Source: a virus | Strand: one strand, 5' to 3' | Length of the DNA: 64,000 bases | Virus record (IMG/VR): IMGVR_UViG_3300025093_000009 | Location: 52,158 to 116,157 of that record | Shown: piece after piece, positions 1 through 64,000 of the stretch | Layout of the letters: every line of letters starts with the position of its first letter | Position numbering within the stretch: the stretch's first letter is position 1 | Notes under the pieces: model-generated | Database searches by the model: none | Seen by the model: the letters and a program-made list of their open reading frames with translations, nothing else | Told to the model about the DNA's origin: nothing | Translations under genes and position numbers: made by a program

Positions 1-2
1 TA

Positions 3-287
3 TCAAAAGAGTATGGTAAAGTTTTACAAAATAAAAACTGGGAAACAGATGGAAATTTAGGAAAGATATTTTATACAAACTACTCAACTAAATATAGATT
101 TAAAAATAGAGAGTTGTGGAGGTTTGTAGCATGTAGGGATTTTAAAAGAACTGTTGCAAAAAAATATCCTGTTAATTGGACAAAGTACCTAGTTATGAAG
201 AATAAATACAAGGTTGCTCATCTATATGACGAGAATCCTGAAGAAACCAGCAAAGCATTAGATAAATATAATGAATTTGAAAAATAA
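3..287 (+). CDS. 5'-truncated ORF, probably crAss-type IHF/HU-like protein (C-terminal part)
   Basis: Open frame from 3 to TAA at 285-287 (SKEYGKVLQNKNWETDG...WRFVACRDFKRTVAKKY...EFEK). Not in the ORF track. Its position just upstream of the tail ring genes matches the IHF-like gene of crAss-like phages. Confidence 0.45.
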   Translation, partial: SKEYGKVLQNKNWETDGNLGKIFYTNYSTKYRFKNRELWRFVACRDFKRTVAKKYPVNWTKYLVMKNKYKVAHLYDENPEETSKALDKYNEFEK

Positions 288-292
288 AAAAC

Positions 293-967
293 ATGGCAAC
301 AATAGCACAAGTAATATCTAGAATAAGAGGTCAAGTAAAAGCTGAAGTTCAAGATGCTTTTGTGACTGATAGATATATCTATAGCTTGATAGAGAAACAT
401 GCCCAGTTTTTAATGAGAAGACAAGACTATGCAAACAAACTATTAAAATTTAATTCAGTATGGAAAACACTTCCTTATGTAGAATTAGTTGAGGTAGATA
501 AAGTTGAAGCTCATTGCGCTGGTATACAAAGTGGTTGTACAATAAAACGTACAAAGTTAAAGTTACCTTCTATGTTTGAAGGATATTGGGGACCACTTAT
601 CCGTACTATTAGTTCAATAGACGGATCTCAAGAATTACAAGCTACACAACCCGGTACTTATACATCTATGACAAAAACTACATCATTTAAATATAATAAG
701 ACATTATATTTTTGGTGGTTAGATGGTTATATATATTGTCCAAATATACAATGGGATGCAATAAAAGTAGAAGGTGTATTTGATTCTGATATTACTAAAT
801 GGGACTGTGATACAGAAAATGATTGTACTCCTAGATATGAACAACAAATGTATATACCTGAAGCATTATTTGCTGAGATTGAAAGTCAAGTTGTTGCAAC
901 AATGATGGGTACATTAAAAATACCATCTGAAGATTCAGATAACAAACGTAACCTAGCAAGAACTTAA
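293..967 (+). CDS. crAss-like tail/neck ring (structural) protein
   Basis: 224-aa ORF at the start of the tail block. Y/W-rich beta C-terminus (YFWWLDGYIYCPN..IKVEGVF) resembles crAss ring proteins. Confidence 0.6.
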   Translation: MATIAQVISRIRGQVKAEVQDAFVTDRYIYSLIEKHAQFLMRRQDYANKLLKFNSVWKTLPYVELVEVDKVEAHCAGIQSGCTIKRTKLKLPSMFEGYWGPLIRTISSIDGSQELQATQPGTYTSMTKTTSFKYNKTLYFWWLDGYIYCPNIQWDAIKVEGVFDSDITKWDCDTENDCTPRYEQQMYIPEALFAEIESQVVATMMGTLKIPSEDSDNKRNLART

Positions 968-978
968 AATAAAAGATA

Positions 979-1944
979 ATGGGAGTATCACAAAAATATA
1001 GAACTTTTAATCAATTAATGGAAGATGTATCTATTGATTTTTCTACGTATGCCCTAGAGGGAATGATAGAACCTGCACAACTTATTAAAGTTGCTCTCAG
1101 AGTTAATTATGATTTGGGTTTACGCATACATAGAACAAAAGAAGTAGTTATAGATATAGAACATGGAAGGGGTCAATTACCTATGGATTTTCAATATCTA
1201 AATTATGCATTTAGATGTGGTGAGTATACTATAAATAATACAATGCCTTCAGGTACACATATAGAAACTTTTAATGATGTACCATATGTTCCTGCACCAG
1301 CAGATGCAGAACCTTGTAAAGATGGAGAAGCATGTAAAGATGTATGTGTTATAAAAACTTGCAATGATAAAAATGAATATCAATTAGTACAAAGAGTTGG
1401 CCCAAGTCAGTTTAGATCTTTTACTACATGGACTGAATTAAGAATAAAAGATGTGAATGATAAAGTTTGCTATTGCCCAAGTTTAGGTGCGCAAGCATTA
1501 GATATAGCAGAAATTAAAGATGGCTTCTTAGTTACAACATTTAGAACAGGAAAAGTATATTTAAGTTATCAAGGAGCAATGGAAAATGCACAGGGAGATT
1601 TGTTAGTATTAGATCACCCATACTGTAATGAATATTATGAATATGCCATAAAACAAAGAATACTTGAAAATATGATTTGGAATGGTGAGAATGTATCACA
1701 ACAATTAAATCTAATAGAAGCAAGGTTAAGAGCTTCAAGAAATAATGCATTAGGTTTTGTGAATACACCAAACTTCCAAGAGATGAGAAAAGTATGGAAC
1801 ATGAACCGAAGAGCACAGTATCATAATTATTATAATATGTTCTTGAGTTATGCACCAGCTAATCCAACTCTTGCAGTTGCACCTCCTATTGCACAATCTC
1901 ATCAAGGATCAACAACAGGCAGTAGTTCATGTCCAACTTGTTAA
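979..1944 (+). CDS. tail tubular/ring protein (P22 gp4-like, crAss Ttub)
   Basis: 321 aa, directly upstream of the muzzle gene. Motifs 'GRGQLPMDF' and 'GKVYLSYQG...GDLLVLDHP...YYEYAIK' are typical of crAss ring proteins. Confidence 0.65.
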   Translation: MGVSQKYRTFNQLMEDVSIDFSTYALEGMIEPAQLIKVALRVNYDLGLRIHRTKEVVIDIEHGRGQLPMDFQYLNYAFRCGEYTINNTMPSGTHIETFNDVPYVPAPADAEPCKDGEACKDVCVIKTCNDKNEYQLVQRVGPSQFRSFTTWTELRIKDVNDKVCYCPSLGAQALDIAEIKDGFLVTTFRTGKVYLSYQGAMENAQGDLLVLDHPYCNEYYEYAIKQRILENMIWNGENVSQQLNLIEARLRASRNNALGFVNTPNFQEMRKVWNMNRRAQYHNYYNMFLSYAPANPTLAVAPPIAQSHQGSTTGSSSCPTC

Positions 1945-1957
1945 CAAGTAATATATT

Positions 1958-4900
1958 ATGGCAAAAAAGAAGAATACTACACCACAACCAAGGGGACAGG
2001 GGAGTTCATCAGTAAATACTAATTCATTTACTAAAGGGATGAACAAGGATGTAGCACCATCCTTTGAGCAACCAAATGCATGGTGGCATGCAAGAAATGC
2101 TGTAAATAATTCAGAAGATGGAGATGTAGGTTTAATTGGTAATGAACCATCTAATTTATCTTGTGGTGTAATTCCTTACACTGTAATTGGTGCTATACAT
2201 AGATATGGAGATGAATGGGTTGTTTTCTCTACAGATGATATTAACTCTGAGATAGGGCGTTTTGATGATAGTGAGTGTACATATGAAACACTTGTTAATG
2301 ACCCTTGTTTAAATTTTAAAAAGAAATATTTAATTACAGGTGCTGCAAAAGAAAATTTTGATTGTACTTGGGAAGTATACTGGGATGATGCAAACAATCC
2401 ATCCCGTGCTATGAATATAGATGATATTCCTTGGAAAAAGGTTAAAATATCAGGGCCGGATGTTAATGGTGATCCTTGTGTTGAATATCAAATTATTGAA
2501 CCTAAACAATTAGACTGTGAACAAATAAGACTAGCACCACTACTTGATACACCTTGTGTAAAATTAAGTAAGGCAACTGATGGTGGTATGATACGCAATG
2601 GTACATATCAAGCTTTTGTTGCATATGTAGAAAATGAACAACGTGTTACAGATTATATAGGTATATCTAATTTGCAGACAATATTTAGTCATGAAGGTGG
2701 TAATGGTTCTTTAGATATATCTATAACTAATTTAGATCAAGATTACTTTTACTATGAATTAGTTATACTTAGAAGAAACCAAGGTCAAACTTCTGCTAAG
2801 AGAATAGGTTTATATAGTACTGAGCAAAGTGATATTAATATTGATTTTATAGATGAAGCACTAATACCTATTGATTTAAAGCAAATTCCATTACGTAGCC
2901 CAGCATATGAAAAGTCTGAGTCTATGTTTGTAGTTAATGATTGGTTGATAAGACAAGGACCAACTGAGCAATTTGATTTTAATTATCAACCTATAGCAAA
3001 TCAAATACAAACTAATTGGGTAGTAAATCAGCTTAGTGCAAAGTATTATACTTTGGGTGGTAATAAGCTTGGGTTTATGCGTGATGAACAATATGCATTT
3101 TTTATTAGATGGATATACAATACGGGTGAAAGATCATCTTCATATCACATTCCTGGTAGAGCTCCTGAGTCATATACATTACCAAATGGAGTATCATATC
3201 AAGAAAATGAAATTATAAATGGTGCTAATGTAATAAACACAGATGAAGGTGAACCTTTATTTAAAGTTTATAACACTGCTTCATTTACACAAACAAATAT
3301 AAATGAACCTCAAGAAGATAACTCTTTAGTTATTGCAAGAGGAAAGATGGGATATTGGGAGTCTACAGAGTTATACCCAAGTAATAGACCAGATATATGG
3401 GGAGATTTATGTGGTAAACCAATTAGACATCATAAAATGCCAGATGAGTCATTGGGCGGTGCAGATTCTCCATTACATATAAGTACAACAAATGGTGACA
3501 ATATTAATATTGTTGGGGTTGAGTTTACAAATATTGGTAGACCAACCAATAATGATGGTACATTCATTGAGAATATTGTTGGTTATGAAATATTAAGAGG
3601 TTCTAGACAAGGGGCTAGATCTATACTTGCAAAAGGTATGTTTAAAAATATGCGTAAGTATAGAATTCCTGACTCTGAAAATATATTGGGAGAATCACAA
3701 GGTCTATATCCTAACTATCCATACAACTCATTAGAAGATGATATTTTCTTTTTTGACGCAGGTCCAGATCCAAATTCTGAAGATACAAGAACAGGTGGTT
3801 GTGATAACTTTACTCAGTCTTTAGATAAGTATCCTCCTTTAAGTGGTTATACTAAGGATGTATTTACTTTTAGTGCTCCAGACTTAATGTTTACAAAACC
3901 ATTTTTAAATGCTTATGAAACTAAAATATATGGTAGTATAAACGGTAAATCTCAAGGAACGTTTATACCATCTGAGGATCACCCACAATTTAAATTACTA
4001 AGACCAGTAGCGGCTAACTTAGCAGCTATTATAGGTTTGGGATATGCTTTGAATGCAGTACAAGGTACTGAGTCAGTAAACACCAAAGCTTTACAAATTA
4101 ACAACCAAGCATATGCACCATTTATTGGGGTAAGTAGTTCTACAGGTTATCCTACTTTTGCAACTGCTGGTGGTGTTAGTTTATCATTATTTGGTTTAAT
4201 AGAGGGTTTTTTAATAAATAGTTTATTAGATGGTATTACAGATGTAGCTGATTTATATAGTGGTGGTGTAGCATCACAAATTAAAAAAGAAGCTATAAAT
4301 ACATCTAACATGATAAAAGCATCAGCAATTCCTGGTGCTTATGGTGGTGGTAGAGATATGACTTCTACATTTGATAAACCAGAAGGTGCTTTACCTACAG
4401 CATTAAAAGTTATTATAAGTATATCTATGGCGCAGAAAAATATAGCTATAGGTGCTGGTGAAATAATTGATTTATTTTACAATTTAGTTAGTGAGCATGA
4501 TTTTGTTTATAAGTATAACTCTACAGGATTTTATAACTCATTTACTAAAGTAAATCCAAATAATATTTTTAGAACTAAGAATAATGATTCAAATTATATA
4601 GGTTCTTCTTTTCAAACTTTTGATGGGATTAAATATAAAATTAATAATTTATTTAGACCATCTACTATTGCTGTATCAACAGCAAATGAACTTGATGATC
4701 CAGCAGGACCAAAAGATAATTCTAGATTTAGTCTAGGTGGTACAGTAGTTAATGGAGGTACAGTAGACTTTCTTAACTCTTATATGTTAAATCCTAGGTC
4801 TGCAGATAGACTTCAAAGAAATATATCTGCATTGTATGGAGCATTGAAATTTAATTTTGATAATCAATATGGTCAACTAGATGGTGTAAAGCAAATTATG

Positions 4901-7900
4901 ATGAGGGGTTGTGTGGAACTTATTGATCCAGATAAACCAGAAACTTTTAAGTATTCAACTAGCCCAATATTTAGTGGTGATGTTTCTATTAATAGATATA
5001 CTGAAAAGTGTATTATGCCAATCTTTACAAGATTTTTACAAGGTCAACCAAATGGTTATTCTTTTGATTACAGCTTATATGTTAACATACCTTACCCAAG
5101 ATTTTGGCTTAATTCAACTAAGTTTGATATAAGTGGTATTGCACGTGAGATAGCTACATTAGGTTTAGATCCAGGAAGTTATGCACAAGAACTTCCTACT
5201 AATAAATATTATTTAGATAGAGGTTATGATAACTGTCAAGATACAAGTTTATTTGGTAGTTTCTTTGGTGGTGGAAATGATTTAAATCCTGCATGGAATA
5301 TGGAGTATGCTTATATGTATACACATATTAATGGTGTTAATGAGTTTTTTGTAGAATCAGAAATTAATCTGGCATATAGAGATTGGGAAGATATGCCAAG
5401 TAAAAGGTTTTATGATCCTTATGAGTTTAATGACTTAGGTGTATTATTTCATCCTGACCAAATTAAAGATGACAACTTTTATAAGTATGATGATTCATTA
5501 TCTGCTTCTAAGTTCCCAACTCAATTGGGATCATTCGGTCAAGTACAAGCAAGAGACTATGATCCACTAGTTGCAGAGACGTGTTACACTTCATATCCTA
5601 AAAGACTAGTATACTCATTACAAGCACAAGAAGAATCAAAAAGAGATTATTGGAGAGTATTCTTAAACAATAATTATAAAGACTTTAAGAATGAAGTAAG
5701 TGTTATTAAGCCTATTAATAAAAGTGGTGCATTAATATTTTTCCCATACTTATCACCTCAAATGTTCCAAGGTCTAGATACTTTGAAAACACAATTAGAT
5801 ACTAAATTAACTATAGGTGATGGTGGTTTATTTAGTCAACCATTTCAAAATGTAGCAAATGCAGATGTATCTAATGAGTATGGATCTTGTGAAAGTTTAA
5901 GAGGTGTTACAAATACTCCATTTGGTTTATTCTTTATTTCACAACAACAAGGTAAAATATTTAATTATGCTGGTAAGGGATTAACACCAATATCTAATGC
6001 AGGTATGAAATGGTGGTTTAATAAATACTTACCATCTAGATTTATAAAACAATTCCCTGAATCTGAAAACACTCATTGGGTAGATAACCCAGTAGCTGGT
6101 GTAGGTTGTCAAGTAATATGTGATGTAGTTGATGATATAGTCTACTTTATGAAAAAAGACTACCAACTTAAGCCAGAATATGTTGCAGGTGCTGAGTTTA
6201 ATAACTATGATGCAAAGCCTGTAGGAATTGATGTACCATGGCAAAATAAAAAGCTATTAGTAGATATAGGTGATCCATTATACTTTGATGATTGTTCTTG
6301 GACTATTAGTTATGATCCTAAAGCAAAGGCTTGGATATCATTTCATGATTGGCATCCTGAATTAGCTTTACCTAGTATAAATCATTTCTTTACTACTAAG
6401 ACAACAACTACAACTGTTCCTCAGTGTCCACCGGGTTATAACTTTAATCCTACAACTAATATGTGTGAGATAGGTGTTAATGAAAGTTCACCTGCTCAAG
6501 TTATAATAGATAATATAGCAGCTACTGTTAGTGGTGGTCCTGTTGCTTGTTTAGTTGATGTTGTAATTTCAATGGATGTATCAGGTAGTACACTTAATAG
6601 TGGTAGACAAGCGGCTCAACAAACTTGGATGACTGCATTTTTAACAGATCCACAGATAGTCACTTTAATGAACAATAGCCAAATGCAAATTGGATTTGTT
6701 GCTTGGGATGATAATAGTAATATTATGAGTATGCCTGATGGTAGTGGAGGTACTGTTACAATGAGTCATACTGTAACTGAGCCACAAGCTACAACCTTTT
6801 TTACCAATAACTGGTCTGCTGGTGGTACTAACGTAGGAATGGGATTAAATGTAGGTAATTCAGTACTCACTAATCCAGCTAATTCTACATTGGGCGATAG
6901 AACAGCAAATCCTAACTATAGAGCTATTCAAATCCTTGTTACAGATACTACTACAGCACCAGGAAATAATGTAGGTGCTCCTTACACTTCTGTAGGCGCT
7001 GGTACTGCACCTGCGTATCAATTTGTTTATGCAATGTTTTGTGGAGCTAATAGCTCTGCTCCACCAAACCCTAATGTATTAGATGATATATCTATGTCAG
7101 CTGGTCCTGTAAATGTTGATCCATTCCAATATGGTATAAACGCATCAGATCCAACAACGTTCCAAGCTGTAGCAACAGCTATTGCAGGAGCCGTATGTGG
7201 TACAGATTATGAATGTGAATGTCCTGCAGGTTATACATTAGTTTATCCTGATTCTAATGGTCTATTTACTCAATCAAGTGGAACATGTACTGATGTACCA
7301 GGAGAAGCGCCTATTTGTAGAAAAGTAGAATGTGAGTGTCCAACAAGTACAGTTCCTGGCTCAACTACAACAACATCAGGTACATGTCCAGATAGTGCTC
7401 CTGAATTATTTTTAATAGGTGATCCAGCATGGATTGATCCATCACCATTAATATGTAACTATTTTTATTTTGATAGTACTACACCTAATTATCAAGTAGG
7501 TGGTTTTTGGAGACATAATCATAGGTGTGATTCATTTGCTAATTTTTATAATGTAGATTATCCGTGGGAGATTGATTTAATATCTAACACAGGACAAGCT
7601 GTAAACACTATAAGAAGTTTTGAGTATCAACTAGAAACCTATGTATATAAAGGAGATCCTCAATATAATATGTGTGGTGGTGATAAATGGGAAGATCTTA
7701 CATTTAATTTTGATGCTGCTATTATTTATAATAATGATCAAACATCAGGATTACTGGTACTTAATGAGCAACCTGTAAATAGTCCATGGGCTAACTTAGA
7801 CTATCCTATTGTAACACCAAACAATATAGAGATACTTGTATCTAAAGTTGAACATAAGTTTAGGTTTAATCAGTTCTGGGATGTTACAAATGACAGAGGT

Positions 7901-8116
7901 GAATTTACAAATGCAGAACAACCAATATTTAATACGGATTGTAATGGATATGTTAGACCATTAAATACAACTAATCTTAATTACTTCAAACCTCAAACAG
8001 AGCGTAAGAAATTTAGACATTATTCTAATCATGTTTTATTACGTAGAAATAATTCTGGCAATAGAAAAATGATGTTAAGATTAAATAATACTAAACTATT
8101 ACTATCTAAAAGATAA
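1958..8116 (+). CDS. tail stabilization/muzzle protein (P22 gp10-like) with inserted vWA domain
   Basis: 2052 aa. N-terminal 'NSFTKGMNKD' and C-terminal 'SWTISYDPKAKAWISFHDWHP' are characteristic of crAss Tstab/muzzle proteins. MIDAS motif DVSGS near 6576. Confidence 0.8.
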   Translation: MAKKKNTTPQPRGQGSSSVNTNSFTKGMNKDVAPSFEQPNAWWHARNAVNNSEDGDVGLIGNEPSNLSCGVIPYTVIGAIHRYGDEWVVFSTDDINSEIGRFDDSECTYETLVNDPCLNFKKKYLITGAAKENFDCTWEVYWDDANNPSRAMNIDDIPWKKVKISGPDVNGDPCVEYQIIEPKQLDCEQIRLAPLLDTPCVKLSKATDGGMIRNGTYQAFVAYVENEQRVTDYIGISNLQTIFSHEGGNGSLDISITNLDQDYFYYELVILRRNQGQTSAKRIGLYSTEQSDINIDFIDEALIPIDLKQIPLRSPAYEKSESMFVVNDWLIRQGPTEQFDFNYQPIANQIQTNWVVNQLSAKYYTLGGNKLGFMRDEQYAFFIRWIYNTGERSSSYHIPGRAPESYTLPNGVSYQENEIINGANVINTDEGEPLFKVYNTASFTQTNINEPQEDNSLVIARGKMGYWESTELYPSNRPDIWGDLCGKPIRHHKMPDESLGGADSPLHISTTNGDNINIVGVEFTNIGRPTNNDGTFIENIVGYEILRGSRQGARSILAKGMFKNMRKYRIPDSENILGESQGLYPNYPYNSLEDDIFFFDAGPDPNSEDTRTGGCDNFTQSLDKYPPLSGYTKDVFTFSAPDLMFTKPFLNAYETKIYGSINGKSQGTFIPSEDHPQFKLLRPVAANLAAIIGLGYALNAVQGTESVNTKALQINNQAYAPFIGVSSSTGYPTFATAGGVSLSLFGLIEGFLINSLLDGITDVADLYSGGVASQIKKEAINTSNMIKASAIPGAYGGGRDMTSTFDKPEGALPTALKVIISISMAQKNIAIGAGEIIDLFYNLVSEHDFVYKYNSTGFYNSFTKVNPNNIFRTKNNDSNYIGSSFQTFDGIKYKINNLFRPSTIAVSTANELDDPAGPKDNSRFSLGGTVVNGGTVDFLNSYMLNPRSADRLQRNISALYGALKFNFDNQYGQLDGVKQIMMRGCVELIDPDKPETFKYSTSPIFSGDVSINRYTEKCIMPIFTRFLQGQPNGYSFDYSLYVNIPYPRFWLNSTKFDISGIAREIATLGLDPGSYAQELPTNKYYLDRGYDNCQDTSLFGSFFGGGNDLNPAWNMEYAYMYTHINGVNEFFVESEINLAYRDWEDMPSKRFYDPYEFNDLGVLFHPDQIKDDNFYKYDDSLSASKFPTQLGSFGQVQARDYDPLVAETCYTSYPKRLVYSLQAQEESKRDYWRVFLNNNYKDFKNEVSVIKPINKSGALIFFPYLSPQMFQGLDTLKTQLDTKLTIGDGGLFSQPFQNVANADVSNEYGSCESLRGVTNTPFGLFFISQQQGKIFNYAGKGLTPISNAGMKWWFNKYLPSRFIKQFPESENTHWVDNPVAGVGCQVICDVVDDIVYFMKKDYQLKPEYVAGAEFNNYDAKPVGIDVPWQNKKLLVDIGDPLYFDDCSWTISYDPKAKAWISFHDWHPELALPSINHFFTTKTTTTTVPQCPPGYNFNPTTNMCEIGVNESSPAQVIIDNIAATVSGGPVACLVDVVISMDVSGSTLNSGRQAAQQTWMTAFLTDPQIVTLMNNSQMQIGFVAWDDNSNIMSMPDGSGGTVTMSHTVTEPQATTFFTNNWSAGGTNVGMGLNVGNSVLTNPANSTLGDRTANPNYRAIQILVTDTTTAPGNNVGAPYTSVGAGTAPAYQFVYAMFCGANSSAPPNPNVLDDISMSAGPVNVDPFQYGINASDPTTFQAVATAIAGAVCGTDYECECPAGYTLVYPDSNGLFTQSSGTCTDVPGEAPICRKVECECPTSTVPGSTTTTSGTCPDSAPELFLIGDPAWIDPSPLICNYFYFDSTTPNYQVGGFWRHNHRCDSFANFYNVDYPWEIDLISNTGQAVNTIRSFEYQLETYVYKGDPQYNMCGGDKWEDLTFNFDAAIIYNNDQTSGLLVLNEQPVNSPWANLDYPIVTPNNIEILVSKVEHKFRFNQFWDVTNDRGEFTNAEQPIFNTDCNGYVRPLNTTNLNYFKPQTERKKFRHYSNHVLLRRNNSGNRKMMLRLNNTKLLLSKR

Positions 8117-11100
8117 TGAAGAAGAAATTTACACATACAGAGAGAAGAGGATTACCTGGAGGACCTAATGAATACATTACTCATGTTAGTGGTTTATTCA
8201 GTGTTGAAGGTTATAAATCAGATAGCCCTGATAAAAACAATCCGTTTAATCTTATTGACTCAGGAAATATCACAATGGAAGGTGTTGAATTTCCAGTTAT
8301 GGGTATAGATAATCTTGGTAATGCAGAAATGATGCTGCCTCAAAACAATTATGAATTTCCTGGTGATATGGTTTTAGAAATACCTATGGCACAGGATGGT
8401 GATGAAACTCCAATGGCAACTCAAATGTTAGATGAGGTTGTAGTTACAGCACCTAAGAAAAAACAAAGTTTATTTAGTAAAGTGGGTCACGGTGTTTTAG
8501 ATGGGCTTGGTTTAATTCCTGGACTTGGTGAAATAGCAGATGGCGCTAATGCACTTTGGTATCTTGCTGAAGGTGATAAGATGAATGCGGGCTTATCTGC
8601 CGCTGCAATGATTCCATTTATAGGCTGGGGTGCAACAGCTGGTAAACTTGGTTTAAAAGGAAAGAAAGCTTTAGATGCTGCTAATACAGCAAGACAATTA
8701 TCAAAGGCAGATTTAAATTATGCTAAAAGTTTAGGTTTAGATGTAAAAGATTATAATAACCTTGTTGATCAATATAATGCTTCTAATAAAACATATAGAT
8801 CAGTGAGTCCTCAAGCTGATGTATTAAATGATATAAATTTTAGAAAGGCTGCAGAAAAAGCTGGTATTGATTTTAGCAAAACTGCAACAGATAATACAGA
8901 TCTTCTTAAATATATGAGTACATCCATACCATATAAGAAATTAGGTAATGTATATACAGATGCTGCAGTTAAAGGTACTAATGATGCAAGATCATTTTTA
9001 TTTACTTCACCCAATAAACAATTTACATCTTTTTATGCACCTGATGGGTACATGGCTAAGATGCCTTTATTTACTGATGATATAAATAAATTAAGCATAC
9101 CAGAAATAACAAACAGAATTAAGTTTGGATCTAGAGCAAGTGAGTATCCATTTGATGCATTGTTGGATAATCCATATATGCAGAATACTCTTAAATCAGG
9201 AACAAGAGTTTCTATGCCTCCAGCAAGTAAATTGGGTGTGCAAGAAAATACTGTTCAATTTATAGGTGATAGAGGACAAAGGCTTTTTGATCCTAACACG
9301 GTTGAAATATTACCAGTTGGAGAAGCACTTAAAAATCCAAATTTCCAAAAAGGTAAAGAGGTTCCACCAGAAAAATGGCAGGATACAATTAATTATATTG
9401 ATGAAAATAAATTAAAAAGAGCAATTGCTGAAGCAGAAAGTTTAAATGGGCAGTTAATGAAAAACCCATACTCTACGGCATCTGGATTATACGGTCAACG
9501 TTTTTCAGAACTAGAGAAAGGAAAATTATATGATGGTACAAGAGATCAGTTTATAAAAGATTTAGATGCACAAAATAGAATATTTGATATGAGATTAAAT
9601 GAAGGTGTTAAAGTAAATAAAACAACACCTTTACTAAAGGATGCATATGATCTTATGAATGAATACAAACCTCAAATAAAAGATTTTGATTTTGATTACT
9701 ATGATATAATCTCATTATCAAACTTTTTAGGTAGACAAGGTACCAGAGAATTTTTTGGAAATGTAATCAGGGATGGTAAAGATTTATCAGAGGTATTTCC
9801 TAATTTATATGGACCTAATGTTAAACAACCAAACAAAACACCTCAAGAATATTTAGGTATTACAAGAAAGTATTACAGACAATATGCTGGTGAAATTCCT
9901 GTTATTGCTCAAGATAACACAAGAGTTAATATGCCAACAATACCTATCATTGATAAAAAGCCTGCACCTACCTCACGTTATTCTGATTTACTATTTACAG
10001 AAAATGATTTTGATATTATAGGTGATGATAAGGATGAATTCAATCCTTTTGATACTATACCAATTGATACATTAGAAATACAAAGAGATAACACAAATGT
10101 TGTTGACACAAATATATTACCAGAGTATTTGCAAAAATATGAAAAGATAAAAGGACCTAATTTTTCAGATGAAGAATTTAAAAATATACTATTTGATGTT
10201 TCACAAGAGTCTGAGTTTAATGAATATCAAGATCCAGTACTAATAGCTGATTTTATTAAAAAGTCTAATTTTTATGCAGAAGGGTGGAAAGATATGACTA
10301 GTGCTGCTCCTAATGAGGTAAAGGATTTACAAGATGTATTAGTTAGAAAAGGTTATGACATAGGCCCAACAGGTGTAGATGGAAAATATGGTCCAAAAAC
10401 ATATGCTGCACATAGAGCAATGGTTGATGATATTAATTTAAATCCAAATGCTATATCAAGATATTATAAAAAATATGGTGCAAACAATTCATCTGAAGTA
10501 AGAGGTATTCAAGAGAAATTAGTTAAGCTTGGTTATATGTCTGAAACATTACCTAATAAAAATACTACTAGTATTGATGGTAAGTTTGGTGATCAGACTA
10601 GAGAAGCACTAGAAAGATATAACACAGAAAATGCAAAAGATGATCCTAAAGCTACAGTCTTTAATGATATACCAAATCTATTAGAAGAAGATAGATGTGC
10701 TGCAGGTATGTGTGTAATACTTGAGAGAAATAATGTTCTTACAGAAGCTATAGGTGTTAAGTACAAAGATGCATGGGATTTATATGAATCTATGGAAAAC
10801 GCAGATAATAGTGAAATGGTCTATAATATATATGATGATCCAAGATTTAACAGAATCAATGAAGAAACAGATATAAATGATCTAAGAAAGATTACTAAAA
10901 ATGTAAAAAAAGAATCACAAACAAAAGCTAGTGATTATGCTATAGGAGATATTGTAGGTTTATTTTGGGATGGTTCATCACATCATGCAGAAACATTAAA
11001 ATCAAAAACTTATAATACACACAGTGGATTTGTTTCTGATATAGTAGATGGTGTTCCTATTATAACACATAATGTAAATGGTAGAGTATTACAACAACCA

Positions 11101-12192
11101 TATGATCAACTTACTACTGCTTGGATTAGAAGACCAAATGAAGATGTAGAAGTAAGATCTAAATATAATGAAACTGCTGTAACAGAAGCAGATGGTGAAG
11201 TACCTAATTATAATGCTATTAATAATCTTCAATTAAGATATAATACTCAGTTTGAGGGAGAACGTTTAAATGAAGTTGAAACTATATTTAAGAGAGCAAA
11301 ATATAATTCTCATAAGATACCAGAAATTTTAAATTCTGATGTTGATCAAGACTGGCTTGAGTCAGCAACAGTTGCTATAACAGGTGTTGAGTCAGGTATA
11401 GGTTTAAATGCACCAAGAACTGTAGAAGAAGCTAGAGATGATTATTTTGGTTTGAAAGGTGTTGCATATGATATTAAAGATAAAACAGAAGCAGATATAT
11501 CATTAGGTGTAGGAAAAACTAAATTTGCTTCTTTAGATAAATTTGCTAGAGAATATTTTGATATAAATAGTCCAAAAGATTTAGCTAATGATACAAAAGC
11601 AGTTGATGCTATAAGCTATACTCTTACTAAAAATTATGAGTTATTTAAAGATTATGCAGAACAGTATCCAACTTTAGGTTTAACTGAAGAAGATATTAGA
11701 AACATGGCTGTATTAGCATATAACCAAGGAACAAATAAACTTATTAATACAGGAAGAGTTGATGATACAAGAACACCTGAAGAAGAAGTAGAAGAACTTA
11801 GAAAACTATATAATGCTACCCTAGCGGATAGAAGTTCTACTAACTATAGATTTTTACCTGAAATTGTATATGATGTTGCTTTAGCTACTGGTATAGAAGA
11901 AAAGTCACCAAGTTATATTAATAAGGTTAATACATATATAAATGATTTATATCCTTCACAAGTAGCTGATGCTGGTGCTAATTTAAATAATCAAACTCCT
12001 AGAATTTTAGCAAAAGGTGGAGAGTACGGTATATATAAAAATTACATTGAAGGGTTATATGATGATACTGACAAAATACAATTTGCAGAACATATATATG
12101 ATAAACTAAATAGGAGACACTATAAACAAGCAAAAAATGCAGCAATGGCTGCTCCAAACTTTATAATGACAAACATAATTAGGAATTCTTAA
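8116..12192 (+). CDS. multidomain virion cargo protein: PT-TG pre-toxin domain, putative toxin, two lysozyme-like domains, two peptidoglycan-binding domains, CHAP/NlpC-like peptidase
   Basis: PT-TG-like 'LDGLGLIPGLGEIADGANALWYLAEGD..NAGLSAAAMIPFIGWG'. Lysozyme-like 'AEAES...STASGLYG' and 'GVESG...AYNQG'. PG_binding_1-like 'EVKDLQDVL..KGY...VDGKYGPKT' and 'EVRGIQEKL..LGY...IDGKFGDQT'. CHAP-like 'CAAG...GDIVGL...HSGFV'. Confidence 0.75.
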   Translation: MKKKFTHTERRGLPGGPNEYITHVSGLFSVEGYKSDSPDKNNPFNLIDSGNITMEGVEFPVMGIDNLGNAEMMLPQNNYEFPGDMVLEIPMAQDGDETPMATQMLDEVVVTAPKKKQSLFSKVGHGVLDGLGLIPGLGEIADGANALWYLAEGDKMNAGLSAAAMIPFIGWGATAGKLGLKGKKALDAANTARQLSKADLNYAKSLGLDVKDYNNLVDQYNASNKTYRSVSPQADVLNDINFRKAAEKAGIDFSKTATDNTDLLKYMSTSIPYKKLGNVYTDAAVKGTNDARSFLFTSPNKQFTSFYAPDGYMAKMPLFTDDINKLSIPEITNRIKFGSRASEYPFDALLDNPYMQNTLKSGTRVSMPPASKLGVQENTVQFIGDRGQRLFDPNTVEILPVGEALKNPNFQKGKEVPPEKWQDTINYIDENKLKRAIAEAESLNGQLMKNPYSTASGLYGQRFSELEKGKLYDGTRDQFIKDLDAQNRIFDMRLNEGVKVNKTTPLLKDAYDLMNEYKPQIKDFDFDYYDIISLSNFLGRQGTREFFGNVIRDGKDLSEVFPNLYGPNVKQPNKTPQEYLGITRKYYRQYAGEIPVIAQDNTRVNMPTIPIIDKKPAPTSRYSDLLFTENDFDIIGDDKDEFNPFDTIPIDTLEIQRDNTNVVDTNILPEYLQKYEKIKGPNFSDEEFKNILFDVSQESEFNEYQDPVLIADFIKKSNFYAEGWKDMTSAAPNEVKDLQDVLVRKGYDIGPTGVDGKYGPKTYAAHRAMVDDINLNPNAISRYYKKYGANNSSEVRGIQEKLVKLGYMSETLPNKNTTSIDGKFGDQTREALERYNTENAKDDPKATVFNDIPNLLEEDRCAAGMCVILERNNVLTEAIGVKYKDAWDLYESMENADNSEMVYNIYDDPRFNRINEETDINDLRKITKNVKKESQTKASDYAIGDIVGLFWDGSSHHAETLKSKTYNTHSGFVSDIVDGVPIITHNVNGRVLQQPYDQLTTAWIRRPNEDVEVRSKYNETAVTEADGEVPNYNAINNLQLRYNTQFEGERLNEVETIFKRAKYNSHKIPEILNSDVDQDWLESATVAITGVESGIGLNAPRTVEEARDDYFGLKGVAYDIKDKTEADISLGVGKTKFASLDKFAREYFDINSPKDLANDTKAVDAISYTLTKNYELFKDYAEQYPTLGLTEEDIRNMAVLAYNQGTNKLINTGRVDDTRTPEEEVEELRKLYNATLADRSSTNYRFLPEIVYDVALATGIEEKSPSYINKVNTYINDLYPSQVADAGANLNNQTPRILAKGGEYGIYKNYIEGLYDDTDKIQFAEHIYDKLNRRHYKQAKNAAMAAPNFIMTNIIRNS

Positions 12193-12222
12193 ACCATAAA
12201 GATTAGCGAATCTCCTTAATTA

Positions 12223-12232
12223 TTTGTATATT
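12223..12232 (+). promoter_or_regulatory. repeated intergenic motif TTTGTATATT (putative phage late promoter)
   Basis: The identical 10-mer also occurs at 47312 and 47387, all intergenic and upstream of plus-strand operons. Confidence 0.5.
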
Positions 12233-12243
12233 AATAATATAAT

Positions 12244-14967
12244 ATGATGAACGTGGATTTAAACAAAAAAAGTGTAAAACAGCAGGGTGGTCAGCAAATG
12301 ATTCCTAATGAACCTGGTATGCAACAGCAACCGCAGGTTGATCCACAGGTTATGCAAATAGCTGAAATGTTCAACCAATCAATAGAATCTGGCCAAAAAC
12401 CAGAAGAAGTTGTTGTTATGCTTATGGAACAAGGGGCTGATCAAAATATTATAGGTCAAGCACTTATGCAAGTAGGTATGGCTCAAGAAGATGTGGTTGT
12501 TATTTTTGAAAACGTACAAAAAATGCAACAACCTAAAGCACCTACAGCTGAACAAATTACAAATAATCCACAACAACTGGCTAGAGAAGAAGAGATACAA
12601 GAGGATGCACCTAATATGGATATACCTATTGATCCTATAGAGATGGCTAAATCAGGTATTGAAATTAAGCCTGAGAATAAAGGTAAGTTTACTAGATGGG
12701 CTAAAGCACGTGGTATGTCAGTTGCTCAAGCATATAAAAAAGTATTAGCTAATAAAGAAAAGTATCCTCCTTCTGTAGTTAAGATGGCAAACTTTGCACG
12801 TAATGCAGCTGGTTGGAAAAAAGGACAAGAAGGTGTTGAAATGCCAAGTGAAGGTTTACCTGTACAAGATCCATCTGTTTTGCAAAGAATGCAAATTAAA
12901 CTTCGTGACTTAATAAAAAGTAATGAAGTAAGCCAGGCTCCATATGATATACAAGGTATGATTCCTCCAGGTTACGTACCAAATCCAATGCAAACATTTG
13001 AATTTAGAGATGCAAATCAAAATGGTATTGAAGATAGGGATGAAGGTATTTATAAACAAAGAGATTTAATACGTGAAGAAGATTTACCTAAAGGAAAGGC
13101 AATAGGAAGAACTTTTTGGGGAAAAAGCAGTGGTGTACCTTGGCCTACTATGGATATTCCGGGCAAATATGCTCAACCTAAATTACAAGGTGGGGGTGAT
13201 AATTATGATGCTGTAAAAGCTGCAATGCTTCAGGGAGACAAAGTAGGAACAGACATGCAAAATCAATTGGCATCTTTTATGAACCAAGTTAATTTTGTTG
13301 ATACAAGTAAACCTAAAGAAAAAGACAATAGAAACTTTATTGACAAAGGACAAGATGAAGGCGTATTAAATCCAGGACCATTATATGTAAATCCAGCTAT
13401 ATATAATAATAACAAATTTAATCTAGGTAAAGCAGCAAATGTTTTATTAGAGGGTTATGAAAATATGTTTAGCGGTAAGGATAAAGATGGTGATGGTGTC
13501 AAAGATGGAAGCTTTAGAGATTGGAGAGGTAAGGCTATAAAGAATAAGTTGGATAAATATAGAAATGCAACTTATACTATAAACTATGATGGTAGTGCGG
13601 AGAACATTCAAGCTATGAAAGATTTCCAAACTCAATTTATGAAAGAAAATCAAGATTCAACACCAGAAGAATTAATTGAAAATACAGCAAAATATACAGA
13701 ACAAGGTTTTCTTGATGGTATAGAGAATTTAAATTTAGATCCTAAAATAAAAACTTTTTTAACTAAAAGTACAGAGGGAATGTCTGATGCTGCAATACAG
13801 GCATATCAAGATCTTAGAGCTAAGATATTAAAAGACCGTGGTATAGAAATAGAAGAAGATACTTCAGTAGAAGTAGAAGATACTACAGTAGAAGATACTA
13901 AAGTAAATGAAACTGATCCTAATTTTATAGGACCACCAGAAGCTCCTACTGATGAAGATATAGATGAAGATATAGTAATTAAATATGGTGCTGAAGTATT
14001 ACCTAAAGCATTATTTGGTTTTGGTAAAAGAGCAAGACAAGCTAAACAAAAGATAAAAGAAGATCCAATATCATTTGCAAGACTAATGGCAGGAGATGTA
14101 ACAGCTGCAACTGCATTTATGCAAACAGGTGGTGCGCCATTTGCAGATCAAACACTTACTTTTCAAGAATGGTTTATGCAAGATCCTATAACTAGAAGTG
14201 GACCAAACGCTCAGCAAGAATATGAAGCCTATGTTCAACAACAAGAAGGTCCACAATTAGGTCCTGTACAAACAGATACACCTTCATTAGAGGATGCAAA
14301 TACTGGTACTTATTCACCAATGGTAGATAAAGATAAAGATGGTATTCCTGATTATATAGATATTGATGGTGGTGATGGATCAGGGAAAGGTGCTCCAGGT
14401 ACTGTAGATCCATCCCCTTCTGCGGAAGAACTCTATGCAAAAATTAAGAAACCTGAAGTAGATGTAAATACAGGAGGTTTAAAAGGATTTTTAGATAGAG
14501 TTAAGAACAGCACTGTTGCTACAGCATTTGGTGATGTTTCTGATTTTGCTGTTAAAGCTGCAGATGTAGCTAATGATTACTTTGCTCAAAAAGAGCAAGA
14601 AGAGGCAATGGATGATTTGAGAGTAAGTTTATCTGCAGATAATATATATGGTACAAAAACAGATGCCTTTAATAAAAGAGGAACGTTTGATGTAAACACA
14701 GGTATAATGGGTAGTGAAGGTGACGCAACTACTGGATTATATCTTACAAAAAAAGGTGGAGAGTTTAAACCACATATGATGTATGATCCTAAAAATGGTA
14801 AAGGGTATATGGCTAATAAGATGGAGGATCATTTAAGAATGAAAGAAATGGGTTACCTACATAAAGAAGAGTTAGGCAAAGCTAAACAAGGTGGAGAAAC
14901 AGTTAGTGTTGATTCAGCAATGTTAGCAAAACTAATTGCAGCGGGAGCTGACATAGAAATGTTATAA
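12244..14967 (+). CDS. virion cargo protein (low complexity, modular)
   Basis: 907 aa, Q/M-rich. Contains the crAss cargo module 'GIEIKPENKGKFT...KMANFARNAAGW', DxDxDG motifs and a 'FKPHMMYDPK...DHLRMKEMGY' mini-domain. Confidence 0.65.
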   Translation: MMNVDLNKKSVKQQGGQQMIPNEPGMQQQPQVDPQVMQIAEMFNQSIESGQKPEEVVVMLMEQGADQNIIGQALMQVGMAQEDVVVIFENVQKMQQPKAPTAEQITNNPQQLAREEEIQEDAPNMDIPIDPIEMAKSGIEIKPENKGKFTRWAKARGMSVAQAYKKVLANKEKYPPSVVKMANFARNAAGWKKGQEGVEMPSEGLPVQDPSVLQRMQIKLRDLIKSNEVSQAPYDIQGMIPPGYVPNPMQTFEFRDANQNGIEDRDEGIYKQRDLIREEDLPKGKAIGRTFWGKSSGVPWPTMDIPGKYAQPKLQGGGDNYDAVKAAMLQGDKVGTDMQNQLASFMNQVNFVDTSKPKEKDNRNFIDKGQDEGVLNPGPLYVNPAIYNNNKFNLGKAANVLLEGYENMFSGKDKDGDGVKDGSFRDWRGKAIKNKLDKYRNATYTINYDGSAENIQAMKDFQTQFMKENQDSTPEELIENTAKYTEQGFLDGIENLNLDPKIKTFLTKSTEGMSDAAIQAYQDLRAKILKDRGIEIEEDTSVEVEDTTVEDTKVNETDPNFIGPPEAPTDEDIDEDIVIKYGAEVLPKALFGFGKRARQAKQKIKEDPISFARLMAGDVTAATAFMQTGGAPFADQTLTFQEWFMQDPITRSGPNAQQEYEAYVQQQEGPQLGPVQTDTPSLEDANTGTYSPMVDKDKDGIPDYIDIDGGDGSGKGAPGTVDPSPSAEELYAKIKKPEVDVNTGGLKGFLDRVKNSTVATAFGDVSDFAVKAADVANDYFAQKEQEEAMDDLRVSLSADNIYGTKTDAFNKRGTFDVNTGIMGSEGDATTGLYLTKKGGEFKPHMMYDPKNGKGYMANKMEDHLRMKEMGYLHKEELGKAKQGGETVSVDSAMLAKLIAAGADIEML

Positions 14968-14969
14968 TT

Positions 14970-17903
14970 ATGGCAAAAATTAAAATAAATAAATTACCAA
15001 AAGGATTTAAGTTAGTTGACGGCAAAGTAGTTGAAGACAAACTTATGCAACGTGGTGGTGGGCTTACATCTGGTGATCAAGCTGATTATGGTTTGGTTAC
15101 AACTCCAGAACAATATTATGGTCTTACAAATTTTAATAATACACAAGATGAGACTGTAAGATATTCTTTAGGTGCTGTACCTAGAGATGAAGCTAATTTA
15201 GAAGCTGAGGGTGGAGAAACTGTATTAACAGATTTAAATAATGATGGTATGTTTGGTCTTTACAATATTACAGGACCAAGACATAACAGAGGTGGAGTAC
15301 CAATGTTTTTACCAGAACAGTCTTTTGTTTTTTCTGATACAAGAGCTTTAAGAATGAGCCCTGATGAAATGCAAGAGTTTGGTATAGGTGGTAGTAGAAA
15401 AACGCCAGCTGTACTTTCTAGACGTTTTGGATTACAAGATTATTATGCTGAATTAGACTCACAGTATGCTGATGATATTTCTGCTAGAAGTGCAGAGCTT
15501 ATGTTGCAAAAAAATATGGGAGATTTATCTAAGCTTGCCTTTATACAAGAAGCAAAAAAAGATTTCCAAGACGGTGTACCATTAGCATCATACCCATACT
15601 TAGCATCTATAGGAGAAGACCCTATAGCATTTACAGCTAAGATGGAAGAGATATCAGAACAAAAAGCTCAAGAAAGAGCATTCCAAGCTTTACCACCTGA
15701 GCAACAACAACAGATATTAATGTTGCAAGAGTTTATGGCACAACAGCAAATGTCACAAGAAGGCATGCCTCCACAAGGTATGGAACAACAAATGCAACCA
15801 CAACAACCAACAGCTCAACAACAAGAGTTGGGTATGGCAATAGCTAATAATGATATGCTAATGACTGCTCAGTTTGGTACTGAAATGGGTGATTTCTTAG
15901 GTAAAGCTGGTTTAACTAAATATCAAAAGAAAGGTGAGACAGCTTCTCAATATGCTAAAAGAAAAGGACAAAGTTGGCCAGAAGGTGCAAAAGATCCTAC
16001 ATTTGATGGCAAAGTATGGCAGTTTCCAGATGGAACACCACCATTAGACAAACAAGCTGCAAGAACTTTAGCTATAGCAGTTGCAACTGGTAGTCCAATA
16101 CCACCTCAGTATATGAAAGATACTAATGCTTCTGATAATACTGAATCATCTACACAAGATGAAGAAGTAACTATTAATGAAAATGAAGAACTTAATACTG
16201 AAGATCAAACTGTAGAGGTTAAAGAAACTAAAGTAGTATCTGAAAACCAGGTTGATAAAGTTGAGTCAGGTAACAATCCGTTTAAAGAAGGTTCAGCTAA
16301 TTATAAAAAGCATAATGAATATGTAAATGGTGGATATACACCTACTATCATAACAGAAAATGGTAAGAAAAGAGTTAAATATGTTAGACCTGCAACAGAG
16401 TTTGATTATAGTCAATATGCAGACAGGCTTAAAAATGTAACAAAGACTGAAGTTAAAGGATCAGATGGTAAAACATATTCTGTTTATTCTGATGATGTAA
16501 CTGGTCAGCAGCAAATAACCAATGAGTCTGGTGCTGCCATATTTATACCAGGATTATATTCTGCATCTGATTCACCTGTTACACAATACAGTAATAGATA
16601 CGGATTTGGTTCTGATGAATTTTTTGAAGATAAATCAAAAGAAGATTTTTATTTTAGAAATAAAGCAATCATTGATAAAATTCCTGACTTTCAATTTAAG
16701 ATGGAAAGAGATGCTGATGGGGATAAAAAGACTGATCAAGCATATATTGATAACTGGCTTAAGTTTCAAAACGCATATGAGGATGAGCGTAAGAAATACA
16801 TGGAAGCTCAAGGCCTTACTTACATTCCTTACTTTATTTCTGATGAAGAGTTTAAAGCTCATCCAGAAAAATATGACAAAGATGGAGATGGTAAGATAGA
16901 TGATGACTTTAAGAAAAGAAGACTAGATGGTAAAGCAGGTGTATTTACTATAAATGCTCCTGGTTTTGATATAGGTTATGAACCTGGAGATACACAGTAT
17001 TTAGATGTACCAGATGATCCAAAAACACCACCTATACCAAAAGATACACCACTTCCTCCAAGAGAATGGTGGCAGCAGGACATTAATAATTTATTGACTC
17101 TTAATGCAATAGAGGATGAGTTGTTTTTACCGTGGGCTCCTGAGTTAGAAGATCAAAAGATAGATTATGTATTAGATGACTATACAGGAAGAGTAAATGC
17201 TAATCTAGCAGCTCAGAATGTAATGGCTAATGCATTAGGTGCTTATGGTCCACAAGCTATTGCTAGAAGTGATATACAAGGTAAAACTTTAGATGCAAAT
17301 GCTAAAGCTATAAACCAAGTAAATCAGAATAATGTTAGAACAATGAACCGTGTTGCAGCTTTACAACCTCAGCTTGATATGAAAGTTGATATACAAAATG
17401 CTAAAACACAAAAAGGTTTATATGATGATACTGTAACTGCATTACAACAAGCTCAGAATTTTGATAATTGGAAAACTGCTAAGTATAATGAATTGTATAA
17501 TACAGGATTGACTAATGCAGCTAATACTTACAACCTCAATACTTTATATGATACTTATAATGTAGATCCAAGGTCTGGTGGTTATGTAGAGTTTACTCCT
17601 GATGGTAGAATGTTATATAAAGATAGTTCAGCTGATCAAGAACAAATTAGAATTGAAAGACTACAAAAGCTTCAAGAATTATTTCCAGGTAAAGCTCATG
17701 AAAATTATCCTATAGTATATGGTGATAATGTAAATGCTACAGAAGGTATGACAAATGCTCAAGTTGAGGCACAACGAAGAGGTGGTTTTCCATCTTATAG
17801 TCCAACAGGTAATGTTAATGTAAACCAAGGTAAAAAAGGAACAGAAGTAAAAAAGAAATATAGAAAAGCATTCCCGTTTTCAGTGGGACAGATGGGTTAT
17901 TAA
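14970..17903 (+). CDS. virion cargo protein
   Basis: 977 aa. 'ANLEAEGGETV...GPRHNRGGVP...VFSD' N-terminal module is typical of crAss cargo proteins. Q-rich linker. Confidence 0.65.
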   Translation: MAKIKINKLPKGFKLVDGKVVEDKLMQRGGGLTSGDQADYGLVTTPEQYYGLTNFNNTQDETVRYSLGAVPRDEANLEAEGGETVLTDLNNDGMFGLYNITGPRHNRGGVPMFLPEQSFVFSDTRALRMSPDEMQEFGIGGSRKTPAVLSRRFGLQDYYAELDSQYADDISARSAELMLQKNMGDLSKLAFIQEAKKDFQDGVPLASYPYLASIGEDPIAFTAKMEEISEQKAQERAFQALPPEQQQQILMLQEFMAQQQMSQEGMPPQGMEQQMQPQQPTAQQQELGMAIANNDMLMTAQFGTEMGDFLGKAGLTKYQKKGETASQYAKRKGQSWPEGAKDPTFDGKVWQFPDGTPPLDKQAARTLAIAVATGSPIPPQYMKDTNASDNTESSTQDEEVTINENEELNTEDQTVEVKETKVVSENQVDKVESGNNPFKEGSANYKKHNEYVNGGYTPTIITENGKKRVKYVRPATEFDYSQYADRLKNVTKTEVKGSDGKTYSVYSDDVTGQQQITNESGAAIFIPGLYSASDSPVTQYSNRYGFGSDEFFEDKSKEDFYFRNKAIIDKIPDFQFKMERDADGDKKTDQAYIDNWLKFQNAYEDERKKYMEAQGLTYIPYFISDEEFKAHPEKYDKDGDGKIDDDFKKRRLDGKAGVFTINAPGFDIGYEPGDTQYLDVPDDPKTPPIPKDTPLPPREWWQQDINNLLTLNAIEDELFLPWAPELEDQKIDYVLDDYTGRVNANLAAQNVMANALGAYGPQAIARSDIQGKTLDANAKAINQVNQNNVRTMNRVAALQPQLDMKVDIQNAKTQKGLYDDTVTALQQAQNFDNWKTAKYNELYNTGLTNAANTYNLNTLYDTYNVDPRSGGYVEFTPDGRMLYKDSSADQEQIRIERLQKLQELFPGKAHENYPIVYGDNVNATEGMTNAQVEAQRRGGFPSYSPTGNVNVNQGKKGTEVKKKYRKAFPFSVGQMGY

Positions 17904-17927
17904 ACTTAAAGAGTTTACCGTCAATGC

Positions 17928-17958
17928 TTTGTAAACTTATTAAATAATATTAATTTTG
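17928..17958 (+). promoter_or_regulatory. Bacteroidota sigma-A-type promoter (-33 TTTG, 19 nt, -7 TAATTTTG)
   Basis: TTTG at 17928-17931 and TAATTTTG at 17951-17958 match the TTTG-N19-21-TAnnTTTG consensus in the intergenic gap before ORF 17963. Confidence 0.6.
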
Positions 17959-17962
17959 AATT

Positions 17963-20900
17963 ATGAGTACATACATCAAAGGAGCAGATACTTATTTACC
18001 AGAAATTAAACCGTTTACACCGGATTATAAATTTCTGTCTGCCGTGCTTGATACAAGGCAGGATAAGTATGATACTAATTTTAAAGCAACAAATGATTTA
18101 TATAATAAAGTTGTGTATGCAGATCTATCTAGACAAGATACTAGAGATAGAAGAGATCAGTATGCAGAACAGATAGCACCTCATATTGAAAAGATTTCTG
18201 GAATGGATTTATCTATTGCAGCTAATGTAGAAGCTGCTAAAGGTGTTTTTGCTCCTTTCTATGAAGATGATCTTACTGTAAAAGATGTGATGTTTACAGC
18301 AGCATATAGAGATCAAATGCAACGTGCTGATAATCTTAAGAACTCACCTAATGTAGATGTTGCAGATAAATGGTGGGATGTTGGTGTTAGAGCTATGCAA
18401 TATCAAATGGATGAGTTTATGAATTCATCTGCTGATGATGCGTTAAGACAAGGGTTACCTGAGTATGTACCTGATGCTGATTTATTTAAGATGAGTCAAA
18501 AGATTTTAGAAGAGATGGATCCTCCTCTAAAAATGAAGATGGATAGGTTTGCTTTAGTAGATAACCCAAAGTTTAATCCTAATAAACCAGAAGGTCCTGG
18601 TAATTTAAGAAAGATAAATAATACTGACTGGATTATAACTGAACAAAATGGAACATTAGTTACAGGAGCTGCATTACAACAAATTAGAAATAGGTTGATG
18701 AATCATCCTAATGTACAAAGAGCATATCAAACAAAAGCTTATGTTATGGGTATGGACTTTGCTACAGATGCAGTAAAAAATGGAGCTGCTTCAAGTTTAA
18801 AAGCAGGTCAAGAGATGTGGGCTAATGAAACTATTAGAAGAATTACCGCTATAAATGATAAGAGATTACCACAAGCATTACAAGATTTAGCAGCTGCAGA
18901 ACGTGCTGCCGTAACTTGGGATAGTTACAAATTAACTAATGGTTTGGTAGAGGGATCTGAAATAGATCAACTTCATAATGAAGAACTTTCTGATATTGAA
19001 GCTTATAAGCGTGATATAGAAAATATGAAAAAGATTCAGGATGAAGGAAACTTGCCTGCGTCAGATAGTTTAGCCGGTACTCTTAACAGAGCTTATAGTA
19101 TGCTTATGCAACATGATATTATGAATGATATGATGGAGTCAGCTCAAGCATTTAGTGCAAGAGACTATGAGTATACAATGCGTGAAAACCAATATGCTGT
19201 AGATGAAAAAAGGCATTTGTATGACATGGCAGAAATTAAAGCTAGAGCTATAAATGCAATGAATCTTGAGAAGTTTAAGCAAGATAGAGAAGACGCTAGA
19301 ATGCGTGAAAAAATTGCAAGAGAAAATGCAGCATTAAATAATCCTTTAAATGCAGCCCTGCAAGGTAATAATGTTACTATTGGTGATGCACAAAGTATTG
19401 ATGTTGCAACTAAAGATGGTGAGGCAACACAAAATGTTGATATGATTCAGCGTAGTAATTCTCAATATATAGAAGCAGATCAAAAACTAGCAACAACACA
19501 GGTTGATGATATTTTGAATATGATGCAGCTAATGAATCCTAAAGGGGATAATAGCTCACAAGATCAAACTTTTGGTATTATGTTACCTGGAGATGAACCA
19601 GGTACTGTTGAAGAGTATAGAGGTACAATAGAAAACATAAAGAGAAAACTTCTTACACGTAATACAACTACAGTTGATGGTAAAGAAGTACCAGGAGATT
19701 TCAAATACCGTAATGTCATTAATGATATCTTTACAGAAAAGAATAACGTTTTTGTAGATACTAGACTGCAAACAAAGAACAACCCTAATTTAACTTTAGG
19801 TCCTGAAGGTCAAACAATGTATGATGACTTATACAATAAAATGAATGGTCCAGGTGGTACTCTTACACAAATGAAAGGTGTTGATGCCTTTATTACAGAT
19901 ACCTATGAGAAGTATGAAAAAGTATATAATGATGAGATAGTACAACTAGTACAAACTGAAGATAGACATGTTAAAAATCTTATGCAAAATGGTAACATGC
20001 CAGGTTTATTTTTAAACGGTGTACCATTTGCAAGCAAAGAAGAATATATTAAGTATGTTGTACAAGGTGTTGAAAAAGGTGAAATATTAAATGTTGATTT
20101 AGATTGGAAGTGGGATACAGGAACAAGTAATACTGATTATAAAATCCCTGCAACTCAAACAAGATATACTGAGTATGGTACACAGTCATTCCCTGTTTAC
20201 AATGAAGACGGCTCCCGTAAGTATGAAATAGATATGAGTGCTGTAGAGTCTGAAGCAGGTATGGTTTATGATGCTTTAAAAACTAAACTAAACGCTAAAT
20301 TAACAGGACAGCTAGGAGACAATTTTGTTGGTGGTGATTTTAATTCTGCTAGATATGGCTTTGGTGGTGCATACAGTGATGTTGTAAGTAGCCCAACATA
20401 TAACTACTCTCTTAATCCTTTAACAAGTAATCCAGGTGCTGAAGCAGAGATGATTAATTTAGTTAATCAGTTGAATTATCTTGAGAAAGATAATAAAGCA
20501 TATGGTCTTGGATATGGTAAATTAAATAAAGAAAAAGAGCTTTTAGAAAAAAATGCATTGGCTGTTAAAGTTTGGAGTTTATATAAAGAAGATCTACAAA
20601 CTTGGTATGGTAATCCTAAAAGATCTAATACTGATGCTATAGCTCCTGTTGCAACATTAAGATACAAACCTGTATTTGATATAGCAAGTAAAGCAGATAA
20701 GACACATGCTGGTTATGAGATTGTGTTTTCTCCTGAGTGGTTAGCATCAAAAGTAAGTGGACCAGCTAGTGATCAGTATGGTGCATTAACATCAAATGAA
20801 GTAAAATTATTGCAGGGTGTTGGTGATGATAATGAAGGTGCAGGTATCTTTATGGTTTATGATCAGAACTTTGATCAAAACATGAAGAGTAATAATACAT

Positions 20901-21250
20901 CTTTTTATTCTCCTACAGAAATAGATATTGTATCAGGTACCAATGGTTATGCTGATTATACAATACCAAATGATAATGGTATTACCCCAACAGTACAATA
21001 TAGAGTTATTAAGAATGGTACTAATGACTATGTATTAAATGCTGATGTAAATATGTATATACCTTATGAAGAAGGTGTTGAACGCCAGGGTGATTACCGT
21101 ACACAATCTATAACTTATAATTTTGATATGAGTCAAGGTTTGCGTGGTTTAGAAGAACAAATGGCAAATCAAAGAGCATATTTTGATCAGGTTAGATTAC
21201 AAAACCAATTGCAACGTAAAAGAGATGAAGCTCAATACGGCAACAAATAA
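17963..21250 (+). CDS. large virion/ejection protein (first gene of the vRNAP block)
   Basis: 1095 aa, largely helical/coiled-coil, directly upstream of the vRNAP as in the crAss-like three-large-gene block. Confidence 0.6.
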   Translation: MSTYIKGADTYLPEIKPFTPDYKFLSAVLDTRQDKYDTNFKATNDLYNKVVYADLSRQDTRDRRDQYAEQIAPHIEKISGMDLSIAANVEAAKGVFAPFYEDDLTVKDVMFTAAYRDQMQRADNLKNSPNVDVADKWWDVGVRAMQYQMDEFMNSSADDALRQGLPEYVPDADLFKMSQKILEEMDPPLKMKMDRFALVDNPKFNPNKPEGPGNLRKINNTDWIITEQNGTLVTGAALQQIRNRLMNHPNVQRAYQTKAYVMGMDFATDAVKNGAASSLKAGQEMWANETIRRITAINDKRLPQALQDLAAAERAAVTWDSYKLTNGLVEGSEIDQLHNEELSDIEAYKRDIENMKKIQDEGNLPASDSLAGTLNRAYSMLMQHDIMNDMMESAQAFSARDYEYTMRENQYAVDEKRHLYDMAEIKARAINAMNLEKFKQDREDARMREKIARENAALNNPLNAALQGNNVTIGDAQSIDVATKDGEATQNVDMIQRSNSQYIEADQKLATTQVDDILNMMQLMNPKGDNSSQDQTFGIMLPGDEPGTVEEYRGTIENIKRKLLTRNTTTVDGKEVPGDFKYRNVINDIFTEKNNVFVDTRLQTKNNPNLTLGPEGQTMYDDLYNKMNGPGGTLTQMKGVDAFITDTYEKYEKVYNDEIVQLVQTEDRHVKNLMQNGNMPGLFLNGVPFASKEEYIKYVVQGVEKGEILNVDLDWKWDTGTSNTDYKIPATQTRYTEYGTQSFPVYNEDGSRKYEIDMSAVESEAGMVYDALKTKLNAKLTGQLGDNFVGGDFNSARYGFGGAYSDVVSSPTYNYSLNPLTSNPGAEAEMINLVNQLNYLEKDNKAYGLGYGKLNKEKELLEKNALAVKVWSLYKEDLQTWYGNPKRSNTDAIAPVATLRYKPVFDIASKADKTHAGYEIVFSPEWLASKVSGPASDQYGALTSNEVKLLQGVGDDNEGAGIFMVYDQNFDQNMKSNNTSFYSPTEIDIVSGTNGYADYTIPNDNGITPTVQYRVIKNGTNDYVLNADVNMYIPYEEGVERQGDYRTQSITYNFDMSQGLRGLEEQMANQRAYFDQVRLQNQLQRKRDEAQYGNK

Positions 21251-21261
21251 ATAAGAGACAG

Positions 21262-24200
21262 ATGGAGAATCAATCTAAAACGCCATTAAATAGCGCTATT
21301 GAACAATCTCAGAGACCTGCCCCACAGAGTATTATACCTGAAGGGCAGTTCAAGTTTACCCCTATTGAGGAAATGTTTGAAACCCCAGAGGAGATAAACA
21401 CTAAGAATGTTCTAGCAGATCCAGACTTTTATGCTGGTTTAAATGCTGCTAAGCCAATGATTGATAAGTATGGCATTAATGCTATGGCTAGTTTAGGTGT
21501 TGCTCCAAGCTATTCTTCAGATACATTTAATCCAACAGACCAAGAGAAACCATTAGATATTTATGATGTTGCAGGAAACATGAAAGCTGCAATGACTTTA
21601 ACTCCAAAGTCTCAGGCTGAAGTTCCTGTTTCTCCTACCTTTTCTGGTGCAAGGCAAACTCAATTTATGAGATACTATGAGCATCCAGAGTTTGATGATT
21701 TAGGATATTCTCCTACTTCAAGTATGGAAAACTACTATAACGCAAACTCAACTATTTGGGATGACTTTACTAGAATGCGTAGTCAATGGTGGAGTGTTGC
21801 AGCAGGTGGTTTTGCAAGTGTATATAACTCATATGGTAGCTTATTTAGTGGAAATTATTTAGAGCCAGATTTAGATGGTGCTAGTGATTACGCTGATGCT
21901 ATGGGTATTATGTCTAGTTCAAGAGATGGGGCATTAGCATTTACAAATAATTTATTTGCTAACTCTGCATACACTATGGGTATTATTGGATCTGTAGCAT
22001 TTGAAGAACTTTTATTAGCAGGAGCCACATATCTTTCTGGTGGTTCTGCTGCACCTGTAGCTGTTGCTAGAACAGGTTTTAATATTGCAAAATTAGGTAA
22101 AGCAATATATAGAATAAAAGATATAGGTAAATATTCAAGAACTATTTTACAACAAGCAAGAAATCTAGATACTGCAAGAGATTTTTGGACTGCTGCTAAA
22201 AGTGGTGGTAAAGTAGTAGCTAATGGATTAGGTAATGCATTTACTCCAAATAGTGTAGCAGCAATTAAATCTTTAAAGACAGCAAAGAATACAGGTCAAA
22301 ACTTATCTAATATGGCCAAAGCATCTGTTGCTTTTGGTGGATTTTATAGAGATATCCAAATGGTAAACCTTGCAATGGCAGAAGCTAAGCTAGAGTCAGG
22401 TATGGTATACAATGATGTAATGGCTCAAGGTATGAATGACTTGAGTGCACAAAAAGGTGGTAAAGCATTAACTGAAGAAGAAGTAGCAAGAATACAACGT
22501 AGTGCAGATAAGGCACAATTTTACACCTTAATGGCAAATGCCCCATTAATTTATGCAAGTAACTGGTTTGTGTTAGGTACTGCATTTCGTGGATTCAAAG
22601 GTGCCATTGCTAAATCATTAGGTAACACTTTTGCCAGTGGTGTACAAAAAGGTATAGTTAATACTGCTGGTAAAAAAGCAGTAGATAGTGCTGGTAAAAA
22701 GATTTTAAGTCCTTTTAAAAATGCTGGCCGAGGTTGGAAAGGTTTTACAGCAAAAGTAAAAGCAGGTGGTTGGAGAGGTTTAGTTGGCTCAGGTGCATTA
22801 GCAAGTTTAGATTATTTTGCTGCGAATATTGCAGAAGGTGTTCAAGAGGTTGGTCAAGAAGCTATAGCAGCAGCAACTAAAGGTTATTATGGAGAAGTAA
22901 TAAAAGATCCTACTGCAGGTGGTGAGGCACTACAAAAAGAAATGATGTTGTCTGCAATGGGTAGTCAATTTTCAGAAGAAGGTTTAGAAGTATTTATGTC
23001 TGGTTTTCTAATGGGTGGGTTAGTTAGTCTGCCCCAGAAAGCATTTTTCCAGGGTGTACCTTCAATTTATAACTATGGTTTATTTGGTATGGGTACCAAA
23101 GCACAAAAAGAAGCCTATGCTGAGCATAAAGCCAATAGAGAAGAATTTATAAATAACCTTGTTGAAGTATACAATAAAGCATGGGATAATCAAGCAATTG
23201 ATCCAACAGAGATGCTTGATCCAAATAAAATGAACTTTAATATACAAAAACAAGTTGCTGAAAACATGAAGCAAAATGTATATTCTAAAGATTTATTTGG
23301 TTTTATTGATCAAAAAGATTTTGCTAAGTTTCAACAATACTATACAATATTTGCGGGTGGTAAGGCTAGTGCGTTTAGAAATCAAATAGAAGCATTCCAA
23401 AAATTATCTGATGAAGAATTATCAGAAGCATTTCCTGAGTTAACCAAGGATGAAATCAAAAGTGGTAAAGCACGTGAGCGTATGCAAGACACTCTTGACC
23501 GTATGGATAAAGCAGAGAAAATGTTTTTTGAGGTTGAAGAAAAGTTTCCTAATCCTTTTGATAAAAAGAAGTTCAATAGAAAAACTCAACCACGTGAGTA
23601 TGAACAAGAAGCATATAGACAGGCTGCTTATGAGCATGCTAAGTATTTATATATGTTTACTAATAGCACGTTTGTTAGAGCAACAGAAAGAGCAAATGAT
23701 TTATTTAGTAGACTAGAAAGTGAGCCTTTGTTTGATGGAATGGCTGCTAAAGATTTAACTGTGCTATTAGATGTTGACTCTATTGATAGAGAAATAACAT
23801 TGTTAACAGCAGAGATTGCTGCTACAAAAGGGGCTGATCAAGGTATTGGAGAAACAAATAAAGTAAAAGCTGAAAAAATTAAAAGACTTCAAGCTTTTAA
23901 AAAGTTTGTTAGTGATCCTAAGTTTACAAAGAAAGATGGTTCTTTTGATAGAAGAAGAATGAATGCTTTGAGAAGAGAGTTTAGAAACTATGTTAGATAC
24001 ATGGCTTCTACTTCTGGTGCTTTTGTAAGTGAAGATGCTATGAATGAAGCTCTTGATATGATAGTAGATTATGGTGCCTTAAAAGGTAGACAGAAGACCT
24101 ATTATAAAGCATTGGAGTATTTGGGTAACCCAGAAAGAATAGCAGAAATATCTGATAGACAATATCAAGTAAACAAAGAGTTAGGTGATAGACGTGCTGA

Positions 24201-27200
24201 GTTAGTTAGAGAAGCAGCAGAACAATATACAGATATTATTGAGGCAAATGAATTAGTAAACCAACTTGGAAAACTTGGTATATATCCTGATTTAGTACAG
24301 GTAAGTGCATTTCTTAAAACTGGAAATGCAGATTACTTAACAGACTTTTATGATGATTATGGTTATGTAGATCCAAAAAATAATAAAGCAAGGTATGATC
24401 AAATAGAAAGACTTTTAAATGCTTACAAAGAAACAAGAAGAGAAAAACAAACAGAACAAGCAGAAAAAACTGAAGAGGATATTGCGTCAGAAGCAGCGGA
24501 AGAAACGAGAACAGCTTTAGATCAAATTCTTGATGATGCTGGTTTACCTCCTATAGATATTGATAGTAGTAGGATAACACCTATGTTAGATGAGATCCTA
24601 AGAAATCAGTATAGAAAATATGCAGCTCAACAGGCATTGCTAGATGGTGAACCTCTTAGTCCAGAAGAATGGAATAACAGTAAGCAAGCTAAAAATATTA
24701 AAGCAACATTTATTGCAATGAAAAAAGTTTGGGCAGCTGGACCAATGACAGCTGATCCAAATGGCAATGTTATGTATAATAAGCCTGTAGAAAAACAGTT
24801 CTTAGAAACTGATGAGGGTTTTGCAGAGTTTTTATCTTCTCCTGATAGATTGGCACAAACACCAATTTTAACAACTGTATTAAATCAATCTGACTTAACG
24901 TTAAATGATTTTGTAGAACTAGAGGATATAGATGTTACAGAAGGTGAGGCTTTCCAGGGTAATCAAGCACAAACTGTATATAAAGAAGGACAAACTGCTA
25001 ATGTTATTGAGTATACTATCATAGATCCTCAAACAGATGCAGTAACTAAACAATACCGTATACTAGATAAAAAAGGTAATGAACTATCTAAGGAACAAAT
25101 AGAATTCTTAGATAGTAATTATGGATCTGTATTTGGAACATTCTTAGATGCGTCAAGAGCAAAAGAAGCATTAGTAATGGGCTTAGATGCAAATGTACCT
25201 GATTCAGCACCATTTGCTTTTGATGGTGTTACTGACTTACATCAAGGTATGCAGGTGATGAAAGATGGTATTAAATATATTATCTTAAGTACTCCAAAGC
25301 AAGCAGCAAAAGGTGTATTAAGAATTATTGATGTAACCAAGAAAAACGGAACTAAAAAAGAAAAAGATAAAGCTACTGTAAAAGTATATCCTGGACAGTT
25401 TAATGGATCATACATACCTATTGTTGCTGATTTTAGTTTATTATCAGACAACGTTAGTAGAATCAAAAGTCAAGATTTATTTACTATGTATCCTCACGTC
25501 ACTTATGGTGGGGTAACTGATTTGGATGAGCGTAGAGCTATTTTAGCACAAGCTAAAGAAAGCTTTAATTATATTATGACACAACTATCTCCAAAACAAA
25601 TGGAAAGTTTAGAGTTAGTTGTTATGCTAGATCCAAAAGGCGGTACATTAACACAAGATCAATTAGCTGTTGAAGACATTGCTGGTAATAAATACGGTGA
25701 ATCAAATCCTTTAATTAAAAGATATAGAAGTAAATATTACATAGGAATTAGATTGGGTAGTGAAGATCTAAGACAAGAGCTTCTTAACAATTGGCCTGAA
25801 GATATAACACCAAGTATTAGCTCTGATGGTATCTTTGGTTATATAAATACAGATGCATACTCAATATTTGATCAAGAAACAAGACAAGAAATTGATCCTA
25901 GAAACATGAATTCTAGACAAGCTTCTAATACTGTTTTACCTATTAAATCTAATGAGTTAACTAAAGATGAAAAGCTAGAGGCTGTTAGAAAAGCCTTTAC
26001 ATTAAATGCTTTAATTAGTCAGACATTTGACTCATATGATTTTACTGATGGCCCATTATATTTTCAAAACGGTACACTACCATTTACAATTTCACTAGAT
26101 GTAAAAGGTGGAAGAGTTGTTTTTGATAAAAAAGATAAAAAGCTAGATGCACTTGCTTATAACACAGCAGATGATGCAGGTAATATTTTTGTTTTTAACT
26201 TAAGAGCTAATCCTGAAGTAGCTGGTACTAGAACTTTAGATTATAATACAACAGCACAAGGAGATGAAAGGGTAAAATTATTTGATGATATTATAGCTGG
26301 TTTAGATCTGCAAAATCAAGCAAATATATTAAGCGGACCTGATAGATATGTTGCTATTGTAAAATTACCAAATGGTAAGTATGCTAAAGTAAATCTTAAA
26401 CCTACTAGTTTAACAGAGGAGGAAAGAAATGCTTTATTTGTTAAAGTTGTAGATAAAGCAATAACAGTAGGTAAGATTACTGATGAAGCTAAAGCAACAG
26501 AAGAAGCATATGATTTTAATAATAAAATAGATCTTGAAGATCTGTTTATTAGTTCTGTACCAGGAAATCACATTGAGTTAAAAGTTGGAAAAGATGGTAG
26601 TATATTTTTCTCATTAGACAATAAACAACTTGAAGAGACTATAAACATAGGTCTTACACCTGAAGAAGTAAATTCAACTGATACACAGCAAGAAAAGTTA
26701 GAAACTCTTATTAGTAAATTTAATGAGGATGCCCGTGTTAAAGCTGCAAAAGCGGTCCTTAAACCAAAGAACTTTAGAAGAACATTTAGCAATGAAGCTA
26801 AGGTTGAAACTATAGTAGAAAACTCTACAACACAAGTTGATCCAAAAGTTATAACAGGACAAACTATTATTGTTGGTGCTAGCTCAGAAGCATTACAAAG
26901 TGCTGGTAATGTACCTTTTATTCCTAGATCTAAAAGACAGAAGGTAGAAAGTCAAGAGGAAGTAGAAAATAGTAAGAGACCAGAAACTGCAGAAGAAGCA
27001 GAAGAAAGTGTATTAGATCAATCTGATGCAGAGTTTAATGACAACTTATCAAATGATTTTGCAGATAATCAAGAAAGTATTGATCATTTAATAAATAAAA
27101 TTTTAAGAGGTGAAGAACTTTCTCCACGTGAAGAAGAGATGATGAACAACTCTGTTATTGCAAACAGTGTTAATTTTAAAGTTGCAACATTGGGTGGTCC

Positions 27201-30200
27201 TGGTTCTATGAGTACTTCAACTGAAACTCCAAAGAAAGAAACAAAATTAGATGAAGTAAAAAGAGATATAGAAAACTTAGAAAGAGAACTTACAGAAGGT
27301 TTATCTGGAAAAGAAAAGTATAAAGCTTTAGATGAAAGTAAAGAATATCAAAGACTTCTTAAACTACGTAAGTCACTAGAGAGTGGTGCTAATAAACTTG
27401 TTGGTGCTACTACAGAAGTGCAAAGAGTAGAAGATTACAATGAATTCTTAGATTGGGCAAGTGCAAACTTACCTGATAACTTCTCTATAGAAGATCTTAC
27501 TACTATAGCGGATAATGGTGTAAACGCAGGTTACCAAAGAGTTGGTGCTTTTGTTTTAAATCTTAACCGTATAGCAGGAGGGATTACAGTGGATGGTGTA
27601 ATCTACACTAGTGCAACAAGTCCATTTAAATATCATGAGGCTTTTCATGGTGTATTTAGAATGTTACTATCACAAGAAGACATAAATAAATACAGAAGGA
27701 TTGCTAAAAGAGAAGTAAAAGCTAAATACGGCAATAAATACAAAGAGACTCTAGAAAGATTTAGAAACAGCGCTGAGAAGTATCAGGGTATGACTCAAGA
27801 ACAATTAGAAAATGAGTTTGCTGAAGAGTACATGGCAGATGAGTTTGAAAAGTTCAAGATGAATCCTAAGTCTAGTAAGACAGATGCAGATGTAAAGAAT
27901 CTATTTACTAGAATTATTGAGTTTATAAAAGCAGTATTCTCTAGATATACTACTAATGAATTACAAACACTATTTGAAAATATAGATTCAGGTAAGTATA
28001 GAGATGCTAATCCACAGACAAATGAGTTTACAACGTTAGATGATAGTCTAAGTGGTAATATGAGTATTGCCAATGCATTAATTAGATATGATTCTAAACA
28101 AGAGACTAGAACCGGTAATGATGTAGGATATTTATATTTAGATACAGATATAGCAGATACTATTGTCAGATCTATGGCAGCTATGTTTGTAAAGCAAGTA
28201 CAAGATTTAAAATTATTAGGAGAAGACCAATTTAGTCCACAATCAATGATGGATGATCTTTTACTAGAATTCAGATTATTATATGATACATCTAGTATAC
28301 ACAATGCTGGTATACAAGGACCAAAAAGAGAAGTACTCCAAACAATTGAAGATGCTTTCAAAACATATCCAGAAGACATTAAAAAAGAAGTATTAGCATT
28401 AGTTAACATTATTGCAGACATGCCTGCAAATAAAGAACTAAGAATAGATGAAACTGAAGACACATTAGGATTAAGATCTGTTAGTGAGTTTGATAAAGAG
28501 GCTTCTATGATAGGTGGGTTTAACTCTTTAAGTTTTAAACTGCGTTCATATATTGCTACTACAACTATGGCTGAGACAGACTACTTTGGTAATAAGACAT
28601 TAGCAAATGGTCAAGAGTTAATTGTTCCAGTTAAATTTAATGAAGTCTATAATGGTTTACTAAAAGCTGTAAAAAATACAGAGAGCCATGTAGATATGTT
28701 GAAAAGAGCATATTCTTTTTCTAGATTAAATCCTCAGATGAAGGCTGTTGTTGACAGACTTCTAAATGATGTTGGTGTAACACCAGAAGAATTGAGTTCT
28801 GATGCTCCATTAGCTAATGTAAAAGACGGTGCTTTATTGCAGTCAATATTAAAAGGTTTCCAAAATAGTAGACTAGATTACATATTTGTTGAAAGAGACA
28901 GCAGTGGTGGTATACTTATTTATAAAGCTACAGATAGAGATAATGTTAATTCTCAATTAGACCAGTGGTCTCAAGCTTATATTAATAGAAGGAAGTTATA
29001 TACTAGTGATCCAAATAGAAAGATACGTTTAGTTGATCTTGTAAAATCCATACAAGAAGATATGGACTCTGACACAGGAAGCTTTGTGGATATGCAAGCA
29101 AAATCTAAAAACTATACAGAAAGACTTTTTGACTTAACAGGTTTAAGAATTAGTCCTCTATATATGTTATACACTTTAGGTCAGACTATACCAGCAGCAA
29201 ATAGAGATCCTCAAACACAAATTCTTATTGATGGTTTTTCTGAACAGTCACCAATGTCATATACATTACTGACTGAATTAAATCAGGCTTTCCAACAAAA
29301 TAGAAATATATTTTCTAAAAGCCAAGCGGGTTTATCTTCTAGACTTGCAACACTAGCTGTTCAAAACGCAGCATTTGATGAGTCAGTTGGTGCCACATCT
29401 TTTGTTAATCCAAACAATGATTTGGTTTTTGCTCATCAACTACCAACGTTGCATACTAGAGCAATACAAAGTTTGAATAATGAGGAAACAATAAAGAATC
29501 TAGAGGCTGATGACTTCTTAAAAAACAATTACTTATTAAATAATGAAGCATTTAGAAATCTTTCTAAAGAACAAAAGCTTCAAGTAATAAGACTTGCAGG
29601 TAGTAAAATTAAAGATAAGATTTTAGAAGATGGTTCTGAAACAAATGAGGATCTGTTAAATTCATCTTTAAAACCTAATAAAGCTACACAGGCTTTTGGT
29701 GAGTTCACTCCACAAGAGTTTGCTTTAGAGTTAATCAATTTATATACTGCTGAATTTAATACTAGAAGTGGTGTTGTATCTTCTGTAGAAGGTTTGGGTA
29801 AAACTCAAGTTGGTTTGTCTCCTACTTTTATTAGAGTTATGGAGGCTTCAAACACTGGTGATTTGGTAACACTACCTATAATTAAGGCTGTTACAATGAA
29901 AGGTGACAAGGTAGAACTTACTCCTCAACTTATCAATGTGTTTTATTCTAGTATAGAAAATGAATACTTAAGAATAGCAAGAGAAGCAAGAAGGTTATCA
30001 GTATTTGAAAATACAGGAGTTGATCCCGAAGGATTATCAAACATCCAAGGTTATAATGACAGTAGAGAAGGTAGAGCGTTTAGTTTCTTTAACAATGGTA
30101 ATGTATTTGATGGGGCAACTCAAGATGCTTTAGTTGAAGAAGCTTTTAGATCTGTTGAGTCAGATAACCCAGCTTTAACTCTTAATCAAGCACTTAAGGG

Positions 30201-33200
30201 GGCTGGTAAAACACCAGCTTCTGTAAGAGCAGATATTAAAAGAAATTTAAAACAAGCATTCAAAGATTTTGATGCTATGCTTAATGAAATGCAAATTAAA
30301 GATTTGTTATCTGAGCAAGTAAAATCTGGTTTAACAATAGCACAAGGAGTTCAAAGATCTGAAGTAACTATTTCAGAAGCAAGATTAAATCTGAATAGTA
30401 ATATGAATCATAACTTGCAACAGATATTTTTTAATAACTGGGTAAACTCAAGATCTATCAATGAATTAATACTAGGTGATCAGGCTGTTTCTTTAAAGGG
30501 TATGGTTGATAAAGTTAAAAGAGCAAAGCTTAATAATGCTGCATACTATAGTGCTTACTCAGAAGTTACAGATAACAATCTAGGTATATTCCATCCAAGC
30601 AAATCATTTAATATGTTTGCTTTTTCTGAGCCACAAGCATCATCAACTATTACAGGAAACTCAATTGATAGAGCAGATGCACAAGCTTATATTACGGCTA
30701 AAGGATCAAGATATACTATGTTTGGTTTTGGTAGGTTAAGTCCTGCTATGGCAGAAATGTATGATACAATAGATGTTGGTAATGAAGTTACAGGTGATAG
30801 AATATTTGGTCAAAACACTGAATCATATAGTTTGGCTAAGAATCAAGACTTAATTAACTCTAAGAAGTATGTATATATGGATGGTCAGACAGCAGTTAAA
30901 ATGTCTGTTACTGTATTAACAAAAGAATATACTTCAACGCAACAAGATGGTGTTTGGGTTCCTAAACCTAATATGGAAGAGTTACATTACTTGAGAGAGC
31001 AAATGGAACAAGCTGAGGCTGATAGTGAAACTTTTAGCATGGCAGCTCCTGAGTCCGCTTTAAAAATGATGAAGCAAAATGTAAATACTCTAACACCAGA
31101 AAGTACATTTGATACAAATAGTGATTTAGAGTATACTACTTTAAATACTCAATTCTTAGGATTACAAGTTATTAATCCAAGTAACAAGTTAGTAATTACT
31201 GATCCTTCACAGATTAAATCATTAATTACATCAGAGCATTTGCTTAAAGATGAAAATGGTAAAGATATTAAGGTTACCATATTTGGTCAAAGCTTACCAA
31301 TATCTAAAGTTATTGATGCTTATAATACAGCTGTCTCAGAAAGGGTAATGTTGAATTATAAGAACAAAAGAAATTTAGTCTTTACTTTTGATGCTGCTCA
31401 AGATGAGTTTAGTTTATCAAAAGCCAAAGGTTCAATAACACCAAACTTAGCAGCATTTTTAGATTATGCAGTTGCAGGTTTAAAGGCTAGTGGTGCTAGC
31501 TCAAACCTATTAGAGTTTTTCTCAACTGAGGATGGTCAGCAAAAGTATAATCTTAATAATCCAATTACTGCTGCAAAGTTTCAGCAATTGTTTTTAACAT
31601 ACTTTAGTAGAGGTGTATTTAAAGAATCATCTCCTGGTTTGTCATTATCCCTTGTTTCTGACTTTGGACATAAGATATATAGAAGAGTATATGAAGTAGA
31701 AATAGTAGATGGTGTAACTATACCAGTAAGATCTGAAGTAATTAGAGAAAGAAATTGGAAAGGAACAAAAGATGACTTGACAGATTTACAAGAGCTTACA
31801 TCAAACAATATACCTAGTGAGGGTATAGTTGTACTAGATGATCTTAGAGTAGGTGTTATGGAATACACTGATCCTAAAGACCCAAGTACTGCAACAGGTC
31901 AGAGATATTCTGAATCAATTACATCACCACATAACTCTGAAGTATTAGAATTAATTGCTAATAGTGATAGAGCTATTCCAGATGTTGTTGCAAAAATGTT
32001 TGCTGTACGTATTCCTTCACAAGATAAGCACTCAGCAATGGCAACAAGGATTGTAGACTTTTTACCTGCATACTATGGATCCTCTGCAATGTTCCCTAAA
32101 GAATTAGTAGAAATATCTGGTGCTGACTTTGATATAGATAAAGTATATACTGTAACAAAAGAGTATTATGTCAAAGATGGTGAGTTTATTGAGTACACTG
32201 ACAGTTATGAAGATTATGTTAGATATGTAAACAATAAGGTTAATGAAACTGGTACTACTCTTTCTGAAGCTGCAAGACTATATAAAGATGATGTCTTAGC
32301 TGCAAAATTAGATAATAGTATTACTGAAACAGAGCTTAACATTGTAACAGATAAAGAAGCAGGAGATAAAAGAATTAGTGAAGATGGTTGGAAAGCAATG
32401 TTAACTTTAGGCTTACCAATAACAGAAGCACAATACAATGATTATGTAAAAAATAATGGAGTTCCTTTTGAAGCTCCGTTAAATAATAGAGTTGTTGATA
32501 CTAGATATGCTTTAGTGTCTCATCCTGGTATGACTGAATTAGTTAAAGACAAGAATGCTAACGATAAAAGAAATACACCAATTGCTTATCAAGCAGCTGA
32601 TTTAGAAGTTCTTGAAACTGCATTATCTGAATTAGTTGAGATGGAAGGTGTTCAGCTATTTAAAGATAGAGTAAATGAGGGACAGCAAGATGTAGATAAT
32701 TTTACAGGAATGGTTAGGTCTTTTGAAGCTAACAAAGGTGCTGCAATTGGTCCTATTGTAAAGATTAATCAAAATTTAAATCTACTTACAGAATATAAAA
32801 TATCTCTTAATAGACCTATATCTATAGATGGAAAACCATATCAAAGTTATAGTGTAGATTATATTGGTAATGATAGAAAACAAGATATAGTTTCTGCATT
32901 AATTACTGCTATGACAGATAATGCAAAAGAAAGATTAGCAAGAAAGCTTGGTTTAAATCCAAGTAGTATTGGTGCTGTAGGTAATATGATTGCACTTGGT
33001 ATCCCTCTTGAAACTTCTTTAATGCTTATTAACCAAGCAGAAATAAGAGATATATATACTCAAGCTTTTAACAAAAAAGATAAGTTTGAACCAGGTGTAA
33101 AGAAACTTTTAAATATAAAGATTGCAAAATTATTAAATAGCTTAGAAGAATCTGAAAAGAAAAAGCCTGTAAGATTAACAAGAGAATTGTTTGCAAAAGG

Positions 33201-34965
33201 TATTGACTCAGTAGATAACCAAACAGATAGAGAAAAATTACAAGTACTATCTTTATTCAAAAGAATAAATGATATAAGTTCATTTACAAATAATCTTACA
33301 AAGGTTACTTCTTTAACTCAAGGAATGCCTAATTCAGTTCCAGATTTAAGACAGTCAAGAGTACAGTTACAAGATCTATTTAGTCCAAATGCACCTATGG
33401 ATCTTACACCTTTATTGAAAAAAGGAAATAGTTTCTTTAAAACATATTTACAGATATACACACAAATATCAGATGATTTATTACCTGCTACTTTATTAAC
33501 GGTTAGCCCAGGTTTTAATAGTATAATCAATAATGTATACGAGCAGTTAGACACAGATCAAGCTAGTTTTGATTTTGAAACAATGTCTAATGTAGAGATG
33601 GACGTGTTATCTTATTTAACTATAAAAGCATATCAGAAGTATCATACTGAAAGTTCTTCTTTAGCAGCGCCTTTGACAAATGATTTAATTTATCCAGGTC
33701 CTGCAGATCAATCTGATTTATCAATTGTAAAAATCATTAATGATTTAAGAAATCAAGTACAAGAAGAAAACTTCTTCCTTGATTCTTTTGTAGGTGTTCA
33801 ATCAGCTTTTGAAGAAGGAAATAATACTAAGTTAAACTTAGCTTTAGCAGATACATGGAGAAGATTAAATGCTTCATCTAAGATAGACTTACAAACGTCT
33901 TTTGCTAAGCTTTATGGTAATTTAGATACTAGAGCGGGTGCACTATCTATTATACACTACATGATGGTAAAAGATGGTTTACAACTTAAATATGCTTCTT
34001 TACTACAAGCGGTGTCTCCTTTTGTAATAAACAGATATCTAAATGTTATAAATAATGTAGAAGATACACTTAGAAAAGACTCAGGTTTTGAGACCACATT
34101 TGGTATGACTAAAGATGAGTTAATTGATGAATTGGTAGAGGGTTATTCTACATCTAATGTTAATGGTCCTAAGCTTAATACATTTGAAATAGATGCTGGT
34201 TTACCAGAAGGAATGAAATATAGTAGAATAAATAAAGAAGTAACTATAGATCCTGAAATACTAGACATTGAACAAGACTATATCAGAATAGGTGAAACAC
34301 AAGGTACTAGAAAGTTCTATAGAATATTTAAGAAAGGTGAGGATAATGTCTATAGTGAGGTTCCAAGTATGGGTGCAAACCAACAGTATGGTGGTGGATT
34401 TGCTTTTGGTCCTCGTTTGGAATATGAGCAACTAAGAAATCTAAAAATGACTGCTGATGAAGTAGCAGATCAACCAGTTCCTAATCAAACACCAGAGCAA
34501 ACAAATATGACAGAGGCTATGAGATCTCCTGGTGCTATAATTACAGCTACTGAAAAGTCAGTTGAAGTTCAAAATAATATTGAAGACTCCCCTGTTCCAA
34601 TAGGTGATACAGAAAAGATGCTAGCTGACTTGTCTGCTAATCAGATTAGTATTAAATTTGATGAGACAGAGAATGCTGTTATGGAAGACGTTGATATGGC
34701 TATGCCAGAGCAAACAGAAGAACAGCAAATTGAATCTGATAATCTTAAGAAAGATTTAGATGAGTCTCAAACTATAGCTGAGACACCTGAATTAGATGTA
34801 TGGTGGGATGCTAATGTAGAGAATAACTCAGAAGCAAAAGCTAAGCTAGCCAAAGAAGGAATTAGAAGTTTAGATGATGCTAGAAACTTTTTAGAAACTG
34901 ATTTATTTAGTGGTACTCAAGAAGGAGAAAGAAATTTAATTGAAAGACTTAAGTGTCTCATATAA
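21262..34965 (+). CDS. giant virion-packaged DNA-dependent RNA polymerase (crAss/phi14:2 gp66-like) with zincin domain
   Basis: 4567 aa. Catalytic 'GADFDIDK' (DFDID at 32125-32139) preceded by 'RIPSQDKHS'. Zincin 'HEAFH...EEYMADEF' (HEAFH at 27634-27648). Hydrophobic G/A-rich N-terminal segments. Confidence 0.9.
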   Translation: MENQSKTPLNSAIEQSQRPAPQSIIPEGQFKFTPIEEMFETPEEINTKNVLADPDFYAGLNAAKPMIDKYGINAMASLGVAPSYSSDTFNPTDQEKPLDIYDVAGNMKAAMTLTPKSQAEVPVSPTFSGARQTQFMRYYEHPEFDDLGYSPTSSMENYYNANSTIWDDFTRMRSQWWSVAAGGFASVYNSYGSLFSGNYLEPDLDGASDYADAMGIMSSSRDGALAFTNNLFANSAYTMGIIGSVAFEELLLAGATYLSGGSAAPVAVARTGFNIAKLGKAIYRIKDIGKYSRTILQQARNLDTARDFWTAAKSGGKVVANGLGNAFTPNSVAAIKSLKTAKNTGQNLSNMAKASVAFGGFYRDIQMVNLAMAEAKLESGMVYNDVMAQGMNDLSAQKGGKALTEEEVARIQRSADKAQFYTLMANAPLIYASNWFVLGTAFRGFKGAIAKSLGNTFASGVQKGIVNTAGKKAVDSAGKKILSPFKNAGRGWKGFTAKVKAGGWRGLVGSGALASLDYFAANIAEGVQEVGQEAIAAATKGYYGEVIKDPTAGGEALQKEMMLSAMGSQFSEEGLEVFMSGFLMGGLVSLPQKAFFQGVPSIYNYGLFGMGTKAQKEAYAEHKANREEFINNLVEVYNKAWDNQAIDPTEMLDPNKMNFNIQKQVAENMKQNVYSKDLFGFIDQKDFAKFQQYYTIFAGGKASAFRNQIEAFQKLSDEELSEAFPELTKDEIKSGKARERMQDTLDRMDKAEKMFFEVEEKFPNPFDKKKFNRKTQPREYEQEAYRQAAYEHAKYLYMFTNSTFVRATERANDLFSRLESEPLFDGMAAKDLTVLLDVDSIDREITLLTAEIAATKGADQGIGETNKVKAEKIKRLQAFKKFVSDPKFTKKDGSFDRRRMNALRREFRNYVRYMASTSGAFVSEDAMNEALDMIVDYGALKGRQKTYYKALEYLGNPERIAEISDRQYQVNKELGDRRAELVREAAEQYTDIIEANELVNQLGKLGIYPDLVQVSAFLKTGNADYLTDFYDDYGYVDPKNNKARYDQIERLLNAYKETRREKQTEQAEKTEEDIASEAAEETRTALDQILDDAGLPPIDIDSSRITPMLDEILRNQYRKYAAQQALLDGEPLSPEEWNNSKQAKNIKATFIAMKKVWAAGPMTADPNGNVMYNKPVEKQFLETDEGFAEFLSSPDRLAQTPILTTVLNQSDLTLNDFVELEDIDVTEGEAFQGNQAQTVYKEGQTANVIEYTIIDPQTDAVTKQYRILDKKGNELSKEQIEFLDSNYGSVFGTFLDASRAKEALVMGLDANVPDSAPFAFDGVTDLHQGMQVMKDGIKYIILSTPKQAAKGVLRIIDVTKKNGTKKEKDKATVKVYPGQFNGSYIPIVADFSLLSDNVSRIKSQDLFTMYPHVTYGGVTDLDERRAILAQAKESFNYIMTQLSPKQMESLELVVMLDPKGGTLTQDQLAVEDIAGNKYGESNPLIKRYRSKYYIGIRLGSEDLRQELLNNWPEDITPSISSDGIFGYINTDAYSIFDQETRQEIDPRNMNSRQASNTVLPIKSNELTKDEKLEAVRKAFTLNALISQTFDSYDFTDGPLYFQNGTLPFTISLDVKGGRVVFDKKDKKLDALAYNTADDAGNIFVFNLRANPEVAGTRTLDYNTTAQGDERVKLFDDIIAGLDLQNQANILSGPDRYVAIVKLPNGKYAKVNLKPTSLTEEERNALFVKVVDKAITVGKITDEAKATEEAYDFNNKIDLEDLFISSVPGNHIELKVGKDGSIFFSLDNKQLEETINIGLTPEEVNSTDTQQEKLETLISKFNEDARVKAAKAVLKPKNFRRTFSNEAKVETIVENSTTQVDPKVITGQTIIVGASSEALQSAGNVPFIPRSKRQKVESQEEVENSKRPETAEEAEESVLDQSDAEFNDNLSNDFADNQESIDHLINKILRGEELSPREEEMMNNSVIANSVNFKVATLGGPGSMSTSTETPKKETKLDEVKRDIENLERELTEGLSGKEKYKALDESKEYQRLLKLRKSLESGANKLVGATTEVQRVEDYNEFLDWASANLPDNFSIEDLTTIADNGVNAGYQRVGAFVLNLNRIAGGITVDGVIYTSATSPFKYHEAFHGVFRMLLSQEDINKYRRIAKREVKAKYGNKYKETLERFRNSAEKYQGMTQEQLENEFAEEYMADEFEKFKMNPKSSKTDADVKNLFTRIIEFIKAVFSRYTTNELQTLFENIDSGKYRDANPQTNEFTTLDDSLSGNMSIANALIRYDSKQETRTGNDVGYLYLDTDIADTIVRSMAAMFVKQVQDLKLLGEDQFSPQSMMDDLLLEFRLLYDTSSIHNAGIQGPKREVLQTIEDAFKTYPEDIKKEVLALVNIIADMPANKELRIDETEDTLGLRSVSEFDKEASMIGGFNSLSFKLRSYIATTTMAETDYFGNKTLANGQELIVPVKFNEVYNGLLKAVKNTESHVDMLKRAYSFSRLNPQMKAVVDRLLNDVGVTPEELSSDAPLANVKDGALLQSILKGFQNSRLDYIFVERDSSGGILIYKATDRDNVNSQLDQWSQAYINRRKLYTSDPNRKIRLVDLVKSIQEDMDSDTGSFVDMQAKSKNYTERLFDLTGLRISPLYMLYTLGQTIPAANRDPQTQILIDGFSEQSPMSYTLLTELNQAFQQNRNIFSKSQAGLSSRLATLAVQNAAFDESVGATSFVNPNNDLVFAHQLPTLHTRAIQSLNNEETIKNLEADDFLKNNYLLNNEAFRNLSKEQKLQVIRLAGSKIKDKILEDGSETNEDLLNSSLKPNKATQAFGEFTPQEFALELINLYTAEFNTRSGVVSSVEGLGKTQVGLSPTFIRVMEASNTGDLVTLPIIKAVTMKGDKVELTPQLINVFYSSIENEYLRIAREARRLSVFENTGVDPEGLSNIQGYNDSREGRAFSFFNNGNVFDGATQDALVEEAFRSVESDNPALTLNQALKGAGKTPASVRADIKRNLKQAFKDFDAMLNEMQIKDLLSEQVKSGLTIAQGVQRSEVTISEARLNLNSNMNHNLQQIFFNNWVNSRSINELILGDQAVSLKGMVDKVKRAKLNNAAYYSAYSEVTDNNLGIFHPSKSFNMFAFSEPQASSTITGNSIDRADAQAYITAKGSRYTMFGFGRLSPAMAEMYDTIDVGNEVTGDRIFGQNTESYSLAKNQDLINSKKYVYMDGQTAVKMSVTVLTKEYTSTQQDGVWVPKPNMEELHYLREQMEQAEADSETFSMAAPESALKMMKQNVNTLTPESTFDTNSDLEYTTLNTQFLGLQVINPSNKLVITDPSQIKSLITSEHLLKDENGKDIKVTIFGQSLPISKVIDAYNTAVSERVMLNYKNKRNLVFTFDAAQDEFSLSKAKGSITPNLAAFLDYAVAGLKASGASSNLLEFFSTEDGQQKYNLNNPITAAKFQQLFLTYFSRGVFKESSPGLSLSLVSDFGHKIYRRVYEVEIVDGVTIPVRSEVIRERNWKGTKDDLTDLQELTSNNIPSEGIVVLDDLRVGVMEYTDPKDPSTATGQRYSESITSPHNSEVLELIANSDRAIPDVVAKMFAVRIPSQDKHSAMATRIVDFLPAYYGSSAMFPKELVEISGADFDIDKVYTVTKEYYVKDGEFIEYTDSYEDYVRYVNNKVNETGTTLSEAARLYKDDVLAAKLDNSITETELNIVTDKEAGDKRISEDGWKAMLTLGLPITEAQYNDYVKNNGVPFEAPLNNRVVDTRYALVSHPGMTELVKDKNANDKRNTPIAYQAADLEVLETALSELVEMEGVQLFKDRVNEGQQDVDNFTGMVRSFEANKGAAIGPIVKINQNLNLLTEYKISLNRPISIDGKPYQSYSVDYIGNDRKQDIVSALITAMTDNAKERLARKLGLNPSSIGAVGNMIALGIPLETSLMLINQAEIRDIYTQAFNKKDKFEPGVKKLLNIKIAKLLNSLEESEKKKPVRLTRELFAKGIDSVDNQTDREKLQVLSLFKRINDISSFTNNLTKVTSLTQGMPNSVPDLRQSRVQLQDLFSPNAPMDLTPLLKKGNSFFKTYLQIYTQISDDLLPATLLTVSPGFNSIINNVYEQLDTDQASFDFETMSNVEMDVLSYLTIKAYQKYHTESSSLAAPLTNDLIYPGPADQSDLSIVKIINDLRNQVQEENFFLDSFVGVQSAFEEGNNTKLNLALADTWRRLNASSKIDLQTSFAKLYGNLDTRAGALSIIHYMMVKDGLQLKYASLLQAVSPFVINRYLNVINNVEDTLRKDSGFETTFGMTKDELIDELVEGYSTSNVNGPKLNTFEIDAGLPEGMKYSRINKEVTIDPEILDIEQDYIRIGETQGTRKFYRIFKKGEDNVYSEVPSMGANQQYGGGFAFGPRLEYEQLRNLKMTADEVADQPVPNQTPEQTNMTEAMRSPGAIITATEKSVEVQNNIEDSPVPIGDTEKMLADLSANQISIKFDETENAVMEDVDMAMPEQTEEQQIESDNLKKDLDESQTIAETPELDVWWDANVENNSEAKAKLAKEGIRSLDDARNFLETDLFSGTQEGERNLIERLKCLI

Positions 34966-34976
34966 AAGAATAAAAT

Positions 34977-37900
34977 ATGGCAACTTGTTATAACGTAAAT
35001 GATCCAGCATATATAGCACTAAAAGAGTTTTATGGTACAGACCTTAAGACTTCTGTTGTTATAGATAGATGGCAGCGTGCAAATAATTCAGATGCTTTTC
35101 CTAGTCTTGTCTCAGCAAAAGAAATGACTAGACAAGAAGAGATTAGATTTAATTTAAAGCAAAAAGAATTTGGTGAGGCAACGTTAGATAACATTAGAGA
35201 CAAAAGAATAGGTAGCCGTATTGGTGGTCAGTTTTATATTAATAACTCTAACCCACAAACCATGGCTTATCAGGAAAGCTTTTTAGAGAATAATTTAAAA
35301 AGATTTTACAGGTACCTAGAGATAAATAATATACCACAAGATGCATTTACTGTAACAAGAACACCAAAGTCATACAGGGTGGATGTTAACCCAGGTATGT
35401 TTACAGCAACAGATATTATAGAAAAATCTAGATCATGGGATATGCCTAGATCCAGACAGGTTGTTATGCACCTTAAAAGGTTATTTCCACAGATTAATGT
35501 GAAGCTACTATCTGTAACAGAAGCACGTGCTCTTTATGCACAAATACCAAACTGGAGAAAGACTGATGTACCTTTTACTGAGGTGAATTCTTTTTACTAT
35601 AATGGTGTTGCCTATCTTATAAAAGGTAGAGTTACAGATGAAATTGCTATTGAAGAAATGTTGCATCCGTTTATTGATGCAATAAAAGTAGAAAACGAAG
35701 AGCTGTTTAATAATTTATTAGATGAAGCAAAAAAGAATTTTCCTGAGTTAACTCAGCAAATTGAGCAAGCATATAATAAAAAGAGAAGCTTTAGTGAAAC
35801 TGCAAGGGATCTTGAAATTGTAACACAAGCATTAACAAGACACTTCAAAAAAGAGTATGAAACACAACCAACCAAATCATTTTTAGATGTCATTAAAAAG
35901 GCACTTGAATGGTTTATGGGTATTATAGATAACTTTAATAAATATCTTACAGGAAGACCATTAGAGGTTAGTGACATCAAAGCGGATACAAACTTCTCTG
36001 ACATAGCTAAATTACTAAACACAGAGGGTATTCAATTTAAATTAAATAAAAGAGTTGACGGTGCCGTTAGATATAACCTTACACCAAAGAAAGCAAAACA
36101 AGTTAAAGATGCAATAGCAAGAGCACCAAAGGGTTCAAAGCAAAGAGCCACTATAGAATCTATGTTTAATGTTGCACAAGAAACAACAGATGAAGTAGAT
36201 TCATTATCTGCAAGTGCTAAAGAAGGTGGTAGTATTGTTGTGTTAGATGAGAAGACACACACTTATCAAAATATCACTGATAAAAAAACATATGCGTCTG
36301 TTACTACTGTAATCAAAGGGACAATGAGCCCTGAAAGACAAAAAGAAGTAGCAATAAATTTAGAGATAGGTAATGCAGTTGATCAATTATTAGATAGTGA
36401 AATTGCAGGTTTAACATTTGAAGAAGCTTATGAAGCACTTGACACAGACCTTATAAGCAAAGAGGTTGCTGAAAAAGTGTATAATGATCTTTCTAGTACA
36501 ATGGAGAACATGAGAAGAAAGGATAGTATTATTCTTTCTCAGGTAGTTTTATTTGATGAGAAATCTGGTATTGCAGGTACTGCAGATATTGTAATTGTTG
36601 ACCGCCATGGTGTGATTAAAATTATGGATCTTAAGACTACTAAGAACTCTTTAAGTAAAATGGTAAAGAGTCAAGATGGTAGAGGTCTAGTTAGACAATA
36701 TGATGTAGCATATCCACTTGCAGATGACAGCGTTTTAAAACAAAAAGGTTTAAGAACAGAGCTTTCTACAGCAGGACAACATAATCTACAGGTCAACCTT
36801 TATAGAAGGATGGCAGAAAATATGGGTTATGAAGTAGACTACTATGATGAATGGGGTGCTGCCACAATACACTATAATGTTGGAATAGAAGGAAAAGGTG
36901 TTGATCAAACTTTCAATGGAGAAATTGCTTTTGATAGATTTGTACCACATCCACCCAGCATGTTTCAGGATATTATAGATGAACTTATTCCACCTAATAG
37001 AAATTCTGCAAATAGAAGAAGATTAGATGAGGAGTCTAAAGATGATCCTAATGCTGTTTGGAATGGTAAAGATTATCAAGACACTACAACTGAATCTGAT
37101 AAAGAAGACGCTAAAGATTATACAGAATATAATATAGCTGCGGGTATGCTTAATGATTATCAGAGAGCATTAATTAGTAGAAGAGAAGCAATTGAAACTC
37201 TTAAGAAGCCTGTGTTTTCTTTATTAAGTAAGGATAAAGAAATAGAGCAAATATCTAAAACAATAGCATATATAAGTATTGCTATGAGTCAAGGGCCACA
37301 AGGTCAAAGTGTAGCTTTAGCAGAATTGTTACAGGATGCACTTAAACAAATAAGGCAGTTTAAAGAATATATAGAAGATCCTAAAAATGTTGATGATCCT
37401 AACTATATAACATATTTGTTAGGTTTTGATAGGTTTAAAACAACGTTTGAAGGATTGCATAGTCTTAAATCTTTTGAAGGATTAAACAGTACACAAGTAA
37501 GTTTAATTGCTACTATTCAAGCTAACTTAAATCAACTTGGTGGTACAAAAAGTTCACCAGGTATAGTAGATCAGCAGATTGATTACTTTGTAATGGAAAT
37601 GATTAAAAAGTATTCTAAAAATGATTTTGGTGGAGAAGGTAGTTATTTTACTGAGCAAGATCTAAAAGACATTATGAAAAGGGTGCCTGATATTTCTGAT
37701 ACAGAATATCAAACAAAAGATATGGCAACGTCTCCAGATCTTTTACTTGCAACAATGGATAAGATACGTAAATATCAAAAGCAGGTTTTATTAGATAAGA
37801 TTGCTGATAGAGAAAGAATGATTAGAACAACAGCTCAAAGGCTGTTAAAACTTGATCCTGGTACAAAAAAGGAAGATCTATTTAATTTTATGTTGACTTT

Positions 37901-40754
37901 TGATGAAGACGGTCAATTTTCAGGCAACTATGTTAAGAAGATAGGTAAACAATATTGGGATAAGCAATTTGAATTACGTGCTGTATTGTATGATAATGAA
38001 GGAAACCCTTATGAATATAGAGAAGTATTTGATGAAGCAACTGCATCTGCAGAAGACTTAGCTTATAATCAAGATCTTGCAAATAAAAGAAGAGCATATA
38101 GCAACTTCTTTAGAGCTGAGACAAAGGATGAAAACGGTAAACTTGTTGATGGTGAATATCATAGGTATACTGAAGATTTTAAAAGAGCTAGGGAAAAGTT
38201 TGAATTTTGGTCACCAGGCTCTGAAGCAAATGAGCATGGTTATTGGCAAGTAAAACCAGGAGTTTCACCTGCTGCTTATGCTGCTTATGAAGCTAAATAT
38301 TATGACCGCATAAATTATACTAAAGCTATAAGAGTTGGTGGTCAACCAACAGGTGCAATTGAAAAAGATTCAAACTTTATGGCTGTGAAGCCTGAATATA
38401 GACAGACTAGAGAGATGTCATCTAAAGGAGAAGACATGACAAGCGAACAGTATAGAGCTATAATGAATGATACATCTGCTTTAGGTGTAGCAAGAAAAGA
38501 CTTCTATGAAATGTTTGTTGACATGTATGAGAATGACCTACTCAAGAAACTACCTATTGGCGTTTCAGCACAAATGACAGGTAGAGTTCCATTAGTTAGA
38601 GCTAAATTCTTAAATGAGCTACAAAAGAAAGATGGTGTTTGGAATAAACTATATGGTAGTATAGCTAGTAGTAGGGCTATGAATACATTTAAGAAAACAT
38701 CTACAGTAAAGAATGTTCTATTAGATGAACAAGGATACATTGTTGACCAAATGCCTGTGTTCTATACAGGGTCTCCAAGAGCAGATGGTCAGATGGCCGA
38801 ACTACAAAAAGAAATAGATTATGTAAAGTCTCAATGGAAGAAAGGTGCAATTAAAACAAAAGAGGAGTATGACACAAAGATAAAAGATCTAAACGGAAGA
38901 ATGCTACGTTTAGAGTCATCACCTACAAGAGGAGAGATTAGTAAAGATATGGCTAGTAGTCTTCTTAAGTTTAGTGCTATGGCAGAAAACTATGAGACAA
39001 TGGGTGCTGTAGATGATACATTGGAAGCCTTTGTTAAAGTTATAGAAAATAGAACATATGATCCACCGGTAGGTACAGGTTTAAGTCTTATGGGTAAGAT
39101 CAAAGATGGAGTTAGACGAAAGGTTGGTAGAAAAGGAAACAAATCTACTCAAGATGCTAATGTTGTAAGAAGAGCTAAAAAGTTTATGTCTATGATTCAT
39201 TATGATAATGAACTAGTGACTAAAGGAGCTATGGATAAAATAGCAGATGGTCTTATACAATTGTCTTCTTTATCATATGTAGCATTTAACCCATTTGGTA
39301 ACTTTAATAACTACTTGATTGGTAGACTTAATAATAATATTGAAGCTATTGGTGGTAGATTTTATACGCAAAAGAGTTTCAGAAGAGCTACATGGGAGTT
39401 TAATAAAAGAGCAATACCTTCTTTAGTAGAGAGAACATCTTATGGAGGAGCAGAAGACTTACTTGATGTTGCAACCTTTGGTGTAATCCCTGGTCTAGGT
39501 AAATCTGATTATGATCCTAAAAAACCTAATAACAAATATGAAGCTTTTGTAGATGGTTTAAGAATGATGGACCCAATGACTGACATCCGTGAACAATCAT
39601 CAGCTACTTCTGATGGTAAAAGTTGGTTTGCTAGAGCATCTGAATGGGGTTATGTTATGCAGGATGCTGCGGAATACAACTCACAAACTAAAGTTGGTAC
39701 GGCCATTTTAATAGATACTATGATTATTAATGAAGAGACTGGTGAAACAATATCTTACTATGATGCATTTCAATATGATGCTGCTACTCATTCAAATAAA
39801 TTAAGACCAGACTTTAGTCAAGAAACATATGGTGATAAGATTAAGATTAAGTATTTCAGAGGTAGAACAGAAACTTATTCAAGAAAAGCTGATTATGAGT
39901 TAAGACAAACAATCCGTGAAGTCAACAAACAAATTCATGGTAACTATGCTAAAGAAGATAGAGTTGTATTACAGAGTCATACTCTTGGTAATCTAGCAAT
40001 ACAATTTAAGAAGTGGGTTGCTCCAGCAATTAGAGCAAGATATCAAAGAGAATACTTTGACCAAAACCTTGGTTGGATGGAAGGTAGATATAGATCTGCC
40101 CTAAGCTTTTTGAACTATGCCAAAAGAGAATTGATGAGAGGTAACATGGCGTTTAGAGAGTACGGTAAAGGATTCTTAGATGCTCAAGTTAATGCCTATA
40201 GTATGGAGAAGTTTGGTACATCAAGAAGTTTTGGAGAAGGAGGTAATATGGATCAACGAGCAGAAAATAAACTGTTTGGTTTCTATAGAACCATGGGAGA
40301 CTTAACTATTATGTTTAGTACATTGTTTACTACAATGCTATTTGATATGATTATTACTGATGATGATGATGATAGTGACTTTGAGAAGAGAATGAAAAAC
40401 TTTACAAGATATACTGCTCAGAGAGCTTATAAAGAAATTGTAGTATTCATGCCTTCACCTGAAGGGTTTAATCAAGTTGATCAAATGTTAAACTCTCCAA
40501 TTGCAGCAATGAGATCTGTAACTGAAATGGCAGAGTTCTTAGAAATGTTTATTATAGGTAATTTAAGATATACATATTCTAAGGTAAGTGGTAATGAAGA
40601 AAAATTCTTAGCAAACTCAGATTATGTTTATCAAAGAGGTGATAAAAAAGGTGAGTTTAAAGTTTGGAAGAACTTCAAAGATGTATTCCCTATAGTTTAT
40701 TCAATTCAAAAGTGGAATTCTTACTTAGAAAATGATGACTTCTATATTAAATAA
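34977..40754 (+). CDS. large virion/ejection protein with PD-(D/E)xK nuclease domain
   Basis: 1925 aa. 'GIAGTADIVIVD...IMDLKT' and 'QVNLY' form a RecB-like nuclease signature. Degenerate zincin 'IEEMLHPF'. C-terminal hydrophobic helix. Confidence 0.7.
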   Translation: MATCYNVNDPAYIALKEFYGTDLKTSVVIDRWQRANNSDAFPSLVSAKEMTRQEEIRFNLKQKEFGEATLDNIRDKRIGSRIGGQFYINNSNPQTMAYQESFLENNLKRFYRYLEINNIPQDAFTVTRTPKSYRVDVNPGMFTATDIIEKSRSWDMPRSRQVVMHLKRLFPQINVKLLSVTEARALYAQIPNWRKTDVPFTEVNSFYYNGVAYLIKGRVTDEIAIEEMLHPFIDAIKVENEELFNNLLDEAKKNFPELTQQIEQAYNKKRSFSETARDLEIVTQALTRHFKKEYETQPTKSFLDVIKKALEWFMGIIDNFNKYLTGRPLEVSDIKADTNFSDIAKLLNTEGIQFKLNKRVDGAVRYNLTPKKAKQVKDAIARAPKGSKQRATIESMFNVAQETTDEVDSLSASAKEGGSIVVLDEKTHTYQNITDKKTYASVTTVIKGTMSPERQKEVAINLEIGNAVDQLLDSEIAGLTFEEAYEALDTDLISKEVAEKVYNDLSSTMENMRRKDSIILSQVVLFDEKSGIAGTADIVIVDRHGVIKIMDLKTTKNSLSKMVKSQDGRGLVRQYDVAYPLADDSVLKQKGLRTELSTAGQHNLQVNLYRRMAENMGYEVDYYDEWGAATIHYNVGIEGKGVDQTFNGEIAFDRFVPHPPSMFQDIIDELIPPNRNSANRRRLDEESKDDPNAVWNGKDYQDTTTESDKEDAKDYTEYNIAAGMLNDYQRALISRREAIETLKKPVFSLLSKDKEIEQISKTIAYISIAMSQGPQGQSVALAELLQDALKQIRQFKEYIEDPKNVDDPNYITYLLGFDRFKTTFEGLHSLKSFEGLNSTQVSLIATIQANLNQLGGTKSSPGIVDQQIDYFVMEMIKKYSKNDFGGEGSYFTEQDLKDIMKRVPDISDTEYQTKDMATSPDLLLATMDKIRKYQKQVLLDKIADRERMIRTTAQRLLKLDPGTKKEDLFNFMLTFDEDGQFSGNYVKKIGKQYWDKQFELRAVLYDNEGNPYEYREVFDEATASAEDLAYNQDLANKRRAYSNFFRAETKDENGKLVDGEYHRYTEDFKRAREKFEFWSPGSEANEHGYWQVKPGVSPAAYAAYEAKYYDRINYTKAIRVGGQPTGAIEKDSNFMAVKPEYRQTREMSSKGEDMTSEQYRAIMNDTSALGVARKDFYEMFVDMYENDLLKKLPIGVSAQMTGRVPLVRAKFLNELQKKDGVWNKLYGSIASSRAMNTFKKTSTVKNVLLDEQGYIVDQMPVFYTGSPRADGQMAELQKEIDYVKSQWKKGAIKTKEEYDTKIKDLNGRMLRLESSPTRGEISKDMASSLLKFSAMAENYETMGAVDDTLEAFVKVIENRTYDPPVGTGLSLMGKIKDGVRRKVGRKGNKSTQDANVVRRAKKFMSMIHYDNELVTKGAMDKIADGLIQLSSLSYVAFNPFGNFNNYLIGRLNNNIEAIGGRFYTQKSFRRATWEFNKRAIPSLVERTSYGGAEDLLDVATFGVIPGLGKSDYDPKKPNNKYEAFVDGLRMMDPMTDIREQSSATSDGKSWFARASEWGYVMQDAAEYNSQTKVGTAILIDTMIINEETGETISYYDAFQYDAATHSNKLRPDFSQETYGDKIKIKYFRGRTETYSRKADYELRQTIREVNKQIHGNYAKEDRVVLQSHTLGNLAIQFKKWVAPAIRARYQREYFDQNLGWMEGRYRSALSFLNYAKRELMRGNMAFREYGKGFLDAQVNAYSMEKFGTSRSFGEGGNMDQRAENKLFGFYRTMGDLTIMFSTLFTTMLFDMIITDDDDDSDFEKRMKNFTRYTAQRAYKEIVVFMPSPEGFNQVDQMLNSPIAAMRSVTEMAEFLEMFIIGNLRYTYSKVSGNEEKFLANSDYVYQRGDKKGEFKVWKNFKDVFPIVYSIQKWNSYLENDDFYIK

Positions 40755-40849
40755 GACAAATTTACAGGTGTAATTCTTTTCTGTTTAAATAAGAATAGTT
40801 ATATTATAGTATAAACCAACAGTAATAGACTATAACTTAAAATTTAAAT

Positions 40850-42031
40850 ATGAAAAGATATTTAATTCTGTTGGTTCTTTTCCTGTCATCATATGCTGTA
40901 AATGCCCAAGGTTTCTTTGACTCTCTTTACAAAGATTTCTTAAAATTTGGGACTGTATATGGTGCTGGTGATATTAGTAACTCAATAGAAGCATCTGAGC
41001 CAACTTATTTTGTTAGAACCAATCCCAATGGTAGTATATATGATATACCCGTTGTAGAAGATAATACACCTCAATACCCATTTGATTATAGATTAGGCTT
41101 TGGTATACGTAAACTAGCTAGGTTTAATTATGAAAGAAAACCTAGAAACTTTTATGATGGTACTGAGACACAACTTGCTTTTACAGCACCAACTTCAGCA
41201 TTTCAAGGATTAGAATATCAACTACACTATGAGAAAGAAAGGTGGAGAGGGGAGCACTTTGATAATAATAGATACTTTGTAAAACACACAGGTAAGTATC
41301 ATATAGTTAAAGCTGAGTCAAGAGAAGTAGGTAAGATCAACTTAAAGTATCAATCAGCAGAAGCAAGACTAAGGTTGCCTATAGGTAAGAAGTTTAGTAT
41401 ATCTGGCGGTGCAATCTACCGTACTCATGACCGTGCTTATGGATATAATCCAATTGAGATCTGGTTAAATGAAACTGATGAGGATGGGTTTGCAGTAAAC
41501 CCTTGGTACACTTTAGGTTTTATATATGGGTATGATGATATATTCTATACTGAAGAAGATGAAAATGGTAATGAAGTAAATGATTGGTATTGGATAGATC
41601 CAGATGGAAACAGAGTTGCAGATACAGATTTAGAATTTAGAGAAACAATCTTTAGAGATTTAATGAATAGATATAATAGAGAAGCATGGTCAACTCTAGA
41701 TAGATTTGGTGAGATTGCTCCTATAGTAGGATTTGATTATTATCATTATAAAAACAATTTCTGGTTGCATGCCTATGCTAACTGGATTCTTCCTTATCAT
41801 AAGTATATACAGGGGGATGAGCAGTGTTCTTATTTAAATAGAAACAATTGGGGTAAAGGAGGTTTAATTGAAGACTCACAATTTGAACAGTGGTCTGATT
41901 ATTCTTTTGGTGCAAACTTGGGATGGAAGGTAGGAAAACACCTTGGTGTGTTTATAGAGGGAGAATATGCAAAGATGTGGGATAGTGAACTATTCAATAC
42001 ATCTTTTGGACTTAATTATACATTTAGATAA
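40850..42031 (+). CDS. predicted outer-membrane beta-barrel protein
   Basis: Sec signal peptide (MKRYLILLVLFLSSYAVNA|Q), aromatic alternating strands, C-terminal beta-signal-like 'FGLNYTFR'. Confidence 0.6.
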   Translation: MKRYLILLVLFLSSYAVNAQGFFDSLYKDFLKFGTVYGAGDISNSIEASEPTYFVRTNPNGSIYDIPVVEDNTPQYPFDYRLGFGIRKLARFNYERKPRNFYDGTETQLAFTAPTSAFQGLEYQLHYEKERWRGEHFDNNRYFVKHTGKYHIVKAESREVGKINLKYQSAEARLRLPIGKKFSISGGAIYRTHDRAYGYNPIEIWLNETDEDGFAVNPWYTLGFIYGYDDIFYTEEDENGNEVNDWYWIDPDGNRVADTDLEFRETIFRDLMNRYNREAWSTLDRFGEIAPIVGFDYYHYKNNFWLHAYANWILPYHKYIQGDEQCSYLNRNNWGKGGLIEDSQFEQWSDYSFGANLGWKVGKHLGVFIEGEYAKMWDSELFNTSFGLNYTFR

Positions 42032-42032
42032 A

Positions 42033-42437
42033 ATGAAACAGAAAACAAACGAAGAGATATTAGCTAAAATAGAAATAGATAAAATTGAGGCTAAGAGCAC
42101 AGCAAAAGAAATAGCATCAAAGCATTTAGGCAAGCATGCTATAAATTATATAACAGTATTAGTTGTAATAGGTGTAATAAGTTCTACAGCTTTAGAAGGT
42201 GGGGCACTAACAGCAGTTATTGGTTTAGTATCTACAGCAGCAATGGCACTGATAGGTATATTACAACATATAGTAGGTGCAAAAGAAAAAGAAGAAAAGC
42301 CTGAATTAGAAATAATTAAAAGCTTAATTAGAGAGTTATCTGATAAAGAAGATGATCCAATGCAGGTAGAAGTAACTGACTCAGATGTAACAGTTACAAA
42401 AGGTGAAAGCAAAGTAACAGCAAGTAAAAAGAAATAA
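42033..42437 (+). CDS. two-TM inner-membrane protein
   Basis: Likely start ATG 42033 just after the upstream stop. Two hydrophobic helices (YITVLVVIGVISS; AVIGLVSTAAMALIGIL). Confidence 0.6.
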   Translation: MKQKTNEEILAKIEIDKIEAKSTAKEIASKHLGKHAINYITVLVVIGVISSTALEGGALTAVIGLVSTAAMALIGILQHIVGAKEKEEKPELEIIKSLIRELSDKEDDPMQVEVTDSDVTVTKGESKVTASKKK

Positions 42438-42438
42438 G

Positions 42439-42729
42439 ATGGCACAGACACCCCCACAGATAGGAGAGCAAACAAAAGTAACTTTAGATCTAAAAACTAT
42501 AGGTATGATTGTGGGCTTTGTAATTTCATTATCAACTATGTGGTTTACACTTAAAGCTGATATTGCATTAGCTATGGAGAGACCAGAACCTGTTATTGAA
42601 AGAGTAGAATATGATTTAAAAGACGAATTAGTAAGAGAAACAATAATGACCACCCAACAAGATGTTGAAGAGATTAAAGCAACGCTAGCCAAAATGGAGG
42701 AGCGTTTATATGAACTTAGCAAAAAGTAG
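42439..42729 (+). CDS. single-TM protein with C-terminal coiled coil
   Basis: 96 aa. TM 'IGMIVGFVISLSTMWFTL' followed by heptad-rich 'VEEIKATLAKMEERLYEL'. Confidence 0.65.
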   Translation: MAQTPPQIGEQTKVTLDLKTIGMIVGFVISLSTMWFTLKADIALAMERPEPVIERVEYDLKDELVRETIMTTQQDVEEIKATLAKMEERLYELSKK

Positions 42730-42731
42730 TC

Positions 42732-43133
42732 ATGAAAACATTCCTACTCACACTGATAACTCTACTAGTAACAACGGCTTTACATGGTCAATCTTGGGTT
42801 ACAGATGAGACAATAAATGATGCAATTTCTAGTCATTCTGGTTTTGATGATCATGATGAAATTGTAATTATAGAGTTCTATGCAGAATTCAATAAAGATA
42901 ACGCATTTAAAGACAGAGAAAAACTATCCGGTGTAACATATTATATGTGTGATGTAGCACAGGCACCACAATCTAAAAAACAATATAAAATAAGAATGGC
43001 ACCAACCATTCTTGTATTTTTAGACGGGTCTGTTGTATTGCAATACAAAGCAGGACTAGACTTACAGTGTCCAGTTACTTTAGCTGAGCTAGAAAAAAGC
43101 ATTGCTGAGGTACAAAAAGAATCTCAATTCTAA
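42732..43133 (+). CDS. secreted thioredoxin-fold protein lacking CxxC
   Basis: Signal peptide. 'IVIIEFYAEFN' replaces 'DFWAxWCxxC'. 'YKIRMAPTILVFLDG' is the cis-Pro region of the Trx fold. Confidence 0.7.
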   Translation: MKTFLLTLITLLVTTALHGQSWVTDETINDAISSHSGFDDHDEIVIIEFYAEFNKDNAFKDREKLSGVTYYMCDVAQAPQSKKQYKIRMAPTILVFLDGSVVLQYKAGLDLQCPVTLAELEKSIAEVQKESQF

Positions 43134-43149
43134 AAACAATCAATAATAA

Positions 43150-43776
43150 ATGCAAAACATACTTTTCACCCTGGCATTCCTGCTTCCGGTATGCCTCTCC
43201 TCTTCACAAATATCAACTTGTGATGTAGAACTTCTCAACCTTGATTGGGATGCAAAACAAATAACCTTAACTCTTAATGATAATAATTGTATAAGTACTC
43301 CTGACTGGGTGCCTACAAATGATTCAGTTTATGCAATACAAATGTTCTTTTCATTTGATGGTTATAACTGTAGTATAGCATCTAACAACAATAATTTTTT
43401 ACCAAACCTTGGTCTAAATGATACCACCACCTATTCTATATCAGAGTGGGCTGATGCATTTAATTGTTTTGACTCAGCATTTGAACACTATATTGAAACG
43501 TGTGAAGCTGTAGTTGGTGTAACTGGTGCAAATAATACAATCAACATAGACGCAAATGGCAGTAATAACTACATAGGTTATAATCCTATATGGGATAACT
43601 GCTATGAAACTGTGTCTGTAGTTGAGGTAAATAAGAAAACCCTGCATACCATATATGATAGACAGGGTAATCTTATACTAGAAACTTATGATATTCCTTG
43701 GTCAGAGATGCAAGGTTTATACTTGATCAAGCAAGATAATATCATTTCTAAACACTTTGTTTCTGAAAGAAATTAA
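43150..43776 (+). CDS. secreted Cys/Asn-rich protein with T9SS C-terminal sorting domain-like tail
   Basis: Signal peptide. C-terminus 'TIYDRQGNLI...GLYLIK...SKHFV' resembles the type A Por secretion tail but lacks YPNP. Confidence 0.55.
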   Translation: MQNILFTLAFLLPVCLSSSQISTCDVELLNLDWDAKQITLTLNDNNCISTPDWVPTNDSVYAIQMFFSFDGYNCSIASNNNNFLPNLGLNDTTTYSISEWADAFNCFDSAFEHYIETCEAVVGVTGANNTINIDANGSNNYIGYNPIWDNCYETVSVVEVNKKTLHTIYDRQGNLILETYDIPWSEMQGLYLIKQDNIISKHFVSERN

Positions 43777-43976
43777 TTCCCCTCTGGATTTTTATTTCTT
43801 GAAGCTACAAGCTCCTGATAGTGGTCCTTGGAAATAGTAGTTCTTGTTACAATTACTACTTTGTCTTCATAAATGACAGCTTCCCTTGTTGTTTTGGGTG
43901 TCTCTGATATCAACTCTTGTGTAGGACCACAAGACGCAAAAGTTAATAACATCACCATTATTACTAGATTCTTCAT
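43773..43976 (-). CDS. small predicted lipoprotein
   Basis: MKNLVIMVMLLTFAS|C lipobox, 67 aa. Confidence 0.65.
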   Translation of the reverse strand: MKNLVIMVMLLTFASCGPTQELISETPKTTREAVIYEDKVVIVTRTTISKDHYQELVASRNKNPEGN

Positions 43977-44030
43977 AATGTTAAATTAATGTTACTATAC
44001 TATAAAGATACGGTAAAATAATAAGATTTC

Positions 44031-44369
44031 CTAACTTGTGAAGAAATGAATTGTCCAAGCTATTAGTCCATTTAACTGTAATGCAACAAGATTCCATTGT
44101 CTTCTAGTGCTTACTTGTATTAGTACAAGGATAAATCCTACCATAAAAAATATAGGTTCAACAGACCATTGACCAGCAATAAGAAAACCTGTCCCCATAT
44201 ATCCAGCACGACTTGCTAGTCTTTCTACAGGTGTTAGTCTTCTATCACGAACCATCATTCTAAGAACGTCACGCCACCAGTTGTATTCACATTTACGGCA
44301 TGTCTTTTTACTTGCAGTCTTAAAAAACCAATCAGGTCTTTTTTTCTGACAAACGTTACAGGTCTTCAT
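44031..44369 (-). CDS. zinc-ribbon plus multi-TM small membrane protein
   Basis: Likely start MKTCNVC (44369). CxxC...CxxC followed by about 3 short hydrophobic helices. Confidence 0.55.
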   Translation of the reverse strand: MKTCNVCQKKRPDWFFKTASKKTCRKCEYNWWRDVLRMMVRDRRLTPVERLASRAGYMGTGFLIAGQWSVEPIFFMVGFILVLIQVSTRRQWNLVALQLNGLIAWTIHFFTS

Positions 44370-44556
44370 CTGCATAATAAATTGAGTCTTTGTATCTCCA
44401 TCTTTCTCTTTCATCATTAATAGAATCTTGAATAGTATATATATGCATACTATCATCAATTATCTCCCAATGTAAAACATTAGGATCATTATCCGGGTGA
44501 TACTTAGCTTTACAACCTAGGCAAAGCAAAAGTAAAAATAAAAATTTAACCTTCAC
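44356..44556 (-). CDS. small predicted lipoprotein
   Basis: MKVKFLFLLLLCLG|C lipobox, coupled to the end of nrdA. Confidence 0.55.
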   Translation of the reverse strand: MKVKFLFLLLLCLGCKAKYHPDNDPNVLHWEIIDDSMHIYTIQDSINDERERWRYKDSIYYADEDL

Positions 44557-46171
44557 AACTTGAACATTCTAATATATTTCTAGCAAAGTCTTGAGCACTA
44601 CTCTTACTAAATTGATAGTACAAAGTTTTCACGCCCTCTTCCCATGCATACAAATATAATTGATTAATATGCTTAGCAGATACAGATGGATCAATCATTA
44701 AGTTAAGTGACTGTGACTGATCAATATACTTTTGTCTCTGTGCTGCTTGTAATACAATCTCTTTTGGAGAGATCTCAACAAAAGATTTAAATACAGCTTT
44801 AGTAGGAAAGTCTAAATGTTGAACACTACCATCTTTACTTAGAATAGACTTCCAAGTTTTATCCGTATTTAATCCGTACTTCTCAAGTTCTGCTTCTAAG
44901 AATGGATTCTTATAAACTGTTTTAGACTTAGCAAGATCCTTGATAAAGTAATTTGACTTAATAGGTTCAATACCCATAGATACTGCACCATGGATAAATG
45001 AACTAGACTTGGTAGGAGCAATAGCCATTAGTGTAGTATTAGCATAACCCTCTCTTAAGCATGTATAGCCCCAATCATTATGAAGCTTTCTAGAAGCAAT
45101 CTCACTTCTATCTTTAAGAGTTCTAAATATTTCACTGTTTAATCCTTTAGCTTGTAGTGAGTCAAACTCAATAAGCTTTGATTGAAATAATGAATGATAT
45201 CCAAGAACACCTAATCCAATTGCTCTATGTTTTTCAGCAAAGTTATATGCTCTTTTCATACCAGGCATGGTTTCAGCTTTAATAATAAACTCATCCATTA
45301 CAGCATTTAAGAAATAAACATATGTTTCAATTGCATCTGTTTCTTTAATTTCATCCCAGTGTAATAAATTGATAGAACCAAGACAGCAGACAAAAGAGTT
45401 ATAGCTATCTGTAGGTAATTGTATTTCTGAGCAAAGATTAGATGCCGTGATCTCCATACCAAGCTCTTTATAAGGAGAGTTGTTATTTGTATTATCCTTA
45501 AACATTATATAAGGAAATCCAAACTCTGATCTACGCTGTATAATCTTAGCCCATATTTTACGCTTCTTTCTATCACCAGCTTTCATCTCTTCCATCCATG
45601 CATCAGTAACTGTAACACCATACTGTAAATTTTGTATTGGGTTTCCCTCAGTACCAATATCTAAGAACTCATCAATATCAGAGTGCTCAACTGGTAAGTA
45701 TACTGCACATGCACCACGTCTAGCTTCAGATTGTTTACATACATCTACTACAGTGTCATACATTCTAGCATAGTGTATGGGTCCATCTGCATGACCACCT
45801 GTTGATATTACACTACCTCTAGGTCTAATGTTACCTAGGTAAGCACTTGTTCCTCCACCATACTTAGACATCATACCTATCTCACGTCCTGCATTAAGTA
45901 TACTATCTAAATTATCATCTATGTTTGATCCATAGCAACTAATAGGTAAACCTTTTTGCTTACCAAAGTTAATCCAAACAGGAGTAGACAAAGAGTAAAA
46001 CCCTCTTGCCATATAATCCTCAAACTTTTCTGCAAATCCTTTTATATTCAAATACTTTTCTGCTTTTATAGCAATGTCTTTGATTCTTTGTTCTGGGGTT
46101 TCTGATATATATCCCCTTGATAAAAATGTGCGGCTGTCTTCATTCAGCCAATAGTATTTATTATATTCCAT
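44546..46171 (-). CDS. nrdA: ribonucleotide reductase class I alpha subunit (no ATP cone)
   Basis: 'ISCY', 'SNLCSEI', 'VCCLGS', 'AIAPT', 'TLYY' and C-terminal 'CSSCEG' are all present. 541 aa. Confidence 0.95.
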   Translation of the reverse strand: MEYNKYYWLNEDSRTFLSRGYISETPEQRIKDIAIKAEKYLNIKGFAEKFEDYMARGFYSLSTPVWINFGKQKGLPISCYGSNIDDNLDSILNAGREIGMMSKYGGGTSAYLGNIRPRGSVISTGGHADGPIHYARMYDTVVDVCKQSEARRGACAVYLPVEHSDIDEFLDIGTEGNPIQNLQYGVTVTDAWMEEMKAGDRKKRKIWAKIIQRRSEFGFPYIMFKDNTNNNSPYKELGMEITASNLCSEIQLPTDSYNSFVCCLGSINLLHWDEIKETDAIETYVYFLNAVMDEFIIKAETMPGMKRAYNFAEKHRAIGLGVLGYHSLFQSKLIEFDSLQAKGLNSEIFRTLKDRSEIASRKLHNDWGYTCLREGYANTTLMAIAPTKSSSFIHGAVSMGIEPIKSNYFIKDLAKSKTVYKNPFLEAELEKYGLNTDKTWKSILSKDGSVQHLDFPTKAVFKSFVEISPKEIVLQAAQRQKYIDQSQSLNLMIDPSVSAKHINQLYLYAWEEGVKTLYYQFSKSSAQDFARNILECSSCEG

Positions 46172-46182
46172 TGGTTTAGTTT

Positions 46183-47163
46183 TTAAAATAGATCATCAAC
46201 TGTGATGCTCTTACTTTTCTTATTATAGTCTATGCTTTTCTTGTAGAAGAAATCACCTTCTTTGGTACCAGTGATCTCAATATCAAACCACTCAACAGAC
46301 TGTAGCTTTTCTTTATCAACTTCAAAAATAGGATTCATACCTATTTTCTCTAGAGAGTTGTTAAATCTGTTTTTTATAAAGTTATAGATTGTCAGCTTAG
46401 GTAAAAAGTCAAGTTCACCTTGTTCAAAAATCCAATCTAATATACCACATTCAGCTCTATATGCTTTTCTACAAGCAGAATAAATCAACTCTTCAAACTC
46501 TGCATCAAACCACTCTGGGTTTTCTTTTTTAATAATATTAATAATCTCAGCACCAAAGTTACCATGTATTTCTTCTTCTTTGCTTGTAGCTTCAACAACA
46601 TTAGATATACCTTTAAGTACATTTTTATCTTTGTTAAAGCTCATCATGATTAAGAACTGACTGAATAAACTTACGTGCTCTATAAAGAGAGAAAATAGTA
46701 ATACTGATTTAGTATACATTTTATCATCTCTAGAGCGGGTACCATCTAAGTACTTCTTTAAGTACTTAATTCTGTTAGCAATTGCTGGTACCTCAACAAC
46801 ATTTTGAAACTCTTCTTCTAATCCTAAGATTCTTAATAGTCTAGCATACGCATCTTTATGTCTAACTTCAGACTCAGCAAATGTAAATCCTACATCTCCA
46901 ATCTCTGTAATTGGCATACGCTTATACAGGTCACCCCAAAAAGTTTTAACGTTTACTTCAATCTGTGCAATTGCTAGCATGGTCTTTTTAATGACATCAC
47001 GCTCTTGATCTGTTATAGTGACTTTGAAGTCTTGAATATCTTCTGTAAAATTAAATTCTGTATCTATCCAGTAAGAATGTCTGATAGCATCTTTGTATTC
47101 TAAAAGTTGAGGATATTCATAAGGTAAAATATTTGTTCTGGGTTTGAAGATGTTTTTGTTCAT
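46183..47163 (-). CDS. nrdB: ribonucleotide reductase class I beta subunit (class Id/NrdBi-like)
   Basis: Ferritin-like ligands 'AQIEVNVK', 'EVRHKDAY', 'IEHVSLFSQF', 'EEEIH'. C-terminal 'SITVDDLF'. Confidence 0.95.
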   Translation of the reverse strand: MNKNIFKPRTNILPYEYPQLLEYKDAIRHSYWIDTEFNFTEDIQDFKVTITDQERDVIKKTMLAIAQIEVNVKTFWGDLYKRMPITEIGDVGFTFAESEVRHKDAYARLLRILGLEEEFQNVVEVPAIANRIKYLKKYLDGTRSRDDKMYTKSVLLFSLFIEHVSLFSQFLIMMSFNKDKNVLKGISNVVEATSKEEEIHGNFGAEIINIIKKENPEWFDAEFEELIYSACRKAYRAECGILDWIFEQGELDFLPKLTIYNFIKNRFNNSLEKIGMNPIFEVDKEKLQSVEWFDIEITGTKEGDFFYKKSIDYNKKSKSITVDDLF

Positions 47164-47311
47164 AATGATTGTGTATTAAGGATTAAAAAGCCCCATTCCT
47201 CCTTAGAAAAATGCGGCTGTCAGATATATATAATTTAAGAAATGCTAATGACATACAAAAGTTAATTGACCCTTTTTATTCTCACTTATGTAAACTTTAA
47301 CTAAGTTAAAT

Positions 47312-47396
47312 TTTGTATATTGAAATGAGTAGGCTTAGCAAAGATAACATTTATATATGTTAATCACTTTGTTAAGTCTCACAAAATTTGTATATT
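47312..47396 (+). promoter_or_regulatory. two copies of the TTTGTATATT motif in the divergent nrdB / late-operon spacer
   Basis: Copies at 47312-47321 and 47387-47396. Confidence 0.5.
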
Positions 47397-47425
47397 ATTA
47401 ATATAGTAGTTTAAAATACATTATT

Positions 47426-47677
47426 ATGTTTAAAAGAATCATCAGAGTACTATGGACATTTGGCCCAAAAGATTATTGGGACGGATTATGGTCACGTACA
47501 ACTATTGACGAGAAAGCTGAGGCTACTCTTGTTGAGATAGTTAAAAGATATAAGCTTACAGCAGACGAATTAGCTGATGTAGGTAAAGCAATAAAAGAGG
47601 TAGGTAACCAGTTAGGTCACGTACCAAAAGCTGTTGCAGGCAAGACAAGAAAACGAGTTAGTAAAAAAGCAAAGTAA
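47426..47677 (+). CDS. hypothetical protein, basic C-terminus
   Basis: 83-aa ORF after the divergent AT-rich intergenic region. Confidence 0.65.
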   Translation: MFKRIIRVLWTFGPKDYWDGLWSRTTIDEKAEATLVEIVKRYKLTADELADVGKAIKEVGNQLGHVPKAVAGKTRKRVSKKAK

Positions 47678-47811
47678 TGGCACGCCTACAAGTAGCTGTA
47701 TATGAGAAACCCTCAAAGAAAAAAAGACCGGGGGTTCATGCAAAAAGTAAAAGTTCTAGTTTGAAGTCAAGCAAGAACTATAAAAAGAAATATAACGGAC
47801 AAGGACGATGA
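47677..47811 (+). CDS. 44-aa highly basic peptide (not in ORF track)
   Basis: MARLQVAVYEKPSKKKRPGVHAKSKSSSLKSSKNYKKKYNGQGR. TAATG overlap with the upstream stop. Confidence 0.7.
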   Translation: MARLQVAVYEKPSKKKRPGVHAKSKSSSLKSSKNYKKKYNGQGR

Positions 47812-47909
47812 GACAAGTATGTTTATTTATTCAATGGATATCACGTGGTAAAATCTGTATGGGTTATTGCCGTCAAGGTCTTTGTAAAAAAACCAAGAGT
47901 AAGATATAA
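47808..47909 (+). CDS. 33-aa Cys-rich basic peptide (not in ORF track)
   Basis: MRQVCLFIQWISRGKICMGYCRQGLCKKTKSKI. ATGA overlap upstream and TAATG overlap downstream. Confidence 0.55.
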   Translation: MRQVCLFIQWISRGKICMGYCRQGLCKKTKSKI

Positions 47910-48052
47910 TGAATTGGAGTTTGGAAATAGCTTTCCATTGGCCACATGATAGATTTGCATTAGGTTGGGAATTTATGGCACCAGATGAAAAGCATGATTA
48001 TACTACAGTAAAAGTTTATTTATTAATTGTAACTTTTACTTTGGACATTTAA
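47909..48052 (+). CDS. 47-aa aromatic-rich peptide (not in ORF track)
   Basis: MNWSLEIAFHWPHDRFALGWEFMAPDEKHDYTTVKVYLLIVTFTLDI, translationally coupled. Confidence 0.65.
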   Translation: MNWSLEIAFHWPHDRFALGWEFMAPDEKHDYTTVKVYLLIVTFTLDI

Positions 48053-48062
48053 TTTTTTAAAG

Positions 48063-48287
48063 ATGGGTAAGAAAAAACATCAGGGTTTAAAACCTCAAAA
48101 AATGACAAGACAACAAAGTAAACTGCTTATGAGAATAGGTGGTGAACTTGCTGAAGAAGATATTATGCTTGGATCTATTACTCAAAAAATGAGAAAAGGT
48201 GGCGGTGCAGAAAGAATTGTAAAAGATTCAAAAGGCAGAGAAAAAAAACAGCAATATAAAATGGGAGGTTGGACCCACTCAGAATAA
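48063..48287 (+). CDS. small basic protein with three xxGG motifs
   Basis: 74 aa with LMRIGGE, KMRKGGG and QYKMGGW. Confidence 0.65.
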   Translation: MGKKKHQGLKPQKMTRQQSKLLMRIGGELAEEDIMLGSITQKMRKGGGAERIVKDSKGREKKQQYKMGGWTHSE

Positions 48288-48290
48288 GAT

Positions 48291-49322
48291 ATGAATATTT
48301 TAACTGACATACTAAGCTTAATACGCCAAGGCAAGTTTTCTAAAGAAGCTGAAAAGAATGATGTTCTTGTATTGGGTAAGTGGAATGAACAACCTGAAAT
48401 GACAGGTGTAGCATCACCAATCCCATATAAGTCTGTAAAGCTTATTAAGGTAAGTGACTTTAAAGTTACAGCTTCTGGTTGTGAGTATGAAAATGTTCCT
48501 GTAGATCCTAGAGGAGATACAGCTACAGTTTTTCAGAAGTCAGAAACAGATGCAGATGATAAATGTAAAGTTTATTTTAGAACGTTAAAGTCTATGAGCT
48601 CTAATCTTAAACTTGAGTTATCTGCAGATGATGACTATGTTGAGATTACAACAGAGGGTGAGCCAAATTTAGCAGCAAATGTTGGTAGTGGTAAAGGTGT
48701 ATGGAAAGATAAAGTAGGTGAGACACTTAACTTTAAATCTTTAATAGCAGGTTCAAACATTACTATTGCTGAATCTCTTGATGAAATAACAATATCATCA
48801 TCAGGTGGAGGAGGTGTGGTTACTAGTTTAACTACCAATGGTACCACGGGTGCAGCCACTCTTATAGGAGGAGTATTGAATATCCCTGACTATGATACAT
48901 CAGGGGGTGGTGTAGTAGATAGTATTACAACTAATGGAACTGCGGGTCCTGCAACATTGAATTCAGGAGTATTAAATATACCAGACTATTCATTCTCTTT
49001 ACCTTATACAACAAGGGTGTCTATGTTACAACAAAATACAGCTAATGCACCAACAGAAGTTGTACTAAACGATGATACAGGATTAACAATAGCTTGGTCT
49101 AGATCTTCTGCTGGTCAATATAGTGCAACATTTAGCTCATCTGTAGATGATAGTAAAACAGTAATAACTGTAAGTCAAACGTTTAAAAGCGGCCCAAAAT
49201 ATGCAAATGTTGTTAATGCAAATCCTAATGGTTTTGAATTAATGACAGGAGATGAAGGGACGGGTAATTTATCTGATGATATTTTATTTAACACACCGCT
49301 TGAAATTAGAATATATCCGTAA
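48291..49322 (+). CDS. fibre/appendage structural protein
   Basis: 343 aa. 'LNFKSLIAGSNITI' and a tandem repeat 'VVTSLTTNGTTGAATLxxGVLNIPDY'. Confidence 0.6.
   Translation: MNILTDILSLIRQGKFSKEAEKNDVLVLGKWNEQPEMTGVASPIPYKSVKLIKVSDFKVTASGCEYENVPVDPRGDTATVFQKSETDADDKCKVYFRTLKSMSSNLKLELSADDDYVEITTEGEPNLAANVGSGKGVWKDKVGETLNFKSLIAGSNITIAESLDEITISSSGGGGVVTSLTTNGTTGAATLIGGVLNIPDYDTSGGGVVDSITTNGTAGPATLNSGVLNIPDYSFSLPYTTRVSMLQQNTANAPTEVVLNDDTGLTIAWSRSSAGQYSATFSSSVDDSKTVITVSQTFKSGPKYANVVNANPNGFELMTGDEGTGNLSDDILFNTPLEIRIYP
48804..48989 (+). repeat. tandem ~33-aa coding repeat
   Basis: GGGVVTSLTTNGTTGAATLIGGVLNIPDY and GGGVVDSITTNGTAGPATLNSGVLNIPDY. A third related copy lies in the 900-aa fibre at about 52094-52166. 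Confidence 0.8.
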
Positions 49323-49324
49323 TT

Positions 49325-49786
49325 ATGAGTGATAAGAAACCCAGAAAGAAGTTCAAAGATACCAAAGTAGGAAAGTTCCTAGTTGGTAATGGTTCTGCTA
49401 TTGTAGGTACAGTAGGGGATTTATTACCAGACTCTGGTGTTCTTGGCATAGTAAAGAATCTTATAGATAAAGATGATGCTATGTCACCAGAAGACAAAGA
49501 GAAAGCTATGAAGCTTCTTGAGTTAGATATGATTGAGATGGCTGAGATATCCAAACGTTGGGACTCAGATATGAAATCAGATTCTTGGCTCAGTAAGAAT
49601 ACAAGACCTATGACACTAATTTATTTAACTGTTATTACGTCCTTGTACATTATCCTTGACTCTCTAGATATAGCATTTGATATAGATGAGAGTTGGGTGG
49701 AATTATTAAAGACCTTATTAGTTACAATTTATGTAGCTTATTTTGGGTCACGTGGATTTGAAAAATATACAACAATTAAAAAATAA
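49325..49786 (+). CDS. holin (GTA-type 3TM family-like)
   Basis: 'RWDSDMKSDSWLSKNTRP' followed by TM helices and 'AYFGSRGFEK'. Confidence 0.75.
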   Translation: MSDKKPRKKFKDTKVGKFLVGNGSAIVGTVGDLLPDSGVLGIVKNLIDKDDAMSPEDKEKAMKLLELDMIEMAEISKRWDSDMKSDSWLSKNTRPMTLIYLTVITSLYIILDSLDIAFDIDESWVELLKTLLVTIYVAYFGSRGFEKYTTIKK

Positions 49787-49791
49787 AAGTT

Positions 49792-50052
49792 ATGGGCATG
49801 CATAAAAAATATAGTAAAGGCGGATCAAAAGGAGCAAAAGCTCTAATGGCTGCTCTAAAAGCAAAAGGTTATAAACGTGGTGGTTCATTTGGTGATGGTC
49901 TAACTCATGAGTATTCAAGAGACATGAATATGAAGAGAATGGCAGCTGGTGGAGGCTTGAAAGGTTTTATGGCCGGTGGTAGCACATATGACGGTATGGA
50001 ATATGGTGATGCTAAATTTGGGAAATCAATGAAAAAGAAAAAAAGAAAGTAA
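49792..50052 (+). CDS. small basic protein with five xxGG-type motifs
   Basis: 86 aa with KYSKGG, GYKRGG, RMAAGG, GFMAGG, DAKFG and a poly-K tail. Confidence 0.65.
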   Translation: MGMHKKYSKGGSKGAKALMAALKAKGYKRGGSFGDGLTHEYSRDMNMKRMAAGGGLKGFMAGGSTYDGMEYGDAKFGKSMKKKKRK

Positions 50053-50054
50053 TC

Positions 50055-50276
50055 ATGGCAAAAAAGATATCATTCCCTATGGGGACAGGAGAAGTTAAAA
50101 ATGGATACTATGATCCTACATCAGTATACCAAAAGACTTTACAAAAAAGAAACGCTAAGAAAGTTGCTAAAAGACAAAGAATAGCTAAGGCGGGTATTAA
50201 ATGTGATATGGACTCCACAAGAGCTCCAGAACCTGTACAGTCAGCAGCTTTTAAAAGTGGTTATAGAAGAAAATAA
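50055..50276 (+). CDS. small basic hypothetical protein
   Basis: 73 aa, K/R-rich, in operon context. Confidence 0.6.
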   Translation: MAKKISFPMGTGEVKNGYYDPTSVYQKTLQKRNAKKVAKRQRIAKAGIKCDMDSTRAPEPVQSAAFKSGYRRK

Positions 50277-50289
50277 ATAATAATTTATC

Positions 50290-50634
50290 ATGGCAACATT
50301 AACAGCTCAACAAATAGTACAAAGCGGATTAGTTCCAACAACGGTTACACCAGATGCTTCTGGTGATAAGCTGGCAAATACAGGAAAAGAGTTCTTTCAT
50401 ATTACAAATGATAGTGGCTCAGCATTAACAGCAACTGTAGTACCAGTTGTAACAACAGTTATTGATCCTGATTTAGGAAAGTTGGTAAAAGAAGATGCTG
50501 TACTAAGTTTAGCGGCAGGAGAAGATGGCTTCTTAGGTCCGTTTGAAGTTGATGCTTTTAATGATACTGATGGTAATATAACAATAACCTGTTCAGTGCA
50601 GTCTAACATAAAACTATCTGCACTGTATACTTAA
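50290..50634 (+). CDS. putative capsid decoration / small beta-rich virion protein
   Basis: 114 aa, T/V/G-rich beta pattern 'GDKLANTGKEFFHITN', among structural genes. Confidence 0.4.
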   Translation: MATLTAQQIVQSGLVPTTVTPDASGDKLANTGKEFFHITNDSGSALTATVVPVVTTVIDPDLGKLVKEDAVLSLAAGEDGFLGPFEVDAFNDTDGNITITCSVQSNIKLSALYT

Positions 50635-50645
50635 AATATTAAACA

Positions 50646-53348
50646 ATGGGCTCATTACTACAAGATGTATTAGGATTATTCCAAAAAAAGAAATACAAAG
50701 AACCACTTCCTTACGTACCAAGTAAGGATGATTATTTTGTACTATCAACTAAGGCTGATAGTAGTCTTAATGTAATGGCCTATCTACCCAAGGTAGAACA
50801 AACATTAATCTCGGCCAAGCAATTTGCTGATGCAATTTCTGCAGGTAGTAATACAACTTACGATTTAACAGTTGGTGATGATGGTGTTAATGCAGATATA
50901 CTTTTAACAGGATCAGATGGTTCTCTAGACACAGTAAAGATTAAACCAGGTACTAATGTTACAGTATCACATGATGTTATTGAAGGTAGTATAACAATAT
51001 CATCTACAGATCAATATGTAGGAACTGTAACTAGCGTTAATGCAACTACAAATGCGGCAGGACTTGCTGCAATTGAAGTCTCAGGAGGCCCAATTACAAC
51101 TAGTGGGACTCTTACATTTAATTTTACAGGCACAATTGCTCAGTATGTTGATGGTGCAGGAGGTTTACAAAACTTCCCTACTATCCCAACAGGTATGATG
51201 TATCAGTTTGATGTATCAGCTGATACTGGTACTCCACAAACTATTAAAGATGCTGATAACTTAATCTTTGGTGGAGGTCAAAAGATTGTAACTGAAGTAC
51301 AAGCGCCTGATACTATAAAGATTACTCATGATAATACAACCAGAACAGATACAACTAGCTCTGTGTCACCCGGTTTTGGAGATGTTATTACGGTTATTGA
51401 TAGTATAACACAAGATTCATCAGGTCACCCTACAGCTGTAAATGTAAAATCTATTACATTACCAACACCTGGTGCAGATGTAAATACTACATATGATTTA
51501 ACTGGTGCAGTAAGTAATGTTGATGACTATGCAATAGCTCTAGATGGTTCGGATGGTACATTAGATAAAGTGACACTAGAGGCAGGTAATAATGTTACAC
51601 TAACAGATCAAGGAACTAATACAGTAAAGATTGATGTTACTATTCCTCCTGGTGGCGGTGTAACTTCTTTAGAAAATTTAACTGGTGCACTAAATCTAGC
51701 AGCAGGAGCAAACATTACAATATTTGATAATGGTAGTGATACAATTACAATCTCTGCAGCTGGAGGATCTGGCTCTGTAACTAGTGTTGGTTTATCAGCA
51801 CCTTCTGCATTTACTGTTAGCGGTTCACCTGTATCAACTTCAGGAACTTTAGCATTTACAGGAGCAGGTACTGCACAACAATATATAGATGGTACTGGAT
51901 CTTTACAGACATTCCCTACTGTTGGTAGTGGTACAGTTACAAGTGTAGCTGCAACTATTAATGGAGATGCCATAAGTATATCTGGATCTCCTATAACTAC
52001 ATCAGGAACAATAGCTCTTACTTTTGGAGGTAGCAGCACAGAATATATTAATGGAGATGGAGATTTAGTAACATTCCCAAGCTTCCAAGCTCCTTTAACT
52101 TTAACAACTACAGGCACAAGTGGAGCAGCAACTCTTGTTGGTAATACCTTAAATATCCCACAATATTCAACAGCCACTGGTTCAGATGAGAAATTTAAAG
52201 TTGATTCATCAGATACAGTAGCAGGATATTGGACTGATAAAATTACCATTGGTTCAGGTTTAACTCAGACTATATCAACTGAACCTAACGGAGAGAAGCT
52301 AATTCAAATCCACGCAGTCTCCTATAACATGGTTAACAGCATTAAGGTTGGTAATCAAACTCAATCAGGATTGTTTGAGTTTGTTGGTCCAGGACTTACA
52401 ATGGATAGTAATGTTAATCCTATAGAAATAGAATTTGCTGGTGTATTAACTTTAGCAGCTACAACAGCAGGAGATGCTTTAGATGTAGCTGTAACAAATA
52501 ATAGTAGTACAACTGGTATTAGTACTGCAGCCTTTACATGGGCTGGAGCTAGTTCTCAGTATGTAGATGGTCAAGGTAACTTACAAGCATTCCCAACTAT
52601 ACCTTCTGCCTTTACGTTTGATATTGATGGTGACACTGGTGCAACATATACAGTTCCATCTGGGGGTACTATAGAAATTGCAGGTGGTATAGGAATAGCA
52701 ACAAGCAATACCGGTGGAGTTGTAGATGTAAACTTAGAAAATACAGGAGTAACTGCCGGTCAATATACTAATGCAACTATAACAGTAAATGCTCAAGGAC
52801 AAATTACCTTAGCATCTAGTGGTTCAGCAAGCAGCTATCAAGCAGGTAAAGGTATAGCATTTGATACAACCACTAATCCTGATACTATAGAAGTAGATTA
52901 TGGTGATCCAAACAATAATGTTATTCAGGCAGCTCCTTTAATGAGTAATGCTTCGGAGCCTGATCTTGAAGAAGACCATTTGATATATCAAGATGTAAAA
53001 ACATATGATGTATATAAAATAGTTATAGGTGATATATTTGATAGATGGAAAAGTGCAAATGCTATAGCAGAACAGTATTTCTCAGTTGATCAAAACGGAT
53101 TTGTTAATATTGGTAGAGGTACAAGAAATAACTTAACAGCAGTTGCAACTGGTGTTGGAGCATATACTATATCATGGACAAATGCTTTTCCTAATACAGA
53201 TTACTTAGTAAATATGACAACGGAACTGGCTACAGGGCAGTATGTTACATTTGTAAGAGAAAAAACAACAACAGGTTTTATTGTAACTGTAACTGACTTA
53301 TCCGGAACTGCTGTTGACACAATGGTTAATGTAGTATTATACGAATAA
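50646..53348 (+). CDS. long fibre protein (repetitive shaft)
   Basis: 900 aa. Repeats 'GTVTSV...SGSPITTSGTL...YIDGxG.LQTFPT' and 'TTYDLT...GSDG.LD.V'. 'GVTAGQYTNATITVNAQGQIT'. C-terminal H-lectin/gp53-like tip. Confidence 0.8.
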   Translation: MGSLLQDVLGLFQKKKYKEPLPYVPSKDDYFVLSTKADSSLNVMAYLPKVEQTLISAKQFADAISAGSNTTYDLTVGDDGVNADILLTGSDGSLDTVKIKPGTNVTVSHDVIEGSITISSTDQYVGTVTSVNATTNAAGLAAIEVSGGPITTSGTLTFNFTGTIAQYVDGAGGLQNFPTIPTGMMYQFDVSADTGTPQTIKDADNLIFGGGQKIVTEVQAPDTIKITHDNTTRTDTTSSVSPGFGDVITVIDSITQDSSGHPTAVNVKSITLPTPGADVNTTYDLTGAVSNVDDYAIALDGSDGTLDKVTLEAGNNVTLTDQGTNTVKIDVTIPPGGGVTSLENLTGALNLAAGANITIFDNGSDTITISAAGGSGSVTSVGLSAPSAFTVSGSPVSTSGTLAFTGAGTAQQYIDGTGSLQTFPTVGSGTVTSVAATINGDAISISGSPITTSGTIALTFGGSSTEYINGDGDLVTFPSFQAPLTLTTTGTSGAATLVGNTLNIPQYSTATGSDEKFKVDSSDTVAGYWTDKITIGSGLTQTISTEPNGEKLIQIHAVSYNMVNSIKVGNQTQSGLFEFVGPGLTMDSNVNPIEIEFAGVLTLAATTAGDALDVAVTNNSSTTGISTAAFTWAGASSQYVDGQGNLQAFPTIPSAFTFDIDGDTGATYTVPSGGTIEIAGGIGIATSNTGGVVDVNLENTGVTAGQYTNATITVNAQGQITLASSGSASSYQAGKGIAFDTTTNPDTIEVDYGDPNNNVIQAAPLMSNASEPDLEEDHLIYQDVKTYDVYKIVIGDIFDRWKSANAIAEQYFSVDQNGFVNIGRGTRNNLTAVATGVGAYTISWTNAFPNTDYLVNMTTELATGQYVTFVREKTTTGFIVTVTDLSGTAVDTMVNVVLYE

Positions 53349-53365
53349 AATTAAAATAAAGAACA

Positions 53366-56300
53366 ATGAGTGTTTATATACAAGAGGTCTTAGGCCTACT
53401 GAAAAGAAATAAAAAGAAGAGAAAACTAGACAAAGTTAAAGATCACTTTGAATTTGGTAAACTCTACCGTACTAGTGCTTTAAACACAGGTGCGGCTTAT
53501 AACCCTAAGATGGAACCATTTGTGGTTAACTTTGGTGATCTTGTATGTGAAATAACTGAAGACTTAACTAGAACTCAACCTGGCTCAGGAGGTTTAGGAT
53601 TTATTCCTGTATATACTACACCTGAAGGCAGTTGTGCTTGGGACACATTAAAAGATTCTATTATAACTCAGAATGCCATTGGTGATACTATTACTATTAA
53701 TAATGGTAATTTAATTGTTGAAGGAGACTTACAAGTAGATCAAAATGCAAATGTTGACTTACAACTAACAGCTGGTTCAGCAAATATATTAGACTTAACT
53801 GAAGACCGTATAGTTATAGTAGGTCCAAACGGGGAGTTAGAAGATGATGCTAACTTTACAATGGATGGTACAACTTTTACAGCTAATGTAAATGTTATTC
53901 ATGGTACTGATGTACCAGCGGGTGTACCAACACATACTACAACTATAAACTCTAATCTTAAACTAGAAGGACCTGTCTATGATTCACTTGGTAATTTAGG
54001 TGGACTAAATAAAGTTCTTGTTGGTTTAGCAGATGGTAGAGTAAAGTGGCAAGATGATGATGTTGTAGAAGCACTTACATATGGTGCACTATGGCAAGGA
54101 GATCCTACCAACTATAAAGTAGAATTACTTATTGGTACTGCAGATCAAATACTTATTTCTGACGGTACTACTTTTGCATGGCAAGATAACCCAGCAGCAA
54201 TTGTTGGTGAAGTTTGTGATGTATATAGAATTCCATTATGGACTCCTGATGCTCAAACATTAGGTTGTTCATTACTTATTCAAGATGGAAACTCTGGTAC
54301 TCCTGCTACTAAAATTACTAATGATGGTAAACTACAACAAACAAAAGAATTATACTTAGACACTGTAGCTCAAGATGATACTCTTACAGAAGTATTAGTT
54401 AGAGATACAGGTTCTAGTAATGAAGTTAAATTTAGAGATGTAAGTACTATTGTACCTCCTACCGGCTTTGATACTCTTACTATGAGTGAAACAGCAGGAT
54501 GGCAATCTACTGAAGGATATATGAATGCTTATATTGGTCTTGATGATACAGCTGTTGCAGGTGAATCATATATGGTAATTAAAGATATGAGCTGGTTAAC
54601 TGATGGAGACCGTGTTCTTGTTATTGCTAAAAACGCTAAGACAGGTACATTATTACCAGAAAATGTTATTAGATTTCCTAACTGGAGCTTAGGTGGAGAT
54701 ACAGTAAAAAATTATGCCTCTTGGATAGGTGGACCTGATTTAGGATACCCAACTGCTTCTCTTCTATATGGTGAGAGTTTAAAGTTCAAAGCAGAGCTTT
54801 ATGATATTCCCGGAGGTACAGACAAAGAATTACATTGGGATGCATGTTGTAAGATTTATTCTTCAAATGTTTGTCCAGTAGCTGCAAGTGCTAACTATGT
54901 TCTAGATGAAGATACTAGTTATAGTGGTAGTGTTAGTGCATCTGATGATGGTTATGGTGGATATGGTTTAACATATACTATAGTAACTAACCCTGGTAAT
55001 GGAAGTATAGTATTACAACCAGATGGTTCTTTCTTATATACACCTACAACAAACTTTAATGGAACAGATAGCTTCCAGTATAAAGTAAATGATGGTTATT
55101 GTGATAGTAATGTGGGAACAATTTCATTCCAAGTTGCAGCTGTAGCTGATCCACCAATATGGACATCTACTGATCCTGTAACTGCTAATACATATCCAAA
55201 CTTAACAGGTGGTGATACATGGACATATAACTGGACAACAAATGATCCAGATCATCCATGTTCCGCTTTAGTATATACAACACCAAGTTTACCTTCATGG
55301 TTAACATTTACAGATAATGGTGATTGTACTGGTACTTTAACTGGAACCTTCCCAACCAATGGTGGAAACTTCCCGGTAACTTTAACTGTTACAGATCCTG
55401 ATGGTAATGCAGATACACAAACCTTTACAATTGGAGGTTTAGGCGTGACTAAAGATACATACTTTGTATTCTGGAGTGATACTTCTGGATCAATGAATTC
55501 AACAATTACACAAACATCTCAAATGGTTAGTGTTCCAGAGGTAAAAGTTCAAGCTACTACTCAAGGAGCTCAACCAAATATTTTATCTGTAACTTCTGGT
55601 GCTACTCCAGGAAAAGTTGATATGAGTAATGGTGATGCTAATGCTTCATACTTATGTATTACTGTTGGTATGCAAGTAAGTGGACCAGGAATTGGAAGTG
55701 GTACTACTGTAGTAGCTGCAGGTGGTTTGAGTATACAATTAAGTAATAACCATTCAGCTCAAGCTGGAGATGTTATAACATTTACAACAACTCAATCTCA
55801 GAAAGATACAGATTATGCTGACACAAATAATTTAAGAAACTTATTGCAAGATTTCTATGCAACAGGGGGTACTAAAGCAAGCGGTAATGCTGATCCTGCA
55901 ACAAATGGTCAAGATATGTATGACTCTCATATATATTGGAATCATATGGGTCCTGAAAGACAAGTTCAATACTTTGCAAACGGTGGTGTTGGTGATACTA
56001 TAGGTACAGGAGGATATTTCCCTAGTGCATCAAATATATTTATTTTAGGTTTTGCAGATGAATCAAGTAATTATCCTCAATGGGGTAGTAGAAATAGCGC
56101 AACAGATCAAAATCTTTTAGATGATGTTGCTTTGGTTAAAAGTTTTGTAACTACACTAGAAACAGCTGCAGGAAACAATCAAATTTTACGTGGTACATTT
56201 ATGAGTGTAAATGGAGGTGCAGGTTCTGGTACAGATATACATCAGTTCTTAGGACCAGATGGTTTCTGTGCTACAGGTGGACGTACTCTTAATGGATTTA

Positions 56301-56476
56301 ACTATCCACCAGAGGCTACAGCTTATAATCAAACAACACAAACGTTATTCCCTGAATCTACAGGTTCTCCAACAAGATTTAGATATAGAGGAAATGTTAC
56401 TGATGGTGGTGGTTCAACATACTACTATAATGAGATTAGACAAGCTCTATTAGATCACGGAGTTACAGGAATATAA
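53366..56476 (+). CDS. fibre/adhesin protein with Ig-like (cadherin/Big_9, putative Ig) and vWA-like domains
   Basis: 'DEDTSYSG...GSFLYTPTTNFNGTDSFQYKVNDG', 'LPSWLTFTD...LTGT...VTLTVTD', and MIDAS-like 'DTSGSM'. Confidence 0.75.
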   Translation: MSVYIQEVLGLLKRNKKKRKLDKVKDHFEFGKLYRTSALNTGAAYNPKMEPFVVNFGDLVCEITEDLTRTQPGSGGLGFIPVYTTPEGSCAWDTLKDSIITQNAIGDTITINNGNLIVEGDLQVDQNANVDLQLTAGSANILDLTEDRIVIVGPNGELEDDANFTMDGTTFTANVNVIHGTDVPAGVPTHTTTINSNLKLEGPVYDSLGNLGGLNKVLVGLADGRVKWQDDDVVEALTYGALWQGDPTNYKVELLIGTADQILISDGTTFAWQDNPAAIVGEVCDVYRIPLWTPDAQTLGCSLLIQDGNSGTPATKITNDGKLQQTKELYLDTVAQDDTLTEVLVRDTGSSNEVKFRDVSTIVPPTGFDTLTMSETAGWQSTEGYMNAYIGLDDTAVAGESYMVIKDMSWLTDGDRVLVIAKNAKTGTLLPENVIRFPNWSLGGDTVKNYASWIGGPDLGYPTASLLYGESLKFKAELYDIPGGTDKELHWDACCKIYSSNVCPVAASANYVLDEDTSYSGSVSASDDGYGGYGLTYTIVTNPGNGSIVLQPDGSFLYTPTTNFNGTDSFQYKVNDGYCDSNVGTISFQVAAVADPPIWTSTDPVTANTYPNLTGGDTWTYNWTTNDPDHPCSALVYTTPSLPSWLTFTDNGDCTGTLTGTFPTNGGNFPVTLTVTDPDGNADTQTFTIGGLGVTKDTYFVFWSDTSGSMNSTITQTSQMVSVPEVKVQATTQGAQPNILSVTSGATPGKVDMSNGDANASYLCITVGMQVSGPGIGSGTTVVAAGGLSIQLSNNHSAQAGDVITFTTTQSQKDTDYADTNNLRNLLQDFYATGGTKASGNADPATNGQDMYDSHIYWNHMGPERQVQYFANGGVGDTIGTGGYFPSASNIFILGFADESSNYPQWGSRNSATDQNLLDDVALVKSFVTTLETAAGNNQILRGTFMSVNGGAGSGTDIHQFLGPDGFCATGGRTLNGFNYPPEATAYNQTTQTLFPESTGSPTRFRYRGNVTDGGGSTYYYNEIRQALLDHGVTGI

Positions 56477-56493
56477 ACTCTATACCAAAAAAA

Positions 56494-56523
56494 TAAGAGC
56501 CTTCCAAATCCGGAGGGCTCTTA
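56494..56523. terminator. bidirectional intrinsic terminator between convergent late and replication modules
   Basis: Stem TAAGAGCCTTCC / GGAGGGCTCTTA with an upstream A-run (56487-56493) and a short downstream T-run. Confidence 0.8.
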
Positions 56524-56551
56524 CTTTAACTTGGCCATATAACAACTAACA

Positions 56552-56947
56552 CTATTTCCCTTTGTTAGTTAAATAAGCTGACTCAGTTCCGCTTATAATA
56601 TCATCATGATTTATCTGATCTTTTACAGCACGATTCCTATTATATTGTTCTACGAACTGATCTCTTTCTTCAGATTCTAATTCTTTTTCTAAACATGCGA
56701 GTGCACGCCATGCCACTTTTGCGGTGTGACGAATTCCATCATCATCAATTGTACCTGCATCAATTAGGTGTCTAGCAAGAGCATCATAGTCATCAGTAGA
56801 TTTATTACGATCCCAATGTAGAGGTTTATCTGGATGATGTTGTTTGTTCCCTTGTAACGATACACGAGCTATCTCCATTATAGCTTTGGGAAAATATTTT
56901 ATTACTCCTGTGAATACAGGTCTTTCTTTACGCTGTTTGGCATCCAT
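56552..56947 (-). CDS. dATP/dGTP diphosphohydrolase-domain protein (DUF5664-like)
   Basis: 'YFPKAIMEIARVSLQGNKQH...HWDR.KS.D..DALARHL...HTAKVAWRALA.L'. Confidence 0.8.
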   Translation of the reverse strand: MDAKQRKERPVFTGVIKYFPKAIMEIARVSLQGNKQHHPDKPLHWDRNKSTDDYDALARHLIDAGTIDDDGIRHTAKVAWRALACLEKELESEERDQFVEQYNRNRAVKDQINHDDIISGTESAYLTNKGK

Positions 56948-57114
56948 GTTTTATTCTTCTTTAAAAGGTTAAATTCAATTAGTACTTGTTTCCAATATTC
57001 TGTAAGTGCACCATCATGTACTATAAAATACAGAAGTTGGTTTATATGCTTGTCTCCATCTACGGGACCAAGCTTTATATATATTTCTTTGGCTCTGTGT
57101 TGTTGTTCTGTCAT
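56902..57114 (-). CDS. hypothetical protein
   Basis: Likely start MTEQQ at 57114, because the upstream in-frame GTG lies inside a strong hairpin. Confidence 0.5.
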   Translation of the reverse strand: MTEQQHRAKEIYIKLGPVDGDKHINQLLYFIVHDGALTEYWKQVLIEFNLLKKNKTWMPNSVKKDLYSQE

Positions 57115-57123
57115 TATAAAAGA

Positions 57124-57177
57124 GGGAGCCAGTGCCAGAGAATGCAAAAACTCTGACACCGGTTGGTTTATTCTCCC
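57124..57177 (-). promoter_or_regulatory. structured RNA element (attenuator/terminator or processing site)
   Basis: On the minus strand, GGGAG-[10-nt bulge]-CCGGTGTCAGAG pairs with CTCTGGCACTGG-CTCCC (12+5 bp, two G:U pairs), followed by TCTTTT. Confidence 0.65.
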
Positions 57178-57180
57178 ATA

Positions 57181-57255
57181 TTAATCATTAAGATTATTGT
57201 GTTCTGAAATGTAAAAAAAGAGAATAGCAAAAAATAATACTAAGAGTATCTTCAC
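57181..57255 (-). CDS. 24-aa hydrophobic micro-peptide (not in ORF track)
   Basis: GTG overlapping the DUF932 TGA (GTGA), giving MKILLVLFFAILFFYISEHNNLND. Confidence 0.4.
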   Translation of the reverse strand: MKILLVLFFAILFFYISEHNNLND

Positions 57256-58169
57256 AATTCTTCAGTAAATACATTTTCAATCAACTGCGTATCTAGTGAT
57301 ACTTCTTCATGAGGAATCTCCTCAATAACATCTACCTCAATAAATGTTGGCTCAACTGTTTTAGTTTCAACAGTCTCTGCAGGCTCCTCAACGGTTTGTT
57401 GAGTTTCTACAGAAGAAGCGCTACTATTAGATAAACAATCTGACACAATAAAGTCATGAAAGTTTTGACTATCCTGTAACCAATTCTTTGGATGCGCTTT
57501 CTTCAATGCATGCGTAACATGATTGTAAAAGGCCCAACAGTTATCTTGATCTACACCATAATAATAAGATGGTTTATTAAGCTCTGCTTTCACCATAGTC
57601 ATTTGTTGTGTATCAAGAACTTCTTCTTCAATAAAAAGTCTACCCGCCAGCTCAGCTTGTTGTTTTTGTGTTAACTCACAAGCTTTCATAGCATCACGGT
57701 CTTTTATAATGCGTGCATAGTATTTCTCTGCATTCTTAATTTGATCAGCAATGTGTAGAGAAACTTCTACATTTGCAGCTCCTGTATGCTTACGCTTCCA
57801 GTTCATCATGTCACCGGCAACCATACCGTTATGACATACTCTTACATATGCACCAATAGCACATTGAAAACGTGTGCTCTTGTCATATGAATTTGTCCAT
57901 GCAAACATCATCCCTAACTCATGTTCTTTAGTAATCATATCATTTTTAGTTCTACTTGGGTAGATGTGATAGATACCTTGGGCAACATTTGCATTCATAC
58001 TAGCTCTATAGATTTCTCTTTGAATTGTAAATCCACTCTTCTTCAATAAAGCTAAAGTGTTGTCAATCACTGTTTTATGTGTGACAACTGTATAACTTTT
58101 ACCATGATTTGGTAAAGGTGCTTGTTCTAAATAGGACCTTGTGGTCTCTTTTGGTTTTGAATATCCCAT
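57252..58169 (-). CDS. DUF932-family protein
   Basis: 'SYTVVTH', 'NSYDKS..FQCAIGAYVRVCHNGM', 'WAFYNHVTHALK'. Confidence 0.75.
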   Translation of the reverse strand: MGYSKPKETTRSYLEQAPLPNHGKSYTVVTHKTVIDNTLALLKKSGFTIQREIYRASMNANVAQGIYHIYPSRTKNDMITKEHELGMMFAWTNSYDKSTRFQCAIGAYVRVCHNGMVAGDMMNWKRKHTGAANVEVSLHIADQIKNAEKYYARIIKDRDAMKACELTQKQQAELAGRLFIEEEVLDTQQMTMVKAELNKPSYYYGVDQDNCWAFYNHVTHALKKAHPKNWLQDSQNFHDFIVSDCLSNSSASSVETQQTVEEPAETVETKTVEPTFIEVDVIEEIPHEEVSLDTQLIENVFTEEL

Positions 58170-58219
58170 ATGCTAAACTTTTAAAGTGTAAATATAGTAA
58201 ATTAATCTGACTCAGCAAA

Positions 58220-59053
58220 TTAAAATATATATCTTATTGTATTTAACGGGAAATATTTCTTATATATTCCCTTGAATTCATTCAGTAGTCTACTTTTGTG
58301 CTCTAGAGGATATCTCATAACACCTGATTGGTTCTTAACTTCATAAGAACGTCTCATCAACTCCTGGGCTTCTGGTGAAGCTTTAGCCATTTGATTTTTA
58401 TGATTTGTTAAGGCTATAACCTCACATTTTATGTCTTCATGTAAGGCTTTAACCTGACTAAACAAGTCATCATACTCTTCTTTCCATCCTGGATAGAATA
58501 CTAATGGACTATAATTAAGGTGCACTTCCCATCCCAACTCTTTGAGCCGATTAATATCAGCTATACGGCTCACTATCTTCTGCATCTTTGGTTCTAATAT
58601 ATTAGAATACTTCTGAGGCATAAGACTTACACGTACCCGTGGTGGTTTATTAAAGTGATTTACATCTAACTTCAACAATCCCGGATACTTGGTGGCCATA
58701 GTTGTATTAAGTTGAGGGTGATCATCATACCGTTTAAGATATTTAATCAAAGGCTCTGGCATATGCTTTTGCATCAGAACTAAATCTGAGTTACATGCAA
58801 TATCTACCATAGTATATATAGGGTCCTGCTGATCAGGTTCCTTATAATAGGTTTTTTCCCAATCAACTACAGACTGAAAGATCTGATCAACGTTTTCATT
58901 TACAAAAACTCTTTTACCATTATACCTAGACATATAACAATAGGTATCTACACAGCCACCAAAGCAACCATAGATTAAATTAGGAGCTATGCAGTTAGCG
59001 CTATTATTATTTGGTTTAGTAACAAGAGTTTTAGTCTTCTGAATCTTAATCAT
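58220..59053 (-). CDS. spore photoproduct lyase-like radical SAM enzyme
   Basis: 'GCFGGCVDTYCYM' cluster motif and 'DIACNSD', equivalent to SplB 'EAACTSD' with the H-donor Cys. Also 'RVRVSLMPQ..S..LEP'. Confidence 0.8.
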   Translation of the reverse strand: MIKIQKTKTLVTKPNNNSANCIAPNLIYGCFGGCVDTYCYMSRYNGKRVFVNENVDQIFQSVVDWEKTYYKEPDQQDPIYTMVDIACNSDLVLMQKHMPEPLIKYLKRYDDHPQLNTTMATKYPGLLKLDVNHFNKPPRVRVSLMPQKYSNILEPKMQKIVSRIADINRLKELGWEVHLNYSPLVFYPGWKEEYDDLFSQVKALHEDIKCEVIALTNHKNQMAKASPEAQELMRRSYEVKNQSGVMRYPLEHKSRLLNEFKGIYKKYFPLNTIRYIF

Positions 59054-59348
59054 CCTTTACGAACTGACCATTAACCATCTTACCTGTACGTTTTGCTATA
59101 ACATTATAAGCTGACTCAAGACAATCTTCTAGTTTGAGGCCTTGCATCTTAGCTTGAATGATCAGGGTAACCATAATATCACCCATAGCATCAATAATCT
59201 CTGCACGGTCATCACTATTGATAGCCGTGCAAAGTTCTGTTGTTTCTTCTAAAGTCTTCAGTGCCTGGGCCATAGGTGTGGCTTTAGCAAGAATACCCTT
59301 TTCTTCTGCCCAATGTTCAACTGCGCATTCTAATTCAAAATAATCCAT
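59046..59348 (-). CDS. MazG-like NTP pyrophosphohydrolase
   Basis: 'KTLEETTEL...EIIDAMGDIMVTL...AYNVIAKRTGKMVNGQFVK'. Confidence 0.85.
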   Translation of the reverse strand: MDYFELECAVEHWAEEKGILAKATPMAQALKTLEETTELCTAINSDDRAEIIDAMGDIMVTLIIQAKMQGLKLEDCLESAYNVIAKRTGKMVNGQFVKDD

Positions 59349-59352
59349 ATGT

Positions 59353-61344
59353 TTAAAATAATTTTAATTGATTTGTCTTTACATCTAGTATACTATTGAT
59401 TTCTGATTCAATAGCCTGCAGATAATAGCGCTTATCTATATTATAGTTTTCCCACTTTGGTGATAACTCCATCTTGTTAAAAACGGTTTGTAACCACCTG
59501 CCGGATTCTAATTGTATTTCACGCCCATCTGTTTTGTGTACTTTAATAATCTTTACACCATCTTTAGATATATAATATCTATTGATTTTCTGCAGTTTCT
59601 CTTCTGTAAAGGAACCATCTTTCATAAAACGTGCAACCTGTTGCCAATCACCTTTGGATTTACCACCTATACAATAGTCAAGAATATTTTTATTCTCTTC
59701 TAGATAGTCTTCTGGTAACTTATCATGTACAAAATACTGATATATAGCCTTTGGGATCACCAACTTAGACTTATTTTTATGCAACTGTAGGTTATGAAAA
59801 TCAAATCTACCTTTTAACTTAACTGGAGCATAACTAAACTTATCATTATCTACTTTAAATAGGTAATGAGGCTGAGCCTGCTTAATTTCTCTCCATTTAG
59901 TAATGTCTACATTAGTGAAATTGTTTACACCAATATAATTATTGACATCTGCTAAAACTAACTTTTGATATTCATCATGTTCAAGGTTTAAACTTGTAGC
60001 ATCTTCCCACTCTTTACATATCTGCATATATAAATCATAGTGCTCTCTAGGAATAATAGTTTCTACACCATCTGTATTCTGTAAAAGCGCTATAGCACCA
60101 GGAATTCTTTCCATGATTTGTTCATATAACATCATAAGAGTCAATTGACCATTAATTGTAATACGTAAACACAGCTCAGGATCATAAAAGAAGCTATTAG
60201 CATCATTGCTAAGACCAAAAGTAGAATTAAGTATAATCTTATATACATAGTTCATTGGATTGCTCTTAGGGATCTTCTTACGCTCTGTAAAGAACCACTC
60301 ATATTGATCACAAAACTCATCAACAGGGAAATGACCCGGTGACCATCTGTTCTTAATAGCAAGATTAGGATAGAAACTGGTAACATCTGAAGACATAATG
60401 ATCATATCATCATTAGATTCATAAACACCTTTCTCTGCAGCGCCATGTGCACCACCTAAACCAAAATGTGTTTTAACTCCCTTATAGTTTACACTATACT
60501 TAAATGCACCTTTTAAGTTTGTTGCATCTACCTCAAGTGATTTAAACCTTGCAAGTAAAGTTTGAAAGTCTGGAGATGTAAAAGAGATGTAAGGTAATAT
60601 TATATCAGAAACTTTTATTACAGAACGGTTTGTTCTCATAGTTCTAAGATCTCTCTTATGTATATTAAGTTTCTGACTTAAATAATAACCAAATAGTTCC
60701 TTACTTATTCTTGGTTCAGATGCATTAAATAAATTAATATTATATGTAGCTGTCAACTCCTTACGTAATTTTATCTGTGACTTAGATCTATTAAATATTT
60801 CTTTAGTAGATTTTACATCATTGATATTATACTCAAGAATTGTATCTATCTCTTCTAGTGTTGTTATCTCTGTGTCATGATTAATAGGCATATCAAGTAT
60901 GTTTTCCCAATCCATACTGTACTGAATCCATTTAAGACTAGATCTCTTAGCCGGATTGTCCCAGTGATGTAATTTAAAAACATCTATTTGGCCTATTTTC
61001 ATTTTCCATAATGCATAATCATGGAATTCTTTTGCATTAGATTTATTTATACAGCGTTGGGCATAAAGATAAATCTTGTTAGCAACCTCACAACCAGTCA
61101 ACTCTGACCAGTCCTGATGGTTATCTATTATATAATGAGTAACCTGTGCGTCAAACGCCATACCATTATATGATATGTGCCACTCTCTATTATTAAAGTT
61201 ATCTTCAAGGAAGGTAATGAAACTATCCAAATCATTTCTCAGATCATGAATCACAAAGACTTTAGTTTCTGTAGTCTTATAGTGTTCAAATACTCCTGTG
61301 AAACAATTCTTCAACGTTTCATAATCCATTACCCAATGTTTCAT
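59353..61344 (-). CDS. family B DNA polymerase (crAss-type)
   Basis: Exonuclease 'MDYE', 'YNG..FD' and 'YNINDV'. Polymerase motifs 'SDVTSFYPN', 'KIILNSTFG', 'NTDG'. Confidence 0.92.
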   Translation of the reverse strand: MKHWVMDYETLKNCFTGVFEHYKTTETKVFVIHDLRNDLDSFITFLEDNFNNREWHISYNGMAFDAQVTHYIIDNHQDWSELTGCEVANKIYLYAQRCINKSNAKEFHDYALWKMKIGQIDVFKLHHWDNPAKRSSLKWIQYSMDWENILDMPINHDTEITTLEEIDTILEYNINDVKSTKEIFNRSKSQIKLRKELTATYNINLFNASEPRISKELFGYYLSQKLNIHKRDLRTMRTNRSVIKVSDIILPYISFTSPDFQTLLARFKSLEVDATNLKGAFKYSVNYKGVKTHFGLGGAHGAAEKGVYESNDDMIIMSSDVTSFYPNLAIKNRWSPGHFPVDEFCDQYEWFFTERKKIPKSNPMNYVYKIILNSTFGLSNDANSFFYDPELCLRITINGQLTLMMLYEQIMERIPGAIALLQNTDGVETIIPREHYDLYMQICKEWEDATSLNLEHDEYQKLVLADVNNYIGVNNFTNVDITKWREIKQAQPHYLFKVDNDKFSYAPVKLKGRFDFHNLQLHKNKSKLVIPKAIYQYFVHDKLPEDYLEENKNILDYCIGGKSKGDWQQVARFMKDGSFTEEKLQKINRYYISKDGVKIIKVHKTDGREIQLESGRWLQTVFNKMELSPKWENYNIDKRYYLQAIESEINSILDVKTNQLKLF

Positions 61345-61496
61345 TTCTCTTTGGTGTTAAAGGTTTCTCTTTTGTTCTTTAGATATGTATATAAAGTTCT
61401 ACTAGTAATACCCAGGGCCTTAGCTGCTTCCTCCATTGTATCAAATCTTTTTAAAGCAATATTAATATGCTTTTCTCTCATTTCTTGTAACGTCAT
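61341..61496 (-). CDS. Fis-type helix-turn-helix protein, 51 aa (not in ORF track)
   Basis: MTLQEMREKHINIALKRFDTMEEAAKALGITSRTLYTYLKNK... fits the HTH_8 pattern (AA.LG..R.TLY). ATGA overlap with polB. Confidence 0.8.
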   Translation of the reverse strand: MTLQEMREKHINIALKRFDTMEEAAKALGITSRTLYTYLKNKRETFNTKEK

Positions 61497-61514
61497 ATAT
61501 TTTTTATTAGAGCC

Positions 61515-61540
61515 AAAAAAAGCCCAAATTAATGAGCTCT
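61515..61540 (-). terminator. intrinsic terminator-like hairpin
   Basis: Minus strand GAGCTCA-TTAATT-TGGGCTT followed by a T run, downstream of the 61578-61988 ORF. Confidence 0.55.
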
Positions 61541-61577
61541 CTTTGTCCAGGTTAGGCCGGATAGCTTAAGGGAAAAC

Positions 61578-61988
61578 CTATTGACCTGGCATAATGATAT
61601 TAGATACCTTTGTTTCTTTAACATCTACAAAGAATGAATCATAATCAAATGTGTCTGCATTTACAGCAAACATATGAATAAAAGTTTTGATATCATCCTT
61701 ATCACTCAAATAAAACTCAGAGAAAGTGTCAACTAGTCTTCTTTCTTCTTTAACAGTTTTACCCGTCTGTGGATTAGGTGTTTTAAGTCTCATTGGCTGA
61801 CCATTGTCATCCAACTTTGGTATCATGTGATACGATTGTTTCATCACTTTACTGATGACTGCTAAAATGCCTGACGAAGGGTCAAACATAGCTTCTACAT
61901 ATGGTGAGTCAATGCTCACTGGAATTAATGTAAATGATTTGGCGTTCCTAAAGCTAGAGTTAACTAGCATCATATTTTGTCCTATCAT
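61578..61988 (-). CDS. hypothetical protein (replication module)
   Basis: 136-aa ORF with a good start context. Confidence 0.7.
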   Translation of the reverse strand: MIGQNMMLVNSSFRNAKSFTLIPVSIDSPYVEAMFDPSSGILAVISKVMKQSYHMIPKLDDNGQPMRLKTPNPQTGKTVKEERRLVDTFSEFYLSDKDDIKTFIHMFAVNADTFDYDSFFVDVKETKVSNIIMPGQ

Positions 61989-61994
61989 AATTTG

Positions 61995-62573
61995 TTATTT
62001 ATTATGCAAAGATATAGAAGTATTTTTTAATAACTGGTCTAAAACATAATTATTATCAATTAATGTTTCTTTATCAAGATCAGGGGGTGTACAGACCTCA
62101 TATATCTTTTCAATATCACTTAAACTTACACCTAATTTTTCAGCATAATCATCATGGACTTCTTCTGGTTGTAAAAAGCCTTGAACATATGATGCTATTT
62201 TCTCTGTATTACCAAAGAAATCTAATATGTTGATTTTTGTATCTAAACTTAACTGACTATACTTTCCTTGTAAGAATTTTGTATAGTCATGTTTAAATTT
62301 AGAAAAATCATAAATAAATAGTTGTGCGTCTTCATTAAGTTGGATAGATTCTTCATATAAAGGATGACTAATTAAATTCTGCATAGCAAACTTGGTAAAC
62401 TTCTCAGTCTTTTTAGTTTGATATTTACAAAAGAATTTATAGTCACTGATAGAATAGACATTATCCCATGCAACATACGTTTGTATAGGTACATGGGTAA
62501 TGCCTTTCTTTATTTGTAGTAATGGATAAAGAAATACTTTACTTTTTTGAAAATATTCTGTATATACTCCCAT
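61995..62573 (-). CDS. hypothetical protein (replication module)
   Basis: 192-aa ORF coupled to the upstream nuclease. Confidence 0.7.
   Translation of the reverse strand: MGVYTEYFQKSKVFLYPLLQIKKGITHVPIQTYVAWDNVYSISDYKFFCKYQTKKTEKFTKFAMQNLISHPLYEESIQLNEDAQLFIYDFSKFKHDYTKFLQGKYSQLSLDTKINILDFFGNTEKIASYVQGFLQPEEVHDDYAEKLGVSLSDIEKIYEVCTPPDLDKETLIDNNYVLDQLLKNTSISLHNK
62007..62014 (-). promoter_or_regulatory. Bacteroidota -7 promoter element TATCTTTG
   Basis: TATCTTTGCA on the minus strand, 18 nt upstream of the 61988 start. No clean -33 element. Confidence 0.45.
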
Positions 62574-62574
62574 A

Positions 62575-63564
62575 CTATAATTTAACCTTATTTACTAAGA
62601 ATTCATAGGGTAATGTATAGTTATTTTCTGTATAATGATAATTAGCAGTTTTTAGTGTACCACTTAAACCATTGGCCCACTGGACCATAGATTCATTAGA
62701 TACAGGAAAAACATATACCTGATTATACTTATCTATAACTATAAATTTAAACTCAATAGTATAGTCATCTCTATCATCTCCTAAAGAATCATATACAAGT
62801 TTACTATAAATAGCAGCTTGTAACCAATAGTTATAAAAGTCAACACTTTCTCTAAATACATCTATAGTTTTACCAGAAGTTTTAAGATCACATATAGTTA
62901 CTGTCTTTGACTCAGAGTCAACACTATAATAATCTACATAGCCATGTAATTTAAATGGATAACCATCTAAATCAGAGACTAGATATTTTTCTGCAAAGTT
63001 TTGTATTGGATCTAGATCAAAGTCTGTTTGCTCATTTGCAAATAAACTCATGACTTCCATATTGTTCTTGATCACATTTACTTTTTCTACACAATCTCTG
63101 TATGTATCTTGATCAATAACATCCTTGGCATCATTAGATAAGAATTCCCAGTAAGGTTCATTGTCTTCTGTTCTAATCTTAGCTATACGTGCCTCATCCT
63201 GTTTAAGGGATTGGTATAGATTCATTTCCTTAAGTGAATCTAGGATCACAAAGTCTTCTACTTCAACTAACGTTTTAGCATCTGTATGTAAAGACATATT
63301 TTTTAGGACCTTTCTTACACTATCTGATGGTGTCTTACCGGGTACAATGTTAAACTTCTTAAGTAAGTTCTCAGGTTCAAACACTAAACAGTGTATCAGC
63401 TTACCTGATACAAGATGTTTATCTGTTTGAATCTCACGTTCTTTTAGAATATAGTCCTTATAAAATAAGGATGGTGAAAATAAAAGCTTATTAAGAGAGG
63501 AGTAGCTAAATGCAAAATCATTGTTTGCATAAAACTCTTCCTCTCTTTGGAGATCATGTTGCAT
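62575..63564 (-). CDS. PD-(D/E)xK exonuclease (RecB/Cas4/DUF3799-like)
   Basis: 'FSYSSL', 'GKLIHCL', 'LHGYVDY...ICDLKTS', 'YWLQAAIY'. Confidence 0.85.
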   Translation of the reverse strand: MQHDLQREEEFYANNDFAFSYSSLNKLLFSPSLFYKDYILKEREIQTDKHLVSGKLIHCLVFEPENLLKKFNIVPGKTPSDSVRKVLKNMSLHTDAKTLVEVEDFVILDSLKEMNLYQSLKQDEARIAKIRTEDNEPYWEFLSNDAKDVIDQDTYRDCVEKVNVIKNNMEVMSLFANEQTDFDLDPIQNFAEKYLVSDLDGYPFKLHGYVDYYSVDSESKTVTICDLKTSGKTIDVFRESVDFYNYWLQAAIYSKLVYDSLGDDRDDYTIEFKFIVIDKYNQVYVFPVSNESMVQWANGLSGTLKTANYHYTENNYTLPYEFLVNKVKL

Positions 63565-63999
63565 CTATATTATATTTTCTGTTAATTCTTCGTCCAAGAG
63601 TAAAGAATCTAGATCTATCTTAAATACCTTGGAACTGCTACCCACTAGATCTTTTAGTAATGTGTTATACAACTTATTACGTGTATGATCTACTGCAAAC
63701 TTAGTTAATTTTCTGTCTTCAGCCAACTTTTTAATGAAGTTATTAAAAGAATAGATGTTGGTTGTGCAGCGCCCACCTTCATAATTCTTCATTCTCTTCC
63801 TGAAAGCTTTGACATTAACGCTATTCCAGTTATTAGTATTCTTGAACCAATCAAAGTTCCAATAGTATACACCGGATACAACATCAAATGATTTATTAAT
63901 ATTACAGTTTGCTAGCATCTCTACAGCTAATGATCTATTATCTATATCATCACTTTGTATCATACTCTCAATACGATCATACTCATCATTTGAAATGAT
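63565..63999 (-). CDS. 5'-truncated hypothetical protein
   Basis: The frame stays open from the track's ATG (63963) to the window end. Confidence 0.65.
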   Translation of the reverse strand: MISNDEYDRIESMIQSDDIDNRSLAVEMLANCNINKSFDVVSGVYYWNFDWFKNTNNWNSVNVKAFRKRMKNYEGGRCTTNIYSFNNFIKKLAEDRKLTKFAVDHTRNKLYNTLLKDLVGSSSKVFKIDLDSLLLDEELTENII

Positions 64000-64000
64000 A

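What the first reader, a model, noticed from the sequence alone, without database searches (positions are those of the whole stretch)
8380..17850. Dispersed short 'xxGG(E)' peptide motif brackets the modules of the cargo proteins: candidate capsid-loading or processing signal
Seen: a degenerate motif [K/R/P]-[Φ/A]-[Q/K/A]-x-G-[G/x]-[E/x] recurs through the three cargo genes. ORF 8116 has PMAQDG (8383), NFQKGKE (9340), RQYAGE (9877) and LAKGGE (12007). ORF 12244 has KQQGG, MAKSG, KGQEG, KLQGGG, IKYGAE, KALFG, FMQTGG, TKKGGE and AKQGGE. ORF 14970 has MQRGGG, AQFGTE, YQKKGE and GKKGTE. In ORF 8116 the copies fall at domain junctions (head module | PT-TG+toxin | lysozyme | PGBD-CHAP-lysozyme | tail). 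In ORF 12244 copies flank the 'GIEIKPENKGKF...AAGW' module and the 'FKPHMMYDPK' module. Inference: these ORFs are polyproteins of exchangeable effector cassettes, and the motif is either a prohead-protease cleavage site (compare double-glycine leaders) or a capsid-targeting tag that gets any tagged domain packaged and injected. I know of no functional description of this motif, but the literature was not searched.
Basis: partly seen in the sequence, partly recalled or inferred. Interest (0 to 1): 0.85.

Follow-up and report, generated by a model that had tools for sequence, protein, structure and literature searches.

The report
Joint peptide between phage cargo modules
The short 'xxGG(E)' strings are weak local copies of a real, conserved linker peptide that joins swappable modules (mostly cell-wall enzymes) in three proteins this marine crAss-like phage probably injects; what reads the peptide (a cutting enzyme or a docking site) is still unknown.

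Summary
Observation confirmed and sharpened. All 17 strings exist at the stated coordinates. The consensus as written is not enriched in the window (4 hits vs 3.2 in shuffles). About 50 related 110-116 kb marine phage genomes show the true motif: [K/R]-[Y/F]-G-G-x-L-P-[K/M]-A-Q-x-G(-x-E), with a short form h-x-[K/Q]-x-G-G-E.

P[KM]AQxG occurs 54 times in the three variable gene classes (ORF 8116-, 12244- and 14970-like). It occurs 0 times in 115,000 residues of the three flanking virion gene classes.

At least 11 of the 17 strings lie on columns conserved in 9-30 diverged relatives. In AlphaFold models, all 13 strings of ORFs 12244 and 14970 fall in or at the edge of low-confidence linkers.

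Modules are gained, lost and moved between genes at the motif. A 94%-identical relative carries one extra 90-residue module inserted exactly between two motif copies. Codons vary as background, so selection acts on the peptide.

No classical head protease is encoded. A conserved zincin-like HExxH domain sits in the co-packaged giant ORF 21262 and in crAss001 gp47.

In crAss001 cargo protein gp45, [Y/F]GG sites bracket the two cryo-EM-resolved pieces.

Cutting site versus docking handle remains open. This scan found the same motif earlier on other DNA (e1-5968706).

The parts
1958..8116 (+). Muzzle-protein homologue (2052 aa). It marks the upstream border of the cargo gene block and has no motif copies.
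   Evidence: Collinear BLASTP matches to crAss001 gp44 (E 2e-5 and 0.002). 0 motif copies in 25 orthologues.
8116..12192 (+). ORF 8116 (1358 aa): variable cargo protein with conserved N- and C-terminal modules and a replaceable middle.
   Evidence: Orthologues range from 406 to 2276 aa and share only the ends. Pfam across 29 orthologues: LysM, SLT, PG_binding_1, YkuD and others.
8149..8403 (+). Conserved N-terminal module of ORF 8116 (residues 12-96), ending in the joint E-I-P-M-A-Q-D-G-D-E (PMAQDG at 8383-8400).
   Evidence: 71% identity to L004, with the alignment stopping at the motif. The column consensus is E-v-P-M-A-q-x-G-x-e, followed by unrelated sequence in 25 orthologues.
9340..9360 (+). 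Joint NFQKGKE (residues 409-415): the site of a recent gain or loss of one module.
   Evidence: The 94%-identical relative has a 90-residue module between NFQKGRE-VP and KPKMQKGQE-TP. The window sequence is left junction plus right junction, with the crossover inside CAAAAAGGT..AGAG..CCA.
9877..9894 (+). RQYAGE (residues 588-593): a weaker copy.
   Evidence: 5 relatives show YY-x-Q-Y-G-G-E at this site.
10288..10635 (+). Two peptidoglycan-binding repeats (residues 725-840), the only cassette of ORF 8116 confirmed by profile.
   Evidence: PF01471, E 4.8e-11; PF09374, E 5.7e-5.
12007..12177 (+). Joint LAKGGE (12007-12024) opening the conserved C-terminal module of ORF 8116 (residues 1300-1354).
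   Evidence: G1301 and G1302 are conserved in >=90% of orthologues and E in >=50%. They are followed by YKNYIxGxYDGT..YDKLNRxHYKxAK..PNYIMT.
12244..14967 (+). ORF 12244 (907 aa): variable cargo protein and partial counterpart of crAss001 C1 (gp45).
   Evidence: Residues 129-191 match gp45 residues 364-423 (E 2e-5). Orthologues range from 478 to 1307 aa.
12277..12291 (+). KQQGG (residues 12-16).
   Evidence: S-V-K-Q-Q-G-G in 16 relatives. Q13, G15 and G16 are >=90% conserved. Lies in pLDDT<50 segment 1-28.
12643..12834 (+). KGKFT..AAGW module (residues 140-191), bracketed by MAKSG (12643-12657) and KGQEG (12820-12834).
   Evidence: The module is confident (pLDDT 75-94) and the two brackets lie in low-confidence segments 121-139 and 192-209. 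MAKSGIE is seen in 22 relatives and GWKKEEGG in 22. The same bracketing occurs in crAss001 gp45.
13180..13197 (+). KLQGGG (residues 313-318): unconfirmed copy.
   Evidence: No relative covers the site. It lies in the long low-confidence stretch 225-335.
13978..14019 (+).
   Evidence: The only relative reads RYGGEELPQALFG. It matches the family profile [KR]YGG-x-LP-K-A-x-x-G and lies in low-confidence segment 537-600.
14116..14133 (+). FMQTGG (residues 625-630).
   Evidence: Relatives read P-M-A-Q-N-G-G-Q-P here. Lies in low-confidence segment 621-635.
14746..14898 (+). PHMMYDP mini-module (residues 841-873), bracketed by TKKGGE (14746-14763) and AKQGGE (14881-14898).
   Evidence: K-x-G-G-E-F in 27 relatives and (MAKAQ)QGGE[TI] in 30. 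The module is found in about 100 other viral contigs, where acidic residues replace the GGE.
14899..14964 (+). Conserved C-terminal tail of ORF 12244 (..VDSxMLAKLIAAGADIExL).
   Evidence: Invariant columns L894, L897, A900-I904 and L907.
14970..17903 (+). ORF 14970 (977 aa): cargo protein with conserved N-terminal (1-250) and C-terminal halves and a variable middle.
   Evidence: Alignment A2. No fold match.
15045..15062 (+). MQRGGG (residues 26-31).
   Evidence: G29 and G30 are invariant in 31 sequences. V-M-[QRK]-x-G-G in 29 relatives. Lies in low-confidence segment 25-33.
15867..15938 (+). AQFGTE (15867-15884) and YQKKGE (15921-15938): a double joint at the start of the variable middle.
   Evidence: M-A-[QR]-F-G-[TS]-E in 13 relatives. 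The second site reads K-A-Q-x-G-x-E in many. They lie in or at the edge of low-confidence segment 259-317.
17829..17846 (+). GKKGTE (residues 954-959) near the C-terminus.
   Evidence: [KR]-K-G-K-E-[IV]-K in 12 relatives. G957 is invariant. Lies in low-confidence segment 938-977.
27262..28311 (+). Candidate reader of the motif: a zincin-like region of the giant ORF 21262 (residues 2001-2350), with Y-H-E-A-F-H at 27631-27648 and E-E-Y-M-A-D about 60 residues later.
   Evidence: Invariant in 47 dereplicated relatives and in 5 genomes not selected by that pattern. Homologous to crAss001 gp47 (E 3e-12). No peptidase activity has been shown.

Best explanation
SHOWN
- The strings are degenerate local copies of a short linear motif shared by a large family of marine crAss-like phages.
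- The full form is [K/R]-[Y/F]-G-G-x-L-P-[K/M]-A-Q-x-G(-x-E). The short form is h-x-[K/Q]-x-G-G-E.
- It lies in unstructured linkers between independently folding modules.
- It occurs only in the three variable proteins encoded between the muzzle gene and the giant RNA-polymerase-associated gene. This is where crAss001 encodes its packaged and ejected cargo proteins.
- It is the in-frame joint at which modules are gained, lost and moved between these genes.
- It is held by selection on the peptide, not on the DNA.

INFERRED
- Because the peptide itself is conserved next to unrelated modules, some partner must read it.
- My preferred reading (about 35%) is a processing site. The string of modules is packed and threaded through the tail as one chain. 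It is then cut at the joints into separate cell-wall enzymes and effectors, inside the particle or after ejection.
- The peptidase would travel with the cargo. The best candidate is the conserved zincin-like HExxH domain of ORF 21262 (crAss001 gp47).
- The conserved N- and C-terminal modules of each protein, not the joints, would carry the packaging information.
For: Motif specificity:
- 54 vs 0 copies between gene classes.
- At least 120 further IMG/VR stretches; all 127 distinct sites are in frame in long ORFs.

Position in linkers and at joints:
- 13 of 13 strings in or at the edge of pLDDT<50 segments. For the 9 strings of ORF 12244 alone, the chance is 0.47^9, about 0.001.
- Block ends are enriched 3.7-fold at the motif.
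- The N-module ends and the C-module starts at the motif.

Cassette exchange:
- Cross-class modules.
- One-module indel between two motif copies in a 94% relative, with the crossover inside the motif DNA.

Peptide-level selection:
- 11 DNA versions of PKAQ; pairwise identity 0.876 vs 0.855 expected.

Cargo context:
- ORF 1958 matches muzzle gp44.
- ORF 12244 shares a module with C1 gp45.
- ORF 21262 matches gp47.
- gp45, gp46 and gp47 are virion proteins (PMC10172136).

For cutting in particular:
- The HExxH plus a downstream Glu pair are conserved in 47+5 relatives and in gp47.
- Iyer et al. 2017 predict processing of packaged multidomain proteins by embedded zincins (PMC5512222).
- In crAss001, 12 copies of gp45 residues 214-245 sit in the tail and 12 copies of residues 425-552 sit in the capsid. 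[Y/F/D]GG sites lie at 208, 331, 371, 426 and 561.
- Cutting between residues 245 and 425 would remove the need for 12 chains to cross the portal. This last point is my inference.
- The modules include periplasm-acting wall enzymes.
Against: - There is no direct evidence of cleavage anywhere.
- The crAss001 portal-bound domain is modelled from residue 425, so it includes A-F-G-G. There is therefore no cut directly after GG at that site.
- The crAss001 authors assume an intact chain and detected peptides from residues 275-320.
- N4 vRNAP has an HExxH subdomain yet is packaged unprocessed (PMC5512222; PMC13434306).
- The HExxH domain here has no Pfam hit and no fold check. The protein-atlas lead to LPD1 is weak.
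- Natural gene splits (L084, L120) fall about 30 residues from a motif, not at it.
- Low pLDDT partly follows from the Gly-rich composition and a shallow alignment.
Confidence: 0.4

Rival explanations
1. Docking handle, not cut. The joint peptide (or the [Y/F]GG core) is a short linear motif that binds a repeated site inside the particle, such as the portal wing, tail-barrel rings or capsid wall. This pins successive modules of an intact chain in an ordered array for packing and ordered ejection.
For: - In crAss001 the two resolved, virion-bound pieces of gp45 begin at or next to [Y/F]GG sites: 208-213 before helix 214-245, and 426-428 inside domain 425-552. The domain ends 9 residues before the site at 561.
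- The A-F-G-G at 425-428 is ordered at the portal.
- The motif is conserved as a peptide and sits in otherwise disordered linkers, as short linear motifs do.
- No classical protease is present.
Against: - The copy number per protein varies from 0 to 4 and does not match any symmetry.
- Whether the motif residues touch the portal or rings was not checked, because coordinates cannot be read with these tools.
- Three of the five gp45 sites have no resolved density next to them.
- Conserved terminal modules already offer docking surfaces.
Confidence: 0.3
2. Passive joint. The motif is only a flexible, protease-resistant spacer. Its repeated coding sequence gives short homology for in-frame module shuffling. 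It persists because lineages that keep it diversify their cargo faster, and nothing reads it in trans.
For: - A real recombination event has its crossover inside the motif DNA.
- Block ends pile up at the motif.
- In this AT-rich genome, codon bias alone gives about 86% DNA identity between PKAQ copies.
- The window's own lineage tolerates very degenerate copies.
Against: - A spacer does not need L-P-K-A-Q to be fixed.
- The same residues are kept next to unrelated modules and across at least 120 contigs.
- The [Y/F]GG core is kept as far away as crAss001.
- Synonymous sites are not constrained.
- Selection for evolvability alone is weak.
Confidence: 0.2
3. Classical maturation signal. The motif is a cleavage site of a T4/phiKZ-type or HK97-type prohead protease ([LI]xE or [SAG]xE), or a double-glycine leader removed by a C39 peptidase.
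For: - Several window copies end in G-x-E (GGE, GTE, GAE, GKE), which resembles the S/A/G-x-E rule known for phiKZ (my own knowledge).
- Two copies lie 12-30 residues from an N-terminus.
Against: - No S78, ClpP, C39 or C5 family is found in the complete genome. No protease is found by PHROGs or Pfam in the head module. The S77 search was silent, but so was its control.
- Glu at that position is present in only 19-36% of canonical copies.
- Most copies are internal.
- The crAss001 atlas mentions no protease, cleavage or scaffold.
Confidence: 0.04
4. Chance or composition: loosely similar Gly-rich strings picked by eye from Gly/Lys/Gln-rich proteins.
For: - The stated regex is not enriched in the window.
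- KLQGGG has no support in relatives. NFQKGKE and IKYGAE/KALFG each rest on one relative.
Against: - 54 vs 0 between gene classes, with shuffle expectation <=0.1.
- Conserved columns in up to 30 relatives.
- 127 in-frame sites from a DNA pattern scan.
Confidence: 0.02

Closest known systems
Polyvalent proteins of phages and conjugative elements (Iyer, Burroughs, Anand, de Souza, Aravind 2017; PMC5512222)
   Same: - Large multidomain proteins with mosaic, fast-changing domain sets.
- Thought to be packed in the virion and delivered with the DNA.
- Predicted to be processed by an embedded zincin-like peptidase; the N4-type virion RNA polymerase is an example.
   Different: - That paper describes no conserved joint or linker peptide ('linker' occurs 0 times).
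- Here the cassettes are mainly cell-wall modules rather than anti-restriction or nucleic-acid enzymes.
- Here both ends of each protein are conserved.
- Here the candidate peptidase sits on a neighbouring protein, not in the same chain.
Cargo proteins C1 (gp45) and C2 (gp46) of Bacteroides phage crAss001 (Bayfield et al. 2023; PMC10172136)
   Same: - Same gene position between muzzle and RNA-polymerase-associated genes.
- ORF 12244 shares the KGKFT module with gp45, with the same GG brackets.
- gp45 has five [Y/F/D]GG sites that bracket its resolved segments.
   Different: - Homology is limited to about 60 residues.
- crAss001 lacks the L-P-K-A-Q-x-G half of the motif.
- crAss001 has two cargo genes where this phage has four (8116, 12244, 14970, 17963).
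- The paper does not mention the motif or processing.
Junction motifs of polymorphic toxins (for example VENN of CdiA and pre-toxin domains such as PT-TG; Zhang et al. 2012, PMC3482391)
   Same: A short conserved peptide marks the border where variable cassettes are exchanged by recombination.
   Different: - There, one C-terminal toxin tip varies behind a long constant part.
- Here, several internal cassettes vary between two constant ends, and the joint is repeated up to four times per protein.
- Delivery is by a phage particle, not a secretion system.
Gly-Gly-X polyprotein processing in large DNA viruses (adenovirus protease (M/I/L)XGG|X; African swine fever virus pp220/pp62), recalled from my own knowledge
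   Same: Core polyproteins carried in the particle are cut at GG-containing sites by a protease that is itself packaged.
   Different: - No clan CE protease was found here (PF00770 only was tested).
- The hydrophobic residue sits at a different distance from the GG.
- Cleavage here is not shown.
- This is a resemblance only.
T4 internal proteins with capsid-targeting sequence, and phiKZ inner-body proteins cut by gp21/gp175-type proteases (my own knowledge)
   Same: Ejected proteins carry a short signal tied to head assembly and proteolysis.
   Different: - No such protease gene is present.
- The signal here is internal and repeated, not an N-terminal leader.
- The required Glu is poorly conserved.

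Membership tests
Polyvalent proteins (Iyer et al. 2017) | One polypeptide with several unrelated domains, encoded by a phage or conjugative element | tested here: met
   8116-like proteins carry LysM, SLT, PG_binding_1, YkuD, Amidase_2, Phage_lysozyme and Peptidase_M91 in varying sets. ORF 8116 itself has two PG-binding repeats.
Polyvalent proteins (Iyer et al. 2017) | Mosaic architectures that differ between close relatives | tested here: met
   Lengths range from 406 to 2276 aa within one syntenic gene. Modules are shared across genes. A one-module indel separates the window from a 94% relative.
Polyvalent proteins (Iyer et al. 2017) | Embedded or associated zincin-like (MPTase) peptidase for processing | tested here: inconclusive
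   HExxH plus a downstream Glu pair is conserved in ORF 21262 and relatives and in crAss001 gp47. There is no Pfam hit, the fold was not checked and no activity is known.
Polyvalent proteins (Iyer et al. 2017) | Packaged in the virion and delivered into the host | not testable with these tools
   Inferred only from synteny with crAss001 virion proteins.
Crassvirus cargo proteins C1/C2 (Bayfield et al. 2023) | Encoded between the muzzle gene and the RNA-polymerase-associated genes | tested here: met
   ORF 1958 matches gp44. ORF 21262 matches gp47. The gene order is conserved in about 50 relatives.
Crassvirus cargo proteins C1/C2 (Bayfield et al. 2023) | Sequence homology to gp45 or gp46 | tested here: inconclusive
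   ORF 12244 matches gp45 only over a 60-residue module (E 2e-5). ORF 14970 has no match to gp46.
T4/phiKZ-type prohead protease system | A prohead protease gene (S77, or S78/ClpP type) in the head module | tested here: not met
   PHROGs and Pfam give no hit for genes between terminase and tail. Six-frame searches for PF04586 and PF00574 are negative with working controls. PF03420 is negative, but its control was silent.
T4/phiKZ-type prohead protease system | Cleavage consensus ending in Glu ([LI]xE or [SAG]xE) conserved at the sites | tested here: not met
   Glu two residues after the Gly is present in 36% of 70 anchored sites and 19% of 127 scan sites.
Double-glycine leader / C39 peptidase | C39 peptidase partner and an N-terminal leader ending in GG | tested here: not met
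   PF03412 is absent with a working control. Most copies are internal.
Adenovirus/ASFV-type GG-X polyprotein processing | Packaged clan CE cysteine protease | tested here: not met
   PF00770 is absent. Only this one family of the clan was searched, and its control was weak.
Polymorphic-toxin junction motifs (VENN, pre-toxin domains) | Conserved short motif at the border of recombining cassettes | tested here: met
   This concerns how it works, not membership by descent.
Polymorphic-toxin junction motifs (VENN, pre-toxin domains) | Variable part is a single C-terminal toxin with an adjacent immunity gene | tested here: not met
   The C-terminal modules are the conserved parts. The cassettes are internal. 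No small immunity-like ORF lies between the genes.

The most novel reading that the evidence does not exclude
The joint peptide is the recognition site of a particle-internal processing system. The zincin-like HExxH domain of the giant RNA-polymerase-associated cargo protein (ORF 21262; gp47 in crAss001) would cut the cargo polyproteins at [Y/F]GG-x-LPKAQ-x-G joints, inside the capsid or after ejection. This would release separate wall-degrading enzymes and effectors. It would also explain how parts of crAss001 C1 end up on both sides of the portal. Such a system would be a phage counterpart of adenovirus/ASFV core-polyprotein processing.
Probability: 0.2. Interest if true: 0.85.

Novelty: new variant of a known kind. 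Interest (0 to 1): 0.6.

Why it matters
Crassviruses and their marine relatives are among the most abundant phages. How their large protein cargo is packed, ordered and released is an open question raised by the crAss001 atlas.

A conserved joint peptide gives that question concrete handles:
- It defines the module borders in proteins that profile searches leave almost blank.
- It explains how these phages re-tool their cell-wall-breaching kit by in-frame cassette exchange.
- It names specific residues, and one candidate peptidase domain, that can be mutated or searched for in existing virion mass-spectrometry data.
- It offers a simple sequence flag (GG-x-LPKAQ-x-G) for finding cargo genes in uncultured phage genomes.

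Tried and rejected
- 4-mer enrichment per class is dominated by orthologous conservation. It was useful only because PKAQ/PMAQ stood out in two classes.
- Foldseek of both AlphaFold models against the PDB gave no significant match.
- The idea of a DNA-level recombination signal was rejected by the codon test.
- Gene fission as a proxy for cleavage was rejected: the splits in L084 and L120 are about 30 residues away from a motif.
- The first conservation test of HExxH was biased, because FKYHEAFH was one of the search patterns. I repeated it on five genomes found another way.
- The DUF2201 metallopeptidase-VWA + MoxR pair at the genome start was considered as the reader of the motif. It lies in the replication-side gene block and there is no sign that it is packaged, so I rank it below the co-packaged HExxH domain.
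- Ideas recalled from memory only (sortase LPXTG, transglutaminase K/Q cross-link, 3C-like Q|G cutting, thermolysin-type preference) had nothing to test and were not pursued.
- A literature search for 'LPKAQ' found no phage paper.


Full report
CONTEXT

The window is the last 64 kb of a single-contig, 116,157-bp phage genome rated 100% complete. Upstream lie the large terminase, portal and major capsid genes.

- The portal is 24-29% identical to portals of Crassvirales and of Cellulophaga phi4:1/phi17:2-type phages.
- ORF 1958 (2052 aa) matches the crAss001 muzzle protein gp44 at both ends.
- The HExxH region of ORF 21262 (4567 aa) matches the C-terminal part of crAss001 gp47 (E 3e-12).

The three ORFs of the finding (8116, 12244, 14970), together with ORF 17963, therefore occupy the slot in which crAss001 encodes its packaged cargo proteins C1 and C2. 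That they are packaged here is an inference from synteny.

THE OBSERVATION IN THE WINDOW

The stated consensus is too loose. As a regex it gives 4 hits against 3.2 in shuffles, and several listed strings do not fit it.

A tighter core chosen after the fact is enriched. [KQ]xG[GAKTS]E occurs 6 times in the three ORFs (0.8 expected) and twice in the remaining 33,000 residues of the genome. Because that core was defined on the same data, I looked for independent support in relatives.

RELATIVES AND THE TRUE MOTIF

Searches seeded with the conserved ends of ORF 8116 and ORF 14970 brought in about 50 related genomes of 107-117 kb from marine and other environmental viromes. All have the same gene order: muzzle-like, 8116-like (406-2276 aa), 12244-like (478-1307 aa), 14970-like, 17963-like, 21262-like.

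After dereplication (25-31 proteins per class), PKAQ/PMAQ stood out in a blind 4-mer count. Its contexts gave the profile [K/R]-[Y/F]-G-G-[S/E/D]-L-P-[K/M]-A-Q-x-G-x-E.

- P[KM]AQxG occurs 30, 18 and 6 times in the three variable classes.
- It does not occur at all in 115,000 residues of the three flanking classes; shuffles give <=0.1.
- Copies per protein range from 0 to 4.
- All 127 distinct sites from that scan are in frame inside long open frames, with a median above 1000 residues.
- The unconstrained flanks reproduce [F/K/Y]-K-[Y/E/D] before the GG.

MAPPING THE 17 STRINGS

- Eleven strings lie on columns conserved in 9-30 diverged relatives. The columns read E[VI]PMAQxGxE, [ML]A[KQ]GGE, SVKQQGG, MAKSGIE, GWKKEEGG, KxGGEF, (MAKAQ)QGGE, VM[QRK]xGG, MA[QR]FG[TS]E, YQKKGET/KAQxGxE and [KR]KGKE.
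- IKYGAE and KALFG are the two halves of one canonical site.
- RQYAGE and FMQTGG have weaker support.
- KLQGGG has none.

ARE THEY AT JUNCTIONS?

Yes, by four lines of evidence.

1. In ORF 8116 the conserved N-terminal module (residues 12-96, 71% identical to a relative whose middle is unrelated) stops at E-I-P-M-A-Q-D-G. The conserved C-terminal module starts at K-G-G-E in all orthologues.
2. Across all pairs of family members, internal ends of similarity blocks lie within 5 residues of a motif in 6.7% of cases, against 1.8% for random positions. Block ends pile up 0-10 residues after a motif and block starts 0-10 residues before one. Part of this is expected, because the motif is itself an island of similarity. 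It still shows that homology on one side stops there.
3. AlphaFold models built on the orthologue alignments (mean pLDDT 57 and 66) place all nine strings of ORF 12244 inside pLDDT<50 segments. Five of them sit at the edge of a confident domain. The four strings of ORF 14970 fall inside or at the edge of such segments. Low confidence also follows from Gly-rich composition and a 30-sequence alignment, so this is supportive rather than decisive.
4. In crAss001 gp45, [Y/F/D]GG sites occur at residues 208, 331, 371, 426 and 561, while gp46, gp47, gp49 and gp50 have none. The two segments resolved by cryo-EM, 214-245 and 425-552, start right after or at such a site, and the second ends 9 residues before the next one. 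The KGKFT module that ORF 12244 shares with gp45 has the same brackets in both phages.

ARE THE MODULES EXCHANGEABLE?

Yes.

- Eighty-five similarity blocks link different gene classes, including a 289-residue block at 53% identity between an 8116-like and a 12244-like protein. Their edges carry Q-K-G-x-E, LPKAQDGxE or x-GG-E.
- The clearest case is the relative that is 94% identical to ORF 8116. It has one extra 90-residue module lying exactly between NFQKGRE-VP and KPKMQKGQE-TP, whereas the window reads NFQKGKE-VPPEKW.
- At the DNA level the window equals the relative's left junction upstream and its right junction downstream. The crossover lies inside the shared CAAAAAGGT..AGAG..CCA.
- The same module follows the PMAQxGxE-VP joint in other genomes.
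- The cassettes of the 8116-like class are mainly cell-wall modules: LysM in 14 of 29 proteins, SLT in 11, PG_binding_1 in 9, YkuD in 8, and single cases of amidase, lysozyme and an M91 zincin. ORF 8116 itself shows only two PG-binding repeats by profile.

WHAT KEEPS THE MOTIF?

Synonymous codons at P, K, A, Q and G follow background usage. PKAQ has 11 DNA versions, and pairwise identity is 0.876 against 0.855 expected. Selection is therefore on the peptide, not on a DNA site.

In this AT-rich genome a conserved peptide still yields enough DNA identity for the recombination seen above. A peptide kept next to unrelated modules, in disordered linkers, in three different genes and as far away as crAss001, behaves like a short linear motif that some partner reads.

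WHO READS IT?

- PHROGs and Pfam find none among the head genes.
- Six-frame searches of the whole genome for S78, ClpP, C39 and C5 peptidases are negative with working controls. The S77 search was negative, but its control was silent.
- The Glu needed for a T4/phiKZ-type site is present in only 19-36% of canonical copies.
- The crAss001 atlas never mentions a protease, cleavage or a scaffold.

Two other peptidase candidates exist.

- A DUF2201 metallopeptidase-VWA protein sits beside a MoxR-like ATPase in the replication-side block.
- More interesting is Y-H-E-A-F-H at residue 2125 of ORF 21262, followed about 60 residues later by E-E-Y-M-A-D.
  - Both are invariant in 47 dereplicated relatives.
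  - That set was partly selected by the pattern FKYHEAFH, so I checked five genomes found another way. All five keep both features.
  - crAss001 gp47, a virion protein, has the same signature.
  - N4 vRNAP has a conserved HExxH subdomain at residues 2124-2375 (PMC13434306).
  - Iyer et al. predicted that such embedded zincins process packaged multidomain proteins, while noting that N4 vRNAP itself is packaged unprocessed (PMC5512222).

CUTTING OR DOCKING?

No data here decide this.

For cutting:
- A co-packaged zincin-like domain is present.
- Wall enzymes and other modules are mixed in one chain.
- In crAss001, twelve copies of one part of gp45 sit in the tail and twelve copies of another part sit on the capsid side of the portal. 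The authors bridge these with 179 residues per chain through the portal. Two [F/D]GG sites lie in that bridge.

Against cutting:
- The portal-bound domain is modelled from residue 425, so it still carries A-F-G-G.
- Peptides from residues 275-320 were detected.
- The mass spectrometry used one excised band, so it carries no size information either way.
- Natural gene splits in two relatives miss the motif by about 30 residues.

For docking:
- The resolved, virion-bound pieces begin at the motif.

My estimate:
- That the motif is a peptide-level joint of exchangeable cargo modules: about 0.9.
- Among readings of its function: processing site about 0.35, uncut docking handle about 0.3, passive spacer and recombination joint about 0.2, other about 0.15.

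KNOWN OR NEW?

- The concept of mosaic multidomain virion-delivered proteins is known: polyvalent proteins (PMC5512222) and crassvirus cargo proteins (PMC10172136).
- A conserved, repeated joint peptide is not described in either paper. A full-text search for LPKAQ found no phage paper.
- This scan met the same motif earlier on another genome (note e1-5968706). I derived the consensus independently before reading that note, and its open question (docking tag or cutting site) stands.
  - the one-module indel with its crossover in the motif;
  - the codon test;
  - the link to the resolved segments of crAss001 gp45;
  - the conserved HExxH domain as a candidate reader.

LIMITS

- Orthologous positions inflate raw counts.
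- Dereplication was by 5-mer overlap.
- The identity of most modules in ORFs 12244 and 14970 remains unknown.

Noticed in passing
window 14764-14862 (ORF 12244 residues 841-873): A His/Met-rich mini-module of about 35 residues, EFKPHMMYDPKTGKGYKA..H..M..MGYxH, recurs in about 100 IMG/VR contigs inside otherwise unrelated proteins of 80-1600 aa. The function is unknown; the H/M pattern hints at metal binding.
   Followed up: partly
window 27631-27648 and about 27810-27830 (ORF 21262 residues 2124-2129 and about 2188-2193): Invariant YHEAFH plus a downstream EEYMAD in the 4567-aa RNA-polymerase-associated giant protein. It is shared with crAss001 gp47 and is reminiscent of the HExxH subdomain of N4 vRNAP. 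There is no Pfam hit.
   Followed up: partly
Pfam confirms the two domains.
   Followed up: partly
L084:11252-11536 (relative of ORF 8116, residues 418-512): A mobile module of about 90 residues (VPKRxGxRxNxDGxESTHxMxTE..NWFSFPTLFQ..DGTWxDMS..FGEGSWKPKxQ). It is present in the 94% relative and in at least five other genomes at different positions, but absent from the window phage.
   Followed up: yes
L084:14405-17061 and L120:6345-9925: The ORF 12244 orthologue is split into two ORFs at the same place (..NFVA stop, then M(K/E)R..) in two relatives. In L006 a 12244-like piece is fused into a 14970-like protein of 1571 aa.
   Followed up: partly
8116-like proteins of L125, L141, L145, L151, L156, L114 (for example L125:1923-7199): A Cys knuckle 'T-C-H-K-C-G-G' sits directly in front of LPKAQ in about seven proteins. 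Several relatives also carry 'K-C-N-S-C-x-W-x-W-K-A-A' just after the N-module joint. This may be a small zinc-binding cassette.
   Followed up: no
window 48063-48287 and 49792-50052: Two small ORFs (74 and 86 aa) beside the holin gene carry K/R-x-G-G strings (RIGGE, RKGGG, KMGGW; KRGGS). It is unclear whether they relate to the cargo motif.
   Followed up: no
L082:12563-13885 (genome 31563-32888): The 441-aa ORF between the portal and major capsid genes has no PHROG or Pfam hit. This is the usual place for a scaffold or protease, and it is worth folding.
   Followed up: no

What the first reader, a model, noticed from the sequence alone, without database searches (positions are those of the whole stretch)
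58220..59053. Spore photoproduct lyase-like radical SAM enzyme in a phage, with atypical Cx3Cx4C motif
Seen: C-FGG-C-VDTY-C-Y (58937-58966) has two extra residues relative to canonical Cx3Cx2C. The flanking tyrosines and 'ACNSD' (SplB Cys141 equivalent, ~58794) are retained. Established: SplB repairs 5-thyminyl-5,6-dihydrothymine, a UV lesion formed in dehydrated or SASP-bound DNA. Inference: densely packed AT-rich virion DNA, possibly coated by the small basic peptides above, may form spore photoproduct in sunlight, and the phage repairs it after injection. Alternatively, its coupling to MazG, PolB and DUF5664 points to a thymine-modification role.
Basis: partly seen in the sequence, partly recalled or inferred. 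Interest (0 to 1): 0.7.

Follow-up and report, generated by a model that had tools for sequence, protein, structure and literature searches.

The report
Short phage photoproduct-lyase homologue, odd motif
A marine crAss-like phage carries a shortened, strongly conserved relative of the iron-sulfur enzyme that repairs UV-damaged spore DNA; it keeps the catalytic and thymine-binding residues but has an unreported metal-binding spacing, so it most likely gives the phage light-independent repair of a thymine photoproduct.

Summary
ORF 58220-59053 (-) encodes a 277-aa protein of Pfam family SPL (E 1.3e-17). Its predicted fold matches Geobacillus spore photoproduct lyase residues 62-341 (Z 26.6, next radical SAM enzyme Z 14).

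- **Motif:** C30-FGG-C34-VDTY-C39 is a real two-residue insertion. All 120 closest homologues have it, the gene is under purifying selection (pN/pS 0.16), and the insertion goes with Gly-Gly in the first spacer. On the family tree it was gained or lost at least three times.
- **Active site:** The equivalents of SPL S79, Y96, Y98, C140, K174, R193, S195, E268 and Y339 are invariant in 175 viral sequences from three clades. The first 61 residues, R273 and the Arg-Tyr hairpin tip are not kept.
- **Family placement:** It scores below both NCBIfam equivalog cut-offs, so it belongs to an unstudied, phage-restricted short branch.
- **Against a modification role:** The genome has no thymidylate-synthase homologue, Tet/JBP, or homologue of phage M6 gp51 or gp54. 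M6 gp53 is only a remote relative. The MazG linkage holds in 29 of 82 related loci.
- **Recurrent neighbour:** A DUF932 gene of unknown fold.

Best reading: stand-alone, light-independent direct reversal of a spore-photoproduct-type thymine dimer (confidence 0.55). Other agents of this scan reached the same reading on related phage DNA.

The parts
58220..59053 (-). Gene for the 277-aa short SPL-family radical SAM protein
   Evidence: ORF. Pfam PF20903 E 1.3e-17. AF2 pLDDT 95. VIA Z 26.6 to 4fhc residues 62-341.
58937..58966 (-). Cluster motif C30-FGG-C34-VDTY-C39 (CX3CX4C); Y40 follows at 58934-58936
   Evidence: Sequence. Conserved in 120/120 close homologues.
58946..58951 (-). The two inserted codons (V35 D36) relative to CX3CX2C
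   Evidence: Gap opposite these residues in alignments to 4fhc.
58793..58795 (-). Cys87, equivalent of the SPL hydrogen-donor Cys140 (in A-C-N-S-D)
   Evidence: Alignment. Invariant in 175 viral sequences.
58631..58633 (-). Arg141, equivalent of SPL Arg193 (binds O4 of the dihydrothymine)
58421..58423 (-). Glu211, equivalent of SPL Glu268 (binds the dihydrothymine)
58229..58231 (-). Tyr275, equivalent of SPL Tyr339 (binds O4/N3 of the dihydrothymine)
59046..59348 (-). MazG-like NTP pyrophosphohydrolase whose stop overlaps the SPL start (ATGATTAA). The neighbour is facultative.
   Evidence: Directly upstream in 29 of 82 related loci.
57252..58169 (-). DUF932 gene, the most recurrent co-oriented neighbour of short SPL genes. 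Function unknown; whether it belongs to the system is uncertain.
   Evidence: Pfam DUF932 E 2e-17. Neighbour in 46/68, 28/54 and 4/10 loci of three SPL clades. No fold match.

Best explanation
The gene encodes a minimal, stand-alone member of the spore photoproduct lyase family. The proposed mechanism has four steps.
1. Three cysteines (C30, C34, C39) hold a [4Fe-4S] cluster despite the two-residue insertion.
2. The reduced cluster cleaves S-adenosylmethionine, and the 5'-deoxyadenosyl radical abstracts H from C6 of a 5,6-dihydrothymine moiety held by R141, E211 and Y275.
3. The methylene bridge to the neighbouring thymine breaks.
4. Cys87 gives an H atom to the thymine allyl radical, and Y40/Y38 pass the radical back.
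The enzyme is made early, from the phage replication module, and uses host SAM and host reductants. It would reverse spore-photoproduct-type thymine dimers in the injected or replicating phage genome without light.

Shown here: family, fold, conservation of the cluster, SAM-binding, radical-relay and thymine-binding residues, purifying selection, phage restriction, and independence from fixed neighbours. Inferred: cluster binding with this spacing, SAM cleavage, the identity of the lesion, and that the lesion forms in sunlit virions.
For: - **Family and fold:** Pfam SPL 64 bits against GA 27. A profile of the family hits 4fhc at E 4.6e-34 over nearly its full length. The AF2 model has pLDDT 95. 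Foldseek TMq is 0.81 and E 1e-15 to SPL, with the next hit at E 5e-4. VIA gives Z 26.6, rmsd 2.4 A over 263 residues, against Z 14 for other radical SAM enzymes.
- **Active site:** The functional residues named in the SPL structure paper (PMC3467042) map to S18, C30/34/39, Y38, Y40, C87, K122, R141, S143, E211 and Y275. All are invariant in 175 viral sequences of three clades that are only 33-45% identical.
- **Selection:** pN/pS 0.16 over 61 gene pairs.
- **Autonomy:** The gene occurs in several different phage neighbourhoods as a single unit.
- **Cellular relatives:** They sit in UV- and desiccation-tolerant non-sporeformers such as Methylobacterium, Rubrobacter, Geodermatophilus, Kocuria, Curtobacterium and Trueperaceae. 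One is UVC-induced in Curtobacterium (PMC12029717).
- **No other UV repair gene:** No photolyase or denV was found in the genome.
Against: - No biochemical data exist for any member of this branch.
- The CX3CX4C spacing was not found in a literature search for radical SAM enzymes, so cluster binding is assumed.
- The N-terminal 61 residues, R273 and the R304/Y305 hairpin tip proposed for lesion flipping are not kept.
- The score is far below the SplB and TIGR03886 equivalog cut-offs.
- SP is known from dry, A-form or SASP-bound DNA, and has not been shown in hydrated phage heads.
- TT is not avoided in the genome (odds ratio 0.98).
- Some family members have lost the cluster cysteines or the fourth Cys, so functions in the family may differ.
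Confidence: 0.55

Rival explanations
1. It is a DNA base-tailoring enzyme, like the radical SAM glycinyl-thymine isomerase gp53 of Pseudomonas phage M6. It would act on a thymine-derived hypermodified base during or after replication.
For: - M6 gp53 is an SPL-fold radical SAM enzyme that installs a DNA modification (PMC8989533).
- In one distant viral relative (L085) the SPL-like gene follows a GATase and an Amidoligase_2 gene. These are domains that the same paper lists in hypermodification clusters.
- Two NTP pyrophosphohydrolase-type genes (MazG, PF18909) lie nearby.
- CpG is strongly depleted, which hints at some DNA-level peculiarity.
Against: - M6 gp53 shows no BLASTP similarity to the window protein (E 0.17), only a core-level hhalign match (86%), and is not in PF20903.
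- The genome has no ThyA or ThyX homologue (so no dUMP hydroxymethylase) and no Tet/JBP, and no homologue of M6 gp51 or gp54.
- Pfam scans of the replication module found only replication and repair proteins.
- The gene moves between neighbourhoods alone.
- The SPL H-donor Cys and the Tyr relay, which serve a repair-type net-neutral reaction, are invariant.
Confidence: 0.15
2. It is an active radical SAM repair enzyme, but for a different lesion than classical 5R-SP. Candidates are another methylene-bridged or dihydropyrimidine adduct, an intrastrand cross-link, or a DNA-protein cross-link formed in packed virion DNA.
For: - The lesion-flipping hairpin tip (R304/Y305), R273 and the N-terminal domain differ from SPL.
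- The branch is distinct from both curated equivalogs.
- SP is not known to form in hydrated B-DNA (PMC3231322).
Against: All residues that contact the two thymine rings in the SPL-SP complex, and the S79 loop, are kept. This argues for a very similar substrate.
Confidence: 0.15
3. The SPL-like protein works together with the neighbouring DUF932 protein in a two-gene system of unknown purpose, for example counter-defence or processing of DNA at injection. It would not be a simple repair enzyme.
For: A DUF932 gene is the commonest co-oriented neighbour across three SPL clades: 46/68, 28/54 and 4/10 loci with enough flank. DUF932 has no recognisable fold relative (best Z 5.8).
Against: - A third to a half of the loci lack it.
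- Both genes sit in a replication module shared by these phages, with DnaB, SNF2 helicase, AAA_24 and DUF2201, so inherited synteny can explain the adjacency.
- Cellular SPL-family genes have no such partner.
Confidence: 0.1
4. The two-residue insertion has disabled cluster binding, and the protein has a non-radical role such as lesion binding only.
For: The spacing is non-canonical. Three family representatives have lost the first two cysteines altogether (P0151, P0159, P0187).
Against: - The three Cys, the aromatic residue before Cys3, and the SAM-binding K122/S143 are invariant.
- The insertion co-occurs with Gly-Gly in the first spacer (10 of 14 against 1 of 50 representatives), which looks like a compensated loop.
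- The gene is under strong purifying selection.
Confidence: 0.05

Closest known systems
Spore photoproduct lyase SplB/SPL (Geobacillus thermodenitrificans, PDB 4FHC/4FHD/4FHF; Bacillus subtilis SplB; NCBIfam TIGR04070)
   Same: Same Pfam family and fold (Z 26.6). Three cluster cysteines, Tyr96/Tyr98 relay, H-donor Cys140, SAM ligands K174/S195, and thymine ligands R193/E268/Y339 with the S79 loop are all kept.
   Different: [quoted passage not shown] CX3CX4C instead of CX3CX2C. R273 and the R304/Y305 hairpin tip are not kept. About 22% identity. 63.7 bits against the 400-bit equivalog cut-off. Encoded by a phage of a non-sporulating host.
NCBIfam TIGR03886 'spore photoproduct lyase family protein' of non-sporulating bacteria (Methylobacterium, Curtobacterium, Rubrobacter and others)
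   Same: Best-scoring curated model (150.9 bits, E 4.8e-44). A stand-alone gene outside any sporulation context. One member is UVC-induced (PMC12029717).
   Different: Cellular members are about 350 aa with the N-terminal domain, canonical C-A-M-A-C-A-Y-C, and Glu at the Cys140 position with a Cys three residues later. The phage protein is far below the 437-bit cut-off and lies in a different part of the tree.
Pseudomonas phage M6 gp53, radical SAM N-alpha-glycinylthymine isomerase (PMC8989533)
   Same: A phage-encoded, SPL-fold radical SAM enzyme that acts on thymine-derived bases in DNA.
   Different: 480 aa, canonical CTVGCAFC, not in PF20903, and no pairwise similarity (E 0.17). It sits in a cluster with a kinase, aGPT-Pplase and PLP enzyme that this genome lacks.

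Membership tests
Pfam SPL (PF20903) | Score above the gathering threshold | tested here: met
   64.2 bits against 27, model positions 65-337 of 338.
SplB proper (TIGR04070 equivalog) | Score above the curated cut-off (400 bits) | tested here: not met
   63.7 bits.
TIGR03886 SPL-family protein (equivalog) | Score above the curated cut-off (437.55 bits) | tested here: not met
   150.9 bits, model positions 61-346 only.
Radical SAM / SPL | CX3CX2C cluster motif | tested here: not met
   The spacing is CX3CX4C. All three Cys and the aromatic residue before Cys3 are present.
SPL | Fourth conserved Cys (H-atom donor, Cys140/141) | tested here: met
   C87 aligns with C140 and is invariant in 175 viral sequences.
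SPL | Tyr96/Tyr98 radical relay | tested here: met
   Y38 and Y40 are invariant.
SPL | Dihydrothymine-binding Arg193, Glu268, Tyr339 and the Ser79 loop | tested here: met
   R141, E211, Y275 and S18 are invariant.
SPL | SAM-binding Lys174 and Ser195 | tested here: met
   K122 and S143.
SPL | N-terminal alpha/beta domain (four strands, three helices) | tested here: not met
   The model aligns to SPL residues 62-341 only. Only the last two strands remain.
SPL | Beta-hairpin with an Arg304/Tyr305 tip, plus phosphate ligands Arg273 and Lys309 | tested here: inconclusive
   A hairpin is predicted at residues 239-247, but its tip is N-Q-S-G. R273 aligns with T216. The invariant R247-Y248 lies near K309.
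SPL | [4Fe-4S] binding, SAM cleavage and cleavage of 5R-SP | not testable with these tools
   Needs biochemistry.
M6 gp53-type thymidine hypermodification radical SAM | Similarity to gp53 and co-occurrence with 5-hmdU kinase, aGPT-Pplase and a 5-hmU source | tested here: not met
   BLASTP E 0.17. No gp51, gp54, ThyA, ThyX or Tet/JBP homologues in the genome.

The most novel reading that the evidence does not exclude
Sunlit, densely packed virion DNA accumulates a spore-photoproduct-type thymine dimer. A large, phage-restricted branch of minimal SPL enzymes repairs it in the dark after injection. Part of that branch uses a CX3CX4C loop, a spacing not found in my literature search for radical SAM enzymes, to hold the [4Fe-4S] cluster. 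These enzymes would be a widespread but unrecognised auxiliary repair function of marine phages, possibly working with the DUF932 neighbour.
Probability: 0.35. Interest if true: 0.75.

Novelty: new variant of a known kind. Interest (0 to 1): 0.55.

Why it matters
Solar UV is a main cause of virus decay in surface waters, and phage survival is thought to depend on host photoreactivation or excision repair. A phage-borne, light-independent radical SAM direct-reversal enzyme would be a new class of viral repair gene. It would also imply that a 'spore-type' lesion forms in virions, which nobody seems to have measured.

For enzymology, a naturally selected CX3CX4C site, with close CX3CX2C relatives at 47% identity, is a ready-made test of how much the radical SAM cluster loop can stretch. 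A 277-aa SPL lacking the N-terminal domain defines the minimal catalytic unit.

No deposited phage genome in INPHARED carries a close relative, so the family is known only from metagenomes.

Tried and rejected
- I used the search for related loci instead.
- **Scans that failed or found nothing:** The 44-sequence alignment was too diverse for the search for related loci. P0123 and P0149 gave no viral loci.
- **Cultured phages:** tblastn of four family members against 50,697 phage records gave nothing except one weak hit in an unannotated faecal contig.
- **PHROGs:** no family for the protein.
- **Thymine hypermodification:** rejected as the main reading for lack of pathway genes and lack of similarity to M6 gp53.
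- **Obligatory MazG-SPL pair:** rejected; MazG is directly upstream in 29 of 82 loci.
- **SASP-like basic peptides:** the three small basic ORFs match no Pfam family, so this is unsupported but not excluded.
- **Cellular TIGR03886 neighbourhoods:** no conserved repair partner.
- **DUF932 fold:** no meaningful match in PDB by Foldseek or VIA-wide, and the Atlas returned only DUF932 clusters.
- **TT avoidance as a UV signature:** absent.
- **Host from bacterial genomes:** only 5 MAG contigs with contradictory taxonomy, apparently misbinned phage contigs.

Full report
**Observation.** The minus-strand ORF 58220..59053 encodes 277 aa. The sequence reads ...Y-G-C30-F-G-G-C34-V-D-T-Y38-C39-Y40..., with C30 to C39 at 58937-58966, and ...D-I-A-C87-N-S-D... 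around 58793. So the CX3CX4C spacing, the two tyrosines and the ACNSD cysteine are all present at the stated places. The start codon overlaps the stop of a 100-aa MazG-like gene by 8 nt. A family B DNA polymerase lies upstream. A DUF932 gene, an 85-aa ORF and a PF18909 (former DUF5664) gene lie downstream.

**Family and fold.** Pfam assigns the protein to SPL (PF20903, E 1.3e-17, 64 bits against a cut-off of 27), but only to model positions 65-337. NCBIfam gives 150.9 bits to TIGR03886 ('SPL family protein', cut-off 437.55) and 63.7 bits to TIGR04070 (SplB, cut-off 400), both far below the equivalog thresholds. PHROGs has no family for it. An AlphaFold2 model built on 44 family members is confident (pLDDT 95, pTM 0.92). 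Foldseek ranks the six Geobacillus SPL entries first (E about 1e-15, TMq 0.81), and the next radical SAM enzymes follow at E 5e-4. VIA-align gives Z 26.6, rmsd 2.4 A over 263 residues, with model 1-277 on SPL 62-341. PFL-activase and RlmN follow at Z 14. [quoted passage not shown]

**Active site.** I used the profile alignment to 4fhc and the residue roles given in the structure paper to map each functional residue.

| Role in SPL | SPL residue(s) | Phage residue(s) | Kept? |
|---|---|---|---|
| Cluster cysteines | C90, C94, C97 | C30, C34, C39 | yes |
| Radical relay | Y96, Y98 | Y38, Y40 | yes |
| Loop holding the 3'-thymine | S79 | S18 | yes |
| H-atom donor | C140 | C87 | yes |
| SAM ligands | K174, S195 | K122, S143 | yes |
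| Dihydrothymine ligands | R193, E268, Y339 | R141, E211, Y275 | yes |
| Phosphate and SAM contact | R273 | aligns with T216 | no |
| Hairpin tip | R304, Y305 | N-Q-S-G | no |

In 175 viral sequences from three clades that are only 33-45% identical to one another, every one of the kept positions is invariant. Conservation of the thymine-contacting residues and of the Cys/Tyr relay, and not just the radical SAM core, is the strongest argument that the substrate is an SP-like thymine dimer.

**The CX3CX4C motif.** All 120 closest homologues (82-96% identity) have C-x-G-G-C-[VI]-x-[ST]-Y-C. Among 50%-identity representatives the family is mostly canonical CX3CX2C. There are also 13-14 CX3CX4C members, one or two CX3CX3C members, and rare expansions of the first spacer. 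Three members lack the first two cysteines. On a maximum-likelihood tree the query lies in a supported 22-row clade (SH-aLRT 96) that mixes CX3CX4C and CX3CX2C. Well-supported branches force at least three changes of state, so the insertion was gained or lost repeatedly. The insertion goes with Gly-Gly in the first spacer (10 of 14 CX3CX4C representatives against 1 of 50 canonical ones), and the aromatic residue before Cys3 is always kept. The gene is under purifying selection (median pN 0.099, pS 0.62, ratio 0.16). A text search found no paper pairing 'CX3CX4C' with radical SAM. Cluster binding is thus likely but unproven.

**Genome and host.** The window is the second half of a 116,157-bp IMG/VR virus record rated complete. 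Its major capsid protein matches the crAss-virus capsid family (E 4e-30). The minus-strand replication module continues across the record ends and holds primase, DnaB, an SNF2-type helicase, UDG, RusA, AAA_24 and a MoxR-vWA-peptidase set. The genome also encodes aerobic class I ribonucleotide reductase. GC content is about 33%. Homologues come largely from ocean metagenomes, including Tara. Close relatives occur in only five MAG contigs of about 100 kb with mutually contradictory taxonomy, which are evidently misbinned phage genomes. None of four family members tested finds a real match in 50,697 deposited phage genomes. The branch is therefore phage-restricted and uncultured.

**Context.** Among 82 related viral loci, MazG lies directly upstream in 29. 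PolB abuts the gene without MazG in 18. In at least 14 loci the gene (still 76-82% identical) sits among unrelated neighbours. A second, very abundant clade (over 500 stretches in IMG/VR, canonical motif) and a third clade lie among the same kinds of replication genes: SNF2 helicase, DnaB, AAA_24 and DUF2201. The only neighbour that recurs across all three clades is DUF932, always co-oriented and usually just downstream. It is present in 46/68, 28/54 and 4/10 loci with enough flank. The DUF932 model (pLDDT 83.5) has no convincing structural relative; the best Z is 5.8. The adjacency may reflect function or merely inherited synteny.

**Test of the modification hypothesis.** Three results weigh against it:
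- gp53 shows no pairwise similarity to the window protein (E 0.17). It matches the family profile only over the radical SAM core (hhalign 86%) and is not in PF20903.
- The phage genome has no ThyA or ThyX homologue, no Tet/JBP, no second radical SAM gene, and no homologue of M6 gp51 or gp54.
- The Pfam scans found no PLP-dependent, kinase or transferase candidate.

One distant relative (L085) does follow a GATase-amidoligase pair, and one representative is fused to DUF4326. The modification reading therefore stays open for parts of the family.

**Support from cellular relatives.** The full-length TIGR03886-type proteins occur in Methylobacterium, Rubrobacter, Geodermatophilus, Modestobacter, Kocuria, Curtobacterium, Trueperaceae, Microvirga and Leptolyngbya. 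These taxa are known, from general knowledge, for tolerance of UV and drying. In Curtobacterium aetherium the gene is induced by UVC, and the authors link it to SP formed in desiccated A-form DNA (PMC12029717). Their neighbourhoods show no conserved partner, consistent with a stand-alone enzyme.

**Verdict.** The best-supported mechanism is light-independent, radical SAM direct reversal of an SP-type thymine dimer by a minimal phage SPL (confidence about 0.55). The protein is a member of the Pfam family but not of either curated equivalog.

Follow-up agents of this scan reached essentially the same reading on related phage genomes. My additions are:
- the repeated gain and loss of the insertion on the family tree;
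- the correlation of the insertion with Gly-Gly in the first spacer;
- the explicit negative tests for the M6-type pathway;
- the recurrent DUF932 neighbour.

Noticed in passing
window 1-64000: CpG is strongly depleted (symmetrised odds ratio 0.23) while all other dinucleotides lie between 0.94 and 1.19. This may reflect avoidance of CG-containing restriction sites or a methylation/deamination history.
   Followed up: no
window 57252-58169 (-): The DUF932 protein is the commonest neighbour of short SPL genes in three divergent clades. It has a confident model (residues 1-250) with no structural relative in PDB (best Z 5.8) and an acidic, disordered tail.
   Followed up: partly
P0151, P0159, P0187 (family representatives): Three full-length short SPL-like proteins have lost the first two cluster cysteines (N-N-L-V...T-H-N-C-Y) while keeping most other family motifs. 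They may be non-radical derivatives.
   Followed up: no
P0161 (451 aa): An N-terminal DUF4326 domain is fused to a short SPL-like domain. Others predict DUF4326 to be a rhodanese-phosphatase-like domain linking ADP-ribose systems with replication and R-M components (PMC9503650, PMC7824862).
   Followed up: partly
L085:3285-5835: A class II glutamine amidotransferase and an Amidoligase_2 gene lie directly upstream of a canonical-motif SPL-like gene in a viral contig, followed by DUF932 and DnaB.
   Followed up: no
window 44546-47163 (-) and 42732-43133 (+): Class I ribonucleotide reductase large and small subunits sit as a minus-strand island among plus-strand virion genes, with a thioredoxin-like ORF nearby.
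   Followed up: no
window 1958-40754 (+): A run of very large ORFs (2052, 1358, 907, 977, 1095, 4567 and 1925 aa), as expected for crAss-like virion cargo or RNA-polymerase proteins.
   Followed up: no
L265-L269 (genome contigs): Near-identical phage contigs of 100-115 kb are filed in MAGs labelled Pseudomonadales, Flavobacteriales, Campylobacteraceae, Sphingomonadaceae and Clostridium. This is likely binning contamination by phage genomes.
   Followed up: no
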